A DNA stretch of 57,479 nt from an uncultured Myxococcota bacterium (GTDB taxonomy: Bacteria > Myxococcota_A > UBA796), in assembly GCA_965661045.1 (NCBI GenBank), contig CBFICN010000003.1, positions 1-57,479 on the forward strand, written 5' to 3'. Below are positions 1 through 57,479 of the stretch, one piece after another (position 1 is the first letter of the stretch; every line of letters starts with the position of its first letter). Below the pieces are notes generated by a model that had not been told where the DNA came from, searched no databases, and was given only the letters and a program-made list of their open reading frames with translations. Made by a program: the position numbers and the translations under genes.

Positions 1-881
1 AGTGCATTGGCTAAGAATGTGCCAACGTCAGCGGCTTTGTGCAAGTCTACACCGGTGTCGCACCCCATCTTGTGGAATAGGTTGATCAAATCTTCAGTGG
101 CCACATTTCCAGAAGCCCCAGGCGCATATGGACAGCCACCCAATCCTGCCGTTGAAGCATCAAAGGTTCGGATGCCCATTTGAAAGCCCGTCAAGATGTT
201 GGCAAGTCCTGTTCCTTGAGTGTCGTGCATGTGCAATGCAATCTTGTCCAAAGGGACATTGGCCGAACTTAAGGCTTTGACAACCCTTTCCACCAATACT
301 GGATTTCCCATGCCCGTTGTATCACCCAATGATATCTCCGAGATTCCTAAATCCAAGAGCCGTTTGGTCAGTTCAACAGTTGTGTCTACACTCACATCGC
401 CTTCGTAGGGACATCCAAAGACCGTTGAGAGATAGGCTCTGACGGTGGCTCCTTCATCCAGCGCCATTTCCGTGACGATTCGAATGTTCTCGAGGCTTTC
501 AAGTTGTGTTCGGTTTAAGTTTTTGCGGTTGTGGGTTTGCGATGCCGACATAAAAGTGGCGACGTGTTGGATGCCAACATTCAACGCCCGTTCCATACCT
601 TTGCGGTTTGGAATCAACGCCCAAAAACGAACGTCGTCTGCAGCCGGTAGATTTTGTAAAATCTGTTCAGCATCGGATAACTGAGGAATCCAAGAGGGTC
701 GGACCAAACTTGTGACCTCAACATCTTTGTGTCCAGCCTCCACGAGTCTTTCGATCAACTCTATTTTGGTCGCTGTTGGCACAATATCCTTTTCATTTTG
801 TAAACCGTCGCGCGCCGTGACGTCCACAATTCTCACTGGTGCGGCAGTCCAAATGGATGAAGATGTATTCGATACTGACAT
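1..881 (-). CDS. Hydroxymethylglutaryl-CoA lyase (C-terminal end runs off the left edge of the window)
   Basis: Absent from the ORF track because it has no in-window stop. My minus-strand translation from ATG 881..879 gives MSVSNTSSSIWTAAPVRIVDVTARDGLQNE...ALHMHDTQGTGLANIL...GLGGCPYAPGASGNVATEDL, the HMGL/DRE-TIM signatures. GAGGGGA Shine-Dalgarno lies just upstream. Plus-strand ORFs 220..909 are antisense shadows. Confidence 0.9.
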   Translation of the reverse strand, partial: MSVSNTSSSIWTAAPVRIVDVTARDGLQNEKDIVPTATKIELIERLVEAGHKDVEVTSLVRPSWIPQLSDAEQILQNLPAADDVRFWALIPNRKGMERALNVGIQHVATFMSASQTHNRKNLNRTQLESLENIRIVTEMALDEGATVRAYLSTVFGCPYEGDVSVDTTVELTKRLLDLGISEISLGDTTGMGNPVLVERVVKALSSANVPLDKIALHMHDTQGTGLANILTGFQMGIRTFDASTAGLGGCPYAPGASGNVATEDLINLFHKMGCDTGVDLHKAADVGTFLANA

Positions 882-1033
882 GCTATCCCCTCGATTTAGC
901 GCATTGTAACATATTTTTGAATCCTTGTGTGTATCCAAGGCACATCCCTTAGATTGTTTCGGACGTGTCACCAAACCTCTGTACCCTTCGACGTGAGACA
1001 CATGACGTTGGATATATAGACTCTACAGACGAT

Positions 1034-2353
1034 TTATTTGAGTGGCTCAATCTTGACTTTGAGAACACTGTTTTTCGAGTATTGCGTGCAATCCACACCA
1101 GAAATGGTCACCGGTGTAATTTGGTTGAACAGTGCTGTGTGGGTATCTGTGGTGGTGGTGGCTCGTAGGTAATTCTGTGTATAGCCTCGCCACTGTAAGC
1201 GTGGACCGGAATCCGTATTGACGGTTTGAGCATCTCTTTCCCAGAGGACAGAATCCACTTTGCCTATGTGTGCAGCCGCGAACTGTTCTTTTGAGCGTTC
1301 CACAATGGGCTTTATGCGTTGAATTCGGGCTCGGATATCTGCTTTTGAGAGTTTTTTGGACATCCTAGAGGCGGGGGTGCCTGCGCGATCGGAGTACGAA
1401 AATAGGTGCATGTCTCCAAAGCCAATCCGCTCGACGGTCTCAATGGTTTCTTGAAACTCAGCTTCTGTTTCACCGGGGAAACCAACGATGAGATCCGATG
1501 TGATATTGAACAAGGGGGTGTGTGCCCTGGCTTGCTCGACCAATCCCTCGTAACTTTCAACTGAGCAGCGACGAATCATTCGTCTCAATATCGTATTGGA
1601 CCCCGATTGCAGTGGTAGGTGCAGGTGGGGGCACATTCTTGGATTGTCCCACAGACTGATGAAGCCTTCTGGAAAGTCCCACGGTTCTAAAGACCCTATT
1701 CTCACTCTGGGTACATCGGTGTCCTTCAAAATGGCTTCAATCAAGGATCGCAGGTTTTCACCGGTGTCGGACCCGTATCCTCCTAGGTGTACCCCTGCGA
1801 GAACAACTTCCTGATACCCGTCACTGTGTAAAGATCGAATGTTCTCGACGACGTCCGCAATAGAGATGGAGCGTTCGGCCCCACGCGCAGTGCTCACAAT
1901 ACAAAAAGAACACCGATTGTGGCATCCATCTTGAACCTTGACAAAGGCCCGCGTTCTAGTTTGTGCGAAAGCGGGTTGGGCATCTGCAGACTCTGCCAAG
2001 ACTGGCATATCATTGCCCCAAGCAGAGACAATCTTTTCAGCCATGCTGGCCTTGTCTGCATTGGAAACGACCATGTCGACGTGCAACTGATTGGCGATGG
2101 TGTCTTGGGCAAGTGTCGCGTAGCAGCCAGTGGCAACCAGTTTTGCACTTGGGTTGCTTTTGTGAAGGTCTCGCAATCTCTTCTTTGACTTTCTGGTCGC
2201 CTCGTTGGTGACAGCACAGGTGTTGACTGCCATGACGTGCGCATCGCTGGCCGATTGAACGACGGTGTGTCCCATACTGTGAAACTGTCGTTGCCATGAA
2301 GCCTGTTCAGCCTCATTGAGTCGACACCCTAAGAATTCTAAGTAAACATTCAT
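1034..2353 (-). CDS. mtaB: Radical-SAM methylthiotransferase of the MiaB/RimO/MtaB family, MtaB-like
   Basis: 439 aa. N-terminal UPF0004 motif LGCRLNEAE, radical SAM CHNRCSFCIV (CxxxCxxC), C-terminal TRAM-like region. The MtaB versus MiaB assignment is by N-terminal motif resemblance only. Confidence 0.8.
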   Translation of the reverse strand: MNVYLEFLGCRLNEAEQASWQRQFHSMGHTVVQSASDAHVMAVNTCAVTNEATRKSKKRLRDLHKSNPSAKLVATGCYATLAQDTIANQLHVDMVVSNADKASMAEKIVSAWGNDMPVLAESADAQPAFAQTRTRAFVKVQDGCHNRCSFCIVSTARGAERSISIADVVENIRSLHSDGYQEVVLAGVHLGGYGSDTGENLRSLIEAILKDTDVPRVRIGSLEPWDFPEGFISLWDNPRMCPHLHLPLQSGSNTILRRMIRRCSVESYEGLVEQARAHTPLFNITSDLIVGFPGETEAEFQETIETVERIGFGDMHLFSYSDRAGTPASRMSKKLSKADIRARIQRIKPIVERSKEQFAAAHIGKVDSVLWERDAQTVNTDSGPRLQWRGYTQNYLRATTTTDTHTALFNQITPVTISGVDCTQYSKNSVLKVKIEPLK

Positions 2354-2430
2354 GCCTCAAATATATCGACTTTATTGTGTCTTGTCGATATGCTAGCCCT
2401 AGCATTGACGAAGAATAAGGGAGAAACATT

Positions 2431-3321
2431 ATGCCGATTTGGTTCTCGTTTTTGGTGCTTGGCTGTACTAGAGATGTTGTTGTTGGTGTCGAAGACTTAC
2501 CAGAGGGTGAATCATTTGTATTGAGTCTGGACGGTGTACGAATGGACCATCAAAGTGCAGGAATGTGGCGTGCATCGAGCGTTGATATGCGTGAACAGCA
2601 TACGTTGCAATTATGGTACGGAGAACGTGAGTGTACCTTGGACACTTCAACAGTTTCCGGTGAACTTGGTTTTGGAGACTGGAGTCACCAAACTGCTTGG
2701 GAATGTCCGGGCTTGTTGGGGTATGCGATGTATCCAGTCGATGATTTACTGGTCGGGCAGTCAGAGGTAACCGTTGGACTGTGGCAATTGCTTAAAGGTG
2801 AAGCGCAAGAGGATACGTGTGGTGCTCGTTGTCCCAAAAGCAACATCAATTGGCTACAGGCATTGGAGTTTTCGAATCAGATGAGCATCGCTGAGGGGCT
2901 TGAACAGTGCTATCAAAACAATCCAACTGGACAAGTGGATTTGAAGGAGGGCTGTACCGGGTATCGTCTTCCAACGGATGAAGAATGGAGTCGGTTGTCA
3001 TCCAAGGACAGTACACGGCCCTATGCAGATTCAGACAGTGCACCTTTGGTCGGGTGGGTCAGAGAGAATTCTGATCTACAACGCCACCCGGTCTGTGAGT
3101 TGCAACGCAATGGGTATGACCTGTGTGATACCACTGGCAACGTGTGGGAGTGGTGTTGGGACACCCCTGAGCGAACAGAACTGCGGCGTGTGCGTGGGGG
3201 TGGGTTTACATCGGCGCCTGATGTTGCCCGTTTGGACAATGCAGTAGACTTCCCAGCCCATTTGGGAGCCGAACACATCGGGTTTAGACTGGTACGCAAA
3301 GTACCGAATTCAAATCCGTAA
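2431..3321 (+). CDS. FGE-sulfatase (SUMF1) domain protein, probable lipoprotein
   Basis: 296 aa. N-terminus FSFLVLGC is lipobox-like. Motifs GYRLPTDEEWS, GNVWEWCWD, RVRGGGF, IGFRLVR are typical of the formylglycine-generating-enzyme fold. AAGGGAGA RBS upstream. Confidence 0.8.
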   Translation: MPIWFSFLVLGCTRDVVVGVEDLPEGESFVLSLDGVRMDHQSAGMWRASSVDMREQHTLQLWYGERECTLDTSTVSGELGFGDWSHQTAWECPGLLGYAMYPVDDLLVGQSEVTVGLWQLLKGEAQEDTCGARCPKSNINWLQALEFSNQMSIAEGLEQCYQNNPTGQVDLKEGCTGYRLPTDEEWSRLSSKDSTRPYADSDSAPLVGWVRENSDLQRHPVCELQRNGYDLCDTTGNVWEWCWDTPERTELRRVRGGGFTSAPDVARLDNAVDFPAHLGAEHIGFRLVRKVPNSNP

Positions 3322-3411
3322 GCAGTGAGTAAAGACTGGTTATTTTTGTTCGATTCGGCTATTGTCTTCTTCATAAGAGTTGAACAATCAACTATATGAT
3401 GTACATAGATC

Positions 3412-4581
3412 ATGGAGAGTGAGATGACAAGGATGAACGTGGGGAAACTCAGATGGCTGGTGTTGCCAATACTGTTTGCGTGCACTGGTGGAGAAACCAA
3501 TCCAAATGTCATCACGAAATCCGACATTCAGACTGCCGTTCCCCAAAAAGACATTCAAACCATCTGTACGGCTTTGAGATCTCCAGACCCCGAACTGCAG
3601 CAGTTTGCTACTGAGCAACTTCGAATTTTTGACCCTGAGAAGATCAAAGAGTGCTTGAAAGAAGGGTTGGTGGACGCCGAAAGCAAAGCCTTTCGCATTC
3701 CAGTGTTGGAAGGGTTGAAAGGGGAAAAACGCAATGCGGTCGCCCGTGTGGCGGCTGAGTTGATTCAAGACACTGCTCTGACCAACCGAGAAGAAGCCAT
3801 TCACCATTTGGGAGGGGTTCCAGCACCGGCTGTCAATGCTGCATTGATGAAAATAGCGGAAAATACGTCTGATGACGCCAAAGTTCGCGCCGTAGCCGTT
3901 CGTTCCGTAGGTGGTTATACTGACAACTTCGACTCCACGGCGGCATTGTTTGAAGACGGAAATCCTGTGGTCAAAGCGGCGGTGGTTGAGATGCTTGGGT
4001 TGCACACTGGCGAAAAGGCGGCCAGACGACTCATCAAAGAAGCGTTGCCCCATGAAGACGAGAATGTACGTGCCGCAGCAATGAAGTCTTATCGAGCCCA
4101 TGCCAATGATCGTGCTGAAGAAGTCCTTTGTACTGCTATGATGGAGGATGTGTCTCCCATCGTTCGCAAAGCGGCGGTAGAAGCCTTGGAAAAGACGACA
4201 TCTGTGTCTGCTGTTCGTTGTTTGCGCAAACGTGCATTGACTTTGGAAGAAGACAGAGATGTTCGAGCTGCCATTTTGAACAGTTTAAAACTGGCCGAAG
4301 GCAATGCCGAACGTCCAGCCTTTACCGCAATGTGTGACGCGATTCCTTTCTGGTTGCGCAGTTATGTAACCGACAAATTACCAGAAGAAGACCCCGGTAC
4401 CGACATCGTGAAAATGCAGAATGATTATGACCACGAAAATTCTGAAGCCTGTTTTGCAAACGCCTACAAGCAAAAAGCCCAGTACTCTTGTCATGGACAC
4501 AAGTACATTGCATGGTTTTACAAGCAAATGATCAGCAATGAAAATTTGTATGTACCTGAGTGTGAAGAACCCGCTGAATGA
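3412..4581 (+). CDS. HEAT/PBS-lyase-like repeat protein, secreted or membrane anchored
   Basis: 389 aa. Hydrophobic N-terminus (LRWLVLPILFAC), then repeated helical units of the type D..VR..A...LG.. (DAKVRAVAVRSVG, NPVVKAAVVEMLG, NVRAAAMKS, SPIVRKAAVEALE, DRDVRAAILNSL). Confidence 0.65.
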   Translation: MESEMTRMNVGKLRWLVLPILFACTGGETNPNVITKSDIQTAVPQKDIQTICTALRSPDPELQQFATEQLRIFDPEKIKECLKEGLVDAESKAFRIPVLEGLKGEKRNAVARVAAELIQDTALTNREEAIHHLGGVPAPAVNAALMKIAENTSDDAKVRAVAVRSVGGYTDNFDSTAALFEDGNPVVKAAVVEMLGLHTGEKAARRLIKEALPHEDENVRAAAMKSYRAHANDRAEEVLCTAMMEDVSPIVRKAAVEALEKTTSVSAVRCLRKRALTLEEDRDVRAAILNSLKLAEGNAERPAFTAMCDAIPFWLRSYVTDKLPEEDPGTDIVKMQNDYDHENSEACFANAYKQKAQYSCHGHKYIAWFYKQMISNENLYVPECEEPAE

Positions 4582-5105
4582 GAACGATCGTTGACACTGT
4601 CAACCAGTTGAAAGTTTACCGATTTGCATTACCCTCCACTATTACCCCGAACCCAGGAAAGACAATGGGATCCCTTGTAGAAGTATTGAAAGACCCCGCC
4701 ATTCGACCACAAGTAATTGCCGACTGTGAGAAAATGCTCGACGCTGAAGTGGCGTCTAAGAGAGGCATTTCAGGTATGGGTGTCAAGGCGGCATTCAAAA
4801 CACTCAAAGCCATCAAGCCAGGCATGATTCGCCACACATTGGATGATTTGATCGATGAGTTGGCGACCAAAGTGGACCCATTTTGGCAAGAGTGCCAAAC
4901 ACAAGGGGCAAACCCCAGAACGTTTTTTACAAGCAACAGCACTGCGATCGCCAATGCGTTGTTGGAAATTACAGACTTTCGCGCCTCTCAGAGTAAATTT
5001 AAAAATATTGTGCGTGCGTACAATACTTTGCGTCCAAAAGCCGTTCAGTACATTGGCGAAGCGATGCCACGTTTTTCAGAACTTGTGAGCAAGTACGCAT
5101 CCTAA
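4578..5105 (+). CDS. Hypothetical protein (start uncertain: ATG 4578 overlaps the upstream stop as ATGA; alternative ATG 4665 follows AGGAAAG)
   Basis: 175-aa ORF with coding-like composition in an operon context. No motif I recognise. Confidence 0.5.
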   Translation: MRTIVDTVNQLKVYRFALPSTITPNPGKTMGSLVEVLKDPAIRPQVIADCEKMLDAEVASKRGISGMGVKAAFKTLKAIKPGMIRHTLDDLIDELATKVDPFWQECQTQGANPRTFFTSNSTAIANALLEITDFRASQSKFKNIVRAYNTLRPKAVQYIGEAMPRFSELVSKYAS

Positions 5106-5133
5106 GCATTCTACATAGAACGTAGATCATTCG

Positions 5134-6876
5134 ATGTCGTTTAGACAGGGTCGGTTCTCACTCCACAATCGTTGGGTGACCGGTTCTGTTGTTTTTGTGC
5201 TTCACACACTGTTTGTACTGTGGGGGGCAACCACCGGAATTCAAGCGTCTGATTCGTCTGAATTTGTGTTGTCAGCAGCCCAAAATGCTCGGATTCACCC
5301 ACCGGGCTATCCGTTGCTCTCGCTTTGGGTACAGTTGTTTTCAAACCTTGGTGACAATGTGGTTTGGAATACGACCGTTGCGATGGGGGTGTTGCATTCT
5401 CTTGCATTGGTGCTGCTGGTGGATTCGCTGTCTTTTCATCGAGGATCGGAGCACAACGAATCTGAGTCATTTCCCATGTTGCCCCTATTGATAGGGTCAT
5501 TGTTGACGTCACAGCCTTTGTGGATTCGATATTCCACAATCCCTGAAGCCTTTCCAGCGCTCACGCTTGTCTTTGCTGGCCTATATTGGTTGCTTCGTTG
5601 TGGCCGTTCGACTCATCGAACCGCTGCTTTGTTTGGCCTTGTGCTGGCTTTTGGAGTGGGGACGCATCATTTGTTTGTTTTTGCAGCACCGATGATTCTC
5701 CTGTTGATGTGGCGAATGCGGGCACAATGGTACACCTGGTTTGGCATTTCTTTGTTGGGGCTTTGTGCCTATGGACTGTTGCTGTTCTCCGATGAGAACG
5801 GCTGGTCTTGGGGGAGAGTTCAAGATGTCAATGATGTTGTGGCGATGTTCTTTCGCTTGGATTACGGAACGTTTCAAATTACCCATCGTACGGAGATGGG
5901 GACTTGGTGGGGAACACCGTTGGTGTATTTGAACACGTTGGTCCAAGAGTCCTACGGACTCTTTCTACTCGGTATTCTCGGTGCTGTACAGAGTATTCGA
6001 CAAGGGACCGGGTCCTCCAAGTTGGAAATGGGGAGTACACTGGCAGCGTGGTTCTTGTCTTCGGTGGTCGTGTTGGGACTCTTTGGTTTACCCACTGACG
6101 CTGCGAATCTATCCCACAGCAACCGATTCTTTGTTTCATCTATGGTTCTGTGGATGCCTTTCGTCCACAGAGGACTGTTCAACTTTTGTCTAAAAGTGCG
6201 AGATATCCATCGGCAAGGTGTGCAAATAAGTGTCCTGTGTGTGGTGATGCTGTTGATGATGACCAATTACCCTGTGGCTGGACGGTTTGATTCTAGAATG
6301 CAACGTTGGCTTGAACACTCTTGTTCGATCTTACCAGCAGGGTCTATGGTCTTTGTCGCTGGAGATGGGGCCGTGTTTGGCAGTGTAGTGGGTCAAGAAG
6401 TGTATGGCTTGTGTCTAGAGGTGCAGTTTGTATATCCCAGATTGTTGAGCTACTCTTGGTATCGAGAACGTTTGAGTACAGTGGGGTTGTCGGGCACAAC
6501 CATGCGTGAGATTTTGTCTCAGCATTCAGGGGCGGCGTTTACAGTGTTGGGATTGGTGGGAGAAGATCAAGAAAAGGGATTGCCGCCGTCGGTGCCTTTC
6601 GGAGGGTATTGGATGCAATTTATCCCTTCGAACCAAGACCTCCCAACACCTTTTGCAGTAGAAGAACACCTTGTCAATCAAGCAGCACAGATCGAGCAAG
6701 GTATTGAGCATTCATTGTTGCGTCATCAAAGTGCAGAAAATTGGCCCTTGGAGCAATGGGGACACAGTTGGTTGGCATTGGGTGCTGCTTACCGTAGCAT
6801 TGGAGAATTGGAACGCGCCAGCAAATGTGTTGAGTATGGTCGGCAGTGGTTGTCAGAAGATATTGAATCGGATTGA
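5134..6876 (+). CDS. Polytopic GT-C-type membrane protein, DUF2723/TMEM260-like putative protein O-mannosyltransferase
   Basis: 580 aa with many TM segments. N-terminal SDSSEFVLSAAQNARIHPPGYPLLSLW resembles the DUF2723 signature (HPPGYPL). Soluble C-terminal helical region. Confidence 0.6.
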   Translation: MSFRQGRFSLHNRWVTGSVVFVLHTLFVLWGATTGIQASDSSEFVLSAAQNARIHPPGYPLLSLWVQLFSNLGDNVVWNTTVAMGVLHSLALVLLVDSLSFHRGSEHNESESFPMLPLLIGSLLTSQPLWIRYSTIPEAFPALTLVFAGLYWLLRCGRSTHRTAALFGLVLAFGVGTHHLFVFAAPMILLLMWRMRAQWYTWFGISLLGLCAYGLLLFSDENGWSWGRVQDVNDVVAMFFRLDYGTFQITHRTEMGTWWGTPLVYLNTLVQESYGLFLLGILGAVQSIRQGTGSSKLEMGSTLAAWFLSSVVVLGLFGLPTDAANLSHSNRFFVSSMVLWMPFVHRGLFNFCLKVRDIHRQGVQISVLCVVMLLMMTNYPVAGRFDSRMQRWLEHSCSILPAGSMVFVAGDGAVFGSVVGQEVYGLCLEVQFVYPRLLSYSWYRERLSTVGLSGTTMREILSQHSGAAFTVLGLVGEDQEKGLPPSVPFGGYWMQFIPSNQDLPTPFAVEEHLVNQAAQIEQGIEHSLLRHQSAENWPLEQWGHSWLALGAAYRSIGELERASKCVEYGRQWLSEDIESD

Positions 6877-7043
6877 TACTGCTCTTTGGCATTAAAATTG
6901 CAACAACTAGAGTACAGTGTCAGTTGCAGAATGGAACATCCATGAGACAACTGCAATTGTTCAAAAACTTTGACGAAAGTCGAATCAGTTATCAGTCACG
7001 TGCGTTAGTATTTCAGTCACACATCATTTGTAGGAGAAACTGT

Positions 7044-7778
7044 ATGACCATTCAAGCCAACATTCTATCAAAGTCCTGGATGCCCATCGTAGCACTTGGA
7101 GCCATCGCTTGCACGGATGTAAAATCAGAAGAAGTGACGACTGCCGGCATGTATTTAGACTACACGGTTGTAACCCAAGGGGAGGGAACTGGTTCTGAGG
7201 TGAATACGCTGCTGAGAGTTGGCGGAGCGACATCGACTACGTATGTAGATTTATCGGCTGGAGATCAGTTGGCAGTGTCGGTTGCAGATGAAGAAGCGGT
7301 GCTCAATCAGGTCAGTTTGGGCGTTGTGCATTCTTATCAGAATCGTTTTGATGCCGATACAGAAGGCAGTGAGTTCACCTTGAGTTTTGATCGGGCAGAC
7401 CAAGCCGGTGCGCCATCGTCGATTGCAACTTTGCCGACGCCATTTGAGATTACGCTGCCAATTGAAGACGAAGCCTTTTCTCGATCGGTGGAGACAGGGG
7501 AATTGGTCATTGAGTGGGACAATCAAAGCGATGACCGTGTTAACATTGCAGTGCATGGCGATTGTTTTGCGTCTTATTTTGCATTGGATGAAGCAGACAT
7601 GGGAAACCACAGCATCCCATTGTCCTATTTTAAAGACAATGAGTATGACTCTACCAGTTCCTGCGCTGCTGAAGTATCGGTAGAGCGCAGTCGAGCCGGC
7701 TCTGTCGACCGAGAGTTTGGTGGTGGATCAGCCCAAGGTATCCAGTTGAGAACGGTGACCGTACTGCTAGAGCCGTAA
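7044..7778 (+). CDS. Hypothetical lipoprotein
   Basis: ATG 7044 preceded by AGGAGA. Signal and lipobox MPIVALGAIAC. The ORF-track upstream extension (6873..) has no RBS and starts at a non-ATG codon. Confidence 0.6.
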   Translation: MTIQANILSKSWMPIVALGAIACTDVKSEEVTTAGMYLDYTVVTQGEGTGSEVNTLLRVGGATSTTYVDLSAGDQLAVSVADEEAVLNQVSLGVVHSYQNRFDADTEGSEFTLSFDRADQAGAPSSIATLPTPFEITLPIEDEAFSRSVETGELVIEWDNQSDDRVNIAVHGDCFASYFALDEADMGNHSIPLSYFKDNEYDSTSSCAAEVSVERSRAGSVDREFGGGSAQGIQLRTVTVLLEP

Positions 7779-7783
7779 AGGGA

Positions 7784-8323
7784 CTATTCCACCAATCCAG
7801 TGATGGCCTCTGTTAATTCTTCCATGTACACAGGATTGGAGAGGTCGTGTACGGTGAGGTTGTACACAAATCTGAGATTGCCTTCCATGTCGACGACATA
7901 GACATCTCGGTATTGCACATCCCACAAAGTCCAAGCATCCACTTCTTCGGTGTCTTGAAGCCACGGGATGTCTCTTCCCTCAGTGACCCTTTCATTGCCA
8001 CTTTCATAGCCGACACCGTTGACCCCCAAAATCTGTATTGGCAGTTCATCTTCGTTGAAGACGGTTTGCAGTGTATCCAATTGGCCAAACTGACCAGCAC
8101 AGTAGCCTCACGTTGAGTGCCCAAAATACCAGGCGGATATCTTTTCGGGACTGTCGTCTACAAACTGTGTGCTGTCAACCACAGTTTCGTAAAAGTCAGA
8201 GGTTGGATTGACATCAACCACTGAAAAAACTGGCAGCGTTTCTGAAATGTATTCTATGCCACTTGGCTGGCATCCAAAAAGCACAATTGGTAGGACAGGG
8301 GACCACATAGATATCTCCAACAC
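7784..8323 (-). CDS. TlpA/ResA-like thioredoxin-fold lipoprotein with in-frame TGA (candidate selenocysteine) in a U-G-Y-C redox motif
   Basis: ORFs 8108..8323 and 7784..8080 share a frame and are separated only by TGA at 8108..8110. Read-through gives MLEISMWSPVLPIVLFGC (lipobox) ...PEKISAWYFGHST-U-GYCAGQFGQLDTL...VYVVDMEGNLRFVY. This is the redoxin layout with the stop at the first Cys of CxxC. The alternative is a pseudogene or sequencing error. Confidence 0.6.
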
Positions 8324-9091
8324 TTACAACAATCTTTTAACCCGTGACCATAGACCGTCGAGCTCCGTTTTGTACAATTCTCCTCTGGTTTCTCCTCTTG
8401 GGTTTAACCACAGTGAGCCTGCATTTTGTTCCACCGCCATTTTCAGGATTTGTAACATGGGGAGGGCGATTAAATTTAGCCCTCTCGGGTCATATTGTAA
8501 GGCATGCTTTTCATCTGTAAATGCGCCAAAACAGTCAAAATTACCAATGGTATCGCATTTTTTTAACTTGCCATCGTCATTGACAAGAGCGAGTAGCGTT
8601 GCGTCAATCAACGTCGTGTACATTTTCAAGCGAAGTTGATGTTCTTTGCTTCGAGCCAGTTGCTTCATTTGTCCAAGGAGACTTCGATTGTACAGTTGCG
8701 AAGGTGGACTGTCTGTCAACGTCAGTGACAATGTCGATGCATCGACTTGAAAGACGGTGTCACAGATGGCCTTGATGAGAGAGTGCAATTCAGTCAGGGA
8801 GTCCACATTGGACACAGTGAAGAGTTTACCGATAGAATAGCCTTGTCGTCGAGGTTTGAGTTCCAAGTCGAACAGTTGGTGTATTTGCGCATCGGACAGC
8901 CGTTGGTCGACGGGTAGATTTTTATTGCTACACACTTCAAACAACATTCGACTGGCAGGGGTGTAGCTGCGAATGCATATCCAATGAGACGTTCCTTGCA
9001 AAATCAGTTTGTGATTGGGGAGGGTGAACAGTCGTTGTAGAGCTTGTTCGATGTTCATATACAATTCCAAAAAGTGGGTTTGTTCGGACAT
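8324..9091 (-). CDS. Hypothetical cytoplasmic protein (weak resemblance to YbjN/SseB-type chaperone-like domains)
   Basis: 255-aa ORF. Its stop (8324..8326) abuts the ATG of the TGA-containing gene (8323), implying co-transcription. The domain resemblance is low-confidence recollection. Confidence 0.55.
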   Translation of the reverse strand: MSEQTHFLELYMNIEQALQRLFTLPNHKLILQGTSHWICIRSYTPASRMLFEVCSNKNLPVDQRLSDAQIHQLFDLELKPRRQGYSIGKLFTVSNVDSLTELHSLIKAICDTVFQVDASTLSLTLTDSPPSQLYNRSLLGQMKQLARSKEHQLRLKMYTTLIDATLLALVNDDGKLKKCDTIGNFDCFGAFTDEKHALQYDPRGLNLIALPMLQILKMAVEQNAGSLWLNPRGETRGELYKTELDGLWSRVKRLL

Positions 9092-9159
9092 TTTGTGTCC
9101 ATATTTATCAATTCTTTTATCATATGCAATAATAATGTATTAATAGAAATGACATAGTA

Positions 9160-10257
9160 TTGTTATCGGAGTTTTCTATGTGTTCCAAACCCCCCAAAGA
9201 TATTCAAGCGAAAAACGTTGTAGATGTCGAGTCTTCAGAAGTTCTATGGCATTTGCTCAGCGACCTTGACGGGGTGGATATCGAATCGACAAGAAACTGG
9301 GAAACATTGGCATTTGGTTTATTGGGTGGTGTGGATATCGCTCAGCAAAGCAATTTGTTGAGGGATCGACCGGTCCGTGTACAGATTCAAACCCATCGGG
9401 CATCGTTCGCACATTTTTGTCAGACGATGCAACTTGGGTTTGAGGAGTATGCCTTGAACAATCAATGGACAGCAGAACAAGTAGCTGATTTGCTTGAACT
9501 GACTGAAAATGTGTTTTACATCAATCGTCGAGGTGTCTGGAAACTGGGTAGAATGGGGGATGGTCAGCCTTGGTGGGCCGAAAACAAAATCGGCAAGCGT
9601 TGGCATCAAGATATCTTTTCTCCAAAACGAGGGGAAAAGTTGTGGTTGGTCGAAGACATCTCCTCCAAAAGTATAGACGGAATCATTCATTTGGTTTTGG
9701 CTGAACAGTGTGCACACTTCATCAATTCTACGGGCATTGAGGTTCAAGTCCAAAATTGGATCAACCATATACGCAGACCCTCTTTGCGAAAGAGTTGGCA
9801 GAGCATTCTTTCTACGCAGAGCGAGTACTTTTGGGCTGCCGTTCAGGTGTACCACGAGATACACGCCGCAGCCGATATTGCATTTCGAGAGCGGTACATT
9901 CAATTTTTACTGCAGTGTTCTGATCACCTTCAATGTCCTGAACTGAAGTCAATGACTTTGGACTTTCGTAAGTCTCAACGGTACTGGCAGCAACTATCAA
10001 CAGTGTTATTGGCGGACTCTTCTGTGATGCTGAAAAAAATTCCCGAGTTGGACTGGACCGATATTGAGACTGTGTTTGATTCTTCCGAGAAGTTTGAGAA
10101 CGAAGAATCCGTACAGAACATTGAAGGTAGATTGTCGTTGATGGAGGACAGTATACAGCGCATCGTAGAATCTGAACAACGATTTTTTGTCATGATGTCA
10201 GAGCTTCTTTCGGGGTTGGCCCGAGGTCGCATCTTGGTTGAGCGGGCACCAGTCTAA
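9160..10257 (+). CDS. Hypothetical protein
   Basis: 365-aa ORF, divergent from 8324..9091 across a 68-nt AT-rich spacer. No recognisable motif. A putative hairpin terminator follows. Confidence 0.55.
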   Translation: MLSEFSMCSKPPKDIQAKNVVDVESSEVLWHLLSDLDGVDIESTRNWETLAFGLLGGVDIAQQSNLLRDRPVRVQIQTHRASFAHFCQTMQLGFEEYALNNQWTAEQVADLLELTENVFYINRRGVWKLGRMGDGQPWWAENKIGKRWHQDIFSPKRGEKLWLVEDISSKSIDGIIHLVLAEQCAHFINSTGIEVQVQNWINHIRRPSLRKSWQSILSTQSEYFWAAVQVYHEIHAAADIAFRERYIQFLLQCSDHLQCPELKSMTLDFRKSQRYWQQLSTVLLADSSVMLKKIPELDWTDIETVFDSSEKFENEESVQNIEGRLSLMEDSIQRIVESEQRFFVMMSELLSGLARGRILVERAPV

Positions 10258-10289
10258 ATTCTATCTGAGGTTGACCTTAGTCCAATAAG

Positions 10290-10327
10290 GTTTCGATATG
10301 GTCATAATATGACCGAAACTGATTTTG
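10290..10327 (+). terminator. Possible intrinsic terminator after 9160..10257
   Basis: GTTTC(10290..10294)/GAAAC(10315..10319) and GGTCA(10300..10304)/TGACC(10310..10314) arms with TAATA loop, followed by TGATTTTG. The stem is interrupted by a bulge, so it is only moderate. Confidence 0.35.
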
Positions 10328-10373
10328 CTAACACTCAAAAATGCTAAAATACAATACTTCCAATGGAGGATTT

Positions 10374-10697
10374 ATGGACAGTATTTTAGAAAAGGCAAAC
10401 CGTTTGATTTGGCAAAACCGTTCCAAAACAGGTGGGACAAAATTATTGTGTCGAGCGAGAGACATTGAAGATTCACCAAAACTGTTGTCCATCACCACGT
10501 CCTACAATGGCCATTCGAAAGCGATGGTTGAGGGGTCAAATGGTGAGCGCTATGAGGCTTGGCTTTTCACAACCGGTAAGGTGTATTGCTCGTGCGCGTT
10601 TTTCGGAGACTTGGAACCTTTTCAGCGACAGGCGCTTGGCTGTAAGCACATTCTTGCACACGCTTTGCGATTGATAAAGCAACAGCGGGCTGCGTAA
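10374..10697 (+). CDS. Small SWIM zinc-finger protein
   Basis: ATG 10374 lies 7 nt after GGAGG. CxC...CxH signature: VYCSCAFFGDLEPFQRQALGCKHILAH. Confidence 0.7.
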   Translation: MDSILEKANRLIWQNRSKTGGTKLLCRARDIEDSPKLLSITTSYNGHSKAMVEGSNGERYEAWLFTTGKVYCSCAFFGDLEPFQRQALGCKHILAHALRLIKQQRAA

Positions 10698-10698
10698 T

Positions 10699-11505
10699 TC
10701 AGGTAAATTCTATACACCGATCTACCACAGGGTGTCCATAGTCAGCCTTTCCTGTGTGAACAATCAGATTGTCGCGCAGTTGGACTGCACCTGGATGATG
10801 GCCATGGCCGCACAGCACCGTCCACTGTGTTTGTGGGTGTCTGGTTGCGACTGTTAAGAGAAGATCCCCAACAGCCTTGCAGGTGAAATCTGGAATCCAA
10901 TCTTCTGCACCTGAGTGGCCCATGTACCAGGCGGACTCTGGAAATGGTGGTACATGTGTGGCAACGACAACTTCACGGATTGTGTTTTGTTCTTGAAATA
11001 GCGTGGAGATCGTTTGTGCTAGATGTTGAGCCGCATCATCACCAAGTTGGTGCAGTTTTTGCTGGAGGTCACTTCGATTGTGTCCAGTCAGGTCCTGTAT
11101 CAATCTGTGGTCGTTGATTCTGATTGGAGTGCGTAGAAAATCTCCGTTGCGTGCATCTCCCCAACCACTGTGCCCAATGAGGTATCGATCGTCGCAAAGA
11201 GAGATGGCTGAGGTCTTGTCCAACCAAGTCAGTTTTGGATGTAGAGCCGTCAAGCCTCCGATTGCGCTTTGCACACTGGCAATGTCGGCGTGGTAATAAT
11301 CATGGTTTCCGAGAACAAAATACAGGGGTAGACTTGTTTGCTCGAGTATCCAACTCAGTTCTGCACGAATGGTTTGCCCGTTCGCTATATCCCCTGTAAT
11401 CAACAAGGCATCGCCATTTGCTGTGTTGATTTGATCGATGAATTTGGAGCGTGCTTGTTGGTCTGCACTGTCTAGGTGAATGTCGGTTGCCCACAGCATT
11501 TTCAT
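10699..11505 (-). CDS. Calcineurin-like metallophosphoesterase
   Basis: 268 aa. Motifs ATDIHLD, ITGDIANG, VLGNHDYY, VATHVPP, LCGHGHHPG. Its stop is 1 nt from the stop of the convergent SWIM gene. Confidence 0.85.
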   Translation of the reverse strand: MKMLWATDIHLDSADQQARSKFIDQINTANGDALLITGDIANGQTIRAELSWILEQTSLPLYFVLGNHDYYHADIASVQSAIGGLTALHPKLTWLDKTSAISLCDDRYLIGHSGWGDARNGDFLRTPIRINDHRLIQDLTGHNRSDLQQKLHQLGDDAAQHLAQTISTLFQEQNTIREVVVATHVPPFPESAWYMGHSGAEDWIPDFTCKAVGDLLLTVATRHPQTQWTVLCGHGHHPGAVQLRDNLIVHTGKADYGHPVVDRCIEFT

Positions 11506-11573
11506 TGTACGGTGCCTCTATCATCGGTTAAAAAGTACACAGTATCATTTACTCTGGAATTGGGGGCTGTGCC

Positions 11574-12575
11574 ATGTTGTTGTTGGGATGGATGCTATCG
11601 ATTGGCTGTGTCACAACGATTGTTGATCGAGTGACGGTAGATCGAATCGTTGGCCAAGCGAGGGTGGTCGGGGATACGCAAATGCCTTGTGCTCTTGGGG
11701 AATCTCTCAATCACGTGCTCATGGCTACAAAAGGACGAAAGAGTCCGGACTTGGGTCTGTTGATCAGCAACGGTACGAGCGCGATGTGTTCGCAAAGTCG
11801 AGCATGGGAAGAACGTCTTCGAGCAGAACGGGCAAAAGTTCAACGTCCTTTGACCGATCCCTATCGGGTTCCAGAAATCAAAGATGCTCAGATTTCAGCT
11901 GAGCGATGGGATGCGATGAGTGCCCGTCGATTTTATGCGGCATTTCAACATGCTGAGCAAGCCTTTGGAAGTGTAGACACACCGTGTCCCACCATCGCAG
12001 AGCGTGATGAGGTTGCGTACTTGGTCGCTTTAATTTCAGGAACGTTTGCGGTGTTGCACGACAAACAAAGCAATGGCACAGTGGGCGTTCCGTTGGACTT
12101 GTTGCCAAAGATTGCCCGAGCTGCCAGCTGTCTGGACAACGACACTTGGTGGGGCGTGCCGACAGCGCTTCAAGGAGGGATTTGGGCAACCATTCCTGGC
12201 TCTGGTCCAGATGACGTAGACCCTTGGAAGATGTTGGAAGATGCGGCAGCACAAGGCGCTCAGTCTGGGGTGCGCGTGTCCTATGCCATTGGGGCTCTAC
12301 TGGCCAACAACGCTGGAGACACAGACAGAATGATCGACTTTTTGACTGGATATGGTACTTCTCTGTCAGAGGTAGAGCGCGCCCAAGAGTGGGCTTTCTT
12401 TGATCAGTATGCCTATGAAGTGGCGCTTCATCAGTCTGACTTGTATTGGATTCAAACCACTGGGCATCGAACGTCTGTTCTTGGGAACATGCCGATTTCA
12501 ACCGAAGATGCGGTTGAGTCCGACAGTGAAACAGAAGACCCATTTGGCAGCGAAGACCCCTTTGGTGAAGAATAA
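11574..12575 (+). CDS. Helical lipoprotein, possibly a TatT-like accessory component of a TPR-protein-associated TRAP transporter; acidic DPF tail
   Basis: Lipobox MLSIGC. 333 aa, mostly helical-looking. C-terminus ETEDPFGSEDPFGEE. The TatT call rests mainly on gene order (lipoprotein, binding protein, fused permease). Confidence 0.4.
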   Translation: MLLLGWMLSIGCVTTIVDRVTVDRIVGQARVVGDTQMPCALGESLNHVLMATKGRKSPDLGLLISNGTSAMCSQSRAWEERLRAERAKVQRPLTDPYRVPEIKDAQISAERWDAMSARRFYAAFQHAEQAFGSVDTPCPTIAERDEVAYLVALISGTFAVLHDKQSNGTVGVPLDLLPKIARAASCLDNDTWWGVPTALQGGIWATIPGSGPDDVDPWKMLEDAAAQGAQSGVRVSYAIGALLANNAGDTDRMIDFLTGYGTSLSEVERAQEWAFFDQYAYEVALHQSDLYWIQTTGHRTSVLGNMPISTEDAVESDSETEDPFGSEDPFGEE

Positions 12576-12659
12576 GAGGCAACTCAAAGGAAGAAAAGTC
12601 GATCTGAATGGGTTAAGGTTGGTGTGTAAAGACCTTGCATCAACGATACAGCAACAAGG

Positions 12660-13715
12660 ATGAAGGAGACAAGGATGTTTTTGAAACGAGTCGGAAATTG
12701 GATGGTCGGTGTTCAGCAACTGCTTCAACGCACTGCGGTGGTTGGTCTGGCGACTTTTGGGATGATCACCACTGCCAACGCACAAAGCGTCTGTGTGTTT
12801 GATCCAGCGGGTAAAGCAGGGGACTATTATCGGTTGTTGGACCAATATGCGCTAGAAGCCTCTTCTTGGGGGGTATCTCTAGAGGTGAAAGTGTACACCG
12901 ATGAAGAAACTGCAGTCAAAGATTATGAAGCCAAGCAATGTGATGCTGTTGTGGCCACGGGTGTGCGGTTACAGCGTTTCAACAACTTTCCCACAACAAT
13001 TGAAGCCATTGGTGCTTTGCCGACCTATCCATTGCTGAAGAATATGGTCAAGACATTGACGACATCTGGTGGAGCTGCCAAGATGATGACCAAGTCAGGC
13101 AACGCAACAGTGGGGATTATCCCAATTGGTGCCGTTTATGTTCTCGTTCGAGACCGCAGCATTGACACAGTGGAAGAACTCGCTGGCAAAAAGATTGCGA
13201 CGATGGATTATGACAAGCCATCTGTCGTCATGGTTGAAAAGATTGGTGCCATTATGGTTCCAGCAGATTTGGGGAGTATTGGACCGAAATTTAACAACGG
13301 AGATGTGGATGCTTGCTACATTTCTGCACCTGCCTATCAGCCTTTCGAATTGTGGAAAGGACTTGGGGACAAAGGTGGGATCGTTCGATTGCCAATCGCC
13401 CAGGCTACAATGCAGGTCATGGCGCGTGAAGATGTCTTCCCCGCCGATTTTTCAGCCAAGTCTCGCCAGTTTTTCTGGTCTCATTTTGATGAGGCGATGG
13501 GCTATGTGACCAAAGCAGAATCCGCGATTCCAAGCAAGTATTGGATCGATTTGCCGGCTTCAGATATCCCGGACTTTGATGACATGTTTCAGCGTTCTCG
13601 GATCGATCTGCGTGACAATCACAAAGCGTACAACGCAAAAATGCTGGGTGTGATGAGAGACAAGCGGTGCAAAGTCGATCCGACCCGCGCCGAGTGTGCT
13701 GAAGACAAAGAATAA
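12660..13715 (+). CDS. Periplasmic solute-binding-like protein (TRAP DctP-like / AdeT-like family)
   Basis: 351 aa. Signal peptide ending TTANA-QS. Size and position immediately upstream of (2 nt from) a TRAP large-permease gene. The family call is from weak resemblance. Confidence 0.5.
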   Translation: MKETRMFLKRVGNWMVGVQQLLQRTAVVGLATFGMITTANAQSVCVFDPAGKAGDYYRLLDQYALEASSWGVSLEVKVYTDEETAVKDYEAKQCDAVVATGVRLQRFNNFPTTIEAIGALPTYPLLKNMVKTLTTSGGAAKMMTKSGNATVGIIPIGAVYVLVRDRSIDTVEELAGKKIATMDYDKPSVVMVEKIGAIMVPADLGSIGPKFNNGDVDACYISAPAYQPFELWKGLGDKGGIVRLPIAQATMQVMAREDVFPADFSAKSRQFFWSHFDEAMGYVTKAESAIPSKYWIDLPASDIPDFDDMFQRSRIDLRDNHKAYNAKMLGVMRDKRCKVDPTRAECAEDKE

Positions 13716-13717
13716 AA

Positions 13718-15979
13718 ATGGTTGAACGCATTCGTCAAGTCGTTGCACTAGGCATCTTTGGGGTGCTTTTCTGTGCGTTGTTGTTTGGTCTGGGACCGTC
13801 TCTGTCCGCGAAACTGGTATTGATTGGTGACTCGATTTGGGATGGGTACCAAGAGTTGCGCTATGATCCAGAACCTCCAGACTGTGATTTGCAGGCTCTG
13901 GAAACTCAACTACAAAGTTGTCCGGTGAGCAACGATGTGGCACCGCAAAAGTTCGATGACGCCGATGAAGTCGACCCATTTGCAGATGATGTAGAAGACG
14001 ATCCGTTCAGTGACGACGCTCTGGAAGACTCAGAAGAGGACCCGTTTGCCGAGGATGCGGACGTCGATCCTTTTGTGGATGGCGTAGGGGAACCAGAACA
14101 ACTAGCGCCAGAAGAGCCAGAGCAGGATCCTTTTGCTGAACCAGAAGAAGCCGATCCATTCGGTGATGCTGTTGCGAATGACCCATTTGGAGAAGAGGCG
14201 GACCCCTTTGCGGAGGAAGCGCCAAAAACAACGGTGAATTGTGTAGCCTTGCAGACATTGACAGAGCGTTGCGCCTTGAGACAAAGTGCCTATGCAGATG
14301 TTCAATCTAGGTTGACGCCAGACGTGCGAGCCTATCGCAGTGTTGAGATGACATTCAGCGCCATGGCCAAGTTTCCTTATTGGAAACACATGCTGATATT
14401 GCTGACCTTGCTGGGGGCAATCTCTGTCACCTTGCGCAACGAGCACATCGCACTGCGCGAAGCCGAGAGTCAATTGGAGCAGCGAGTGTCTCAAGGACTT
14501 CAGTTGGTTGTTCATTCGCTGTGGCTCGTGTCGTGTTGGAACGATTACCAAGTTCAACAGAATTCTGCCGCACAGGCTGAACATGCGGGGATTCCATTGC
14601 TTTGGTGTGTTGGCTTCGCAGGATTGGTTGCCATCAATATTGTTCATTTGATACAAAGTCGTGACTTTCCAAAAACGCAATCTGTATCGATTGCTCGATT
14701 GTTGATGACCATTCCGTTGTTCACCTACATGGGGTTGATTGCCGGTGTTTGGTTCTTGGGCGTTGAAGGACATGGTTCTGGCCAGGCGATTTACCTGCAT
14801 AAATTCATTCAGCATCCGACAATTTATCTTGGAATTGGCTTGTACATCTGGGCAGGGATGTTGTTTGCGACCACTCGAGTTGCACGTTTGGCTTTTGGAT
14901 TGTTGACGCCATGGGGCTTACCCATCGGTGTGCTCGCATGGTTGGCGGTGGTGCTTGCTGCAATTCCGACTGCATATTCTGGTGCTTCTGGCATATTTGT
15001 GATCGCCGCTGGGTCTGTGATTTTCGAGCAGTTGCGCAGTGCGGGAGCCAGCAAGCGAATGGCGTTGGCTGCCACCGCAATGTCGGGATCGCTGGGCGTG
15101 GTGTTGCGACCGTGCTTGGTGGTGGTCCTAGTTGCGGTATTGAATAAGCAGGTCACGACCGATGAGTTGTTTGCGCAAGGGCTTTGGGTCTTTGTGTTGA
15201 CAGCGGTACTGTTGTTGGGAGCCTTCTTGTGGAGAAATCCTCAGCCATTGACCATCGAGCCTAGAGAGAACGCGCGAGCACAGTTTGGTCAAGCCGTCAA
15301 AGAACTGTTGCCCTATGTTGGTTGGTTGGTTGCTGGTTGGTTGGCCTACGGTGTTCTGTTGGACATGTGGGTCAATGAACAAACGGCGGCTCTGATCTTG
15401 CCTGGGTTGTTGTTGGTGCTGGTTGTGTGGGAGCGACTTCGTGTGCGTCCTACCTTACCTGAAGAAGCCGATCAAAGAACAGTTTTTCCAACACTGGTGG
15501 ATGCTACGTTGGAATCGTCGACGCACATTGGGGCGTTGCTGGTCTTGATGGGTGCCTCCGTTGCTTTGGGAGGGGTGGTTGAACGTGCTGAGATTATGTC
15601 TTTCTTCCCACAAGACCTTGGTGGACCTGTCGGGGCGATGACCGCACTGGTTGGGTTGATGGTGTTGGTGGGAATGACGATGGATGCGCTTGGTGCAGTC
15701 GTGTTGGTTTCCGTAACGCTGGCCAAGGTGGCGTATGACAACGGTATTGATCCCGTTCATTTTTGGATGATGGTGCTGGTGGCATTTGAACTTGGATATT
15801 TGACACCACCGGTGGCGTTGAACCATTTGTTGGCGCGACAAGTCATTGGCCCAGAAGCAAATCTCGAAGATGAAGAGCTGGACTTTTGGGAAGACAACGA
15901 ACATCTGTGGTTGCCGATGCTGGTGATGGGAATCGCTTTGATTTTGGTAGCCTATGTACCTTTTGTTTGGTATACTTAG
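13718..15979 (+). CDS. TRAP-type transporter fused permease (DctM-like large subunit with N-terminal extra TM region and an acidic DPF-repeat loop)
   Basis: 753 aa. About 17 hydrophobic segments. The C-terminal two-thirds resemble DctM (GASGIFVIAAGSV, AMSGSLGVVLRPC, FELGYLTPPVALN). N-terminal TM, then a roughly 90-aa D/E-rich loop with 8 DPF motifs. Confidence 0.7.
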   Translation: MVERIRQVVALGIFGVLFCALLFGLGPSLSAKLVLIGDSIWDGYQELRYDPEPPDCDLQALETQLQSCPVSNDVAPQKFDDADEVDPFADDVEDDPFSDDALEDSEEDPFAEDADVDPFVDGVGEPEQLAPEEPEQDPFAEPEEADPFGDAVANDPFGEEADPFAEEAPKTTVNCVALQTLTERCALRQSAYADVQSRLTPDVRAYRSVEMTFSAMAKFPYWKHMLILLTLLGAISVTLRNEHIALREAESQLEQRVSQGLQLVVHSLWLVSCWNDYQVQQNSAAQAEHAGIPLLWCVGFAGLVAINIVHLIQSRDFPKTQSVSIARLLMTIPLFTYMGLIAGVWFLGVEGHGSGQAIYLHKFIQHPTIYLGIGLYIWAGMLFATTRVARLAFGLLTPWGLPIGVLAWLAVVLAAIPTAYSGASGIFVIAAGSVIFEQLRSAGASKRMALAATAMSGSLGVVLRPCLVVVLVAVLNKQVTTDELFAQGLWVFVLTAVLLLGAFLWRNPQPLTIEPRENARAQFGQAVKELLPYVGWLVAGWLAYGVLLDMWVNEQTAALILPGLLLVLVVWERLRVRPTLPEEADQRTVFPTLVDATLESSTHIGALLVLMGASVALGGVVERAEIMSFFPQDLGGPVGAMTALVGLMVLVGMTMDALGAVVLVSVTLAKVAYDNGIDPVHFWMMVLVAFELGYLTPPVALNHLLARQVIGPEANLEDEELDFWEDNEHLWLPMLVMGIALILVAYVPFVWYT
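13955..14221 (+). repeat. Coding low-complexity repeat: eight acidic [DE]x-DPF-[AGSV][DE] units
   Basis: DEVDPFADD, EDDPFSDD, EEDPFAED, DVDPFVDG, EQDPFAEP, EADPFGDA, ANDPFGEE, EADPFAEE read directly from ORF 13718..15979. Confidence 0.9.
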
Positions 15980-16016
15980 GAAACTGTACCGTATATTTTC
16001 ATTTGGGAGAGAAATT

Positions 16017-16559
16017 ATGAAAACGATCATGTATTGTCACGGACGTGGCTCAAGTGGGCAGGGCAATAAGGCGACCAAAATTAAAGAGCGTTTCGCACAT
16101 TGCAATTTTGTGGGCAACGACTATCCGACAGATGATCCTGTGCAACTTGAGAAAGATAAACCCATGCCTTGTCCGTTGCCTGAAATGAAGGACTTTTGGC
16201 GTTATGTCGAGATGTTGAAGAGTGATATTGCCATTCATAAGCCAGATGTGGTTGTGGCCTCTTCATTTGGTGGAGCGGTGTTAACACAGGTAATTATGGA
16301 AGGTGGCTGGAATGGTCCAACCGTGTTTTTGGCACAAGCAGCCCATAAATTCGGGGTCACAGATCGATTGCCAATTGACTTGAAAGCGATATATGTTCAC
16401 GGAACAGACGACCCAATTGTAGACTTTGCTGGCAGTGAGATCTTGGCGGATTCGTCGATCAATGCCCGTTTGGTACCGGTTAAAGATGGCCATCGTCTAA
16501 AAGCCGATGCCAGTCGTGACGCCTATTTTGCGGCAATTGAGGAACTCTTACAAGACTAG
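16017..16559 (+). CDS. Small alpha/beta-hydrolase (YqiA/UPF0227-like esterase)
   Basis: ATG 16017 after GGGAGAG. MYCHGRGSSG N-terminus, nucleophile-elbow-like VVASSFGG, late D and H residues (DDPIV, GHRL). Confidence 0.5.
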   Translation: MKTIMYCHGRGSSGQGNKATKIKERFAHCNFVGNDYPTDDPVQLEKDKPMPCPLPEMKDFWRYVEMLKSDIAIHKPDVVVASSFGGAVLTQVIMEGGWNGPTVFLAQAAHKFGVTDRLPIDLKAIYVHGTDDPIVDFAGSEILADSSINARLVPVKDGHRLKADASRDAYFAAIEELLQD

Positions 16560-16586
16560 TACTCTTGTAGATTCATACAGCATGGG

Positions 16587-17384
16587 GTGTTTGGGATGTT
16601 GGTTTGGATGTTCACCTCTTTGCTTCATGCTGAGCCACAGTTCAAGGATGCCATAGAACGTTCCAAGACATTTTCCATACATGGGCAAGATGGTTTGGGT
16701 GAAGGAGAGGGGTGTTTCGACTCCGATTCTCGGTACATCCCTCAGACCGTCAATTGTCAAACGTGGTTGCAGTGGACAGTGTCGACGGCGTACGCCAAGG
16801 GTTCTGAAACGGAATTTCGGCAGTACATGGATGCGTTGCGATATTATGACGGTGTGTCCTTTGGCAACCGCAAGCATTTTGTCGATCGATGGGTGCTGTA
16901 TCAACCAGAACCCTTGGTCTCTTTGACTTCGACTGCTTGCCAAACGGATAGCAGTGTCGAGCGGGTGTTGAACCTTCGTCAGTTCAGACAGAAACATGGA
17001 TATTCCAGTCCATTGTTTCAAGAGTCCAAGTTTGGAGTAGAGCATCATGTGATCGCCTACATGTCAACAACCCGCAGTACAGAGTGCTTGCAGAGCTTAT
17101 CCGATGGATGGTATGTGGGTTTCTTTGTCGCCAGTCCGGCTTGGATTGAACGGTGGAGTACGATCGGAGACTTTGGTTTGGTGCACGGTATGATTTTTGA
17201 GAAGGTAGACCGCTCGATCACGGTACACCATGCTTCAATGGATGCCAAGCGTGTGGTATCTGAGCCTTGGGATCAGTTTCATCGACGCCTTGACTCTGTT
17301 TCGATGGGCTATCGACTCTTTGCATTGACACCCGATTGGACGGTCGATACTCAACAGAGAACCCGAGTCTCTGAATGTCCATAG
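16587..17384 (+). CDS. Hypothetical secreted protein
   Basis: 265 aa with signal-like MFGMLVWMFTSLLHA. First gene of a four-gene overlapping operon with two GT-C-like membrane proteins. Confidence 0.5.
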   Translation: MFGMLVWMFTSLLHAEPQFKDAIERSKTFSIHGQDGLGEGEGCFDSDSRYIPQTVNCQTWLQWTVSTAYAKGSETEFRQYMDALRYYDGVSFGNRKHFVDRWVLYQPEPLVSLTSTACQTDSSVERVLNLRQFRQKHGYSSPLFQESKFGVEHHVIAYMSTTRSTECLQSLSDGWYVGFFVASPAWIERWSTIGDFGLVHGMIFEKVDRSITVHHASMDAKRVVSEPWDQFHRRLDSVSMGYRLFALTPDWTVDTQQRTRVSECP

Positions 17385-19210
17385 AACCATCGCTACCATT
17401 CAACGCACCCAACTCCTACGCGCCGTTTATTTGCTGTGTATTCTCATCCTTGTTGATTGGTGGACTGCGGCTGGGACCCGTGTTGTGGAACCCCAGTGAC
17501 TATTTGATTGGTGGATGGGGGCATCCAGACAACATCGGCAATCACTGGTTGTTGGTGTGGGTGGCCGAAAGACTGTGGTCAGGGGAGTCATTGATTCACA
17601 ATGCTGAATATTATGTGCCGATTGGTGATCATCCTTGGTTGGCTGGGAATGGTACAGAAGGATTGTTGTATGCCCTGTTTCATCCTTGGTTGGGATGGCC
17701 GACGGCGGTGGTGCCACTGGTGTTGTTGTATTTTGTGGGAATGGGACTCGGAGGGTATGGCCTTGGGCGCGTGCTGTCATTGGGAAGGTGGGCTTCGTTG
17801 ATTCCGAGCATGGTCATTGTGTCTTCCGGATTTTGGACACGAGAGATCAACGCTGGACGATTTTCCCAACTGGATGGTGTGTGGCTTATTGCGTCTTTGG
17901 CTTTGTTTGTAGGACTGTTCACAGGAGAGCGTCGCAAAGGCTGGGCTACTTTGTGTGGTGTCACGGTTGGGTTGACTGGCATTTTTTATTGGTATTATGC
18001 CTATTTCTTTGTGTTGGCAGCACTGGTGTATTCGGGTGTGGCAGTTTTGTTGAAACCAGACACGATTTCCAAACCACGATTGCTCAACATTGGACTGGCG
18101 ATGCTGACTTCTTGGGTGGTGATCGCCCCTGTTGCTTGGGTGTACTGGCAACATTGGGGGTTGGTACCAGGGGTGGAGGAAGTCAAATTTCCATCCGCCG
18201 ATGCATTTTCCGACGCATTGACGTGGTCTGGTTCATGGCTTGTACCCTATGGACGAACAGCCGGTGCAGTACAGTCTATTCCCACTTTGGCACTGGCAAT
18301 TTTTGGGTGTGTGTCCGTAATTCGTCACCGAAATTCACCGACCACGCGCTTTGCTTTATTGAGTACGGTGTCCCTTTGTGGACTGTTTGGGTTATTGGCT
18401 TTTGGACCCAAGACGCCCCTCTTTGAATGGGTGTATGGCTGGTCGGTTCCTGTACGTCGGTTTTGGTGGCCCTCCCGTCATTTGTTGCTTTGGACTGTTG
18501 GGTGGGGTGTGCTGGCTGGTTTGGGTGGACGTGCGTTGCTTAGTACACTGTCGATGCGTTGGAGACCCCTGGCGGCAATTGTCTTGGCTTTGAGTGTCCC
18601 TGGTTCTCTTTGGGTACAGGGGGATCGACCTTTTCATGCCAACCACACACCCATTGAACATCCAGTGTCTGCCTATCAACCATTGACGACGTTGGAAGGG
18701 GAGGGGCTGTGGATGCACCCACTCAACCCCGCAGTTGCCAATACGCAGTTGCCGTTGTTGTTGCAACTGACCCACGGTAAGAAGTTGTTGAACGGTCACG
18801 GTATGTGGGTGGATAGGGTGCGACCGACCGAGTGGGATGAGTTTGTGGATGGCAATGCACTGTTGAAGGGCTTGTCCGAGTACGAGTTGGGCGCCCAAAA
18901 TCCGACGTTGAATATTTCTGCGTCTGACATCGATCAACTTGTGCAAACTGAACTGGAGTTGATCGTCTTGGATTCCAAACTCATACCGAGGCCACTGATG
19001 GGGTTGGTACCCAACTTAGCCAAGATTTACGGTCAATTGTTTGGAGAACCTGTATTGAGGGGAGAGCAATTGCGCGTGTGGTCCGTCGCCAATTGGACTG
19101 GAGTTACAGTGATTGCCTTGCCGAGTTGGACGTTGCCCAGTGGCATGGATTTGGGGAATGGGCGTCATCGGATGCCCGATCCCGTAGTTGGTCGTGGGGT
19201 GACACCATGA
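17375..19210 (+). CDS. Large polytopic membrane protein, GT-C-like (function unknown)
   Basis: 611 aa. About 12 TM segments followed by a roughly 200-aa soluble domain. Overlaps the upstream gene by 10 nt and the downstream gene by ATGA. Confidence 0.55.
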   Translation: MSIEPSLPFNAPNSYAPFICCVFSSLLIGGLRLGPVLWNPSDYLIGGWGHPDNIGNHWLLVWVAERLWSGESLIHNAEYYVPIGDHPWLAGNGTEGLLYALFHPWLGWPTAVVPLVLLYFVGMGLGGYGLGRVLSLGRWASLIPSMVIVSSGFWTREINAGRFSQLDGVWLIASLALFVGLFTGERRKGWATLCGVTVGLTGIFYWYYAYFFVLAALVYSGVAVLLKPDTISKPRLLNIGLAMLTSWVVIAPVAWVYWQHWGLVPGVEEVKFPSADAFSDALTWSGSWLVPYGRTAGAVQSIPTLALAIFGCVSVIRHRNSPTTRFALLSTVSLCGLFGLLAFGPKTPLFEWVYGWSVPVRRFWWPSRHLLLWTVGWGVLAGLGGRALLSTLSMRWRPLAAIVLALSVPGSLWVQGDRPFHANHTPIEHPVSAYQPLTTLEGEGLWMHPLNPAVANTQLPLLLQLTHGKKLLNGHGMWVDRVRPTEWDEFVDGNALLKGLSEYELGAQNPTLNISASDIDQLVQTELELIVLDSKLIPRPLMGLVPNLAKIYGQLFGEPVLRGEQLRVWSVANWTGVTVIALPSWTLPSGMDLGNGRHRMPDPVVGRGVTP

Positions 19211-20604
19211 GAGTATCTTCTGTTGCACTGATGCTCTTGTGTCTGGTGTGTTTGTGGCCCTATTCTCAAGGTGGCTTGGTGTGGGATGATCACATATTGC
19301 TAACCGAAGGGGTGTGGCAAATCGATAGTGTGTGGAGTATTTGGACACAATCGGTGCAAGGTGGGGAAATCGCCACCCAGTATTATCGACCAATACCGAT
19401 GACCCTGTTTGCACTGGTACCGAAGGTTCAACTGTTGCACTGGATTGCATTGATCACACATTTGGGGTCAACGCTCTTGTTGGGTTGCTGGTTGCACAAA
19501 AACTTTGACGATGCTGTAGTGCTAGCGGGAATGGCATTGTTTGCTCTACACCCCATTCAAACTGAGGTGTTGGGTTGGGTCAGTTGTTTGCCAGACATCT
19601 TGGCGCTTCATTTTGCACTTTGGACGGTCTATGGTTTGTGCAATCAATGGTCTCCTTGGTGGATTGGTCTGAGTTTCTGTTGTGGTTTGCTATCCAAAGA
19701 AGTCGCCCTCATTCCAATATTGGTGTACACCATCGACTGGCTGTGGACGAGGCGTCAACAAGGAGACCCTTTCGTTTTTCCAAAATGGGGATATTCCATT
19801 GGGAGTGCGTTGATTGTCGTTTTGGGGCTACGGATGATCATGCAGGTGCACACCGTGTGGCCTCATAGTTTCGACTCTGTTCCTCGGACGACGTTCTTCA
19901 CCCTTGGCATGGGGTGGTTTAGTTGGTTGAACCCCTTTCCACATTATCCGGTTCGAGATGTGTGGGTGCTGCCTCTTTGGTCTGTCTTGATAGGGTGGGC
20001 ATGGTGTGCTTGGATGCTGTGGAGGGGAGAGAGCGTTGTTGGGTGGCTCATCGCAATGGGTGCCTTGATCATCAGTTTACCACCTGTGTGGGTGGGCTAC
20101 TTTGCGGCCGAGCGCTATTTGTACATGGCGAGCGTTGGATTTGTTTGGTTGAGTTGTAGTGTGCTTTCACAAGTTGGGATTTCGAGGAGCATCATGCAGG
20201 GACTGCTGCTGATTTGGGTTCTATCGACGGGGTTGATTCACTGGGATCGAGCCAGCATTTGGTCCAGCGACAAGGCACTGTTCTCTGAGGCTGTTCGGGT
20301 GTTGCCAAAATCTGGGTATGCCTGGCACCTTCAAGGCTTACACCGGATACGAATTGGTCAGTTTGAATCGGCATTTCATTCTTTTACAGAAGCGAGTCAA
20401 CAGGCGCACACCCACCATCAAAGTCGTGAGTTTGCCATTCGCAGTGCATTGGAGTCTGGGTTGTCTGAACAGGCTTTTGAATTGGCAGAAACGGGACCCC
20501 AGATCGGTTTGTCAAAGGGGTATTTGGAAGCGTGGTTGCAGGCAGCCGATGCAGTGGGGAATACACAACGCAGTCAGGAATTGAGACAGATCTTGGCGGA
20601 CTAA
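19207..20604 (+). CDS. PMT_2/TMTC-like GT-C glycosyltransferase with C-terminal TPR-like repeats
   Basis: ATG 19207 overlaps TGA 19208..19210. N-terminal GGLVWDDHILL motif is typical of bacterial TMTC/DUF1736-type O-mannosyltransferases. Polytopic, with a helical-repeat C-terminus (AWHLQGLHRIRIGQFESAFHSFTEA...). Confidence 0.6.
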   Translation: MRVSSVALMLLCLVCLWPYSQGGLVWDDHILLTEGVWQIDSVWSIWTQSVQGGEIATQYYRPIPMTLFALVPKVQLLHWIALITHLGSTLLLGCWLHKNFDDAVVLAGMALFALHPIQTEVLGWVSCLPDILALHFALWTVYGLCNQWSPWWIGLSFCCGLLSKEVALIPILVYTIDWLWTRRQQGDPFVFPKWGYSIGSALIVVLGLRMIMQVHTVWPHSFDSVPRTTFFTLGMGWFSWLNPFPHYPVRDVWVLPLWSVLIGWAWCAWMLWRGESVVGWLIAMGALIISLPPVWVGYFAAERYLYMASVGFVWLSCSVLSQVGISRSIMQGLLLIWVLSTGLIHWDRASIWSSDKALFSEAVRVLPKSGYAWHLQGLHRIRIGQFESAFHSFTEASQQAHTHHQSREFAIRSALESGLSEQAFELAETGPQIGLSKGYLEAWLQAADAVGNTQRSQELRQILAD

Positions 20605-20667
20605 GTGGCTTTGCCTGTATTGTATGTGTGATACAGTGTATTTGGATGCATCATGCAAGGAGAAGAT

Positions 20668-21171
20668 ATGTCGATGATTGTCCTGTTGTGGATGTTGGGG
20701 TGTATGGAGAAATCCACCGATACTGCGGAATCCAAAAACGCAGTACAGATAGACAACCCTTGCGAAGGAATCACAGAGACATATGAAGTTCTATATGAAG
20801 GGCGGGCTTCCCTGGGCGAACCCATTGGTACAGCCGGTTTGACCATCGATAGCCAAGAAGACTGGGATGCCTTTGTTGCAGGGTTCTATTTTGGGACAGA
20901 AGAAGACGCCTTCTCCAGAGACGTATTTGATTGGACTGTTGAACAGGTTGCCGTGGCTTCGATCTTTTCCGGGTCCACTTGTGGAATAAATTTGTTGGAA
21001 ACCGGTGCTTGCAGTGTTGACGGTCAAAGTGTGGTCCATGTACACGCTGAAGATTCGTCCAGTAATTGTGAAGTTGTGTGTGATGCTGAAGGTCAACAAG
21101 TGTACATTGTAGTCGTCCCTTCGGGGGGTGAGCCTGAGTATTCACTTCAACTATCGAGTGGCTGTGAATAA
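20668..21171 (+). CDS. Hypothetical lipoprotein
   Basis: ATG 20668 after AAGGAGAAG. Lipobox LLWMLGC. 167 aa with several Cys. Confidence 0.55.
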   Translation: MSMIVLLWMLGCMEKSTDTAESKNAVQIDNPCEGITETYEVLYEGRASLGEPIGTAGLTIDSQEDWDAFVAGFYFGTEEDAFSRDVFDWTVEQVAVASIFSGSTCGINLLETGACSVDGQSVVHVHAEDSSSNCEVVCDAEGQQVYIVVVPSGGEPEYSLQLSSGCE

Positions 21172-21218
21172 CCGAGATTTTGTATTAACTTATTTTCTGA
21201 GCGATTAGAGAGTCATAA

Positions 21219-21827
21219 ATGGAACTGTCTGCATGGCTGTCAATCGCTTCAATTTGTGCAATGGGGGCAATGTCCCCAGGCCCAAGTTTGGCTGTGGTCA
21301 TTCGCAATACCATCGCCGGAGGGCGTGTACAGGGAGCGTTGACCGGTATTGGACATGCACTGGGAATTGGGTTGTATGCATTGGTGGCTGTGGTCGGCAT
21401 GTCGTTTGTACTACAACAGGTTCCACAAGCAATGTTGTTCGTAGAGGTTTTGGGTGGCGCATACTTGATTTGGATGGGGAGCAAAGCCATTCAGCATGCC
21501 GGTGAAGGAAACATGAAATCGGATGAAAGCATGCTTCATCGAGGGTTTATCGACGGATTGGCCATTTCGGGACTCAATCCGAAAACTGCTGTGTTCTTTC
21601 TAGCACTGTTGGGGCCCTTGATTCCGCCCGAAGCCAGTAATATGGAGCGCACTGGAGTTGCTGGGTTGGCGTTGACGATCGATGCCTGTTGGTATGTGTT
21701 TGTTGCGATGATGCTTGTGCAAACAGGGGCAGTGGAGTGGTTGGCTAAGCAAGGACAGTGGGTCGACCGTTCGCTTGGATTGTTGTTAATTTTTGTGGGG
21801 CTTTGGTTGTGGATTGGACTGGTGTGA
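21219..21827 (+). CDS. LysE/RhtB-family amino-acid exporter
   Basis: 202 aa, 6 TM. N-terminal SPGPSLAVVI and NPKTAVFFLAL motifs are typical of the LysE family. Confidence 0.8.
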   Translation: MELSAWLSIASICAMGAMSPGPSLAVVIRNTIAGGRVQGALTGIGHALGIGLYALVAVVGMSFVLQQVPQAMLFVEVLGGAYLIWMGSKAIQHAGEGNMKSDESMLHRGFIDGLAISGLNPKTAVFFLALLGPLIPPEASNMERTGVAGLALTIDACWYVFVAMMLVQTGAVEWLAKQGQWVDRSLGLLLIFVGLWLWIGLV

Positions 21828-21848
21828 GAGCCTCTCCGCCGTTCATGA

Positions 21849-23867
21849 TTACCGCGACAATATGTGTGTCTGTTGGTTGTTTCGTGCTCTTCTTCGGTAA
21901 AATGAGTCCATGTACAAGATGTGTGGAAAAGTGATACAGGACCCCGCAATGATGATCCATCCTAAATGAAAGGGCTGTAGAGAGAGTGTCAGTACAAAGA
22001 TTGCACAAAAGAGAAATGCCCCAATCGTCAACGGCAATGCTTCTTGCCACATGGATCGATCAGATAGGGTGATGGCTTCTTTGAGGTGGGTCCACGCTTC
22101 CAAACTGTGTTGCCCAATAAAGTATAGACCGAATGCCATAGGGAGTGGCAACCATGCCGATGCCCACAAAGAGATCGTGGACAAGAACAACTGCACTGAA
22201 CGTGTTTTGAATAGCAAACCCACTTGTAGGAATGCCATGGACAACAACCAGCCAATGGAATTCTGCAGTGGTAGGCTAGAGTGTACCGACAGCAGTTCAA
22301 CAACAATCTGACTGTCTTCAGGATGAGACAGGATGATCCATCCCAACACCGATAGTCCCCATAGAAAAATAGACACTGTATGCTCCGGCAGTTTCCAATG
22401 CTGAAAGTCCGTTTGGCCAAAATGCCAAGCTGAGGTGAGTACAAATACCCCCAAACCAACAGTTGGACTGAGTAGCCACAGTACTGCCATACTTGCAATT
22501 AAACCCCAATAGCGCATGTGAAATGACCCATTCCATCTGGAGACACCTTGTTCGCCAACGGTATGATAATCCAAAGCTCCATGGGGTATGCCAATCGCCA
22601 GCATACCAAGTCCCAACAACACCCAGCCAGCATAGCCAGTATAAATGGGAAACAGTTGGTATAGGACGATCAATACACTCGTTGTCATCAGCAATAGGAT
22701 TGAGGGAGTAAAAAGACGTCTTTGAATTAGAGCCTGTAAAAAAGGTGTCCAAGGCAATCCAGCAAAAATTTCGATCTCTTCCCAAATACTTGTCTGTTGT
22801 CGAAGAAATTTGAGAACTCTGGCAAGCTGTTGGCTTCGAAAAAGTTCTTTAAAGATGTCCTTGCCCAAGTGTGGTTTTGTCATCAAAATGTGAATGAGTA
22901 GATCGTCGTAAAATGTGAATCGTGGCTGGGGGGTAATTGTGGGTTGTCGATCTAGATCCATACAAATTTCTGTTGCGTGTTCGTACATGGTTTCAAACGC
23001 GTAGCCCGTACTGGGTTTGACGGCACCAGCGCGAGATCCAATAGACAGACAATTGGGTAGAGAGGATGGAGTACTCGAATGGATTGACATTGAGATGATG
23101 CCCCGTTCTGTGTTCAGAACCGTAAATGAACCCCATTTTTTCTGTATGTAGTGTTCGAGGTGTTGCTCAGCTCTTTTGGTCTCGATGGGAGCAATTCCAA
23201 ATCGAGTGCACTCAACCAAAGCACGCGTTGAACTTTCCGGAAGAATGTACATAAATTGTGTGGCATCATCCTGTGGAATATCAAAATCCATCAGGGTCAA
23301 AGTGTCCTCTTGGATGTTGGGTTCTGAAAGTTCGATAAAGAATCCAACGAAGGATTGAAGCAACCCTCTTGAAGAATTTGTTGAAGAGGCAAGGGGACGG
23401 CCATCAAAAACTTGTTGGCTGATGATGGTTGTATTGGCAGTATCAATGCGCAAAGACTTGGAGCCTTCTATTGCATCAATCTTTTCTACACTGTCTCGAA
23501 GGATTTGAATGCCATGTTGTCTACACAATCGAGTTGTGGAATCAAACAGTTTTTGACTCTCAATTTGGTAATATTGATTGGGGGCAATGCATTGTTTTGG
23601 AAGTGGAGGTACTTCGGCAAATTTCCAGTGCCGTTGTATGACATCTTGATGCTCCAAGACAATGGGATCGGTCGGAGATGCCCAAAAACACAATGTTTTG
23701 GGTGTGTGTTTGTGTGTTGGCTCCACAATTAATATAGAGTACTGGCTCAAGATCCCACGTCGTTCGAACGCTCGTAGAATCAAGCAAGCTGCGATGCCCA
23801 ATCCACAAAATACAAAATCGTACTCCGGAAGCAAGTCCTGATGAGATGTGGCCTTCGAGGTTGACAT
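21849..23867 (-). CDS. Fusion protein: lycopene beta-cyclase (CrtY/CrtL-type, N-terminal) + beta-carotene 15,15'-dioxygenase (Brp/Blh-type, C-terminal)
   Basis: N-terminal part (about 22712..23867): FAD fold YDFVFCGLGIAAC, FMYILPESSTRALVECTRF, GSRAGAVKPSTGYAF. C-terminal part (about 21852..22711): 7-TM Blh with GIPHGALDY, SAWHFGQTDF, YFIGQHSLEAW. One uninterrupted frame. I prefer the ATG 23867 start because the GTG at 23909 lies inside the upstream terminator stem. Confidence 0.85.
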   Translation of the reverse strand: MSTSKATSHQDLLPEYDFVFCGLGIAACLILRAFERRGILSQYSILIVEPTHKHTPKTLCFWASPTDPIVLEHQDVIQRHWKFAEVPPLPKQCIAPNQYYQIESQKLFDSTTRLCRQHGIQILRDSVEKIDAIEGSKSLRIDTANTTIISQQVFDGRPLASSTNSSRGLLQSFVGFFIELSEPNIQEDTLTLMDFDIPQDDATQFMYILPESSTRALVECTRFGIAPIETKRAEQHLEHYIQKKWGSFTVLNTERGIISMSIHSSTPSSLPNCLSIGSRAGAVKPSTGYAFETMYEHATEICMDLDRQPTITPQPRFTFYDDLLIHILMTKPHLGKDIFKELFRSQQLARVLKFLRQQTSIWEEIEIFAGLPWTPFLQALIQRRLFTPSILLLMTTSVLIVLYQLFPIYTGYAGWVLLGLGMLAIGIPHGALDYHTVGEQGVSRWNGSFHMRYWGLIASMAVLWLLSPTVGLGVFVLTSAWHFGQTDFQHWKLPEHTVSIFLWGLSVLGWIILSHPEDSQIVVELLSVHSSLPLQNSIGWLLSMAFLQVGLLFKTRSVQLFLSTISLWASAWLPLPMAFGLYFIGQHSLEAWTHLKEAITLSDRSMWQEALPLTIGAFLFCAIFVLTLSLQPFHLGWIIIAGSCITFPHILYMDSFYRRRARNNQQTHILSR

Positions 23868-23892
23868 GGAAGTCCATTGCTGAGTGACGTTG

Positions 23893-23927
23893 AGAAAAAA
23901 GAAAACCACCCCAAATGGAGTGGTTTT
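23893..23927 (-). terminator. Rho-independent terminator between the rhodopsin gene and the crtY-blh fusion
   Basis: Minus-strand RNA AAAACCACUCC-AUUU-GGGGUGGUUUU, an 11-bp stem including one G.U with a 4-nt loop, followed by CUUUUUUCU. It starts 18 nt after the rhodopsin TAA. Confidence 0.8.
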
Positions 23928-23945
23928 GTGAAGAACGAGTTCAGA

Positions 23946-24680
23946 TTATGCTGCTTGTTGTGCGCGAATCTTTTCACTCTCTGCTTTGGCAACGCTGTAT
24001 ACTACGAGACCGAATCCAATCTTGTTGATTGCGTCTGCAATGTTGTATACGATGTTCATTTCAAACATACCGGCCATCCAGTTGTCTGGCATAGTCATGT
24101 AACCAATCGGGTAGATAGACCATCCCAATGTGATGAAGATACCCAACAAGAACATGGCTTGCTTCAACTCAGGAGAGTCACTGGACTGAGAAAGTTTGCG
24201 TACGTCGCCAGCGAATACTTCGTATACGATGTAGGCGTAACCGATTGTTGAAATGAATCCCCAAAGGACAGAGCCACCACCGAGGATTGCAGCTTCACCA
24301 ATGTATCCGGTGACCAACATCCAAACAGAAGCAACGATCAACTTGAAGAGTGTGCTGCCTTTCGCGCCGAATGGTTTTGTGAGAAGATAGAATTCAACAC
24401 ACATCAATGGTACAGTCAAAATCCAGTCGATGTAACGGAATGCTGTGGGAGAAGTTCCAGTTTGAATCCAGAAGTCACGCATGTAGTAGTAGTGCACGCA
24501 TGCAATTCCAGTAATCAACGCAGATACAGTCAATGACAGACGCCACTTACCTTCTACAGAGTTGCGCTCCAGCAAAAAGAATGCTGTTGCAGCCATCATG
24601 GCCATTGTGCCGATGAAAAATGTGAAACCAGTGTAATCTTCTGTTCCAAGATTGCTGGCAGCCAGTAATAAGTTGTTCAT
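23946..24680 (-). CDS. Proteorhodopsin/xanthorhodopsin-type light-driven proton pump
   Basis: 244 aa, 7 TM. RYIDWILTVPLMCVEF gives the D-T-E motif (codons 24426..24428, 24414..24416, 24393..24395). His in CVHYYYM. Schiff-base Lys in YNIADAINKIGFG (24021..24023). GGAG RBS 7 nt upstream. Confidence 0.95.
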   Translation of the reverse strand: MNNLLLAASNLGTEDYTGFTFFIGTMAMMAATAFFLLERNSVEGKWRLSLTVSALITGIACVHYYYMRDFWIQTGTSPTAFRYIDWILTVPLMCVEFYLLTKPFGAKGSTLFKLIVASVWMLVTGYIGEAAILGGGSVLWGFISTIGYAYIVYEVFAGDVRKLSQSSDSPELKQAMFLLGIFITLGWSIYPIGYMTMPDNWMAGMFEMNIVYNIADAINKIGFGLVVYSVAKAESEKIRAQQAA

Positions 24681-24710
24681 GGTTTACTCCAATTTGAACC
24701 TGTTCATTAT

Positions 24711-24735
24711 CTATTCAAAAACGACTTTTGAATAG
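24711..24735. promoter_or_regulatory. Perfect 10-bp inverted repeat CTATTCAAAA-N5-TTTTGAATAG (candidate operator or 5'-UTR hairpin of the rhodopsin mRNA)
   Basis: Read directly from sequence, 31-55 nt upstream of the rhodopsin ATG. The half-site-like CTATTCAA recurs at 24826..24833. Confidence 0.5.
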
Positions 24736-24791
24736 TTAATTGTACAATATTGATTCTCATTGACCATATTTTAAAGAAGTATACAGCCAAA

Positions 24792-24823
24792 TTTCTGCAT
24801 TATTTGAATTTTAGATGCAGAAA
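24792..24823. promoter_or_regulatory. Perfect 9-bp inverted repeat TTTCTGCAT-N14-ATGCAGAAA
   Basis: Read directly from sequence in the divergent control region. Confidence 0.4.
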
Positions 24824-25157
24824 ACCTATTCAATGTATTCTGATGATGTGTTGGTATGTACGTATTTTTGGGATGATTGTACGTAAAGTATTAAACTCAC
24901 AAACTTGTTTTGTTGTATAAAGTTAATATATGCAAAATAATGCACTAATTTTTGAAAGAGTACGTTTAATCAGAAAAATGATCCATCATTTTATACTAGA
25001 CTTTAAATCAATACTGGGTCATCCTAATTTCTCTGCTGTGTTCGTCTCTGTCCCAAAAAAGACTATAAGACAATATAATGCCTATTCACTTTTCAAAATT
25101 GCAGTATGTATCATCTGGTTCAAGAAAAGAACTGAGCGATATGTTGGGAGAGCATCG

Positions 25158-26285
25158 ATGATGGCGGCTTTGTTTGCTCTTTGTTTGACGCCATTGTTGA
25201 TTGCAGTTGTCAATTTCTTGACTTGGTACAGGCCTGTTGGAAAAACACGTGACGCTTCAACGGCTCGCATTTCTGTGTTGATTCCCGTGCGAAACGAAGA
25301 ACACAATATTAGACAGTGCCTTGAACACGTCTATGATTCAGACACTGCTCCATTTGAAGTGATTGTCTACAATGACAACAGTACAGACGCAACCGCTGAA
25401 CAACTCAAAGCTATTCAAGTGCGGTACCCATCCTTGAAGGTTCTGCATGGAGCCGCTTTACCAATGGGTTGGGCCGGAAAGAACCACGCTTGTCATCAAC
25501 TTTCGAAAAGTGCTTCGGGAGACATTTTTGTTTTTTTGGATGCCGACACCAGGTTGATGTCTGGGTGCTTGCGTCACGTTCGGAGCATCGCCTATAGTCA
25601 AACATTGCCGTCTGATATGGTTTCTGTTCTGCCAAAGCAAACCATGCAGACCTTTTCTGAGCAATTGCTCATGCCCTTTCTACACCTTACCTTTGTGTCT
25701 TGGCTTCCACTCGAACTGGTGCGTCGATTGCCCTTTCCATCCATGACAGCCGCCATTGGTCAGGTCTTGGCTATTAAATCTGAGGCGTACAATCAATCGG
25801 GTGGTTTTGCTGCGATTCCAAATCAGTTGGTTGACGATATGGCATTGGCCACCCTATTCAAGAAGAATGGACAGACGGTGCGGTTTGTGGATGGGCACCA
25901 ACTCGTTTCTTGTCGTATGTATTCTTCTTTGTCTGACATTTGGCAAGGGTTTAGTAAAAATGTCTTTTTGGGCTTGAAGCAGAATATTTTCTTGTGGCTC
26001 TTTGTCATTGCATTGTACACACTCTGTTTTGTGCTCCCCTTTGTATTGCTGGCCTGTCTGCCGTTGTTGGAACCATCCATGGTTGGTTGGGTACTAGGGG
26101 GTGTTGGGGCGAATTACACGCTGAGGGTACTGCTGGCTCTTCGATATGAACAGTCCTGGTCGTCCGTTTTGTGTCATCCAATTGCCAGTGTGATCGCCAT
26201 CGGAATATTTTTCAACTCCGGACTGCAAACTTTAACCAAGGGTGTGGAGTGGAAAGGGCGCACCTATGGCAACGTCAAATCGTAG
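25158..26285 (+). CDS. Family-2 glycosyltransferase, CrtQ/CruC-like (carotenoid glycosyltransferase-like), membrane-embedded
   Basis: ATG 25158 after GGGAGAG; the upstream 76 codons of the ORF track are AT-rich non-coding. Motifs ISVLIPVRNEEHNI, VYNDNSTD, MGWAGKNHACHQ, FLDADT, C-terminal TM bundle ending VEWKGRTY. As I recall it, this is the same layout and terminal motif as Staphylococcus CrtQ. Confidence 0.7.
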   Translation: MMAALFALCLTPLLIAVVNFLTWYRPVGKTRDASTARISVLIPVRNEEHNIRQCLEHVYDSDTAPFEVIVYNDNSTDATAEQLKAIQVRYPSLKVLHGAALPMGWAGKNHACHQLSKSASGDIFVFLDADTRLMSGCLRHVRSIAYSQTLPSDMVSVLPKQTMQTFSEQLLMPFLHLTFVSWLPLELVRRLPFPSMTAAIGQVLAIKSEAYNQSGGFAAIPNQLVDDMALATLFKKNGQTVRFVDGHQLVSCRMYSSLSDIWQGFSKNVFLGLKQNIFLWLFVIALYTLCFVLPFVLLACLPLLEPSMVGWVLGGVGANYTLRVLLALRYEQSWSSVLCHPIASVIAIGIFFNSGLQTLTKGVEWKGRTYGNVKS

Positions 26286-27033
26286 ACACCCAATGGGAAA
26301 TCATTCTAAAGACGAGCGCGTACCGTTGTTTTATCGATTCATTCGATGGTTGATGGTGCGTAAACTTGGTCAGAATCTTGAGCAGGTATACATTCAGAAT
26401 CTTGAACAGGTTCAACACTTGCTCATCGAACAAAGCGTCATCATTGCCCCCAATCACGTGTGTTATTGGGATTCTTGCATGTATTTTTTGTTGAGTGGTT
26501 TGTTGGGACCACGTGCCTTTGTTTTGGTTGCCCAACAGACGCTGCGTCGATTGCCGTTTCTACGTTGGTGTGGGTCGATTCCCTTGAATACAGACTCCAA
26601 AGAGCAAGCCATTGCGCAATTGAAGGGGCTGTCCAATCTCAACACAGAGTCTACGCAGTTTTGGATTTTTCCGCAAGGGGAACACCGTCCGACTCAATGC
26701 ATGCCGTTGAAGTGTAAAAAAGGTGTGCTGCTGCTTGCCCAAGATTTGAAAATACCCATTGTTCCTATGTCCATTCAGTATTTGTATCGAAATTCTGAGC
26801 AACCTGTCGCCTATATCTCTTTTCAATCGTCACTATCGCACACTGTTGGTCTTAGCGAACTCGAACAGTCATTGAAGCAGGGGCTGGATGCATCCATACA
26901 GCATCATCTTGGTGAAGAAACACTGTCCTTTGTTCCATACTTTCCAGGGATTCAAGCTAGCCGAGATGATCTTCCAACCCGAATACTGGCTTGGTTTTCG
27001 GGCATGATTTTGGGTGATGTGTCCAAAAACTGA
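26266..27033 (+). CDS. PlsC/LPLAT-family acyltransferase
   Basis: HX4D motif APNHVCYWDS and FPQGEHRP (motif III). Overlaps the GT2 gene by 20 nt if ATG 26266 is used (GGAAAGGG RBS); alternative start ATG 26293. Confidence 0.75.
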   Translation: MATSNRRHPMGNHSKDERVPLFYRFIRWLMVRKLGQNLEQVYIQNLEQVQHLLIEQSVIIAPNHVCYWDSCMYFLLSGLLGPRAFVLVAQQTLRRLPFLRWCGSIPLNTDSKEQAIAQLKGLSNLNTESTQFWIFPQGEHRPTQCMPLKCKKGVLLLAQDLKIPIVPMSIQYLYRNSEQPVAYISFQSSLSHTVGLSELEQSLKQGLDASIQHHLGEETLSFVPYFPGIQASRDDLPTRILAWFSGMILGDVSKN

Positions 27034-27038
27034 TGCAA

Positions 27039-27067
27039 AGAAACCCAAACAAGCGTTTCTTAATTTT
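27039..27067 (+). terminator. Possible weak terminator between the convergent acyltransferase and iscX-like genes
   Basis: AGAAAC-N10-GTTTCT followed by TAATTTT. Short AT-rich stem. Confidence 0.3.
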
Positions 27068-27075
27068 CAGTGGCG

Positions 27076-27321
27076 TCATCGTTTTGAAAAATCGTATGGA
27101 TCGTCTGCGTCTGGATTGTCTTCTTTCCATTCTTCATACCAAATCATCTGAATGGCCTCGAGGTGCCCTTCAGTCGAAGCTTCAGGGTCTCCATCAAAAT
27201 CTTCCAGTGCCACAATCCAATCGTGTAATTCAGTGAACCGAATGGACAATGGGTGGATATCAGGCTTGAGATCGTAGAGTTCTTCAGCGATTTCGCGTGT
27301 GTTGTTCCAGTTGAGGGCCAT
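27076..27321 (-). CDS. iscX: IscX (YfhJ)-like Fe-S assembly accessory protein
   Basis: From ATG 27321: MALNWNNTREIAEELYDLKPDIHPLSIRFTELHDWIVALEDFDGDPEASTEGHLEAIQMIWYEEW, which closely parallels E. coli IscX (WTDSREIGEALYD...VRFTDMHQWI..LEDFDDDP...LEAI). The 60-codon upstream extension in the ORF track is rejected. Confidence 0.75.
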   Translation of the reverse strand: MALNWNNTREIAEELYDLKPDIHPLSIRFTELHDWIVALEDFDGDPEASTEGHLEAIQMIWYEEWKEDNPDADDPYDFSKR

Positions 27322-27393
27322 CTGTGCTCCAAGAGTTTTCAATGGTGTTAGTTTATATGAGAATATATCGACTTTGACCTGTCGGGAGTATCG

Positions 27394-28728
27394 ATGTCTG
27401 ATTTTTTTACCAATCCAGTGGTGCAAACAGTGTTTGGACTGGCTGTGTGCTTTGTCATCGCTTCTTGGTTGACCAGAATTCCCAAACTCAAGCAGTTGCA
27501 TTTGCCTTTGTCAATCGTAGCCGGAGCCGTAGGGGTACTTGCTCGGTATATAGATCCGACTTGGATGGATGTCGACGTACTCAAGACACTGGTTTATCAC
27601 GGATTGGCCTTGGTGTTCATCACGGTTGGGTTGCAGGTTCCACCACCCAACACCAAAACAAAGGAATCTCTCACCATTGGCTTTGCGATTTCTTCAATGG
27701 GTGCGATGCAAGGGTTTTTGGGCGCGACCGTGGTGATGTTGCTTTCCGCTTTGCAAGGCAGTCAATTGCATATCGGTTTGGGCCTACTGTTGCCACTTGG
27801 GTTCAATCAGGGACCAGGTCAAGCATTGTCGTTTGGACGGGTATGGGAGACGACTGGTTTGGAAAATGGGGCTGACATTGGCATCATCATTGCTGCGATG
27901 GGCTTTGTTTGGAGTGTGATCGTGGGGATCCCGTTGGTTGTGTACGGTCGTCAAAAAGGGTGGGTGGAACGTGATCTGGAGGGCTTGTCTTTTGACTCAG
28001 GTGTCACCGAGCAGACGGTCCCCAATTGGCTGAGTCGCCCAGAAACACTGAGCAACAGTGTGGCACTGGTGATTGGCACGTACTTTTTGACGTATGTACT
28101 GATTGATGGAGTCACCGAGCAGTTGGTGTCCAAACCCAAGATTGTCAACATGCTTTGGGGATTGCACTTTGTCATCGCGTTGTTCGTCGCGATGGGTATT
28201 CGACAAATGTTGCTTCGCTTCGTTGACGCTGATGGTGTAAAAGGGCACAATCAACGTCTCCAAGTGCTCAGCAATCTGACGGTGGATGTGACGACAGCAT
28301 CTGGATTGGTGGCCATTCAAGTTGCGGTGTTGTCTTCAAATTTGGGGGTGGTATTGTTGCTGACGACCTTGGGTGGTGTGGCGTCATTGGGCATGGCACT
28401 GGTTTTGTTTCGACGGGTGTTTGAACGATTGCCGTTTCACCACTTGGTTGTCTGGTTTGGTTCTTGTACCGGCACCTTTCCGATGGGGCTGTCGTTGTTG
28501 AGAATGATCGATCCCAACTTGAGTACCCCGTGTGCAACAAATTACTCTAAGGGTTCAGCATTTGCGTTGATCACATCGGCCCCTTTGTTGGTCTTGTTGG
28601 CCTACGCCATCGGTCAGTACCCCGACAATTACCCCAGTGCAGGATGGACTACGATGGGACTGTTGTTTGGGTATTGGATGTTCTTGCTGTTTGCCTGGCG
28701 TCGCATATGGGTCAAATCTTCAGATTGA
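27394..28728 (+). CDS. Sodium/glutamate symporter (GltS/ESS family)-like transporter
   Basis: 444 aa, about 12 TM, GGGAG RBS. Resembles GltS at LPLSIVAGAVGVL, GFNQGPGQALSFG and FGSCTGTFPMGLSLLRMI. Assigned by resemblance only. Confidence 0.5.
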   Translation: MSDFFTNPVVQTVFGLAVCFVIASWLTRIPKLKQLHLPLSIVAGAVGVLARYIDPTWMDVDVLKTLVYHGLALVFITVGLQVPPPNTKTKESLTIGFAISSMGAMQGFLGATVVMLLSALQGSQLHIGLGLLLPLGFNQGPGQALSFGRVWETTGLENGADIGIIIAAMGFVWSVIVGIPLVVYGRQKGWVERDLEGLSFDSGVTEQTVPNWLSRPETLSNSVALVIGTYFLTYVLIDGVTEQLVSKPKIVNMLWGLHFVIALFVAMGIRQMLLRFVDADGVKGHNQRLQVLSNLTVDVTTASGLVAIQVAVLSSNLGVVLLLTTLGGVASLGMALVLFRRVFERLPFHHLVVWFGSCTGTFPMGLSLLRMIDPNLSTPCATNYSKGSAFALITSAPLLVLLAYAIGQYPDNYPSAGWTTMGLLFGYWMFLLFAWRRIWVKSSD

Positions 28729-29203
28729 GGGTTCGAAACTCATCGGCATCTGGGTTGTGAAACCGTAAAAAGTCGGCGAAACTCACAGTGCCAGTATTGT
28801 GCTGGAGTGAGGAGAGAATTTCCAATGCCATATCCATAGACACGGCTTGCTCCTCCTCCGAAGGCGGAAGCATCTCTGTTGGAACTTGGGCGGTGTCTGG
28901 CTCTTCTTCGAGTGGTGTTTCTGGAAGGTTGGACTTCCAGCGCAATTGTCCAGACGGATGATAGGCCATCAAAGCGGTTTCGGTGGTGTTTCTCAAAAAG
29001 TAGTCGGTGAACAGTTCAAATCGGACTCGCTGATTGCTGGGTAAATGTTCTTGAATCCTGAGTTCGATCCCAAAGTTTTGCGCATAGTCATACAATATCC
29101 GCCGCATCGAAGCGATGCTGATGGTGTCGTGTTCGTCTGGTTCTCCCAAGTCAAAATACTGTCTCAATTCTTCAGGGGTCATGGGCGATGTGGTCTCACT
29201 CAA
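28712..29203 (-). CDS. Hypothetical acidic cytoplasmic protein
   Basis: 163-aa ORF (TTG start at 29203, or ATG 29182). 3' end overlaps the convergent transporter gene by 17 nt. Confidence 0.45.
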   Translation of the reverse strand: MSETTSPMTPEELRQYFDLGEPDEHDTISIASMRRILYDYAQNFGIELRIQEHLPSNQRVRFELFTDYFLRNTTETALMAYHPSGQLRWKSNLPETPLEEEPDTAQVPTEMLPPSEEEQAVSMDMALEILSSLQHNTGTVSFADFLRFHNPDADEFRTLNLKI

Positions 29204-29279
29204 AGTTTCTTATGTAAAACGGTCAATCAAATCTGGTCAATGTTCTTTTGTGTCGGATACGTTGCACTCAACAGTTGCT

Positions 29280-29993
29280 TTATACAGATGAAGCATAGAT
29301 CAATACAATACTGTAAAATGCTGCCAATAGACCCAACAATCCCAGCAAATACCATCGAAACTCATTCCATATTCCAGTAGGTTGGGTGTGATCTTGAATC
29401 TGACTGGTGTTTTGCAAAACCGCTTCATTGGTCTGCCAACGGCGCAAAGAAGTGGGCGTGGGAATCAACATTGGAACGGCTTCACAGTAGGTGGCGTACT
29501 CTTGTCCAAACCGAAGGTGACAAAAACGTTCTTGAATGAGGCGATTGGAAACAATGGCATAGACGAGCAATATGGGCACAAAGAGCAGTAAAAACGCTGG
29601 GGACCCCCACATGACACCCAGTCCAATGACCCCAAGCAGTTTGCCGAGCACAGAGGGGTGTCGAATGGTTGCGTAGGGTCCAGTATCCACCAATCGGACA
29701 GGTCCTCCGTCGACGTGCGTTCCAGGAGAGCCACCTCCAGCAATGAAGAGATATCCATACACGTACCATACCCACAGTCCACCAATGGCAATCGCGCTGG
29801 CTCCGACTGGATATCTCCAGAAGGGATGTCCAACAGTTTGCCAACCAACGTGCGCATCCAACTGGGTTCCCAGCCAACACATTACCATCGCTGCTGGAAA
29901 CATCACAAACGCATGAATGGCAAAGTTTCTATAGAGTTCAGGACTGCGAATCGCGGCAAAACAGGCAGCAGTGGTGGGGCGAATACGGTTCAT
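29280..29993 (-). CDS. ICMT/PEMT-family membrane methyltransferase
   Basis: 237 aa, multi-TM. GPYATIRHPSVLGKLLGVIGLGVMWGS resembles the RHP(M/S)Y motif of isoprenylcysteine carboxyl / phospholipid methyltransferases. Confidence 0.55.
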   Translation of the reverse strand: MNRIRPTTAACFAAIRSPELYRNFAIHAFVMFPAAMVMCWLGTQLDAHVGWQTVGHPFWRYPVGASAIAIGGLWVWYVYGYLFIAGGGSPGTHVDGGPVRLVDTGPYATIRHPSVLGKLLGVIGLGVMWGSPAFLLLFVPILLVYAIVSNRLIQERFCHLRFGQEYATYCEAVPMLIPTPTSLRRWQTNEAVLQNTSQIQDHTQPTGIWNEFRWYLLGLLGLLAAFYSIVLIYASSV

Positions 29994-30063
29994 AGGGATA
30001 CATGGTCGAATGTGTTATCTATCTGTATCTCATTTTGGGGAAAACGCGACAAGGAAGGTGGCA

Positions 30064-30552
30064 ATGAAAGGGCTGGTTCAACTATTGCTGGGTTTGAACG
30101 TCTTGACCGCTGGTGTGATTGCGTATTGCAGTGGTCCACCGAGGACCGAATATGTGCTGACACCTTTTTATCAAGTGGTGCCCGAGAGAAGTGTGTGGAC
30201 TGCCGAAGAAGTTCAAGCACTCGGTGGAGAAATGCCCAACGCGCTCGAAGCCAGAGACATGGCCAATGGTTTTGCACGATTGGGTTCCACACTCAGTGTA
30301 GACGATGTACTCAAAGGAATTGATGCATTGGAAAGTTCGGAATACCCCCTCAGTACGCAGCAGAAAGAAAATATTTATCAACGCGTTGAAGTCCTCAAAA
30401 AAGACCATCAGAGAATTGTAAGAGTTCAGCGAGAATTGATCTCTTTAGAGCGTGCATTGCGTACCCAGGCTGTCGAGCTTGGAATTATTGAAATTGGGAC
30501 TATTGATCGGGGAATTATTGAGCAGAGTATTGATAAGGGAGGAAGTCCATGA
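30064..30552 (+). CDS. Membrane-anchored helical protein, paralog A (LTXXQ/Spy-CpxP-like)
   Basis: ATG 30064 after AAGGAAGGTGG. N-terminal TM LVQLLLGLNVLTAGVIAY. LSVDDVLKGIDAL, PLSTQQKENIYQRVEVLKKDHQRIVRVQ. Confidence 0.55.
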   Translation: MKGLVQLLLGLNVLTAGVIAYCSGPPRTEYVLTPFYQVVPERSVWTAEEVQALGGEMPNALEARDMANGFARLGSTLSVDDVLKGIDALESSEYPLSTQQKENIYQRVEVLKKDHQRIVRVQRELISLERALRTQAVELGIIEIGTIDRGIIEQSIDKGGSP

Positions 30553-31013
30553 GTGCACAGGCGCATATCCGTTTGATGAAAGGCATTGCTCTGTTTTTGG
30601 GTGTCTTGTTCAGCATTCAACTGTATACCGTGTATAAACTGGAATTTATAGAGAACAGGTCTAATATTCGTACCTTGCCGATTTTGAGTCCCGTCTCTTT
30701 GGCGCATGAACGCGAGATGCGTGGGAAGGAACCCCCACTCAATATCCATGAACTCATGGCGAAAGTTCAGTATGTGGATGCTGATGGTGCTTCGCATGCC
30801 ACAATGAAACAACTTGTCGAGACACGACAGACAATGTTGGCACTGCGCAACGAACGGCATCAACTCAATGTTCGCTTAATGGACAGTGGGGTGGCATTGC
30901 TTCAAGAATTGACCGACGAGCAATGGGCATTTGTACAGTCCCAACGTGACCAAATCCAAGCTGCAACAGAGCTCAAAGAGATGAATCGACTGTTGGAGCG
31001 TTGGTCACAGTAA
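30549..31013 (+). CDS. Membrane-anchored helical protein, paralog B (LTXXQ/Spy-CpxP-like)
   Basis: ATGA overlap with paralog A. TM IALFLGVLFSIQLY. LNIHELMAKVQ, RQTMLALRNERHQLNVRLMDSGVALLQELTDEQWAFVQ. Confidence 0.55.
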   Translation: MSAQAHIRLMKGIALFLGVLFSIQLYTVYKLEFIENRSNIRTLPILSPVSLAHEREMRGKEPPLNIHELMAKVQYVDADGASHATMKQLVETRQTMLALRNERHQLNVRLMDSGVALLQELTDEQWAFVQSQRDQIQAATELKEMNRLLERWSQ

Positions 31014-31481
31014 CTATTGAGAACGCCGCTGCTCTAGGACAGTTTGCCAAACGTTGAGTTCTCCGATGGTTTGGGTATGTAAAGCACGTTCCTCAATCGA
31101 TTGTTGTACGGTTGTGGACGGCAATTCGTTTAATATCTGCAATACGCCTGACTGCATCGCGAGACGATGGGCGACACTTTGATTCAACAAGTTCCGATGC
31201 TGTGTAAACAGTTTGTCCACCCGAGATCGTTCCTGACCGCTGAGCGGAAGGGCCTCCAACAATGCAAAGGGCGGTTCGCTGTGTGTACCAATCATAGACG
31301 GTCCAAGTCCAGGTGTGTGAGTGAGTGGCGGTACATAAGGAGAGCGAACTGCAGGATCTACTGTCGAAGTGTGTGAAATTGTCCAATGCAACCCCAGTAA
31401 GAGCAGTGCGGTTGTCACCGTAAGTACAATGCGCGCTGTATCCTGTACTGCGTCAATTTTGGAGTTCTTGTGTGCGCTCAT
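31014..31481 (-). CDS. Membrane-anchored helical protein, paralog C (LTXXQ/Spy-CpxP-like)
   Basis: TM IVLTVTTALLLLGL. LPLSGQERSRVDKLFTQHRNLLNQSVAHRLAMQSGVLQILNEL. Its stop codon directly abuts the stop codon of convergent paralog B. Confidence 0.55.
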   Translation of the reverse strand: MSAHKNSKIDAVQDTARIVLTVTTALLLLGLHWTISHTSTVDPAVRSPYVPPLTHTPGLGPSMIGTHSEPPFALLEALPLSGQERSRVDKLFTQHRNLLNQSVAHRLAMQSGVLQILNELPSTTVQQSIEERALHTQTIGELNVWQTVLEQRRSQ

Positions 31482-31966
31482 GGTTGTTCTTCAAGTTCAT
31501 TCATGAGTTCACGCCAGTATTGTTCCTCGATTCCTTCTACAGAGTCGGTGTTTCGACGCGAACGAATCTGCATTTTTTGGGTTTCTGAAAGCGAGGTGTA
31601 GAGTTCCAACGCCAGACGGTTCAATTCCAACTCCACAGTTTCAAGCGCCTTCATGTTGTCAATCAACTTCGTTTGTGTTTCTTGCAGGGAGCGAAAGTGT
31701 TCTTGGGCGGCAGTAGAGCGCAACAACGCTGGATTGGCGTGCAACTTTCGAACGATGTCTTCAACAGTGACGGCTTCTCCACCAAGTTCAAAGGTTGTAT
31801 GGATACGGTTGTGAACGGCTCCAGGGGCATGTAGGTCCTCAATTCTGTCCTCTGCTGAAAACAGTGTCACTATGGAACTTGGGGCGGTGTTCCAGCGTAC
31901 CAGCAGTGCGATTGCCAGCAGGATATTCAGCAACTCAAGAGCCAGAATCCAGCGAGTTTTTGTCAT
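31478..31966 (-). CDS. Membrane-anchored helical protein, paralog D (LTXXQ/Spy-CpxP-like)
   Basis: TM WILALELLNILLAIALLV. VTVEDIVRKLHANPAL, EHFRSLQETQTKLIDNMKALE..., SLSETQKMQIRSRR. ATGA overlaps on both sides. Confidence 0.55.
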   Translation of the reverse strand: MTKTRWILALELLNILLAIALLVRWNTAPSSIVTLFSAEDRIEDLHAPGAVHNRIHTTFELGGEAVTVEDIVRKLHANPALLRSTAAQEHFRSLQETQTKLIDNMKALETVELELNRLALELYTSLSETQKMQIRSRRNTDSVEGIEEQYWRELMNELEEQP

Positions 31967-32307
31967 GGCTGTTCATCCAGTAGACCTAACAATCGTACAG
32001 TTTTTCTTTGAGCCTGTACATTGAGCCGCTGATGACTGGCTGACCGTTCACTCAACTCTTTGCGCAAGGCATAGGCTTTTTGTAGTGTAGTGTCATGGAC
32101 CGAAATGTCTGGGTTGAAATGCAACCCCCGTGCGATGTCGTCTGCCGACAAGGGCAGTGGGTTTTGAGTGACTGGTGGTACACCACGATGGGTCATGGGC
32201 AATATCGTCACCACTTTGGAGGGAGAGAGGTGGCCCCAAATCAAGGAGAGTAGTATGAAGACGGCAGTTGTGCCTCGAATGCGGGTACTGTTGTTCATTG
32301 GATTCAT
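31963..32307 (-). CDS. Membrane-anchored helical protein, paralog E (start uncertain: ATG 32307, ATG 32298 or GTG 32346)
   Basis: TM TAVFILLSLIW. LSADDIARGLHFNPDI, LQKAYALRKELSERSASHQRLNVQAQRKTVRLLGLL. Lies immediately downstream of hutI on the same strand. Confidence 0.5.
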   Translation of the reverse strand: MNPMNNSTRIRGTTAVFILLSLIWGHLSPSKVVTILPMTHRGVPPVTQNPLPLSADDIARGLHFNPDISVHDTTLQKAYALRKELSERSASHQRLNVQAQRKTVRLLGLLDEQP

Positions 32308-32326
32308 ACGTCGATGCCCACGGTGC

Positions 32327-33586
32327 TCATTGTTCCACCAATCCACGACGAAGGTGGGCGCTCAACGACATGATTCGGGCATTTTTGGCAACCATGGTGA
32401 CCTTTTTGCTGCCCATGTGTTGGATGACCGACTCCAAGATTGGGGGTTCACCCGGAGGAGGGCGCAACAAAATACAGTCGCTGGCGGAACCATTCCCCAA
32501 CCAACCCAAATGACTGTACCCCAAGGCTTGCCCAGCGTGTCGGGTAATCCCCAAAATCGCCTCTGGGATTGTTAGCCCTTGCAATAAGCAAGACAGCGTT
32601 GCACAGGTCCAAAGGTCGTGGATCGGTGAAGACCCAGGATTTAAGTCTGTGGCCACAGCCATTGGCACACCCGCTTCTCTCAAAAGGCTAGTGGGGGGCG
32701 GACTGTCTTTGAGGTAGAGTTGAGCTCCGGGTAGAAGGGTTGCTACAGTGCCATGTTTTGCCAAGGCTTCCACATCTTCAAGAGTGCATCGCTCTAGGTG
32801 ATCTACACAAGTGGCACCCATTTTGGCAGCCGTGGCAGCGATTCCAGTGTGTGTGACTTGCTCCGCGTGTGCTCGAATGGAGAGTCCCATCTCTTTGGCG
32901 GCTTGCAGTATGTCAATCGACTCATCTAAAGTGAATGCACCACGATCACAATAGACGTCGGCAGCAACGATCCACTCTCGACAAGCAGGCAATTGTTCTT
33001 CGATGATGTTTCGCACAAACTCACCGCGTCGATCTTGCCATTCCACTGGAATTGTGTGTGCCAAAAAGGTTCCAACCGTACTGATGGGCAGTCCGTGGGT
33101 TTTGATCAGTCGATGTGCTCGAGCCTCCGACTCCGTAGATAAACCATAGCCTCCCTTGACTTCAACAGTGGTGACGCCCTTGTGGATCATTTGGGTGAGG
33201 CGCTCCTTAAACGCTGTCGATAGACTGGATTTATCTCCATCTCGGGTCGCGCGAACAGTGCTGTGAATTCCACCACCAGATTCCAGTATGTCAGCATAGG
33301 AAGCACCGGCCAAACGAGCGGCAAACTCTGTGGAGCGAGAACCACCATAGAAGGCATGGGTGTGGCAATCCACCAATCCAGGCATCAGAATGCATCCGTC
33401 CGCATCCAGCATTGTCTTCGCACTGGGGGCGTCTTTGCTTGGGCCAATGTAGACCACTTTATGGTTTTTAAAAGCGATGGCTGCTTGTTCAAGTCTCCCA
33501 AGTGGATTGTCAGACGTTGAGTCCGTTGCACTCATTGTATATAGGGTAGAGATATTGTGTATACAGAGATCGACCATCGCAGTCAC
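32327..33586 (-). CDS. hutI: Imidazolonepropionase
   Basis: 419 aa. LMPGLVDCHTHAFYGGSR, SYADILESGGGIHSTVRATR, TTVEVKGGYGL, HAEQ, DHLE, ATDLNPGSSP are the HutI amidohydrolase motifs. Confidence 0.9.
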   Translation of the reverse strand: MTAMVDLCIHNISTLYTMSATDSTSDNPLGRLEQAAIAFKNHKVVYIGPSKDAPSAKTMLDADGCILMPGLVDCHTHAFYGGSRSTEFAARLAGASYADILESGGGIHSTVRATRDGDKSSLSTAFKERLTQMIHKGVTTVEVKGGYGLSTESEARAHRLIKTHGLPISTVGTFLAHTIPVEWQDRRGEFVRNIIEEQLPACREWIVAADVYCDRGAFTLDESIDILQAAKEMGLSIRAHAEQVTHTGIAATAAKMGATCVDHLERCTLEDVEALAKHGTVATLLPGAQLYLKDSPPPTSLLREAGVPMAVATDLNPGSSPIHDLWTCATLSCLLQGLTIPEAILGITRHAGQALGYSHLGWLGNGSASDCILLRPPPGEPPILESVIQHMGSKKVTMVAKNARIMSLSAHLRRGLVEQ

Positions 33587-33627
33587 CGTGTTGGAGTTTG
33601 CATCAAGAAGTCGTTATCTTGAAAGGT

Positions 33628-34500
33628 ATGAAAAGGTATTTTGTCCCATCTCCTGTTGCAAATGGAGTTGCCCTATTGGTGGTTGGCGCGTACGCTCTTG
33701 CTTGTACAGAAACAAGAACGCTGGACGATGCGACCGAGTGGCAACAGATTGAACCAGACGATTTGAAACCTCTGTTGGACCCTGTGGCGATTGCCTTGCC
33801 TGAACCTTCCTTCGCGATGGGAAATGATCTAGACTTGGATGAAAGGCCAAAACATCAAGTGGCATTGACCAGTTCTTTTGTTGCGATGCGCAGCGAGGTG
33901 ACGCAGCAGCTCTATGAGCAGATCATGGAAGTGAACCCTTCCTTCTTTCAGCGCTGTGGTGACACCTGTCCAGTGGAAAAAGTACGTTGGATTGAAATCA
34001 TTGAGTTTGCCAATCGGGTCAACCTGATCCTGGGACTGCAACAGTGCTATGAAATTCAAGAGCAAGGCCATGTCGATTGGATAGATGGATATGACTGTAA
34101 CGGTTGGCGTTTGCCCACCGAAGCAGAGTGGGAGTGGATGGCAGGCAGTGGTCGTCCAAAGGGGCACATCCTCAATAAGTACGCTTGGTTTTCAGACAAT
34201 GCCAATACACAAACGCATCCCGTATGTTCTAGAACAGCGGACCTCAATGGCTTGTGCGATGTGTTGGGCAACGTACAAGAGTGGGTGTGGGATGTAGCGG
34301 ATGACTATCCGTCTTCTCATCCAGAAAGAGCCCGTACAAACCCGATTGGGCCAACTGAAGGCAAACACCATATCTTCAGAGGTGGCGCGTGGAATCGCTA
34401 TGGGGAAAACCTGACGGAGACCATTCGGAAAGATGCAGCTTATTTATTTCGGAACAATGATTTGGGCTTTCGGTTGGTTCGGACAACCTCTATAGACTAG
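33628..34500 (+). CDS. FGE-sulfatase (SUMF1) domain lipoprotein, paralog of 2431..3321
   Basis: ATG 33628. Lipobox-like VGAYALAC. GWRLPTEAEWEW, GNVQEWVWD, FRGGAW, LGFRLVR. Confidence 0.8.
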   Translation: MKRYFVPSPVANGVALLVVGAYALACTETRTLDDATEWQQIEPDDLKPLLDPVAIALPEPSFAMGNDLDLDERPKHQVALTSSFVAMRSEVTQQLYEQIMEVNPSFFQRCGDTCPVEKVRWIEIIEFANRVNLILGLQQCYEIQEQGHVDWIDGYDCNGWRLPTEAEWEWMAGSGRPKGHILNKYAWFSDNANTQTHPVCSRTADLNGLCDVLGNVQEWVWDVADDYPSSHPERARTNPIGPTEGKHHIFRGGAWNRYGENLTETIRKDAAYLFRNNDLGFRLVRTTSID

Positions 34501-34596
34501 TCATTGGGTACGCTTCTTTGAACTGAATGGCAATGAACACCCATTCATATTGTGTTACAGATAATCCAGTCGATTTTACTCAGAAAAGGAAACTGT

Positions 34597-35871
34597 ATGC
34601 ATTTTGAAGAACGTATCGCCATCATTGATGGTTTGAGATCCCCCTTTGTTAAATCTTGGAGTACATTGAACGGTATCGATCCTGTGACCTTGTCGACCCA
34701 CGTAACCAGAGAATTATTGTTTTCTGTTGGACTCGACATCGAAACGGTGGACCAAATTGTGTGGGGAACGGTTGTTTCCGTACCGAGATCACCAAACGTT
34801 GCCCGAGAAGTGGCGCTGAACTTAGGGCTGTACAGCACACCTGGATTTACGATTTCACGTGCCTGTGCCTCCGGATTTCAATCGATTGCTTCAGCGGCAG
34901 AGTCTCTTTGGATGGGGCACGCCTCCATCGCAGTGGCGGGGGGCGTCGATGTGACCAGTAATGCACCGGTCCCGCACAAGAAGGCGGTCATCGACAAGTT
35001 GCGTGCGTTACCCAAAGCGAGTACAGGTCAAAAAGTGAGTACCATTGCCGGTTTGAGACCCAGTGACTTTTTTCCTGTTCCTCCAGCCATTACCGAGCGC
35101 TTTACCGGCAAAACGATGGGCGAACACGCCGAAGACATGGCGAAGTATTTTGGCATTGCCCGCTCCGAACAGGAAGCGTTCGCCATTGAATCTCACAAAA
35201 AAGCCCACAAGGCGACCACTGAAGGGCACATTGCCAAACAAATTGCTCCGATTTTGAACGGCAAAAAGATGGTTGATTCCGACAACATCATTCGTCCGGA
35301 AATGAAACCAGAAAAACTCAAGAAGATGCGTCCTGTATTTGATAAAGTGGCGGGGAGTATTACCGCTGCGACCAGTTCTGCATTGACTGATGGAGCCAGT
35401 GCCGTGCTTTTGATGCGGGAAAGTACGGCCAAAGAGCTTGGTTTGACACCAAAGGGCTTCTTGAAGTCTTATGCGTTTCCAGCGTTGGACCCGCGTGAGA
35501 ATATGCTTCTTGGAAATGTGTATTCTGCTCCTATTGCGTTGGAAAGAGCCGGTTTGACCTTGCAAGACCTCGATCTGATTGAAATACACGAGGCTTTTGC
35601 TGCACAAGTATTGAGCAATTTGAAGTGCTTTGGCGATGACAAGTTCTTCCAAGAAAAATTGGGGAGAGACAAAGCTTTGGGGGACATTGATATGGACAAA
35701 CTCAACATTTGGGGTTCTTCTCTGGCCTATGGGCATCCTTTTGCAGCCACCGGTGGCAGAATGATCATGACCTTGTTGGATGCGTTGAAGCATACCGATG
35801 GTCAATATGGACTGGCCACAGCCTGTGCTGCGGGTGGACTTGGTGCTTCGATGATTGTAGAGCGCGCATAA
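34597..35871 (+). CDS. fadI: 3-ketoacyl-CoA thiolase (FadI/FadA-type acetyl-CoA C-acyltransferase)
   Basis: ATG 34597 after AAAGGAAA. ISRACASGFQSIASAA (active-site Cys), NIWGSSLAYGHPFAATGGR, ATACAAGGLGASMIVE. Confidence 0.9.
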   Translation: MHFEERIAIIDGLRSPFVKSWSTLNGIDPVTLSTHVTRELLFSVGLDIETVDQIVWGTVVSVPRSPNVAREVALNLGLYSTPGFTISRACASGFQSIASAAESLWMGHASIAVAGGVDVTSNAPVPHKKAVIDKLRALPKASTGQKVSTIAGLRPSDFFPVPPAITERFTGKTMGEHAEDMAKYFGIARSEQEAFAIESHKKAHKATTEGHIAKQIAPILNGKKMVDSDNIIRPEMKPEKLKKMRPVFDKVAGSITAATSSALTDGASAVLLMRESTAKELGLTPKGFLKSYAFPALDPRENMLLGNVYSAPIALERAGLTLQDLDLIEIHEAFAAQVLSNLKCFGDDKFFQEKLGRDKALGDIDMDKLNIWGSSLAYGHPFAATGGRMIMTLLDALKHTDGQYGLATACAAGGLGASMIVERA

Positions 35872-35894
35872 ACGACTCAGATGGAGAACTCCCT

Positions 35895-38357
35895 ATGACA
35901 CAAAATACAGAAACAAATGCACAAATCCGTCTTGAACAACCCGATGCAAATGGTGTTGCCGTCGTCTGGATTGATATGCCGGACAGCAAAGTGAACGTCC
36001 TCAATACCGATACTTTACCAGAGTTCAATGCACTGATGACAGAAGTCAAAGCAAACCGCAGCATCAAGGCGGTCGTGATTGCATCAGGCAAAGAAAATAA
36101 TTTCATTGCAGGTGCCGACATTTCGATGTTGAATACGGTCACCAGTGTCTCTGATGGGGTGGAATTGTCCAAACAGGGACAACAGGCCATGAACGATTTG
36201 GCATCATTCCCTGTACCAGAGGTCGCCGCCATTCATGGTGACTGTTTGGGTGGAGGACTGGAACTGGCCTTGGCTTGTACTGCGCGGGTTGCTTCTGACA
36301 GTCCCAAAACCAAGATGGCTTTGCCAGAGGTGATGCTTGGCTTGCTTCCAGGGGCTGGGGGCACAAGACGTCTTCCCAAACTGATTGGGTTGGCGGAGGC
36401 TTTGCCAATGATGTTGACGGGGAAGAATATTCGAGCTCGAAAAGCCTTAAAAATGGGGTTGGTAGACAAAGTGGTTCCACGAGTGTGGTTGCTGGATGAA
36501 GCCAAGAAATTCGCTGCGGAATTGGCCTCAAAGCGACTTCCTGTACCGGCACGCAAAGCCAAAGGAAATTGGACTGCTCAAATGACGCGTTGGGCGATGG
36601 ACTCTCTGGGACCGGTGCAAAATCTTGTGTTTAACAAAGCGGTTGAAGGGGTGATGAAGCAAACCAAAGGTCTGTATCCAGCTCCGTTGAAGATCATTGA
36701 TGTGTTGAAAGCCGATACCGACGACGCCGAGGCGCAAGGGTTTGGAGAATTGTTGATGACGCCGGAATCTCAAGGGTTGAGGCACTTGTTCCATTGCATT
36801 ACCCATCTGAAAAAGGACGATGGCGATCATACTGAGAATGTCGATGCCCGATCCGTTCACCACGTGGGGATTTTGGGTGCGGGTCTGATGGGTGGTGGAA
36901 TCGGTACGGTACTGGTCGACAAGGGCATCACGGTCCGTATGAAAGACATTTCCTATGACGGGATTCAAACGGCTATGGGGTACGCCAATACGTATTTCTC
37001 CAAGGCCGTGAAACGTCGCCGCTATCCAAAAGCGGGCAGAGATGAGAGAATGAACCGGTTGAGTGGTGGGTTGGATTACCGTGGCTTTGCCCATGCAGAT
37101 GTGGTGATTGAGGCCGTTCCAGAGATTCTTGAGCTGAAACAGGACATGGTTCTGCAAATTGAAGAACTGACACACAAAGACGCCATTTTTGCAACCAATA
37201 CATCATCGTTGCCGATTACCGAGATCGCAGCAAAGGCAAAACATCCTGAGCGGGTAATTGGGATGCACTTTTTTAGTCCAGTAGAGAAGATGCCGTTGGT
37301 TGAACTCATCGTTACCGAGTACACCAGTTCAGAAGTGACCAAAACGGTTTCCAAACTGGCCCGCAAAATGGGCAAGCACGTTATTATTGTCAACGATTGC
37401 GCAGGTTTCTATACCACCCGCGCGTTGGCACCCTATTTGACTGAAGCCATCTTTATGTTGCTTGAAGGCTATGATGCGTTGGATGTGGATCAGGCAGCCA
37501 TGGAAGCCGGGTTCCCAGTGGGACCAATCACCTTGCTCGACGAGGTGGGTATCGATGTTGGGGCCAAGATCATTCGGGTGATGCAAAAGTATTACGGTGA
37601 TCGCATGCAGTTTCCAGACATGACAACCATAGACAATTTCATTGCTGAAAAGCGCTTTGGCAAAAAGAACAGCAAGGGTTTTTTCGTCTATGAAAATGGG
37701 AAGTCCAAGATGGTCAACGGCAAAAAAGTAGTGGACCAGACCATCAAACGGCATTTACCAAAAGTCGAAGCCCGCAACACCAACATTGAAAGTCGAAAAT
37801 TGCTGGCCAAACGTCTCAAGTTTATCTTCATGAATGAAGCGATGCACTGCTTGGAAGAAGGCATCTTACGAGACCCAGAGGCTGGAGACCTTGGCGCGAT
37901 CATGGGAATTGGGTTCCCACCCTTTACAGGTGGCCCTTTTGCGTTGATGGACAGCATCGGCACCAACAAGGTGGTATTTGATTTAGACGATTACGCCGCG
38001 AAATTTGGTTCTCGTTTCTCGCCACCCAAACTGTTGCGTGAGTTGGCTGCGTTCAACACACCGGTCTATGAGTATTGGAAGACGAAACGTTCTGAAACGG
38101 CGTATGCAGTGGAAGAAACTGGGACGGATGATTCTGAAGATACTGGTGTTCCAGATGCACAGAGCGCTGAAATATCCAATGACCACTTTGAACCTCAGCC
38201 TGAATCTCAACAAACAGACATCTCGATTGCTGATGCAGGGGAGCAAGAATCCGTGGCAATAGAGACCGACGCCACAGAAAATGCTGACGGCGTAGAAGTC
38301 GAGGAAGTCGAAAATAGAGAGGAAATCGAAGATAGAGAGGACAGCGAAGAAGGCTAG
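35895..38357 (+). CDS. fadJ: Fatty-acid oxidation complex alpha subunit (enoyl-CoA hydratase + 3-hydroxyacyl-CoA dehydrogenase) with an 88-aa acidic C-terminal tail
   Basis: ATG 35895 after GGAGAA. Crotonase part (FIAGADI, GDCLGGGLELALAC), NAD fold ILGAGLMGGGIG, HFFSPVEKMPLVE. Tail SETAYAVEETGTDDSED...EEVENREEIEDREDSEEG. Confidence 0.9.
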   Translation: MTQNTETNAQIRLEQPDANGVAVVWIDMPDSKVNVLNTDTLPEFNALMTEVKANRSIKAVVIASGKENNFIAGADISMLNTVTSVSDGVELSKQGQQAMNDLASFPVPEVAAIHGDCLGGGLELALACTARVASDSPKTKMALPEVMLGLLPGAGGTRRLPKLIGLAEALPMMLTGKNIRARKALKMGLVDKVVPRVWLLDEAKKFAAELASKRLPVPARKAKGNWTAQMTRWAMDSLGPVQNLVFNKAVEGVMKQTKGLYPAPLKIIDVLKADTDDAEAQGFGELLMTPESQGLRHLFHCITHLKKDDGDHTENVDARSVHHVGILGAGLMGGGIGTVLVDKGITVRMKDISYDGIQTAMGYANTYFSKAVKRRRYPKAGRDERMNRLSGGLDYRGFAHADVVIEAVPEILELKQDMVLQIEELTHKDAIFATNTSSLPITEIAAKAKHPERVIGMHFFSPVEKMPLVELIVTEYTSSEVTKTVSKLARKMGKHVIIVNDCAGFYTTRALAPYLTEAIFMLLEGYDALDVDQAAMEAGFPVGPITLLDEVGIDVGAKIIRVMQKYYGDRMQFPDMTTIDNFIAEKRFGKKNSKGFFVYENGKSKMVNGKKVVDQTIKRHLPKVEARNTNIESRKLLAKRLKFIFMNEAMHCLEEGILRDPEAGDLGAIMGIGFPPFTGGPFALMDSIGTNKVVFDLDDYAAKFGSRFSPPKLLRELAAFNTPVYEYWKTKRSETAYAVEETGTDDSEDTGVPDAQSAEISNDHFEPQPESQQTDISIADAGEQESVAIETDATENADGVEVEEVENREEIEDREDSEEG

Positions 38358-38421
38358 ATGTTACTGGATCCAGTTTTATATACAAATTGGTACAAAGATG
38401 GTGGTTGAGTTTCAAGAAGTC

Positions 38422-39240
38422 TTATTTGGCTTGTTGTCGTTGCAGCCACCACCACGCCGGTACGGATATCAGTAGAATGGATCCCAGCCAAGCGCTGAGT
38501 ACACCGAGAATATTGCCAAACATTGGAAATGTGACGATGCACAGCAATGCATACAGTGCCACCGAACTGGAGCCCAGCATCATTGGTCCTACGGCACCTG
38601 CTTGGACTGCCTCTCCTTGTGAGAGCCAAATGGACACCATAGTGGTGAGGAAAATGGCAGGAAATACCGATGCCATTCCCGCCAACACTGGGTAGCCCAA
38701 TCCCGCTATCCAAGCGGACAGTCCAACGGCGAATCCAGCCAACAGACCCCTTGAGAGCAACACAAAAATCGATACAGGTCGCTTTCCTTTGGGGGTAGGC
38801 ACCCCATCCAAACAGGCCCAAATCCCAAATGACAGCAACAGTACTTGCCCAACGATGCCGACCATCAAGACTTGATCGTCATTGACTCTGTCCATGAACC
38901 ACACAAAACCGCTTGCGGATATGGCCCATATCATCAAAGAGATTCCACTCATCCATCCCAAGCGTACTCTCAAAGGGTGTGTCGGTGACAGTTTTGGAGG
39001 AACAACCCTCCAGGTATACAGAAAGAGCGCATTGATCAGCATACCGATGGGAACCACAGCCAATGCCGCTGTCAATTCTGTTGTGTTGGCAGAATGGGAG
39101 AGAAACCCCAACGACGCAGGAACGATGGTGGTGGGGATCGACCCCAATAATCCTCCCAACGCGCCTCCAAACTTCTCAATGCAGACCGTGGCAAAAATAG
39201 CCATGGCGCCAGCGAGAAGAGCGACCCACAAGACGGACAT
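38422..39240 (-). CDS. Polytopic membrane protein of unknown function
   Basis: About 8 hydrophobic segments. I prefer ATG 39240 (MSVLWVALLAG...); the ORF track extends to 39330. Confidence 0.5.
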   Translation of the reverse strand: MSVLWVALLAGAMAIFATVCIEKFGGALGGLLGSIPTTIVPASLGFLSHSANTTELTAALAVVPIGMLINALFLYTWRVVPPKLSPTHPLRVRLGWMSGISLMIWAISASGFVWFMDRVNDDQVLMVGIVGQVLLLSFGIWACLDGVPTPKGKRPVSIFVLLSRGLLAGFAVGLSAWIAGLGYPVLAGMASVFPAIFLTTMVSIWLSQGEAVQAGAVGPMMLGSSSVALYALLCIVTFPMFGNILGVLSAWLGSILLISVPAWWWLQRQQAK

Positions 39241-39381
39241 TAGACGATGCCCATCCAGTAACTCATCGTGAGATAGGGCAGTCCTATGCCAACAACAACG
39301 ATAAAGGCACACCCAGAGTTTTTGCGCCACGAGCGTTTTTTCATCCAGTCTTCATCGTTCATTGTGTTCTCCATATACTCT

Positions 39382-39753
39382 CTAGGAATTGTCTTGTAAC
39401 ATCTCCAGCAACTGATTGGCGTCCACAAGTTTCTTGAGATCGGTAAAACCCCCAACGAGTACGCCTTTGACGAACACTTGTGGAAAGGTTGGCCAGCCAG
39501 ACCACATTTTGATCGCCAATCGAGGTTTCCACTGGGATATGTAGGACCCATACTCCAAATAGGTGAACGGTTGATTGTTGCTTTTGAGCAGTCGACACGC
39601 GCGTTTGACAAATGGATTCCAAGCCATTCCGACGACAACGATGTCATCTTGTTGCACATGGTTGGCGACTTCTGCAATCACGTTGGCATGATAACCAGTC
39701 ACTGTTGCTGCAATGGTCGGGGATAATCTTTCCAGAACGGGACGTGTTGTCAT
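39382..39753 (-). CDS. Glutaredoxin-fold protein lacking the active-site cysteine
   Basis: 123 aa. WPTFPQVFVKGVLVGGFTDL matches the Grx4 core (WPTFPQLWVDGELVGGCDI), but the CGFS position reads VGMAWNPFVKRA. Confidence 0.6.
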   Translation of the reverse strand: MTTRPVLERLSPTIAATVTGYHANVIAEVANHVQQDDIVVVGMAWNPFVKRACRLLKSNNQPFTYLEYGSYISQWKPRLAIKMWSGWPTFPQVFVKGVLVGGFTDLKKLVDANQLLEMLQDNS

Positions 39754-39898
39754 AGTGTCTCCAAGAGTGTAAATATGTTCATTTCATATATGAACAGTGC
39801 AAAAAGTCCACCCATCGAATACAGATTCGAATATATTGATAGAATCAAGCTCTCTTTTGACACTTGTATTCTTGGAATCAATCACCAATGAGGAAACC

Positions 39899-40801
39899 AT
39901 GCTAATTTTGATGTCTTGGATGTTGTCGACGGCCGATGCGTATGTCGATCCAGCTTGTATGGCAATTGCAGACACCGATGGGGATGGCGTTGCCGGACCT
40001 GCCCCCGAAGACTATTCGGAGACACAGCAAAACAATTACCTTCTCAACTTCTATTCTTTGGCGACGACTTTCTCTGCGTTGCACGCTCCGATTCCACACG
40101 AACCAGGAACGGGGTCTATGGGGTTGGAATTGTCAATGATGCCGGCTTTGGCCTGTGATAAGCGCTTGGTGTTGAGTTATACCAAAACGGAAGACACCAA
40201 CAAAACACCGGTGTTGCCTCGTCCCAGAGGGTCTTTTGCATTTCCAAGTATTGATTTGAGCAATGGAAAATCCATTGTGCCCTACGCTGGGTTCGGCTAT
40301 GTACCACCGGTTCCCATTGGCGGTACTCGAAATGTGATGGTTTCAATGGAGGCGGGTGCGGGTTATGCTGATTTAAAGGAAGGTAAGTGGCAAGCCGGTC
40401 TTCGTTACCATGCAACGCTCATGCGAACGGTCGGAGAGATCGCGACGCCTTTTGATATCAACGACCCTGCATACATCGATTTGTATTTGGGCTCAACATT
40501 TGGATTGGACGCTTCGGTTGGGTACAAAAGCGGTGACTTTACCCACTATGCTTCGGCCGGATGGTTGGATGTGAGTACGTTCTTCTACATTGACGATGAT
40601 GCTGTAGTCTCCAACAATACAGTCCCCTATGCGGGACCCACCATCTCCATCGGCTCTCAGTGGAAAGCCAAAGAGTTTTTGGATGTGGCTGGAGAAGTGT
40701 ACGCCGCCCCCACGACCCTCTTTGATTTGGATGGGTTTAACATTTCTCCAAAAGATGGGTCGATTTACACTGCTCGTTTTAAAGTTGGCTATCTGTTTTA
40801 A
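39899..40801 (+). CDS. Putative outer-membrane beta-barrel protein
   Basis: ATG 39899 after GAGGAAACC. Signal MLILMSWMLSTADA. Alternating-hydrophobicity strands; C-terminal ...RFKVGYLF ends in Phe as in OMP sorting signals. Confidence 0.5.
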   Translation: MLILMSWMLSTADAYVDPACMAIADTDGDGVAGPAPEDYSETQQNNYLLNFYSLATTFSALHAPIPHEPGTGSMGLELSMMPALACDKRLVLSYTKTEDTNKTPVLPRPRGSFAFPSIDLSNGKSIVPYAGFGYVPPVPIGGTRNVMVSMEAGAGYADLKEGKWQAGLRYHATLMRTVGEIATPFDINDPAYIDLYLGSTFGLDASVGYKSGDFTHYASAGWLDVSTFFYIDDDAVVSNNTVPYAGPTISIGSQWKAKEFLDVAGEVYAAPTTLFDLDGFNISPKDGSIYTARFKVGYLF

Positions 40802-40856
40802 GCAGTGAGGTGGTGGTGAGGTCACAGAGTGGGCATCCGTATTGCACTGTTCTTGC

Positions 40857-43800
40857 TTATTGATCCTCTTGAGCACGTTCGAGCGCTTCAATGATGGCGG
40901 GTCGCAACTGCTTAGCCTCAATAATTGCGTCGAGTGAACCAACATCAATTGCCCGTTGAACGCTGTGGATATTGTCAAACTCAGTTGCGATGATGCCACG
41001 TTTCTCCAACGTCAATGTAGTGAGCATTTTGTTGCGTTCTTCTAGCAAAAATGGTTTTTCTGCATTTCGGGCTTCTTGGATTCGCTTGTCCAGTTCGATC
41101 AAGCGTTCATCTTCATTGACCAGCGCTTTGACTTTTCGAGGGAATACGACCGCAGCAGCCGGTGCGCCTCCAATAACAGAGGCAAAGGAACCTTCGACTG
41201 CAATGGCCGTGATATTGGGGTTGAGTGCTTTGGAAAACACCACATAGGCCCCACCGTGATAGCGCCCAATCACGACGAAGACGATCGGTGATGCACAGTT
41301 GACCACTGCGCGTCCAATTTCCGCGCCGTACTCTAGTTGCAATCTGCGCAACGACTCGGGTGAACCATCAAACCCACTGAGATTGGCCAGTACCACGATC
41401 GGCGTTTGTCCACTGGCTGCATTGATGGCGCGCGCAATCTTTTTGGAACTTTGCGGAAATAGGGTACCCCCAGTCCAGGTGTCGGGGCCATCCAAGGGCA
41501 CTCGACCACGCCGCAAGATCGGTTGGGATTCAATTCCAATGACTGTGCTGGAAATCCCTCCAATGTGCGCAGACCACACAATGGCCGATTCTCCTTGGTG
41601 CAGTTGAGCAAAGCGTTCAAGATACTGACTGTCCTGATCAATCAGTGCTTGCATCACTTGACGAATGGCGAACGGCTTTTTTCGTTCTGGGTTGTGCTCT
41701 TTCGAAAAGATATCCCCAATCCGTTTGAAGTAGGGGTGATTCTCATCGGTATAGGGATGTAAGCACACATTTCTATTGGGAGAGTCATTGGTCAACTGTT
41801 TGGGAGATCGACCGGTTTGTGGGTCACAGAAGGTGTGTCGATAAATCTCAAACAAGAGGGCATAGGCCTCTCCCAAATCAGCAACTCGGTATTGGGATTG
41901 TCCGTTTGGTCCCATGATGCGCTCAACACCACCGATGCCACGCTCGTCTTCAGCAGAAACGCCCCCTGAAAAGTCCAGTGCCTTCTTCCCTGTGAGAACC
42001 ATGGCGGCTTGGGTTGTCATAATCAACACCCCTTTGGTGTGCATGAGCATCGTGGCTTCTGCATTCCAGTACGATTGCGCACCCACGTTGATTCCGTGTA
42101 CAATGACGTGAATGACCCCACCTGATTGGGTAAATTGGATGATTCGCTCCAGAACTCGGGCAGTCCAGTCAAGGTTTTCCGTACCGGAGTTCATGGATAT
42201 CATGGCCCCAGCCGAAACAGGGACCCACTCAACAGGAATGCTCAGTTCTAAAGCCAAATCAAGCGCCGCCATAATGCGAGAACACTCTTTTTCTGCCAGT
42301 GACCCCATCGCTTTCGTTGAGTCGGATCCAATCCAAATGCGTTGCATTCCTTGTGGAAATTTACTCGTGGTGTTGTTGATAATTCCTACAACGACACCAC
42401 AATTGTTTTGACCAAAGGGTCTCAACACTGGAACAAACTGACCACTGGAATTGAAGTCGTATTCTTGAAAACGACCGTTTCGCATGTCTGGATGTGGAAT
42501 GTTCAATGCGGTGGGAGACCCTTCAAGCATTCGAATGATTTCATATGGGTAGACGTGTCCAAACTTCTGGGCCCGTACGGCCTTCATATCATAGGTGGAC
42601 ATCGGTGGGATGGCCAGATGGTTGTCGAGCCAGTTGAATTCAAGCTGGTTGTTTCCTGACCGTCGGAGCTGAATGGTCGACCATTGGAATCGACTCGCCC
42701 GGGTTCGTAGGTGCAACTGAACTTCTCTAAGGTTTAAGCCACGCGTGTAGGGCTCTAACTGCTTGGCAAACAGTTGCAGCTCGGCTTCGTTGGTGTCCAA
42801 CTGGGGGTGGATGTGAAAGTAGAGCCAGTTCCACTGCAATCGTGATCGCTTTGTGCGTTGAGACTGTGTACTTCGGATCGCGCGAATGGCTTCAAAAAAT
42901 ACCCGTTCAAAGTGACGCAAGGGAAATGCTGCCCCTTCCGTGGAAGAGCCAAACACCTCGGCCAGCACAAAGATCCGTTCGTCTTTGGCATTGCTGTGGG
43001 CTTGTCCCAAAAACGCATAGATGTGTTCTTGTGAATAAATGCGAGACAGTTTGAACTCTTTGAGCCTTTCTAGTTTCAGTCGACTGGCAACTTGAGGGTG
43101 GATGTCGTTGAGCAAGGTTTGGAAGCGCCATTGTCCCTTTTGATAGACAAAGGTTCGATGGTGCGCCAGTTCGTTGTTCATCCAGGTCAGCGTGATGCGT
43201 TTGGGTTGAATCGGGAGTGTTGTCAGCAGGATGGGGGCTTGTTCAAGCCAAGACTCATCCAGTCCTTGGGGCAGTACAAATTCCAAATAGGTTGCCGGAT
43301 TGATCATCAGTTGCAAAATCTGTAGGATATTGTCTTTTGTGGTGTCGGGTTTGAACAGGATGGACAGGATGCGATCGGACTGGTTGATTTTCCCTTCGAC
43401 CAGAGCGTGCCCCTCTACCTCGGCATCATTTGTCCAAGTGTAGGTCTCCCCAATGTAAAAACGACGCGTCAGCGCTTCAATGATTCGGTGCGGTTGAGCG
43501 CCACTCTGCATTTGATACAGCGTTTGTTGGAGGGCTTGTGGTGATCGGCCAAGTTTCCGCATAACGGTGCGAACCACTTTGCTGTCGGCGTCGTAAGATT
43601 CCATACTCGAAAACATTTCCTGAACGGCTGCGGTTAGGGCTTCCATTTGTCGTCTGTTTTCACCGTGGGCAAAGAACAGGTGGTGGGCATGAATCGCATT
43701 GTCCTGTACATAAGGGTGGTCGGTGTGGGCCGCTTGACCTGTTTTTTCAAGGATGTCTTCAAGTTCTGCCGGTGGAGTCCAGTTGGTTTGGTGTAAGCGG

Positions 43801-46391
43801 ATTACAATGCGCAGCAGTCCAGACGCAACGTGGTGGCGCCAAGTGCTGTTGTCGTTTCCAAGGGCCAATCTAAATAGGGCTTCTTTTAGGTGGGTGTCAT
43901 TCGTTAAGGAGTCGATGTGGTACCAGTGCAAGGCTCTGTTCAACATTTCTTCAACGCATTCCAAGATATTGTCGTCGTGGTGTTGTCGACAGAAGTCATA
44001 AAAGGCTGCATTGGCTGGGATTGTGGTGGTGCTGTCCAGATCCAATAGCAGTGTCCGATCGAGCAATTGTGTAGCGTCCGAGAACATGGATAGGCATTCA
44101 ATAAATCGGTTCCAAATGTTGGGGTGCGCGCAGTCCGATACGGTTGCGGAACTGTCCAATATTTGATCCATCATGTCGCTCATGGTTGGCGTAATGTCAA
44201 AGCCAAGCATGGATGCTCGAAACAAAGCGTGCAACTCTTCCAACACTGTTTCTTGTACTGCGCCTTCGAGCGTATTCAAGCGACTGAGTTCAAGCCGACC
44301 TTCACTCCACAATTCTGCAAATAAAATGCGATTGGGACTTTCAAACCCTTGAGACTCCACACTTTGGTCACTGGATTCATCTTCCAAATCCAAGACGAGT
44401 AAGGCGTCCCCAATCAAGACCTGTTGATTGACTTGACATAGAATCTCTTGTACTGTTCCCGCTTCCGAAGCAAAGACGCCCAGTTCCATCTTCATCGCTT
44501 CAAGTGTACACAAACGATCACCGACGTTGACGGTGTCCCCAGGCGAGACGGAAACACTGACGATGACAGCGGGTGTTGGGGAGCGCACGACACCACCCGA
44601 AGAACGTTCAATGGTGTGGCTGTATCCATCCAATTCAACTGTAATACCAGCACTTCCATAGGAGTAGAGGATTTTATGCCGCTGTTCTCCTACCCACATT
44701 TCAGCAATGTGTGGCGAGATGGTTTTCAACTGAACGCGGTGCAGTTGTTGAGACACTTCCACCACAAAATCATCCATGTCCCAGGCGGCAACCGTCATTG
44801 AGTATTCCATTCCACGGAGCTTCAATTCTACCTCAAATCCTTCGTTGCTGGGGAACTGAACGGGGATACCATCTTGACACTGTTGAAAGAAGCGATCCAT
44901 GTTGACGTGGGTATTTCGCTTGTATTCTAATATTGCTGCTGCGAGAAGTGCTTGCTTTTCTGCGCCGACTCGAACCACAGAACCGGCTGCCATGGCTCGG
45001 TCTAGCCAGTCTGTAGCCGCCGTTGCGTTGACGAATTCTTCGTGTCGCAAAATGTCCAACAGGAAGGCTTGATTGGTTGCGCCATCTTCTACTGCGGCGT
45101 CGAGTTCCAAACAGGCTCTGCGTGCACGGGCAATGCACAATTTTCGCGTCGGTGCCCAAATGATGATTTTGGCAATCATGGAGTCGAAGTGTTCTGAGAT
45201 CGTGGATCCTTCCGTGATACCGCTGTCTACTCGAACACCTGGTCCAGCGGGCGCTCTAAAGATGGCGACGCGTCCTGGAGCTGGACGAAAATCTTGCTCA
45301 GGATCTTCGGCATTGACGCGCAACTCAATGGCGTGTCCATGCACCAATTTGGTGGGGGGAGACCATGTCCAACCTAGGGCTATGGATATTTGAGCTTGTA
45401 CCAAATCGGCACCCGTAATCGCCTCTGTGATGGTGTGCTCCACTTGCAGCCGTGAGTTCACTTCCAAAAATGTGGTGGTTCCACTATTGGGCTCATATAG
45501 AAATTCTGCTGTGGCGACGCCCTTGTATCCACACAGTCTTGCCAATTTCTCCGATGAACGCATCAGCAGTTCACCGACTTCGCTGGGAAGGATTGGGGAA
45601 GGGGCTTCTTCAATCACTTTTTGATTGCGTCGCTGAATGGAGCAGTCTCGGATACCAACGGCGTGTGCAGATGTGTCTGTACATACCAGTTGCACTTCGA
45701 TGTGTCTCGCTTGAGATACACATCGCTCCAGCAGAATTCCCCCTTGACCAAAGAATTTCTCGACTTCGCTGTGCACCGTTTGGACGGTTTCTGCCAACTG
45801 TTCTGGGGCGTTCACTTTGCGAATACCGCGACCACCACCACCTGCTGAGGCTTTGACCATCAGTGGATAGCCAATTCGATTTCCATGCTCAATGAGTTCC
45901 GCATCATTCCAATCGCTTTTGTATTCAGCCCAAGGAGCCAACGGAACCCCAGCTTTCTCCGCCATGTATTTTGCCGCGATTTTGTCTCCCAATTGACTCA
46001 TCGCCTTGGAGGATGGACCCAAGAATACAATATTGTTGGATTCAAGTTTTTCGACGAACAAGGGGTCTTCAGATACAAATCCCCATCCTGGCCAAACTGC
46101 ATCACAGTGATTGGCTTTGAGCAACGCCACAATCCAAGCGTGGTCTAAGTACGCATTGACAGTTTTTCCAGTGGGCAATGTACGCATGATACCACCGATG
46201 CAAATAGCTTCGTCGGCTTGGCGAACGAACGGCATGTGTTCATCTGGCTCTGTATAGAACGCCACCCCTTTGATCGAGGTTCCATGGATTAAGTTGAATT
46301 CCTCGAGGGCTCGAAGAAATCGAACCGCGGGCTCTCCACGATTGATGATGGCAACTTTGGAAAATAACTGTGTCTGCATTGGACTCCCCAT
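40857..46391 (-). CDS. Single-chain multidomain biotin-dependent carboxylase, eukaryote-type acetyl-CoA carboxylase architecture (BC - BCCP - central region - CT)
   Basis: 1844 aa. Biotin carboxylase (VAIINRGEPAVRF, MVKASAGGGGRGIRKV, EEAPSP, EVNSRLQVEHT), TDWLD linker, biotinylation motif CTLEAMKMEL (Lys codon 44490..44492). Roughly 480-aa middle region. Carboxyltransferase (VVVGIINNTTSKFPQG, GARIG-like region, LANLSGFDGSPESL, GRYHGGAYVVF). Confidence 0.9.
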   Translation of the reverse strand: MGSPMQTQLFSKVAIINRGEPAVRFLRALEEFNLIHGTSIKGVAFYTEPDEHMPFVRQADEAICIGGIMRTLPTGKTVNAYLDHAWIVALLKANHCDAVWPGWGFVSEDPLFVEKLESNNIVFLGPSSKAMSQLGDKIAAKYMAEKAGVPLAPWAEYKSDWNDAELIEHGNRIGYPLMVKASAGGGGRGIRKVNAPEQLAETVQTVHSEVEKFFGQGGILLERCVSQARHIEVQLVCTDTSAHAVGIRDCSIQRRNQKVIEEAPSPILPSEVGELLMRSSEKLARLCGYKGVATAEFLYEPNSGTTTFLEVNSRLQVEHTITEAITGADLVQAQISIALGWTWSPPTKLVHGHAIELRVNAEDPEQDFRPAPGRVAIFRAPAGPGVRVDSGITEGSTISEHFDSMIAKIIIWAPTRKLCIARARRACLELDAAVEDGATNQAFLLDILRHEEFVNATAATDWLDRAMAAGSVVRVGAEKQALLAAAILEYKRNTHVNMDRFFQQCQDGIPVQFPSNEGFEVELKLRGMEYSMTVAAWDMDDFVVEVSQQLHRVQLKTISPHIAEMWVGEQRHKILYSYGSAGITVELDGYSHTIERSSGGVVRSPTPAVIVSVSVSPGDTVNVGDRLCTLEAMKMELGVFASEAGTVQEILCQVNQQVLIGDALLVLDLEDESSDQSVESQGFESPNRILFAELWSEGRLELSRLNTLEGAVQETVLEELHALFRASMLGFDITPTMSDMMDQILDSSATVSDCAHPNIWNRFIECLSMFSDATQLLDRTLLLDLDSTTTIPANAAFYDFCRQHHDDNILECVEEMLNRALHWYHIDSLTNDTHLKEALFRLALGNDNSTWRHHVASGLLRIVIRLHQTNWTPPAELEDILEKTGQAAHTDHPYVQDNAIHAHHLFFAHGENRRQMEALTAAVQEMFSSMESYDADSKVVRTVMRKLGRSPQALQQTLYQMQSGAQPHRIIEALTRRFYIGETYTWTNDAEVEGHALVEGKINQSDRILSILFKPDTTKDNILQILQLMINPATYLEFVLPQGLDESWLEQAPILLTTLPIQPKRITLTWMNNELAHHRTFVYQKGQWRFQTLLNDIHPQVASRLKLERLKEFKLSRIYSQEHIYAFLGQAHSNAKDERIFVLAEVFGSSTEGAAFPLRHFERVFFEAIRAIRSTQSQRTKRSRLQWNWLYFHIHPQLDTNEAELQLFAKQLEPYTRGLNLREVQLHLRTRASRFQWSTIQLRRSGNNQLEFNWLDNHLAIPPMSTYDMKAVRAQKFGHVYPYEIIRMLEGSPTALNIPHPDMRNGRFQEYDFNSSGQFVPVLRPFGQNNCGVVVGIINNTTSKFPQGMQRIWIGSDSTKAMGSLAEKECSRIMAALDLALELSIPVEWVPVSAGAMISMNSGTENLDWTARVLERIIQFTQSGGVIHVIVHGINVGAQSYWNAEATMLMHTKGVLIMTTQAAMVLTGKKALDFSGGVSAEDERGIGGVERIMGPNGQSQYRVADLGEAYALLFEIYRHTFCDPQTGRSPKQLTNDSPNRNVCLHPYTDENHPYFKRIGDIFSKEHNPERKKPFAIRQVMQALIDQDSQYLERFAQLHQGESAIVWSAHIGGISSTVIGIESQPILRRGRVPLDGPDTWTGGTLFPQSSKKIARAINAASGQTPIVVLANLSGFDGSPESLRRLQLEYGAEIGRAVVNCASPIVFVVIGRYHGGAYVVFSKALNPNITAIAVEGSFASVIGGAPAAAVVFPRKVKALVNEDERLIELDKRIQEARNAEKPFLLEERNKMLTTLTLEKRGIIATEFDNIHSVQRAIDVGSLDAIIEAKQLRPAIIEALERAQEDQ

Positions 46392-46505
46392 GGTGAACTC
46401 ACTTCCATATATTGCATTTGATCGGTCAATTCAATTGCCATAAGGCGTGTCGAGCATTCAAAATAACGATACAAGAGGTACGGTATTTTCTGTGAGGGAG
46501 GAGAG

Positions 46506-47570
46506 ATGGCAGACAAGACAATAGCGGTATTGACCTCAGGTGGTGATGCTCCAGGTATGAATGCAGCTCTGGTCGCCGTTGTGAAGACCGCTTCGGCAGC
46601 GGGATGGTCCGTCTTGGGGGTTGAAGATGGCTATGATGGTTTGATGGACGGGCGATTTCAACCATTGAACCCAATGATGGTGGATGATTATGGGCGTGAA
46701 GGCGGAACCTTTTTGCGATCGGCACGTTCTGAAAAGTTTCGCACCGTTGAGGGACGGACGCAGGCTGCAGCCAGGCTTCTCGCTGCGGAGTGTTCTGTAT
46801 TGATTGTGATTGGTGGGAATGGCTCTTTGACAGGTGCACAAGTCTTTGGAGAAGAAAGTGGAATTCGCGTTGTGGGAATTCCAGCCAGTATTGACAATGA
46901 CATCGCCTGTACATCCCTTTGTATTGGTGTGGACACAGCCGTAAATTCAATCGTAGAAGCCTGTGATAAGATTTCTGATACGGCACGGTCTCACAGAAGG
47001 GCTTTCATCGTTGAGGTAATGGGGCGCGAATGTGGGTATTTGGCGATGGCATCAGCGATTGCTGCTTCTGCAGATGCCGTACTGTTTAAGGAGCAGGGCA
47101 AAGATGAAGAACAACTGGTTCAGGAACTCAAAGCGGTCATTCGCCATGCCTACTCAGAGGTTCGAAACAAACGTCGAGTGTTGATCATCAAAGCCGAGGG
47201 TGTGGATGTGTCTACTGCCTCGTTGGCGAAGCATTTGGAAACTACGATGCAAACAGAAACCAACGGTGCGACTTTGCGGTATACCATTTTGGGACATGTC
47301 GTTCGAGGCGGGAGACCGTCTGCTTTAGACCGCATCATTGGTTCGAGATTGGGATTTGTTGCTGCTCAACTTGCAATGGAGGGGCACACACAAATTATGG
47401 TTGGCTGGCGTCCCTATGAAGAAGGAAGTGTGACAGCCGATCCTCGAGTGTGTTATTTTGCTTTGTCAACTGTGCTCTCAGAGACCAAGCGATTGCTCGA
47501 TGGGTCCCATCCAACGACAAGACAACGACTGGAGATGTTGGCAAAAGTTCAAAATATCCTCCTATTGTAG
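46506..47570 (+). CDS. pfkA: ATP-dependent 6-phosphofructokinase
   Basis: 354 aa. VLTSGGDAPGMNAA, IGGNGS, PASIDNDI, VEVMGRECGYLA, LGHVVRGG. GGGAGGAGAG RBS. Confidence 0.9.
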   Translation: MADKTIAVLTSGGDAPGMNAALVAVVKTASAAGWSVLGVEDGYDGLMDGRFQPLNPMMVDDYGREGGTFLRSARSEKFRTVEGRTQAAARLLAAECSVLIVIGGNGSLTGAQVFGEESGIRVVGIPASIDNDIACTSLCIGVDTAVNSIVEACDKISDTARSHRRAFIVEVMGRECGYLAMASAIAASADAVLFKEQGKDEEQLVQELKAVIRHAYSEVRNKRRVLIIKAEGVDVSTASLAKHLETTMQTETNGATLRYTILGHVVRGGRPSALDRIIGSRLGFVAAQLAMEGHTQIMVGWRPYEEGSVTADPRVCYFALSTVLSETKRLLDGSHPTTRQRLEMLAKVQNILLL

Positions 47571-47594
47571 GAGCTTCTTCATTCACGAGGTTTT

Positions 47595-49469
47595 ATGAGT
47601 GGGTCCAATGAGTATCGCGAGCTGACATTTGAAGCCGTTTTCTTAGGGATTGTACAAGGGGTTGTACTGAACATTGCATTTGTGTATGCAGCCCTAACGT
47701 TGGGGTTCTCGATTGGTGGTTCGACTGTGGCGGCAATCATCGGGTATGGATTGTTGAGGGGGGTTCTTAAAAAAGGCACCATCGTCGAAAACAACATCAA
47801 CCAAACGATTGCGTCTGGAATCAATACCGCTGGGACAGGGGTGGTGTTTACCTTACCAGCATTGTTTATGTTGGACGCCAAAATGCGTACCGATACAGGC
47901 GTTGGAATTCTCGCAGAAGAAGGCAACTGGTTGCAACTTCTATCGGGGATCACGCTGGGTGGGATTGCCGGTTCGATCTTGGGGGTGGTCCTGATCATTC
48001 CGTTGCGAAAACAGATGATTGCGCTGGACCGTTTGCGTTTTCCTTCTGGGGTTGCCGTCGCGGAAATTTTGTCGACTGGGGGTACGAGCCTCAATAAATT
48101 TCGATTGCTGTTGATTGGGGTCGCTGTTTCGGGTGTGTGGAAAATGATTCTTGCGACAGGCATCATCAACCGGCCCGGTATTTTGATGAACGAAGAATTG
48201 AATATCTCCTTTGGAGTGATTCCAGATTATTTTGCACCCGTGCTCTATTTGTCGCTGATGAACGTTGCCGCCGGTCTCTTGTCAGGAAAGGGTGGGGTGC
48301 CGTTCTTCGTTGGTGGCGTGTTGGCGTGGTGGATCATCTCACCGGTTGCGGTGCAACTTGGGTGGATTCAACCGGAGGCACTGTATCAACTGGCTGAGTT
48401 CAGAGAGGGGTCGATTGAGAATGGTACAGAGGTATTTTCGTTGCTCCATGGCGATATGATTCGTCCGTTGGGGATTGGCGTCTTGATTGGTGGCGCTGTC
48501 ATGAGTGTATTTGCGACGTTTCCCGCTATACGCAGTGCCTTTTCTTCTTTGGCGTCGGCCGCTCGATCAAACGCCATAGGCAAGTCGACGGTCGTGGGCA
48601 GTGATGAACTCTCCTTAAACGTTGTTATTGGTGGAACAGTGTTGGCTGTGCTCTTATTTTTCTGTGCGGCCTACATGACACCGGGCGTCAACTTTAGTCA
48701 GGCGGTACTGTCGGCAACTGTGGGGACCATTTGGCTGGGGATTGCCGGTTTGATTGTGGCACAGGCGACAGGGATGACCGACATCTCTCCCATGAGCGGG
48801 ATGGCTCTGATTTCCGTGACTTTGATGATGTTTCTGCTGAACAACAACGTGGCGGCCGCGATGGTCGTGGGGGTTGCGGTTTGTGTAGCCATCGGTCAAG
48901 GTGCCGATATGATGCAAGATTTGAAAACGGGTTTCTTGGTTGGTGCACGTCCCATTAAACAGCAGATCATCCAGTTTTGTGTGACGTGGATCGGTTCAGT
49001 GGTTGCCATTGCAGTGGTCTATTTGATTTGGTCGAGTGGTCCGAACGGTGCCAATGGGTTTGGTCCAGGAACGGCTTTCCCTGCGCCGCAAGCAGGCGCA
49101 TTGATGGGCATCGTAGACGGTGTCATCAATGGCAATATTCCTGTGGACAAGTACTTTCTAGGTGGCACAATCGGTGTCTTGCTGGGGGCAGCCCCAGCCA
49201 GTGGGTTGGGTGTTTTGGTCGGTTTGGCAATGTACTTACCCTTTTCTATCACCCTCGGATATGGCGTGGGTTGTTTTATCAACATGTTCTACGTTCGCAA
49301 ACATGGAGACAGTGGGTACAACAATACACTTGTGCCCTTGGCCGCTGGACTCATCGTTGGGGAGGCATTGATGGGAGTCGGGTATACCATCTATCAGATT
49401 GCAACTGACTCTGTGGGCGAAGAGGGAACTGCCGCGCTCATAGACTTCGTTGGAGGGTTCTATGGTTAA
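47595..49469 (+). CDS. OPT-family oligopeptide transporter
   Basis: 624 aa, about 16 TM. N-terminal ELTFEAVFLGIVQGVVLNIAFVYAALTLGFSIGGSTVAAIIGYG and QDLKTGFLVGARP are typical of bacterial OPT proteins. Confidence 0.8.
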   Translation: MSGSNEYRELTFEAVFLGIVQGVVLNIAFVYAALTLGFSIGGSTVAAIIGYGLLRGVLKKGTIVENNINQTIASGINTAGTGVVFTLPALFMLDAKMRTDTGVGILAEEGNWLQLLSGITLGGIAGSILGVVLIIPLRKQMIALDRLRFPSGVAVAEILSTGGTSLNKFRLLLIGVAVSGVWKMILATGIINRPGILMNEELNISFGVIPDYFAPVLYLSLMNVAAGLLSGKGGVPFFVGGVLAWWIISPVAVQLGWIQPEALYQLAEFREGSIENGTEVFSLLHGDMIRPLGIGVLIGGAVMSVFATFPAIRSAFSSLASAARSNAIGKSTVVGSDELSLNVVIGGTVLAVLLFFCAAYMTPGVNFSQAVLSATVGTIWLGIAGLIVAQATGMTDISPMSGMALISVTLMMFLLNNNVAAAMVVGVAVCVAIGQGADMMQDLKTGFLVGARPIKQQIIQFCVTWIGSVVAIAVVYLIWSSGPNGANGFGPGTAFPAPQAGALMGIVDGVINGNIPVDKYFLGGTIGVLLGAAPASGLGVLVGLAMYLPFSITLGYGVGCFINMFYVRKHGDSGYNNTLVPLAAGLIVGEALMGVGYTIYQIATDSVGEEGTAALIDFVGGFYG

Positions 49470-50031
49470 TCAACGATGGGCTGGAATCATTTTGTACTCC
49501 TTGGGAATCTGCATCGCAGCGATTGGCGCATCTAAGCTGCCAGAAGTTGGCCAATCTTGGTCTGACACGCTGTATTGGTTCAATGATGGTGTCATGTTGA
49601 CAATTTTGGGACTTTGGATTTGGCGACAAGGCACCGAAGAAGAAGAAAGTACAGAAACAGAAAAGAAGCGTACACCGGTGCAACTCATTCAAGATATTCA
49701 GCCAATTTTGAACGATCTGTATCGAAATGTAGACGATTTAGAGTGCTACCAGATCCAAGAGTATGTCAAAATTCTCCAAGAGCAGTATCTGATGCCTCTT
49801 GAATCGGTGCGTGGAAAAATTGTCACCCAATTTGGCTTGGAAAAATCTGGAGAACTGTTGATCGCCATTTCCTATGGGGAACGTGTGATCAATCGGATTT
49901 ATTCTGCCTCTTTGGATGGTCACCACGATGAAGCCCTTGAATGCACCGAAGAAGCCCACGCTGCCTTTGAGCAAGTTTTGACAATTGCACGCCGATTGTG
50001 GACAACGGAGTCTTTAGTAGACAAAAAATAA
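49462..50031 (+). CDS. Small membrane-anchored protein of unknown function
   Basis: ATG 49462 after GGAGGG, overlapping the OPT stop by 8 nt. Two TM segments, then a helical soluble domain. Confidence 0.5.
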   Translation: MVNQRWAGIILYSLGICIAAIGASKLPEVGQSWSDTLYWFNDGVMLTILGLWIWRQGTEEEESTETEKKRTPVQLIQDIQPILNDLYRNVDDLECYQIQEYVKILQEQYLMPLESVRGKIVTQFGLEKSGELLIAISYGERVINRIYSASLDGHHDEALECTEEAHAAFEQVLTIARRLWTTESLVDKK

Positions 50032-50164
50032 CGCTTGTGATTTGCCCGGCTAAGGGTTTGCCCTATTTATTAATTGTGCATTGAGGCACTGCGCGTTGGT
50101 TTCTCCCCCAATAACACATTTCGATTTCGGAGTGTATGAAGTCAGCCGCAAAGCTTGGGTGGGT

Positions 50165-51541
50165 TTATTCTCCTTTACCACCCAAGTTTTTTTTTGCCTG
50201 GTTTCGATGGAGCCGTTGTTTGGTGTACTCATATTGATAGAGTGAACCATTCTCATTTCGCCAAAAGGAATCCCCACCTTGACTGCGCCTTTGACTCGTA
50301 AAAACCAGTGAACCTGTTGAGTCCCACGCACCCTTTGCATTGATGAAATAGGGTGTATTCTCTAGATGGGTCATATGGGAAAAGGACTCGGAGGTTTCGA
50401 GCCTCACTGGTTGGGTGAGCACAGAGCCTTGTAGACTGTGTGCATGAATTGAATAGGTCCATTGCTTTGGAGAATCTGATTTGGTCTCCAGGGATTTCTT
50501 GGTCAGTGCAGAAAGGAAAAGCCCGTTCGCATCAGAGACAGCAAACTGCAGGTTTTCAATGGTTGTGTCTTTGGAGGTTTGAAGGATGCGGGTGCTTTTG
50601 GGTGGCAGGCTGTCCACCTGTGGGTTGCCAGTTTCGGTTACGGAGAGTAGCCAAGCTTCACGGTCGGTCGACAGGGCAATGAGTGGCGTACCGGCTTGAC
50701 TGATACCGGTTGTGTATTGTGTGGGTTTCGACCCTGTATAGAGTTTTCGAAAAGAGACGGCTCCCTGTGGCGTGGCCCTCAACAGGTAGAGTGTGCCGAC
50801 GTCTTTTCCAGCAATCCAAAGTGGCAGTAGAAATCGTCCGTTGGCGTCGGTGATGGCTTGGCCAATCAGATGGACTGTATTGGCGGGCCAAGGAATGGCG
50901 GCTTGCAGTGGGGGTTCCAGTCTGTCTCTCGCTGCAGGCACAATCGTCAAGGATTGTCCTTGCAACCAATACAGGTGGTGATGCAGTCCAAGGTGGGCAC
51001 TGGTGCCAAACTGTGCATCGTTCCCAATGCTGGCGATGTAGTGTGGGAGTTCGAATCCTTTGAACAGGTGGTGTTCAGGCGTTGTCCAAAGTATGGTGTC
51101 TAAGGGGGTGAACAGAGCGTTTTCCAGTCCAACTGCATCAACGCCATCAAAGGTCTTAGGGTGAACGATGATGGTTTGCTCAAATGGCACTTCGTTCAAG
51201 GGGGTTTGGATTGCAAATTGTATCGTTCCGGTAGTCCAAGCAGCGGAATTGGGTACTTCAAATCGAAACTCTTTGAGTCCTCTGGATGCGATCGAGACAG
51301 TTGCTGGTGAGGCATCGTCTGGCTTGCTTGAGTGAATATGTTGTGTCCCAGTCGATGTTTGAATTTGAAACTCTACTTGCCATCGTTGCTTGCCAATATC
51401 GGGAACTTTTTCGGTTTGCGGACCGTCATTGAACAGTTGAAGGTCTATGTAGAACTTTTCGCCCGCAATGTGGTGGGTGGGCACAGAGTGGGTGATGACA
51501 ACATCGGCGTGTGCCATTGTCGAGAGAATTAGGGGGAGCAT
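50165..51541 (-). CDS. Hypothetical secreted protein (beta-rich)
   Basis: I prefer ATG 51541 (AAGGAAAA RBS; signal MLPLILSTMAHA). Overlaps the cca stop by 13 nt. Lys-rich C-terminus. Confidence 0.5.
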   Translation of the reverse strand: MLPLILSTMAHADVVITHSVPTHHIAGEKFYIDLQLFNDGPQTEKVPDIGKQRWQVEFQIQTSTGTQHIHSSKPDDASPATVSIASRGLKEFRFEVPNSAAWTTGTIQFAIQTPLNEVPFEQTIIVHPKTFDGVDAVGLENALFTPLDTILWTTPEHHLFKGFELPHYIASIGNDAQFGTSAHLGLHHHLYWLQGQSLTIVPAARDRLEPPLQAAIPWPANTVHLIGQAITDANGRFLLPLWIAGKDVGTLYLLRATPQGAVSFRKLYTGSKPTQYTTGISQAGTPLIALSTDREAWLLSVTETGNPQVDSLPPKSTRILQTSKDTTIENLQFAVSDANGLFLSALTKKSLETKSDSPKQWTYSIHAHSLQGSVLTQPVRLETSESFSHMTHLENTPYFINAKGAWDSTGSLVFTSQRRSQGGDSFWRNENGSLYQYEYTKQRLHRNQAKKNLGGKGE

Positions 51542-52767
51542 ATATTTTCCTTGACCCAAGCAAGGGCACTTTCTTTGCTGTGTAATCTTTCGTGTAATTG
51601 TTCGGTTCGCACTTTGTCTATCCAAACACCAATGTCCGGACCTTTCAATCCAAGTGCAATCAAGTCTTTTCCAGAAATCAAACGTGGCAGTGGGGTGGTC
51701 AGTCCTCGGCTCAAAGCACTTTGTCTATTTTGTGCAGCGATTTCACCTTCAGTCCCTTCGACGATGGAGGCTACATCACACAGGAATTGGATGTCAAAAA
51801 TATCACTGCAGATATTTTGGGTGATGGTGCTGTGATCGGAGGTGAGCAAAGGGGTGGCAAGGTTGGTTCCCAGAATGGCCTCTTTGACTGGAAAGCCCAT
51901 GAAGCGTTCGATGCTCAGCGCGTCCAACAAAGCGAGTGTTTCGTCTTTTGAAAGAGGATGGGTCAACAGCGCTAAAAACAGTCCCATGCTGCGTCCAGGG
52001 TTGTTGGGGGCTCGAAGTCTGGCGCCCCGTCTGCAAGATTCAACGATGCACTCTTTATCTGCTTTGCTTAGCGAAGCGTATTGTGGAAAATAGTTGGGCA
52101 TTGCGTTGAGTTCAAACAGCCATTCAACTGCCACATGTGGTTCTGGACTTTTCATCCAAGCTTTTTGCAATTCAACCCACACGCGCTCTTTGGGAAGGCG
52201 TACAAAGTCTGGGTGTTGGACCAATGTATGACACAAGGTTTGGAGACTTGCATCCACAGTGCACGAAAGTCGACCGGCAAATTGACAGACTCGAAACACC
52301 CGCAACAAGTCTTGGGCAAAATATTTCACGTCTGTGGCCCGCAACACCTTGTTTTCTAAGTCGGTCAACCCATTGAAGGGGTCGACGAGTTGTTGCGTCT
52401 CTATGTGAATCAACATTGAATTGATGGTGAGGTCTCTTCTTCGACAGGCTTCCTCCACTCCCACAAAGGGCGTCGGTTCATCGAGCAGTTTTGGAAGTGC
52501 AACATCGACTTCGAGTTCATCACCGTGTTGAGGCAAGAGTTTCCACACCCCAAAACTTTTTCCGACCTTTCGAAAGGGGGGGAACCGATAGAGAATGTCT
52601 ACAAGTTGCTCCGTCGTCAACCCGTGGACTTCTACGTCAATGTCCTTGGAGTCAATTCCCAGTAGGTGGTCTCGAACACTTCCACCTGTCACATACACAT
52701 CTCCGCCGGCTTTGCTGACGGCCTTGGAGAAGTGCAGAACTTTGTCTGGCAGAGAAATTTCTGTCAT
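51529..52767 (-). CDS. cca: CCA-adding enzyme (tRNA nucleotidyltransferase, class II)
   Basis: 412 aa. VYVTGGSVRDHLLGIDSKDIDVEV, RRDLTINSM, C-terminal HD-like region. Confidence 0.85.
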   Translation of the reverse strand: MTEISLPDKVLHFSKAVSKAGGDVYVTGGSVRDHLLGIDSKDIDVEVHGLTTEQLVDILYRFPPFRKVGKSFGVWKLLPQHGDELEVDVALPKLLDEPTPFVGVEEACRRRDLTINSMLIHIETQQLVDPFNGLTDLENKVLRATDVKYFAQDLLRVFRVCQFAGRLSCTVDASLQTLCHTLVQHPDFVRLPKERVWVELQKAWMKSPEPHVAVEWLFELNAMPNYFPQYASLSKADKECIVESCRRGARLRAPNNPGRSMGLFLALLTHPLSKDETLALLDALSIERFMGFPVKEAILGTNLATPLLTSDHSTITQNICSDIFDIQFLCDVASIVEGTEGEIAAQNRQSALSRGLTTPLPRLISGKDLIALGLKGPDIGVWIDKVRTEQLHERLHSKESALAWVKENICSP

Positions 52768-53975
52768 GGTTTGATCTCCAAATGGGGGGGTAAACTAAAT
52801 CGAAGTTCAGAGCAACCGTAGGTACTCGGGGTCAGTCGAATGACAGTGTGCAGTGGGATTGAAAGACGGGGCACTTCTGCTTTGTTGTGGTTCATAAAAT
52901 AGCCGTAAATGACACGCAGGATTGCTTGATGGGCAACCACCAAAACGGGTTTGGAACGGTGCTCGAGTGCTAGAATAATGGGTTCCACGCGGCGAATGAC
53001 GTCTTCATAAGATTCTCCTTGTGGATAGCGATAGCGGAGTTTGTCGCTTGCACGTCCTTCAGCCACACTGGGGTGCTGCTGGGCAATTTCTTCATAGGTG
53101 AGGTTGTCGCACAGACCGGCATGGATTTCGTCGAGTATTTTCCAGCGTTGAATCGGTCGGCCCAATCTAGACGCCGTTTGCACCGTGCGGACCAGGGTGC
53201 TTGTCCACACCTCTTCAACCTCCACATCTTGCATGAAGTCGCTGAGAGAATTGGCATATCGTCGACCGTTGGGGCTGAGACTGGAATCTCCTCCAACTCG
53301 ATTTTGGGTGTTGTAGATGCTTTGTCCGTGTCGAGTAAGCCAGATTTTGGTGGGGACCAAGTTTAACTGCGAGACCAAATGGGCGACTTTAATGAGAATC
53401 GGACCCGATATTCGATGGAGTACGACTTTTCGTCCAGCGTCGATGATCTTGATCCACGGTGTGGGACCGTCTTGAAGGGGTTCGTAGGAACTCACATAGT
53501 GGGCAATGCGGGCTTTAAAGTCGGCTATCGCATCGTCTTTGGAACTGTGAACATAGTCTGGTGAAGTCAGTTTGCTTTGGGCGATGTTGGTGTCAATGAT
53601 GCTCTCGTCTTCGCAGATCGATTCAATAAACGCGCAGTGTATCCCGCGACGCCCCAACTGTTCCAATAGCCATTGTCTGCGTACTGTTGTACTGTTGGTT
53701 GCATCAAAAACAGCAACCTCTCCACCTTGGTTTAACCACTCAATCATATCGGTCAGGGCAGATTGTGCGGCTTGATGGCGAGCCTTGACCCCTTCTTCAT
53801 TAGTCGGCGAGAAAAAGTGATGGGGGACATCGGCACCACTTTGTTGGCGCCTGTAATTTCCGACGTTGAACACTTTGCTTCGATAACCAAGCCAGTCTAG
53901 GTGTCGAGCGATACGTCGGGCGGTGTAGGTCTTACCACGCGCGGGCAGGCCAACCATAATCAGGGCAGCAGACAT
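52764..53975 (-). CDS. Bifunctional 6-phosphofructo-2-kinase / fructose-2,6-bisphosphatase-like protein (eukaryote-type)
   Basis: 403 aa. IMVGLPARGKTYTARRIARHLDWLGYRSKVFNVGNYRR closely parallels animal PFKFB N-termini. Histidine-phosphatase domain WLTRHGQSIYN ... VVAHQAILR. ATGA overlap with cca, TGATG overlap with the helicase. Confidence 0.8.
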   Translation of the reverse strand: MSAALIMVGLPARGKTYTARRIARHLDWLGYRSKVFNVGNYRRQQSGADVPHHFFSPTNEEGVKARHQAAQSALTDMIEWLNQGGEVAVFDATNSTTVRRQWLLEQLGRRGIHCAFIESICEDESIIDTNIAQSKLTSPDYVHSSKDDAIADFKARIAHYVSSYEPLQDGPTPWIKIIDAGRKVVLHRISGPILIKVAHLVSQLNLVPTKIWLTRHGQSIYNTQNRVGGDSSLSPNGRRYANSLSDFMQDVEVEEVWTSTLVRTVQTASRLGRPIQRWKILDEIHAGLCDNLTYEEIAQQHPSVAEGRASDKLRYRYPQGESYEDVIRRVEPIILALEHRSKPVLVVAHQAILRVIYGYFMNHNKAEVPRLSIPLHTVIRLTPSTYGCSELRFSLPPHLEIKP

Positions 53976-56392
53976 CAGTCGTTGTTCCGGTTTTGAAGGT
54001 TCTTTGTTCGTCGTTTTTTGCGGCGTTGTTTCTTTCGGTGTTCGTTTTCGGATGGGGAGGTATCATCCGACCAAATTCCCATGGCTTTGCAAATCTTGGT
54101 GCTCTCGGTCTTAGACAGTCCCAATTTGGAGCAGATGGCATTGAGTTGGAGTGGATTGCTGTGCTTCCAACGGATTCCGTCAATGACATCGGCCCGTACA
54201 ATGTACCCAGCATATTGATAATACCCAAGTGACTTCGCCATCCCTTTGGGCCATGTTGCTTTGACACAGACTCGATGCTCAGGCAGTGCTGGCAACAGTT
54301 GTATCGAGTTCCACAGACCGTACAACACAAACCGCAACAGTTGGTGTTTGGATTTGTAGATGTCTCGATGGTACATGTGGTGTCGACCACAGACAATAGC
54401 AATTTTACCGAGTTGTTTGCGCAACTTGGTATTGGGTCTGGTTTGTCTGGTCAGGTGTAGCGTTCCCAGATTTTGTCTCAGTTCGTAGCGTGTTTCTCGA
54501 GTGGACGCATCTTCTCTCTGATAAATGGAGAACAATTGTTTGATTTGGCTTTGTACCCAGCCCAGAACGGTCATTTCTATCTGTCGCTTTTGTTTGGCAT
54601 CCAATAGATCCATAGAACGCAGTCGAATATTGGGTTCTCGAATTGTTTTTCCTTTGGACAATTGGGCCATCGGTCTATCGTCATAGCAGATTTGAAATTC
54701 TGCATTGATGGTCCAGTGATTGCGTTGCAAAATTTGACGGTATACACCTTGAGCAGTTTCATGGAAATGTTGTCTACCCAATGCTCGAACGGTCTGGAAG
54801 CCAAACCGACCTTGGGCTGCAGCACTGGGTATGAAAGAGAGCGCTTCAAGCACCCCTAGTCGCATGGTGCGACACCACAACTCATCGTTTTCAACGTACA
54901 CATCTTCTGGTGTGGAGCGTTTTTGAACGTGACCCATCTCATCGATAAATCGTTCTGTCAACCGCTCGTGCACCGTCTGGGAAAGTTTGTTTTCCAAATC
55001 CTTTAAATAGGGGTGCCATTTGTCTGTGTTGGCCAGCCAATCAGGTCGTTGTGAGATGTAATTCCACGTTCGAATCTTGGCCATGTTCGACAACAGTTTG
55101 GGAATGTCCCCTGCTAGGTTCTGGAGTTTTTCGAGCTCGCGCCTTACCCACAACTGAGACAGTTCTCCTTCCTCGATGAGTTGTAGAAATATCTTTTTGG
55201 TGAGTCGAAAGTGGTGTGCATGGCTTTGACCGGCGTAGTCCGGAATTCGAGCGACCGACCACAGGAGTTTTAAGTTTTCAGATCGATGACAGAGTGTGAC
55301 AACCTTGTCGTCTTTGAGCAAATAATTCATTGTCAATTCATCGAGTGCTTCACGTTGTGGAATGAGGCGCCCTGAAAAAGGACGTTTTTGTAAGGTGTCC
55401 CAAAAACGATCCAAACTTTCGAAAGAAATGTCTGAGTTGCGGTAGTATATTTTGCGAACGGGCGCAAAAACTTGCTCTTCGATGGCTTGGACCGCTGTGT
55501 CTGACAGCCCCCCTTGAGTTGCAGCATCTGTCGAAAGGTTAAAGGTTCCACCCTGCTTGAATCGACCGGCTCTGCCCGCAATTTGGCCAATTTCTCCAAG
55601 TCGTAGATATCGATAGTCTCGTCCGTCAAACTTGCGCAGTGACGCAAAGCATACATGTCGGATGTCCAAGTTCAACCCCAATCCGATTGCGTCTGTGGCA
55701 ATCAAGGTGTCCACTTTGCCACTTTGGAACAGTTCTACTTGCGCATTTCTCGACTGTGGGGACATCGCACCCATGACCAGTGCCACGCCGCCTTTGGCGA
55801 TGCGCATGCGATCGGCCAGTTCATAGAGGTGGGTAATGTTGAAGGAGACGATGGCTGTTCTTTTGGGCAGTGCGGACAGTCTCTTGGGCTGTACATACCT
55901 CAAGGGGCTCATTCGTTTTGACTGTTGAATTTGTACTGTGGGCACCAAGGTCTCTAAGATGTCAATCATGGTATCGGAACCGAGGAACCAAGTCTCGACT
56001 GTGCCACGTGCGTTGAGAATTCTGTCGGTAAAAATGTGTCCTCGTTTTGGGTGGGTGGCCAATTGGATTTCATCCACCACGACAATTGGGACGGTAATGT
56101 CAGAGGGCATCGACTCAACGGTACAGACGTAGTATCGGGGTCGGTTTGGAACAATTCTCTCTTCACCAGTGAGGAGTGCGACATCTCGAACGTGGGTTTC
56201 TTGAACCAACTTTTCATAGACTTCCCTCGCGAGAAGGCGAAGTGGCAAACCAATGATGCCGCGTTTGAGTTCGAGCATGCGTTTCAATGCGCGATGGGTT
56301 TTGCCAGTGTTGGTCGGACCAAGATCGGCAAAGATTAGTGAGCCGTTGTTGGCCTGCCCCCATTTTCCAAACTTTCCAGCCATCGCATACAC
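53975..56392 (-). CDS. Suv3 (SUPV3L1)-like ATP-dependent RNA helicase with basic C-terminal tail
   Basis: 805 aa. ADLGPTNTGKTHRAL...GLPLRLLAREVYEK (motif I region as in Suv3), VVDEIQL, ATDAIGLGLN, QIAGRAGR. Tail ENEHRKKQRRKKRRTKNLQNRNND. Confidence 0.8.
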   Translation of the reverse strand: MYAMAGKFGKWGQANNGSLIFADLGPTNTGKTHRALKRMLELKRGIIGLPLRLLAREVYEKLVQETHVRDVALLTGEERIVPNRPRYYVCTVESMPSDITVPIVVVDEIQLATHPKRGHIFTDRILNARGTVETWFLGSDTMIDILETLVPTVQIQQSKRMSPLRYVQPKRLSALPKRTAIVSFNITHLYELADRMRIAKGGVALVMGAMSPQSRNAQVELFQSGKVDTLIATDAIGLGLNLDIRHVCFASLRKFDGRDYRYLRLGEIGQIAGRAGRFKQGGTFNLSTDAATQGGLSDTAVQAIEEQVFAPVRKIYYRNSDISFESLDRFWDTLQKRPFSGRLIPQREALDELTMNYLLKDDKVVTLCHRSENLKLLWSVARIPDYAGQSHAHHFRLTKKIFLQLIEEGELSQLWVRRELEKLQNLAGDIPKLLSNMAKIRTWNYISQRPDWLANTDKWHPYLKDLENKLSQTVHERLTERFIDEMGHVQKRSTPEDVYVENDELWCRTMRLGVLEALSFIPSAAAQGRFGFQTVRALGRQHFHETAQGVYRQILQRNHWTINAEFQICYDDRPMAQLSKGKTIREPNIRLRSMDLLDAKQKRQIEMTVLGWVQSQIKQLFSIYQREDASTRETRYELRQNLGTLHLTRQTRPNTKLRKQLGKIAIVCGRHHMYHRDIYKSKHQLLRFVLYGLWNSIQLLPALPEHRVCVKATWPKGMAKSLGYYQYAGYIVRADVIDGIRWKHSNPLQLNAICSKLGLSKTESTKICKAMGIWSDDTSPSENEHRKKQRRKKRRTKNLQNRNND

Positions 56393-56428
56393 TCCTTACT
56401 GTTGGGCTGCTTGAAGACCGTCATGGAG

Positions 56429-57479
56429 TCACTTACGTCGCCCTTTGGGCTTAGAGCGAGTTTTGGATTTGTGGTGAGAATCTGGCTTCCGACGCTTTTG
56501 GGACTTCTTTGGACCTTTGCTTTTGGCTTTGGTCATCGGTTTGTGCGGCGCCCCAGTAGAAGGGGGATAGACCTCGTGCACCCACTTTCGATACTCCTCA
56601 AAGCGGCCCTCAACAATGCTCTGTCGCATGTCCGCCATAAATTTGGCAAACCACGTTAGGTTGTGAATTGTGGCTAAGGTTGCACTGAGTATCTCTCCAA
56701 TTTTGAACAAGTGGTGCAGGTAGGCTCGGGTAAAATTGCTGCATGTATAGCAAGTACAAGATGTATCTACAGCATACATGTCATTCTTGTATCGAGAGTC
56801 TGTCAGACGCATTCGCCCTTGAGAGGTATAGAACATACCAGAGCGAGAGTGGCGGGTTTGAATGACGCAGTCAAACATGTCGACACCACGAGCAACACCT
56901 TCGACCAGGTCGATTGGTCGTCCCACTCCCATCAGGTACCGTGGATGTTCTGGTGGCATATAAGGTGTGGTAAAGTCGAGAATCTCACACATGATTTGGT
57001 GACCTTCTCCCACCGACAATCCGCCAATGGCATAGCCGTCGAACCCAATGTCGGTGATTTGTTTCACAGAGCGTTTGCGCAAGTCTTCAAAGAAGCCACC
57101 CTGTACAATCCCAAACAAACTTTGATCGGGTCTTTCGTGGACATCTTTGCACCGTTGTTCCCACCGAGCGGTTCTGTCGACAGAGGCAGCTGTTTCTTTT
57201 TTGTCTGCACCATAGGGGAGGCACTCATCAAATACCATGGCGATGTCGCTGCCCAGTGCTTGCTGAATTTCCATGGACACTTCGGGGGATAAAAATGTTT
57301 TGCGTCCATCCACCTCATATTGAAACGTCACACCGTCTTCAGTGACCGTTTTGGGCAAGGAAAAGACTTGAAACCCACCAGAGTCGGTCAAAATAGGATG
57401 CTCTACATACATAATTTTGTGCAGTCCACCATGCTTGGCGACCAGACGATGTCCCGGGCGTTGAGACAGGTGGTAGGTG
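56429..57479 (-). CDS. tgt: tRNA-guanine transglycosylase (N-terminus runs off the right edge) with Lys/Arg-rich C-terminal extension
   Basis: The frame stays open to the window edge (…YHLSQRPGHRLVAKHGGLHKIMYVEHPILTDSGGFQVFSL). GIVQGG, GYAIGGLSVGE, Zn motif CTCYTCSNFTRAYLHHL. Tail KPMTKAKSKGPKKSQKRRKPDSHHKSKTRSKPKGRRK. Confidence 0.9.
   Translation of the reverse strand, partial: TYHLSQRPGHRLVAKHGGLHKIMYVEHPILTDSGGFQVFSLPKTVTEDGVTFQYEVDGRKTFLSPEVSMEIQQALGSDIAMVFDECLPYGADKKETAASVDRTARWEQRCKDVHERPDQSLFGIVQGGFFEDLRKRSVKQITDIGFDGYAIGGLSVGEGHQIMCEILDFTTPYMPPEHPRYLMGVGRPIDLVEGVARGVDMFDCVIQTRHSRSGMFYTSQGRMRLTDSRYKNDMYAVDTSCTCYTCSNFTRAYLHHLFKIGEILSATLATIHNLTWFAKFMADMRQSIVEGRFEEYRKWVHEVYPPSTGAPHKPMTKAKSKGPKKSQKRRKPDSHHKSKTRSKPKGRRK

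Follow-up and report, generated by a model that had tools for sequence, protein, structure and literature searches.

A PFK-2/FBPase-2 family enzyme encoded behind a Suv3-like RNA helicase in a marine myxobacterium

Gene organization at the locus

The window considered here, which is the whole stretch of 57,479 nucleotides that was analyzed, carries towards one end a run of co-oriented minus-strand genes that are mostly associated with RNA metabolism. Within this run lies pfk2, an open reading frame for a protein of two domains, and a gene for a phosphofructokinase is found some distance away on the opposite strand.

56429 to 57479, minus strand: tgt, tRNA-guanine transglycosylase, first gene of the run (Pfam TGT, E 4e-119; TIGR00430 above cut-off)
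53975 to 56392, minus strand: Suv3-like DEXQ-box RNA helicase (suv3), 805 aa, directly upstream of pfk2 (Pfam DEXQc_Suv3, E 2e-28, and Helicase_C)
52764 to 53975, minus strand: pfk2, 403 aa
53382 to 53966, minus strand: 6PF2K kinase domain of pfk2, aa 4-198 (Pfam PF01591, E 8e-67)
52809 to 53345, minus strand: histidine-phosphatase (FBPase-2) domain of pfk2, His_Phos_1, aa 211-389 (Pfam PF00300, E 2e-39)
51529 to 52767, minus strand: class II nucleotidyltransferase of the CCA-adding/A-adding/poly(A) polymerase family (cca), 412 aa (Pfam PolyA_pol head, E 9e-17)
50165 to 51541 from the likely ATG, minus strand: conserved downstream ORF, 486 aa as the longest ORF, last co-oriented gene (no Pfam match)
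46506 to 47570, plus strand: ATP-type PfkA, 354 aa, single-domain, probably outside the system

A sequence-only reading of this DNA had already named the neighbours as TGT, a Suv3-type helicase, a nucleotidyltransferase and, at 46506-47570, a PfkA, and the domain searches agree with it, including the PolyA_pol head of the nucleotidyltransferase. The tgt gene is cut by the end of the window, its frame being open to the edge and its N-terminus missing. The helicase, in whose alignment the motifs GPTNTGKT and DEIQ are seen and whose C-terminal tail is rich in lysine and arginine, has its best PDB matches in 6f4a_B (deposited as Suv3 helicase; E 3e-40) and human SUPV3L1 (E 5e-31). The nucleotidyltransferase best matches the CCA-adding enzyme 6ibp (E 2e-19), and no HD domain was detected in it by Pfam, NCBIfam and PDB searches. 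Its earlier label, cca, is appropriate at the level of the class II family, but not as a specific CCA-adding or PcnB assignment, for which the NCBIfam models all score far below their cut-offs. For the downstream ORF, the ATG at 51541 is the probable start, and the N-terminus that would result (MLPLILSTMAHA...) resembles a signal peptide; its homologues follow cca in six related loci (L001, L002, L004, L010, L018 and L019).

The genes are closely spaced, and most of the junctions are as first described. A gap of 36 nt (56393-56428) separates tgt from the helicase gene. The helicase stop codon TGA (53977-53975) and the pfk2 ATG (53975-53973) have one base in common within a TGATG (53973 to 53977, minus strand), and the pfk2 stop TGA (52766-52764) lies over the ATG of the nucleotidyltransferase (52767-52765) in a 4-nt ATGA (52764 to 52767, minus strand). 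The claim that the last four genes are all joined by overlapping stop and start codons is correct for these two junctions but not for that of cca and the 486-aa ORF, which overlap by about 13 nt with the likely start at 51541 and by 97 nt for the longest ORF, with no shared stop and start codons. The same abutting or overlapping helicase/pfk2 junction is seen in three related loci (L003, L010 and L013). The genes thus share one strand and overlaps of 1 nt and 4 nt, with one weak terminator-like match inside pfk2 on the minus strand; in the scan for promoters and terminators, matches were no more numerous than in shuffled sequence. Judged from this arrangement, pfk2 is very likely co-transcribed with the helicase gene in the marine subclade to which it belongs, and we infer translational coupling across the overlapping codons.

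Domain composition and family membership

The pfk2 product combines an N-terminal 6PF2K domain and a C-terminal branch-1 histidine phosphatase in a single polypeptide, which is the defining architecture of the PFK-2/FBPase-2 family (EC 2.7.1.105 and 3.1.3.46). Both peptides that had first drawn attention to it, VGLPARGKTYTARRIARHLDWLGYRSKVFNVGNYRR and RHGQSIYN, are found in the product, and the PFKFB-like kinase and histidine-phosphatase domains recognized from them are borne out by Pfam and PDB matches. The best match among solved structures is human PFKFB3 (E 5e-111, aa 4-389; PDB search), to which the product is 44% identical over 391 aa (BLASTP), a similarity far beyond chance. The structures of PFKFB1-4 all align collinearly with it (E 1e-103 to 5e-111), and the rat liver FBPase-2 domain (1c7z/1fbt) matches its phosphatase domain (E 5e-57). 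The kinase domain also gives a weak secondary match to AAA_33 (29 bits, as compared to 225 bits for 6PF2K).

In comparison with animal PFKFB1-4 (2AXN, 1BIF, 1K6M, 5HTK), the protein has the same domain order, fold, domain packing and checked residues, but is set in a bacterial host and an operon context and is without the N-terminal segment of about 35 aa and the C-terminal tail. As these two segments are missing, the known phosphorylation switches are missing as well. The PFKFB alignment spans residues 4-389 of 403 and reveals no N- or C-terminal regulatory extensions with phosphorylation sites in the 403-aa product, which is the catalytic core alone. Its Myxococcota homologues are of similar size, with lengths of 395-433 aa.

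Active-site residues and predicted fold

The sequence-only reading had suggested that the residues binding Fru-6-P and Fru-2,6-P2 be compared with those of PFKFB, and every one checked is intact. The mapping from PFKFB3 covered 27 catalytic, ATP, Fru-6-P and Fru-2,6-P2 residues. The pfk2 product agrees with PFKFB3 at every one of them, and nearly all are invariant across 120 homologues; the kinase-pocket residue list and the PFKFB3 numbering are those of PMC3177832. In the kinase domain, the Walker A motif GLPARGKT (aa 9-16; 53928-53951, minus strand) is followed by the catalytic and ATP-binding set, in which K15, T16, D91 and K135 are identical to K47, T48, D124 and K168 of PFKFB3, and by the Fru-6-P pocket, in which R42, R43, R66, T93, R99, R156 and Y160 correspond to R74, R75, R98, T126, R132, R189 and Y193.

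In the phosphatase domain, the RHG motif R215-H216-G217 (53325-53333, minus strand) contributes to a bisphosphatase triad of H216, H349 and E283 (liver H258, H392 and E327), whose roles we take to be those of the rat liver enzyme. The residues that bind the phosphates of Fru-2,6-P2 are likewise present, namely R215, N222, R263, Y294, R308, K312, R316, Y323, Q350 and R354 (liver R257, N264, R307, Y338, R352, K356, R360, Y367, Q393 and R397). Among these, Arg263 occupies the position at which PFKFB3 differs in having Ser302, and other PFKFB isoforms carry Arg there as well.

The AlphaFold monomer model of the product (pLDDT 93.8, pTM 0.90) superposes on the whole chains of 5HTK, 2AXN and 1BIF (PFKFB2/3) with TM 0.92-0.95 and rmsd 1.4-2.2 A, and both modeled domains therefore share the relative orientation found in PFKFB. 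That pfk2 encodes a genuine PFK-2/FBPase-2 is well supported by family, residues and predicted fold, and the protein is a newly found bacterial member of a known family. Residue conservation alone does not prove balanced activities, or that fructose phosphates are the sole substrates.

By homology, the N-terminal P-loop domain would transfer the gamma-phosphate of ATP to O2 of fructose-6-phosphate, yielding fructose-2,6-bisphosphate, and the C-terminal histidine phosphatase would strip the 2-phosphate via phospho-His216, with E283 as the acid/base. In animal, yeast and plant enzymes, N- and C-terminal tails bear phosphorylation switches; since tails with such switches are missing here, the balance of the two activities would be set by expression level and metabolites.

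Distribution and conservation of the gene neighbourhood

The initial impression that bacterial homologues are rare was overstated, given that they are common across the Myxococcota and that some have already been named PFK-2/FBPase-2 by NCBI. The contigs that carry orthologues at 49-96% identity bear the labels Myxococcota or Deltaproteobacteria and include MAG contigs, and NCBI-annotated Myxococcota relatives occur in Polyangium, Minicystis, Byssovorax and Sandaracinaceae, where the names in use are '6-phosphofructo-2-kinase/fructose-2,6-bisphosphatase' and 'bifunctional nucleoside/nucleotide kinase/histidine phosphatase family protein'. These annotated proteins belong to the same family (50-55% identity) and the same length class (395-430 aa) and have the same invariant residues. 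Their genes, however, stand alone without conserved neighbours or linkage to tgt, suv3 or cca, and the query falls into a separate subclade, which has a bootstrap value of 100/100 (NJ tree, 172 sequences).

Conservation of the linkage to suv3 and cca in relatives, which had been proposed as a further check, is confined to this one subclade and loosens with divergence. Of its 12 loci (56-96% identity), 10 have a co-directional suv3 as the gene immediately upstream of pfk2, and in the remaining two the link is loosened to a distance of 0.8-5 kb. Although the downstream genes vary, the suv3-pfk2 junction persists over the range from 96% to 56% identity, and the tgt-suv3-pfk2 arrangement was found in the query's subclade only. 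Outside the subclade (at most 55% identity), suv3 is near pfk2 in one out of 39 loci. At locus L009, from the other Myxococcota subclade, a convergent suv3 is found some 0.7 kb beyond pfk2, with a 178-aa ORF in between. When the 311 flanking ORFs of the 39 loci were clustered, no neighbour of pfk2 recurred in more than three loci, and the few families recurring in three or fewer look like spurious high-GC ORFs.

From this pattern, the RNA-processing operon setting appears to be the habit of one lineage and no pointer to RNA chemistry. The gene has come to lie directly behind the Suv3-like helicase gene in one marine subclade, within a tgt-suv3-pfk2(-cca) run, and its placement would reflect lineage-specific genome organization, possibly co-regulation with growth-related housekeeping genes, in which a shared RNA substrate plays no part. 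Overall, we consider it probable that pfk2 specifies a genuine core enzyme, probably fully bifunctional, whose position in an RNA operon is lineage-specific and does not involve an RNA substrate shared with its neighbours.

Candidate targets of Fru-2,6-P2

The sequence-only reading had put forward, as one of two proposals, a genuine Fru-2,6-P2 enzyme that could act on the nearby PfkA or on an FBPase. The identity of the enzyme stands, given its residues and PFKFB fold, but PfkA as its target is not supported. The Fru-2,6-P2 site of eukaryotic PFK-1 lies in the duplicated C-terminal half of the protein. PfkA can be aligned with either half of human PFKP in turn and is without the second half that a eukaryote-type site would require, and its linkage to pfk2 is restricted to close relatives, pfkA being less than 10 kb from pfk2 only where identity is at least 86%; it was therefore rejected as a target. 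The Fru-6-P site of PfkA is intact, but most of its effector residues of the E. coli ADP/PEP type have been replaced.

Within the 57,479-nt window, PfkA is the only PFK, a PFK-1 with a duplicated C-terminal half is absent, and no known Fru-2,6-P2 receptor was identified. The locus thereby differs from the eukaryotic Fru-2,6-P2 signalling system in two respects, as neither the regulated tails nor, in the window, the duplicated-half PFK-1 are present. An FBPase may be a likelier target than the single-domain PfkA, because the class I FBPase of E. coli is reportedly inhibited by Fru-2,6-P2 (Marcus et al., 1984).

Alternative explanations

A different explanation for the position of pfk2 is that the enzyme makes and destroys Fru-2,6-P2 but docks on the Suv3-like helicase in a degradosome-like manner, or shares its regulation, in which case carbon status would be tied to RNA turnover or tRNA maturation. 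The persistence of the overlapping or abutting suv3-pfk2 junction to 56% identity despite downstream changes, together with the convergent suv3 at L009, exceeds what would be expected of random neighbours and leaves room for a possible functional link to RNA metabolism, and even in the two loosened loci suv3 is still 0.8-5 kb away. Moreover, glycolytic enzymes are already known from bacterial degradosomes, whose components include such enzymes according to the abstract of PMC5289998, and the abstract of PMC8152036 places enolase and phosphofructokinase in the degradosome-like network of Bacillus subtilis. As far as these abstracts describe them, the degradosomes of E. coli (enolase) and B. subtilis (enolase, PfkA) resemble the present case in bringing a carbon-metabolism protein together with RNA helicase and decay machinery; their association, however, is physical and experimentally shown, whereas that of pfk2 and suv3 is gene adjacency in one clade. 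In addition, 38 of the 39 more distant loci have no RNA gene beside pfk2, and the linkage is gradually lost with increasing divergence, in the manner of neutral synteny. The linked loci all fall within a single, well-supported clade and may thus go back to one event in evolution. We regard a coupling to the helicase as unlikely.

It is also conceivable that fold and residues have been kept while the role differs, the protein being effectively monofunctional or acting on another sugar bisphosphate without any Fru-2,6-P2 signalling. There is precedent in the monofunctional derivatives of the PFK-2/FBPase-2 family in eukaryotes, such as yeast Pfk26/Fbp26 and TIGAR-like proteins, and both the missing regulatory tails and the lack of an identified Fru-2,6-P2-responsive target in the window are in line with such a change. 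Both active sites are nevertheless complete, including Arg263, which PFKFB3 lacks, and are under strong purifying selection across 120 homologues, which makes a differing role decidedly improbable.

The second proposal of the sequence-only reading, itself offered as speculative, was that kinase and phosphatase act on RNA or nucleotide ends as a Pnkp-like repair module together with the helicase and the CCA enzyme. Its appeal lies in the fusion of a P-loop kinase with a phosphatase and in the position of the gene, which has an RNA helicase gene on one side and, on the other, that of a class II nucleotidyltransferase without a detectable HD phosphohydrolase domain; the weak AAA_33 match could be read in the same direction. 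The proposal finds no support in the sequence, and the synteny on which it relies is confined to one subclade. All fructose-ring and 6-phosphate residues of PFKFB3 are kept, being invariant or nearly so also in members without RNA neighbours, the model superposes on PFKFB at the rmsd given above, and synteny with RNA genes is missing in most of the family. Known Pnkp phosphatases are of the HAD type or the calcineurin-type/metallophosphoesterase class, not histidine phosphatases. The pfk2 product therefore departs from Pnkp in the types of both domains, its kinase being a 6PF2K with an intact sugar-phosphate pocket, as well as in having no ligase or Hen1 partner and no family-wide association with RNA partners. 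By residue conservation, this proposal appears largely refuted, and we consider it very improbable.

Residency and origin of the gene

The GC content (0.51), GC3 (0.52) and codon usage of pfk2 are like those of the neighbouring genes, and by these measures the gene appears to have been part of this genome for a long time. The 44% identity to animal enzymes and the eukaryotic closest relatives outside the myxobacteria (e.g., Phytophthora and Volvox) might raise the suspicion that the gene is a eukaryotic contaminant or the product of a chimeric assembly, or that it was acquired from a eukaryote very recently. Composition and conserved context rule this out, as pfk2 overlaps bacterial genes on either side, the same arrangement recurs in at least nine independent assemblies and the nearest homologues (49-96%) are all on Myxococcota- or Deltaproteobacteria-labelled contigs, and we take the probability of such an origin to be negligible. 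In the NJ tree of 172 sequences, monophyly of the core Myxococcota reaches 44/100 and the apparent sister relation to a Phytophthora-containing group 3/100.

A marine cluster of homologues of 408-414 aa (P0229), one member of which is labelled Methylobacterium, was considered as a second bacterial lineage and rejected. Rpb5, a mitochondrial-carrier protein, a villin headpiece and a GT25 protein are encoded on its contigs, which are therefore of giant-virus or eukaryotic and not of bacterial origin.

Significance

Reviews and a 2026 preprint describe the control of glycolysis by Fru-2,6-P2 as eukaryote-specific with a single bacterial exception, namely Desulfovibrio desulfuricans (Rider et al., 2004, as cited in PMC9721465). 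As far as that citation conveys it, the D. desulfuricans case is likewise a prokaryotic instance of an otherwise eukaryotic system, but a single and isolated one, whereas the family described here is phylum-wide in the Myxococcota. In the literature searched, we found no paper linking PFK-2/FBPase-2 to myxobacteria and no report of Fru-2,6-P2 measured in any bacterium. Judging by its sequence, an enzyme held to be 'eukaryote-only' is present intact in a marine myxobacterium, and its RNA-operon setting alone probably carries little mechanistic meaning.

That Myxococcota use Fru-2,6-P2 as a working signal, with its enzyme tied to RNA turnover in the marine lineage, seems to us quite unlikely, as does the related idea of an ancient exchange with early eukaryotes, in which Myxococcota could have been the source of the eukaryotic regulator. 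If the tie to RNA turnover were true, be it by helicase docking or by one regulon, carbon status would set RNA decay and tRNA maturation. For the genuine core enzyme that we favour, its intact occurrence across a phylum with culturable members makes the bacterial use of the signal testable. The same holds for the question of what senses Fru-2,6-P2 without the activator site of eukaryotic PFK-1, and for the route by which the system passed between bacteria and eukaryotes. Being free of tails, a bacterial enzyme of this kind would moreover serve conveniently as a minimal model for the catalytic core of PFKFB.

The pfk2 product as a PFK-2/FBPase-2

The open reading frame pfk2, in which the sequence-only reading had seen a kinase resembling animal PFKFB followed by a histidine phosphatase, is present with both peptides quoted there, and its product (the query) has the two domains in that order.

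52764..53975, minus strand: pfk2, ORF of 403 aa
aa 4-198 of the product: 6PF2K domain (Pfam, E 8e-67)
aa 211-389 of the product, C-terminal to 6PF2K: branch-1 histidine-phosphatase domain (Pfam, E 2e-39)

The top matches in a search of all PDB sequences are human PFKFB3, the rat testis and human liver PFK-2/FBPase-2 and PFKFB2, with E-values of 5e-111 to 1e-103 spanning query aa 4-389; identity to PFKFB3 is 44% across 391 aa (BLASTP). The PFKFB3 residues contacting ATP, Fru-6-P and Fru-2,6-P2 were mapped onto the query and its 120 best homologues, and the residue roles in the bisphosphatase are those of the rat liver enzyme. Kinase-site numbering follows PMC3177832. All 27 of 27 mapped ligand and catalytic residues are identical in the query, the 28th position being PFKFB3 Ser302. 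The enzyme identity proposed from sequence was right.

Kinase domain, conserved residues (query numbering): G9, G14, K15, T16, R42, R43, R66, D91, T93, R99, N130, K135, R156, Y160
Phosphatase domain, conserved residues (query numbering): R215, H216, G217, N222, E283, Y294, R308, K312, R316, Y323, H349, Q350, R354

An alignment of 27 sequences from across the myxobacterial family shows no variation in most of the mapped columns. Where PFKFB3 has Ser302, a substitution associated with its low phosphatase activity, the query has Arg263 like the other PFKFB isoforms, which leads us to expect an active bisphosphatase. An AlphaFold model of the query, built from the same alignment, is confident (pLDDT 93.8, pTM 0.90) and superposes on whole PFKFB2/3 chains with TM 0.92-0.95 and rmsd 1.4-2.2 A, so that the two domains, as modelled, pack like those of the animal enzymes. 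The query has 3 residues before the kinase domain's first beta-strand and about 14 after the last conserved strand, and therefore lacks the regulatory tails of the eukaryotic isoforms. In sequence and predicted structure, it passes every test of membership in the PFK-2/FBPase-2 family.

Candidate receptors of Fru-2,6-P2

The nearby PfkA, which had been suggested as a target alongside an FBPase, finds no support in that role.

46506-47570, plus strand: PfkA, single-domain, ATP-type

PfkA keeps the Fru-6-P site and the catalytic residues, and the two halves of human PFKP each align with it separately. In eukaryotic PFK it is the second half that holds the Fru-2,6-P2 site, so the single-domain PfkA has no equivalent; furthermore, only relatives at ≥86% identity carry pfkA close to pfk2. 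The eukaryotic signalling system differs in its regulatory tails, absent from the query, and in its duplicated PFK-1, of which none was seen in the window. Most E. coli-type ADP/PEP effector residues of PfkA are replaced (R21V, R25K, R54P, R154S, K213N), with Asn (GGNGS) also standing in place of the Mg-ATP ligand D103. PfkA is probably regulated unlike its E. coli counterpart; the effector-residue replacements are curious and say nothing direct on Fru-2,6-P2. Inhibition of E. coli FBPase by Fru-2,6-P2 was reportedly described by Marcus et al. in 1984, and by analogy a class I FBPase would be a more plausible receptor than PfkA. No class I FBPase was found within the window.

Gene neighbourhood and a possible link to RNA metabolism

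The genes sharing the run with pfk2 are as follows.

minus strand: tgt, tRNA-guanine transglycosylase (TIGR00430, above cut-off), running off the window end
minus strand: suv3, Suv3-type DEXQ helicase of 805 aa (PDB Suv3, E 3e-40; GPTNTGKT and DEIQ motifs)
minus strand: cca, class II nucleotidyltransferase of 412 aa, in which no HD domain was detected
minus strand: conserved ORF with no Pfam match

In agreement with the sequence-only reading, one base is common to the TGA of the helicase and the ATG of pfk2 (TGATG, 53977-53973), the pfk2 TGA overlaps the following ATG (ATGA, 52767-52764), and 36 nt separate tgt from the helicase. Its claim that the last four genes are joined by stop/start overlaps holds for these two junctions and not for cca and the 486-aa ORF, whose overlap is about 13 nt long if the ORF starts, as is likely, at ATG 51541, and is not one of stop and start codons. 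The cca label stands as a family-level call only, because the product scores far below the cut-offs of all NCBIfam CCA and PcnB models. The C-terminal tails of Tgt (...KAKSKGPKKSQKRRKPDSHHKSKTRSKPKGRRK; 56429-56545, minus strand) and of the helicase (...ENEHRKKQRRKKRRTKNLQNRNND; 53975-54060, minus strand) are lysine/arginine-rich and of low complexity; we know of no other Tgt with such a tail, and both might add non-specific RNA binding.

We compared 96 related loci by tblastn and precomputed gene calls. Same-strand suv3 lies directly upstream of pfk2 in 10 of the 12 loci of the query's subclade (56-96% identity), namely the window, L001, L002, L004, L018, L010, L011, L019, L003 and L013; the junction is an overlap in L003 (ATGA) and in L013, and abutting in L010. 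The link is loosened in the P0022 locus, where an opposite-strand 206-aa ORF intervenes, and in L012, where four genes (5 kb) do. The nucleotidyltransferase is downstream of pfk2 only at ≥65% identity within the subclade, and at 56-60% it precedes pfk2 and is encoded on the other strand (gene order cca-, PP2C-, tgt+, suv3+, pfk2+). Among 39 loci outside the subclade (≤55% identity, flank ≥3 kb), only L009 has a nearby suv3, convergent and about 0.7 kb past pfk2, and clustering of 311 flanking ORFs from loci outside the subclade gave no recurrent neighbour. The tgt-suv3-pfk2 arrangement thus exists and probably forms an operon, but it belongs to one lineage, and the linkage loosens with distance; synteny with suv3 and cca is not conserved across the family.

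Glycolytic enzymes occur in bacterial degradosomes, according to PMC8152036 and PMC5289998. With this precedent, the persisting suv3-pfk2 junction and the suv3 neighbour in L009, there is a slim chance that the pfk2 product is co-regulated or physically associated with the helicase. The stronger proposal, that kinase and phosphatase act on RNA or nucleotide ends together with the helicase and CCA enzyme, fails the test that the sequence-only reading set for it: the sugar-phosphate residues are all retained, also in family members without RNA neighbours, pfk2 synteny is not conserved family-wide, and we know of no polynucleotide kinase-phosphatase with a phosphatase of the histidine type.

Two further neighbours were observed. 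A divergent PP2C-type protein phosphatase gene lies just upstream of tgt in 56-65% relatives (L010 2646-4142, L013 2759-4285, P0022 locus), the window stopping short of the matching position; since Ser/Thr kinases abound in Myxococcota, it could, as pure speculation, be relevant to regulation of the tail-less enzyme. A DAHP synthase gene adjoins pfk2 in L017 (class 2; 9282-10607, Deltaproteobacteria MAG) and, in an unrelated context, in L015 (class 1; 3554-4684, virus-like contig), probably by coincidence.

Distribution and origin

The closest homologues of this PFK-2/FBPase-2 (86-96% identity) lie on uncultured marine Myxococcota MAG contigs; at 50-55% follow Polyangium, Minicystis, Byssovorax and Sandaracinaceae, some already named '6-phosphofructo-2-kinase/fructose-2,6-bisphosphatase' by NCBI. 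Among 1.84 billion cluster representatives searched, 1087 clusters matched at E <= 1e-30, mostly long proteins, and those of named source are eukaryotic or myxobacterial. The supposed rarity in bacteria is true only in that nameable hits are confined to one phylum; there the gene is common. In JGI metagenomes, at least 585 contigs encode a relative, among the 600 pattern matches listed. In GC content, GC3 and codon usage, pfk2 resembles the surrounding genes, and together with the spread of homologues this makes the gene resident and old in Myxococcota. In an NJ tree, the query subclade has support of 100/100, all Myxococcota together 44/100 and any particular eukaryotic sister group 3/100; the latter two values are too low to fix the direction of inter-domain transfer.

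A short marine cluster was considered as a second prokaryotic lineage and rejected.

L015 4743-5969 and L016 4097-5323, marine contigs: core-only PFK-2/FBPase-2, 408 aa

These contigs also encode the RNA polymerase subunit Rpb5, a mitochondrial-carrier protein, a villin headpiece and a GT25 glycosyltransferase, and are probably from a giant virus or picoeukaryote; the NCBI label Methylobacterium on one cluster member looks like a mis-assignment.

Other genes in the window

A microbial rhodopsin gene (23946-24680, minus strand; Bac_rhodopsin, E 3e-41) lies beside an ORF (21849-23909, minus strand) encoding a single-chain fusion of lycopene cyclase and beta-carotene 15,15'-dioxygenase; the pair (21849-24680) would give this marine Myxococcota genome a compact light-harvesting unit of retinal plus rhodopsin. 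At 40857-46391 (minus strand), an 1844-aa single-chain acetyl-CoA carboxylase combines biotin carboxylase, BCCP, ACC_central and carboxyltransferase, a fusion known from eukaryotes and some actinobacteria, the usual bacterial enzyme being multi-subunit; its synteny with pfkA is preserved in L002, L004 and L018. A further protein of a eukaryote-associated type is encoded by the ORF at 5134-6876 (plus strand), going by its match to the TMEM260-like protein O-mannosyltransferase family (E 1e-08).

Relation to known Fru-2,6-P2 systems

In the literature available, Fru-2,6-P2 is still treated as eukaryote-specific: a 2026 preprint (PMC12873801) describes F26BP regulation of PFK as apparently so, and PMC9721465, citing Rider et al. 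2004, gives Desulfovibrio desulfuricans as the one exception among bacteria. In the literature searched, no paper pairs the name of the enzyme with 'Myxococc*', and the two papers naming both the enzyme and 'myxobacteria' are, by title, on unrelated subjects; the myxobacterial proteins are already annotated in sequence databases. The finding has little bearing on pfk2 as a component of RNA metabolism, and a moderate one on the origin and bacterial use of Fru-2,6-P2.
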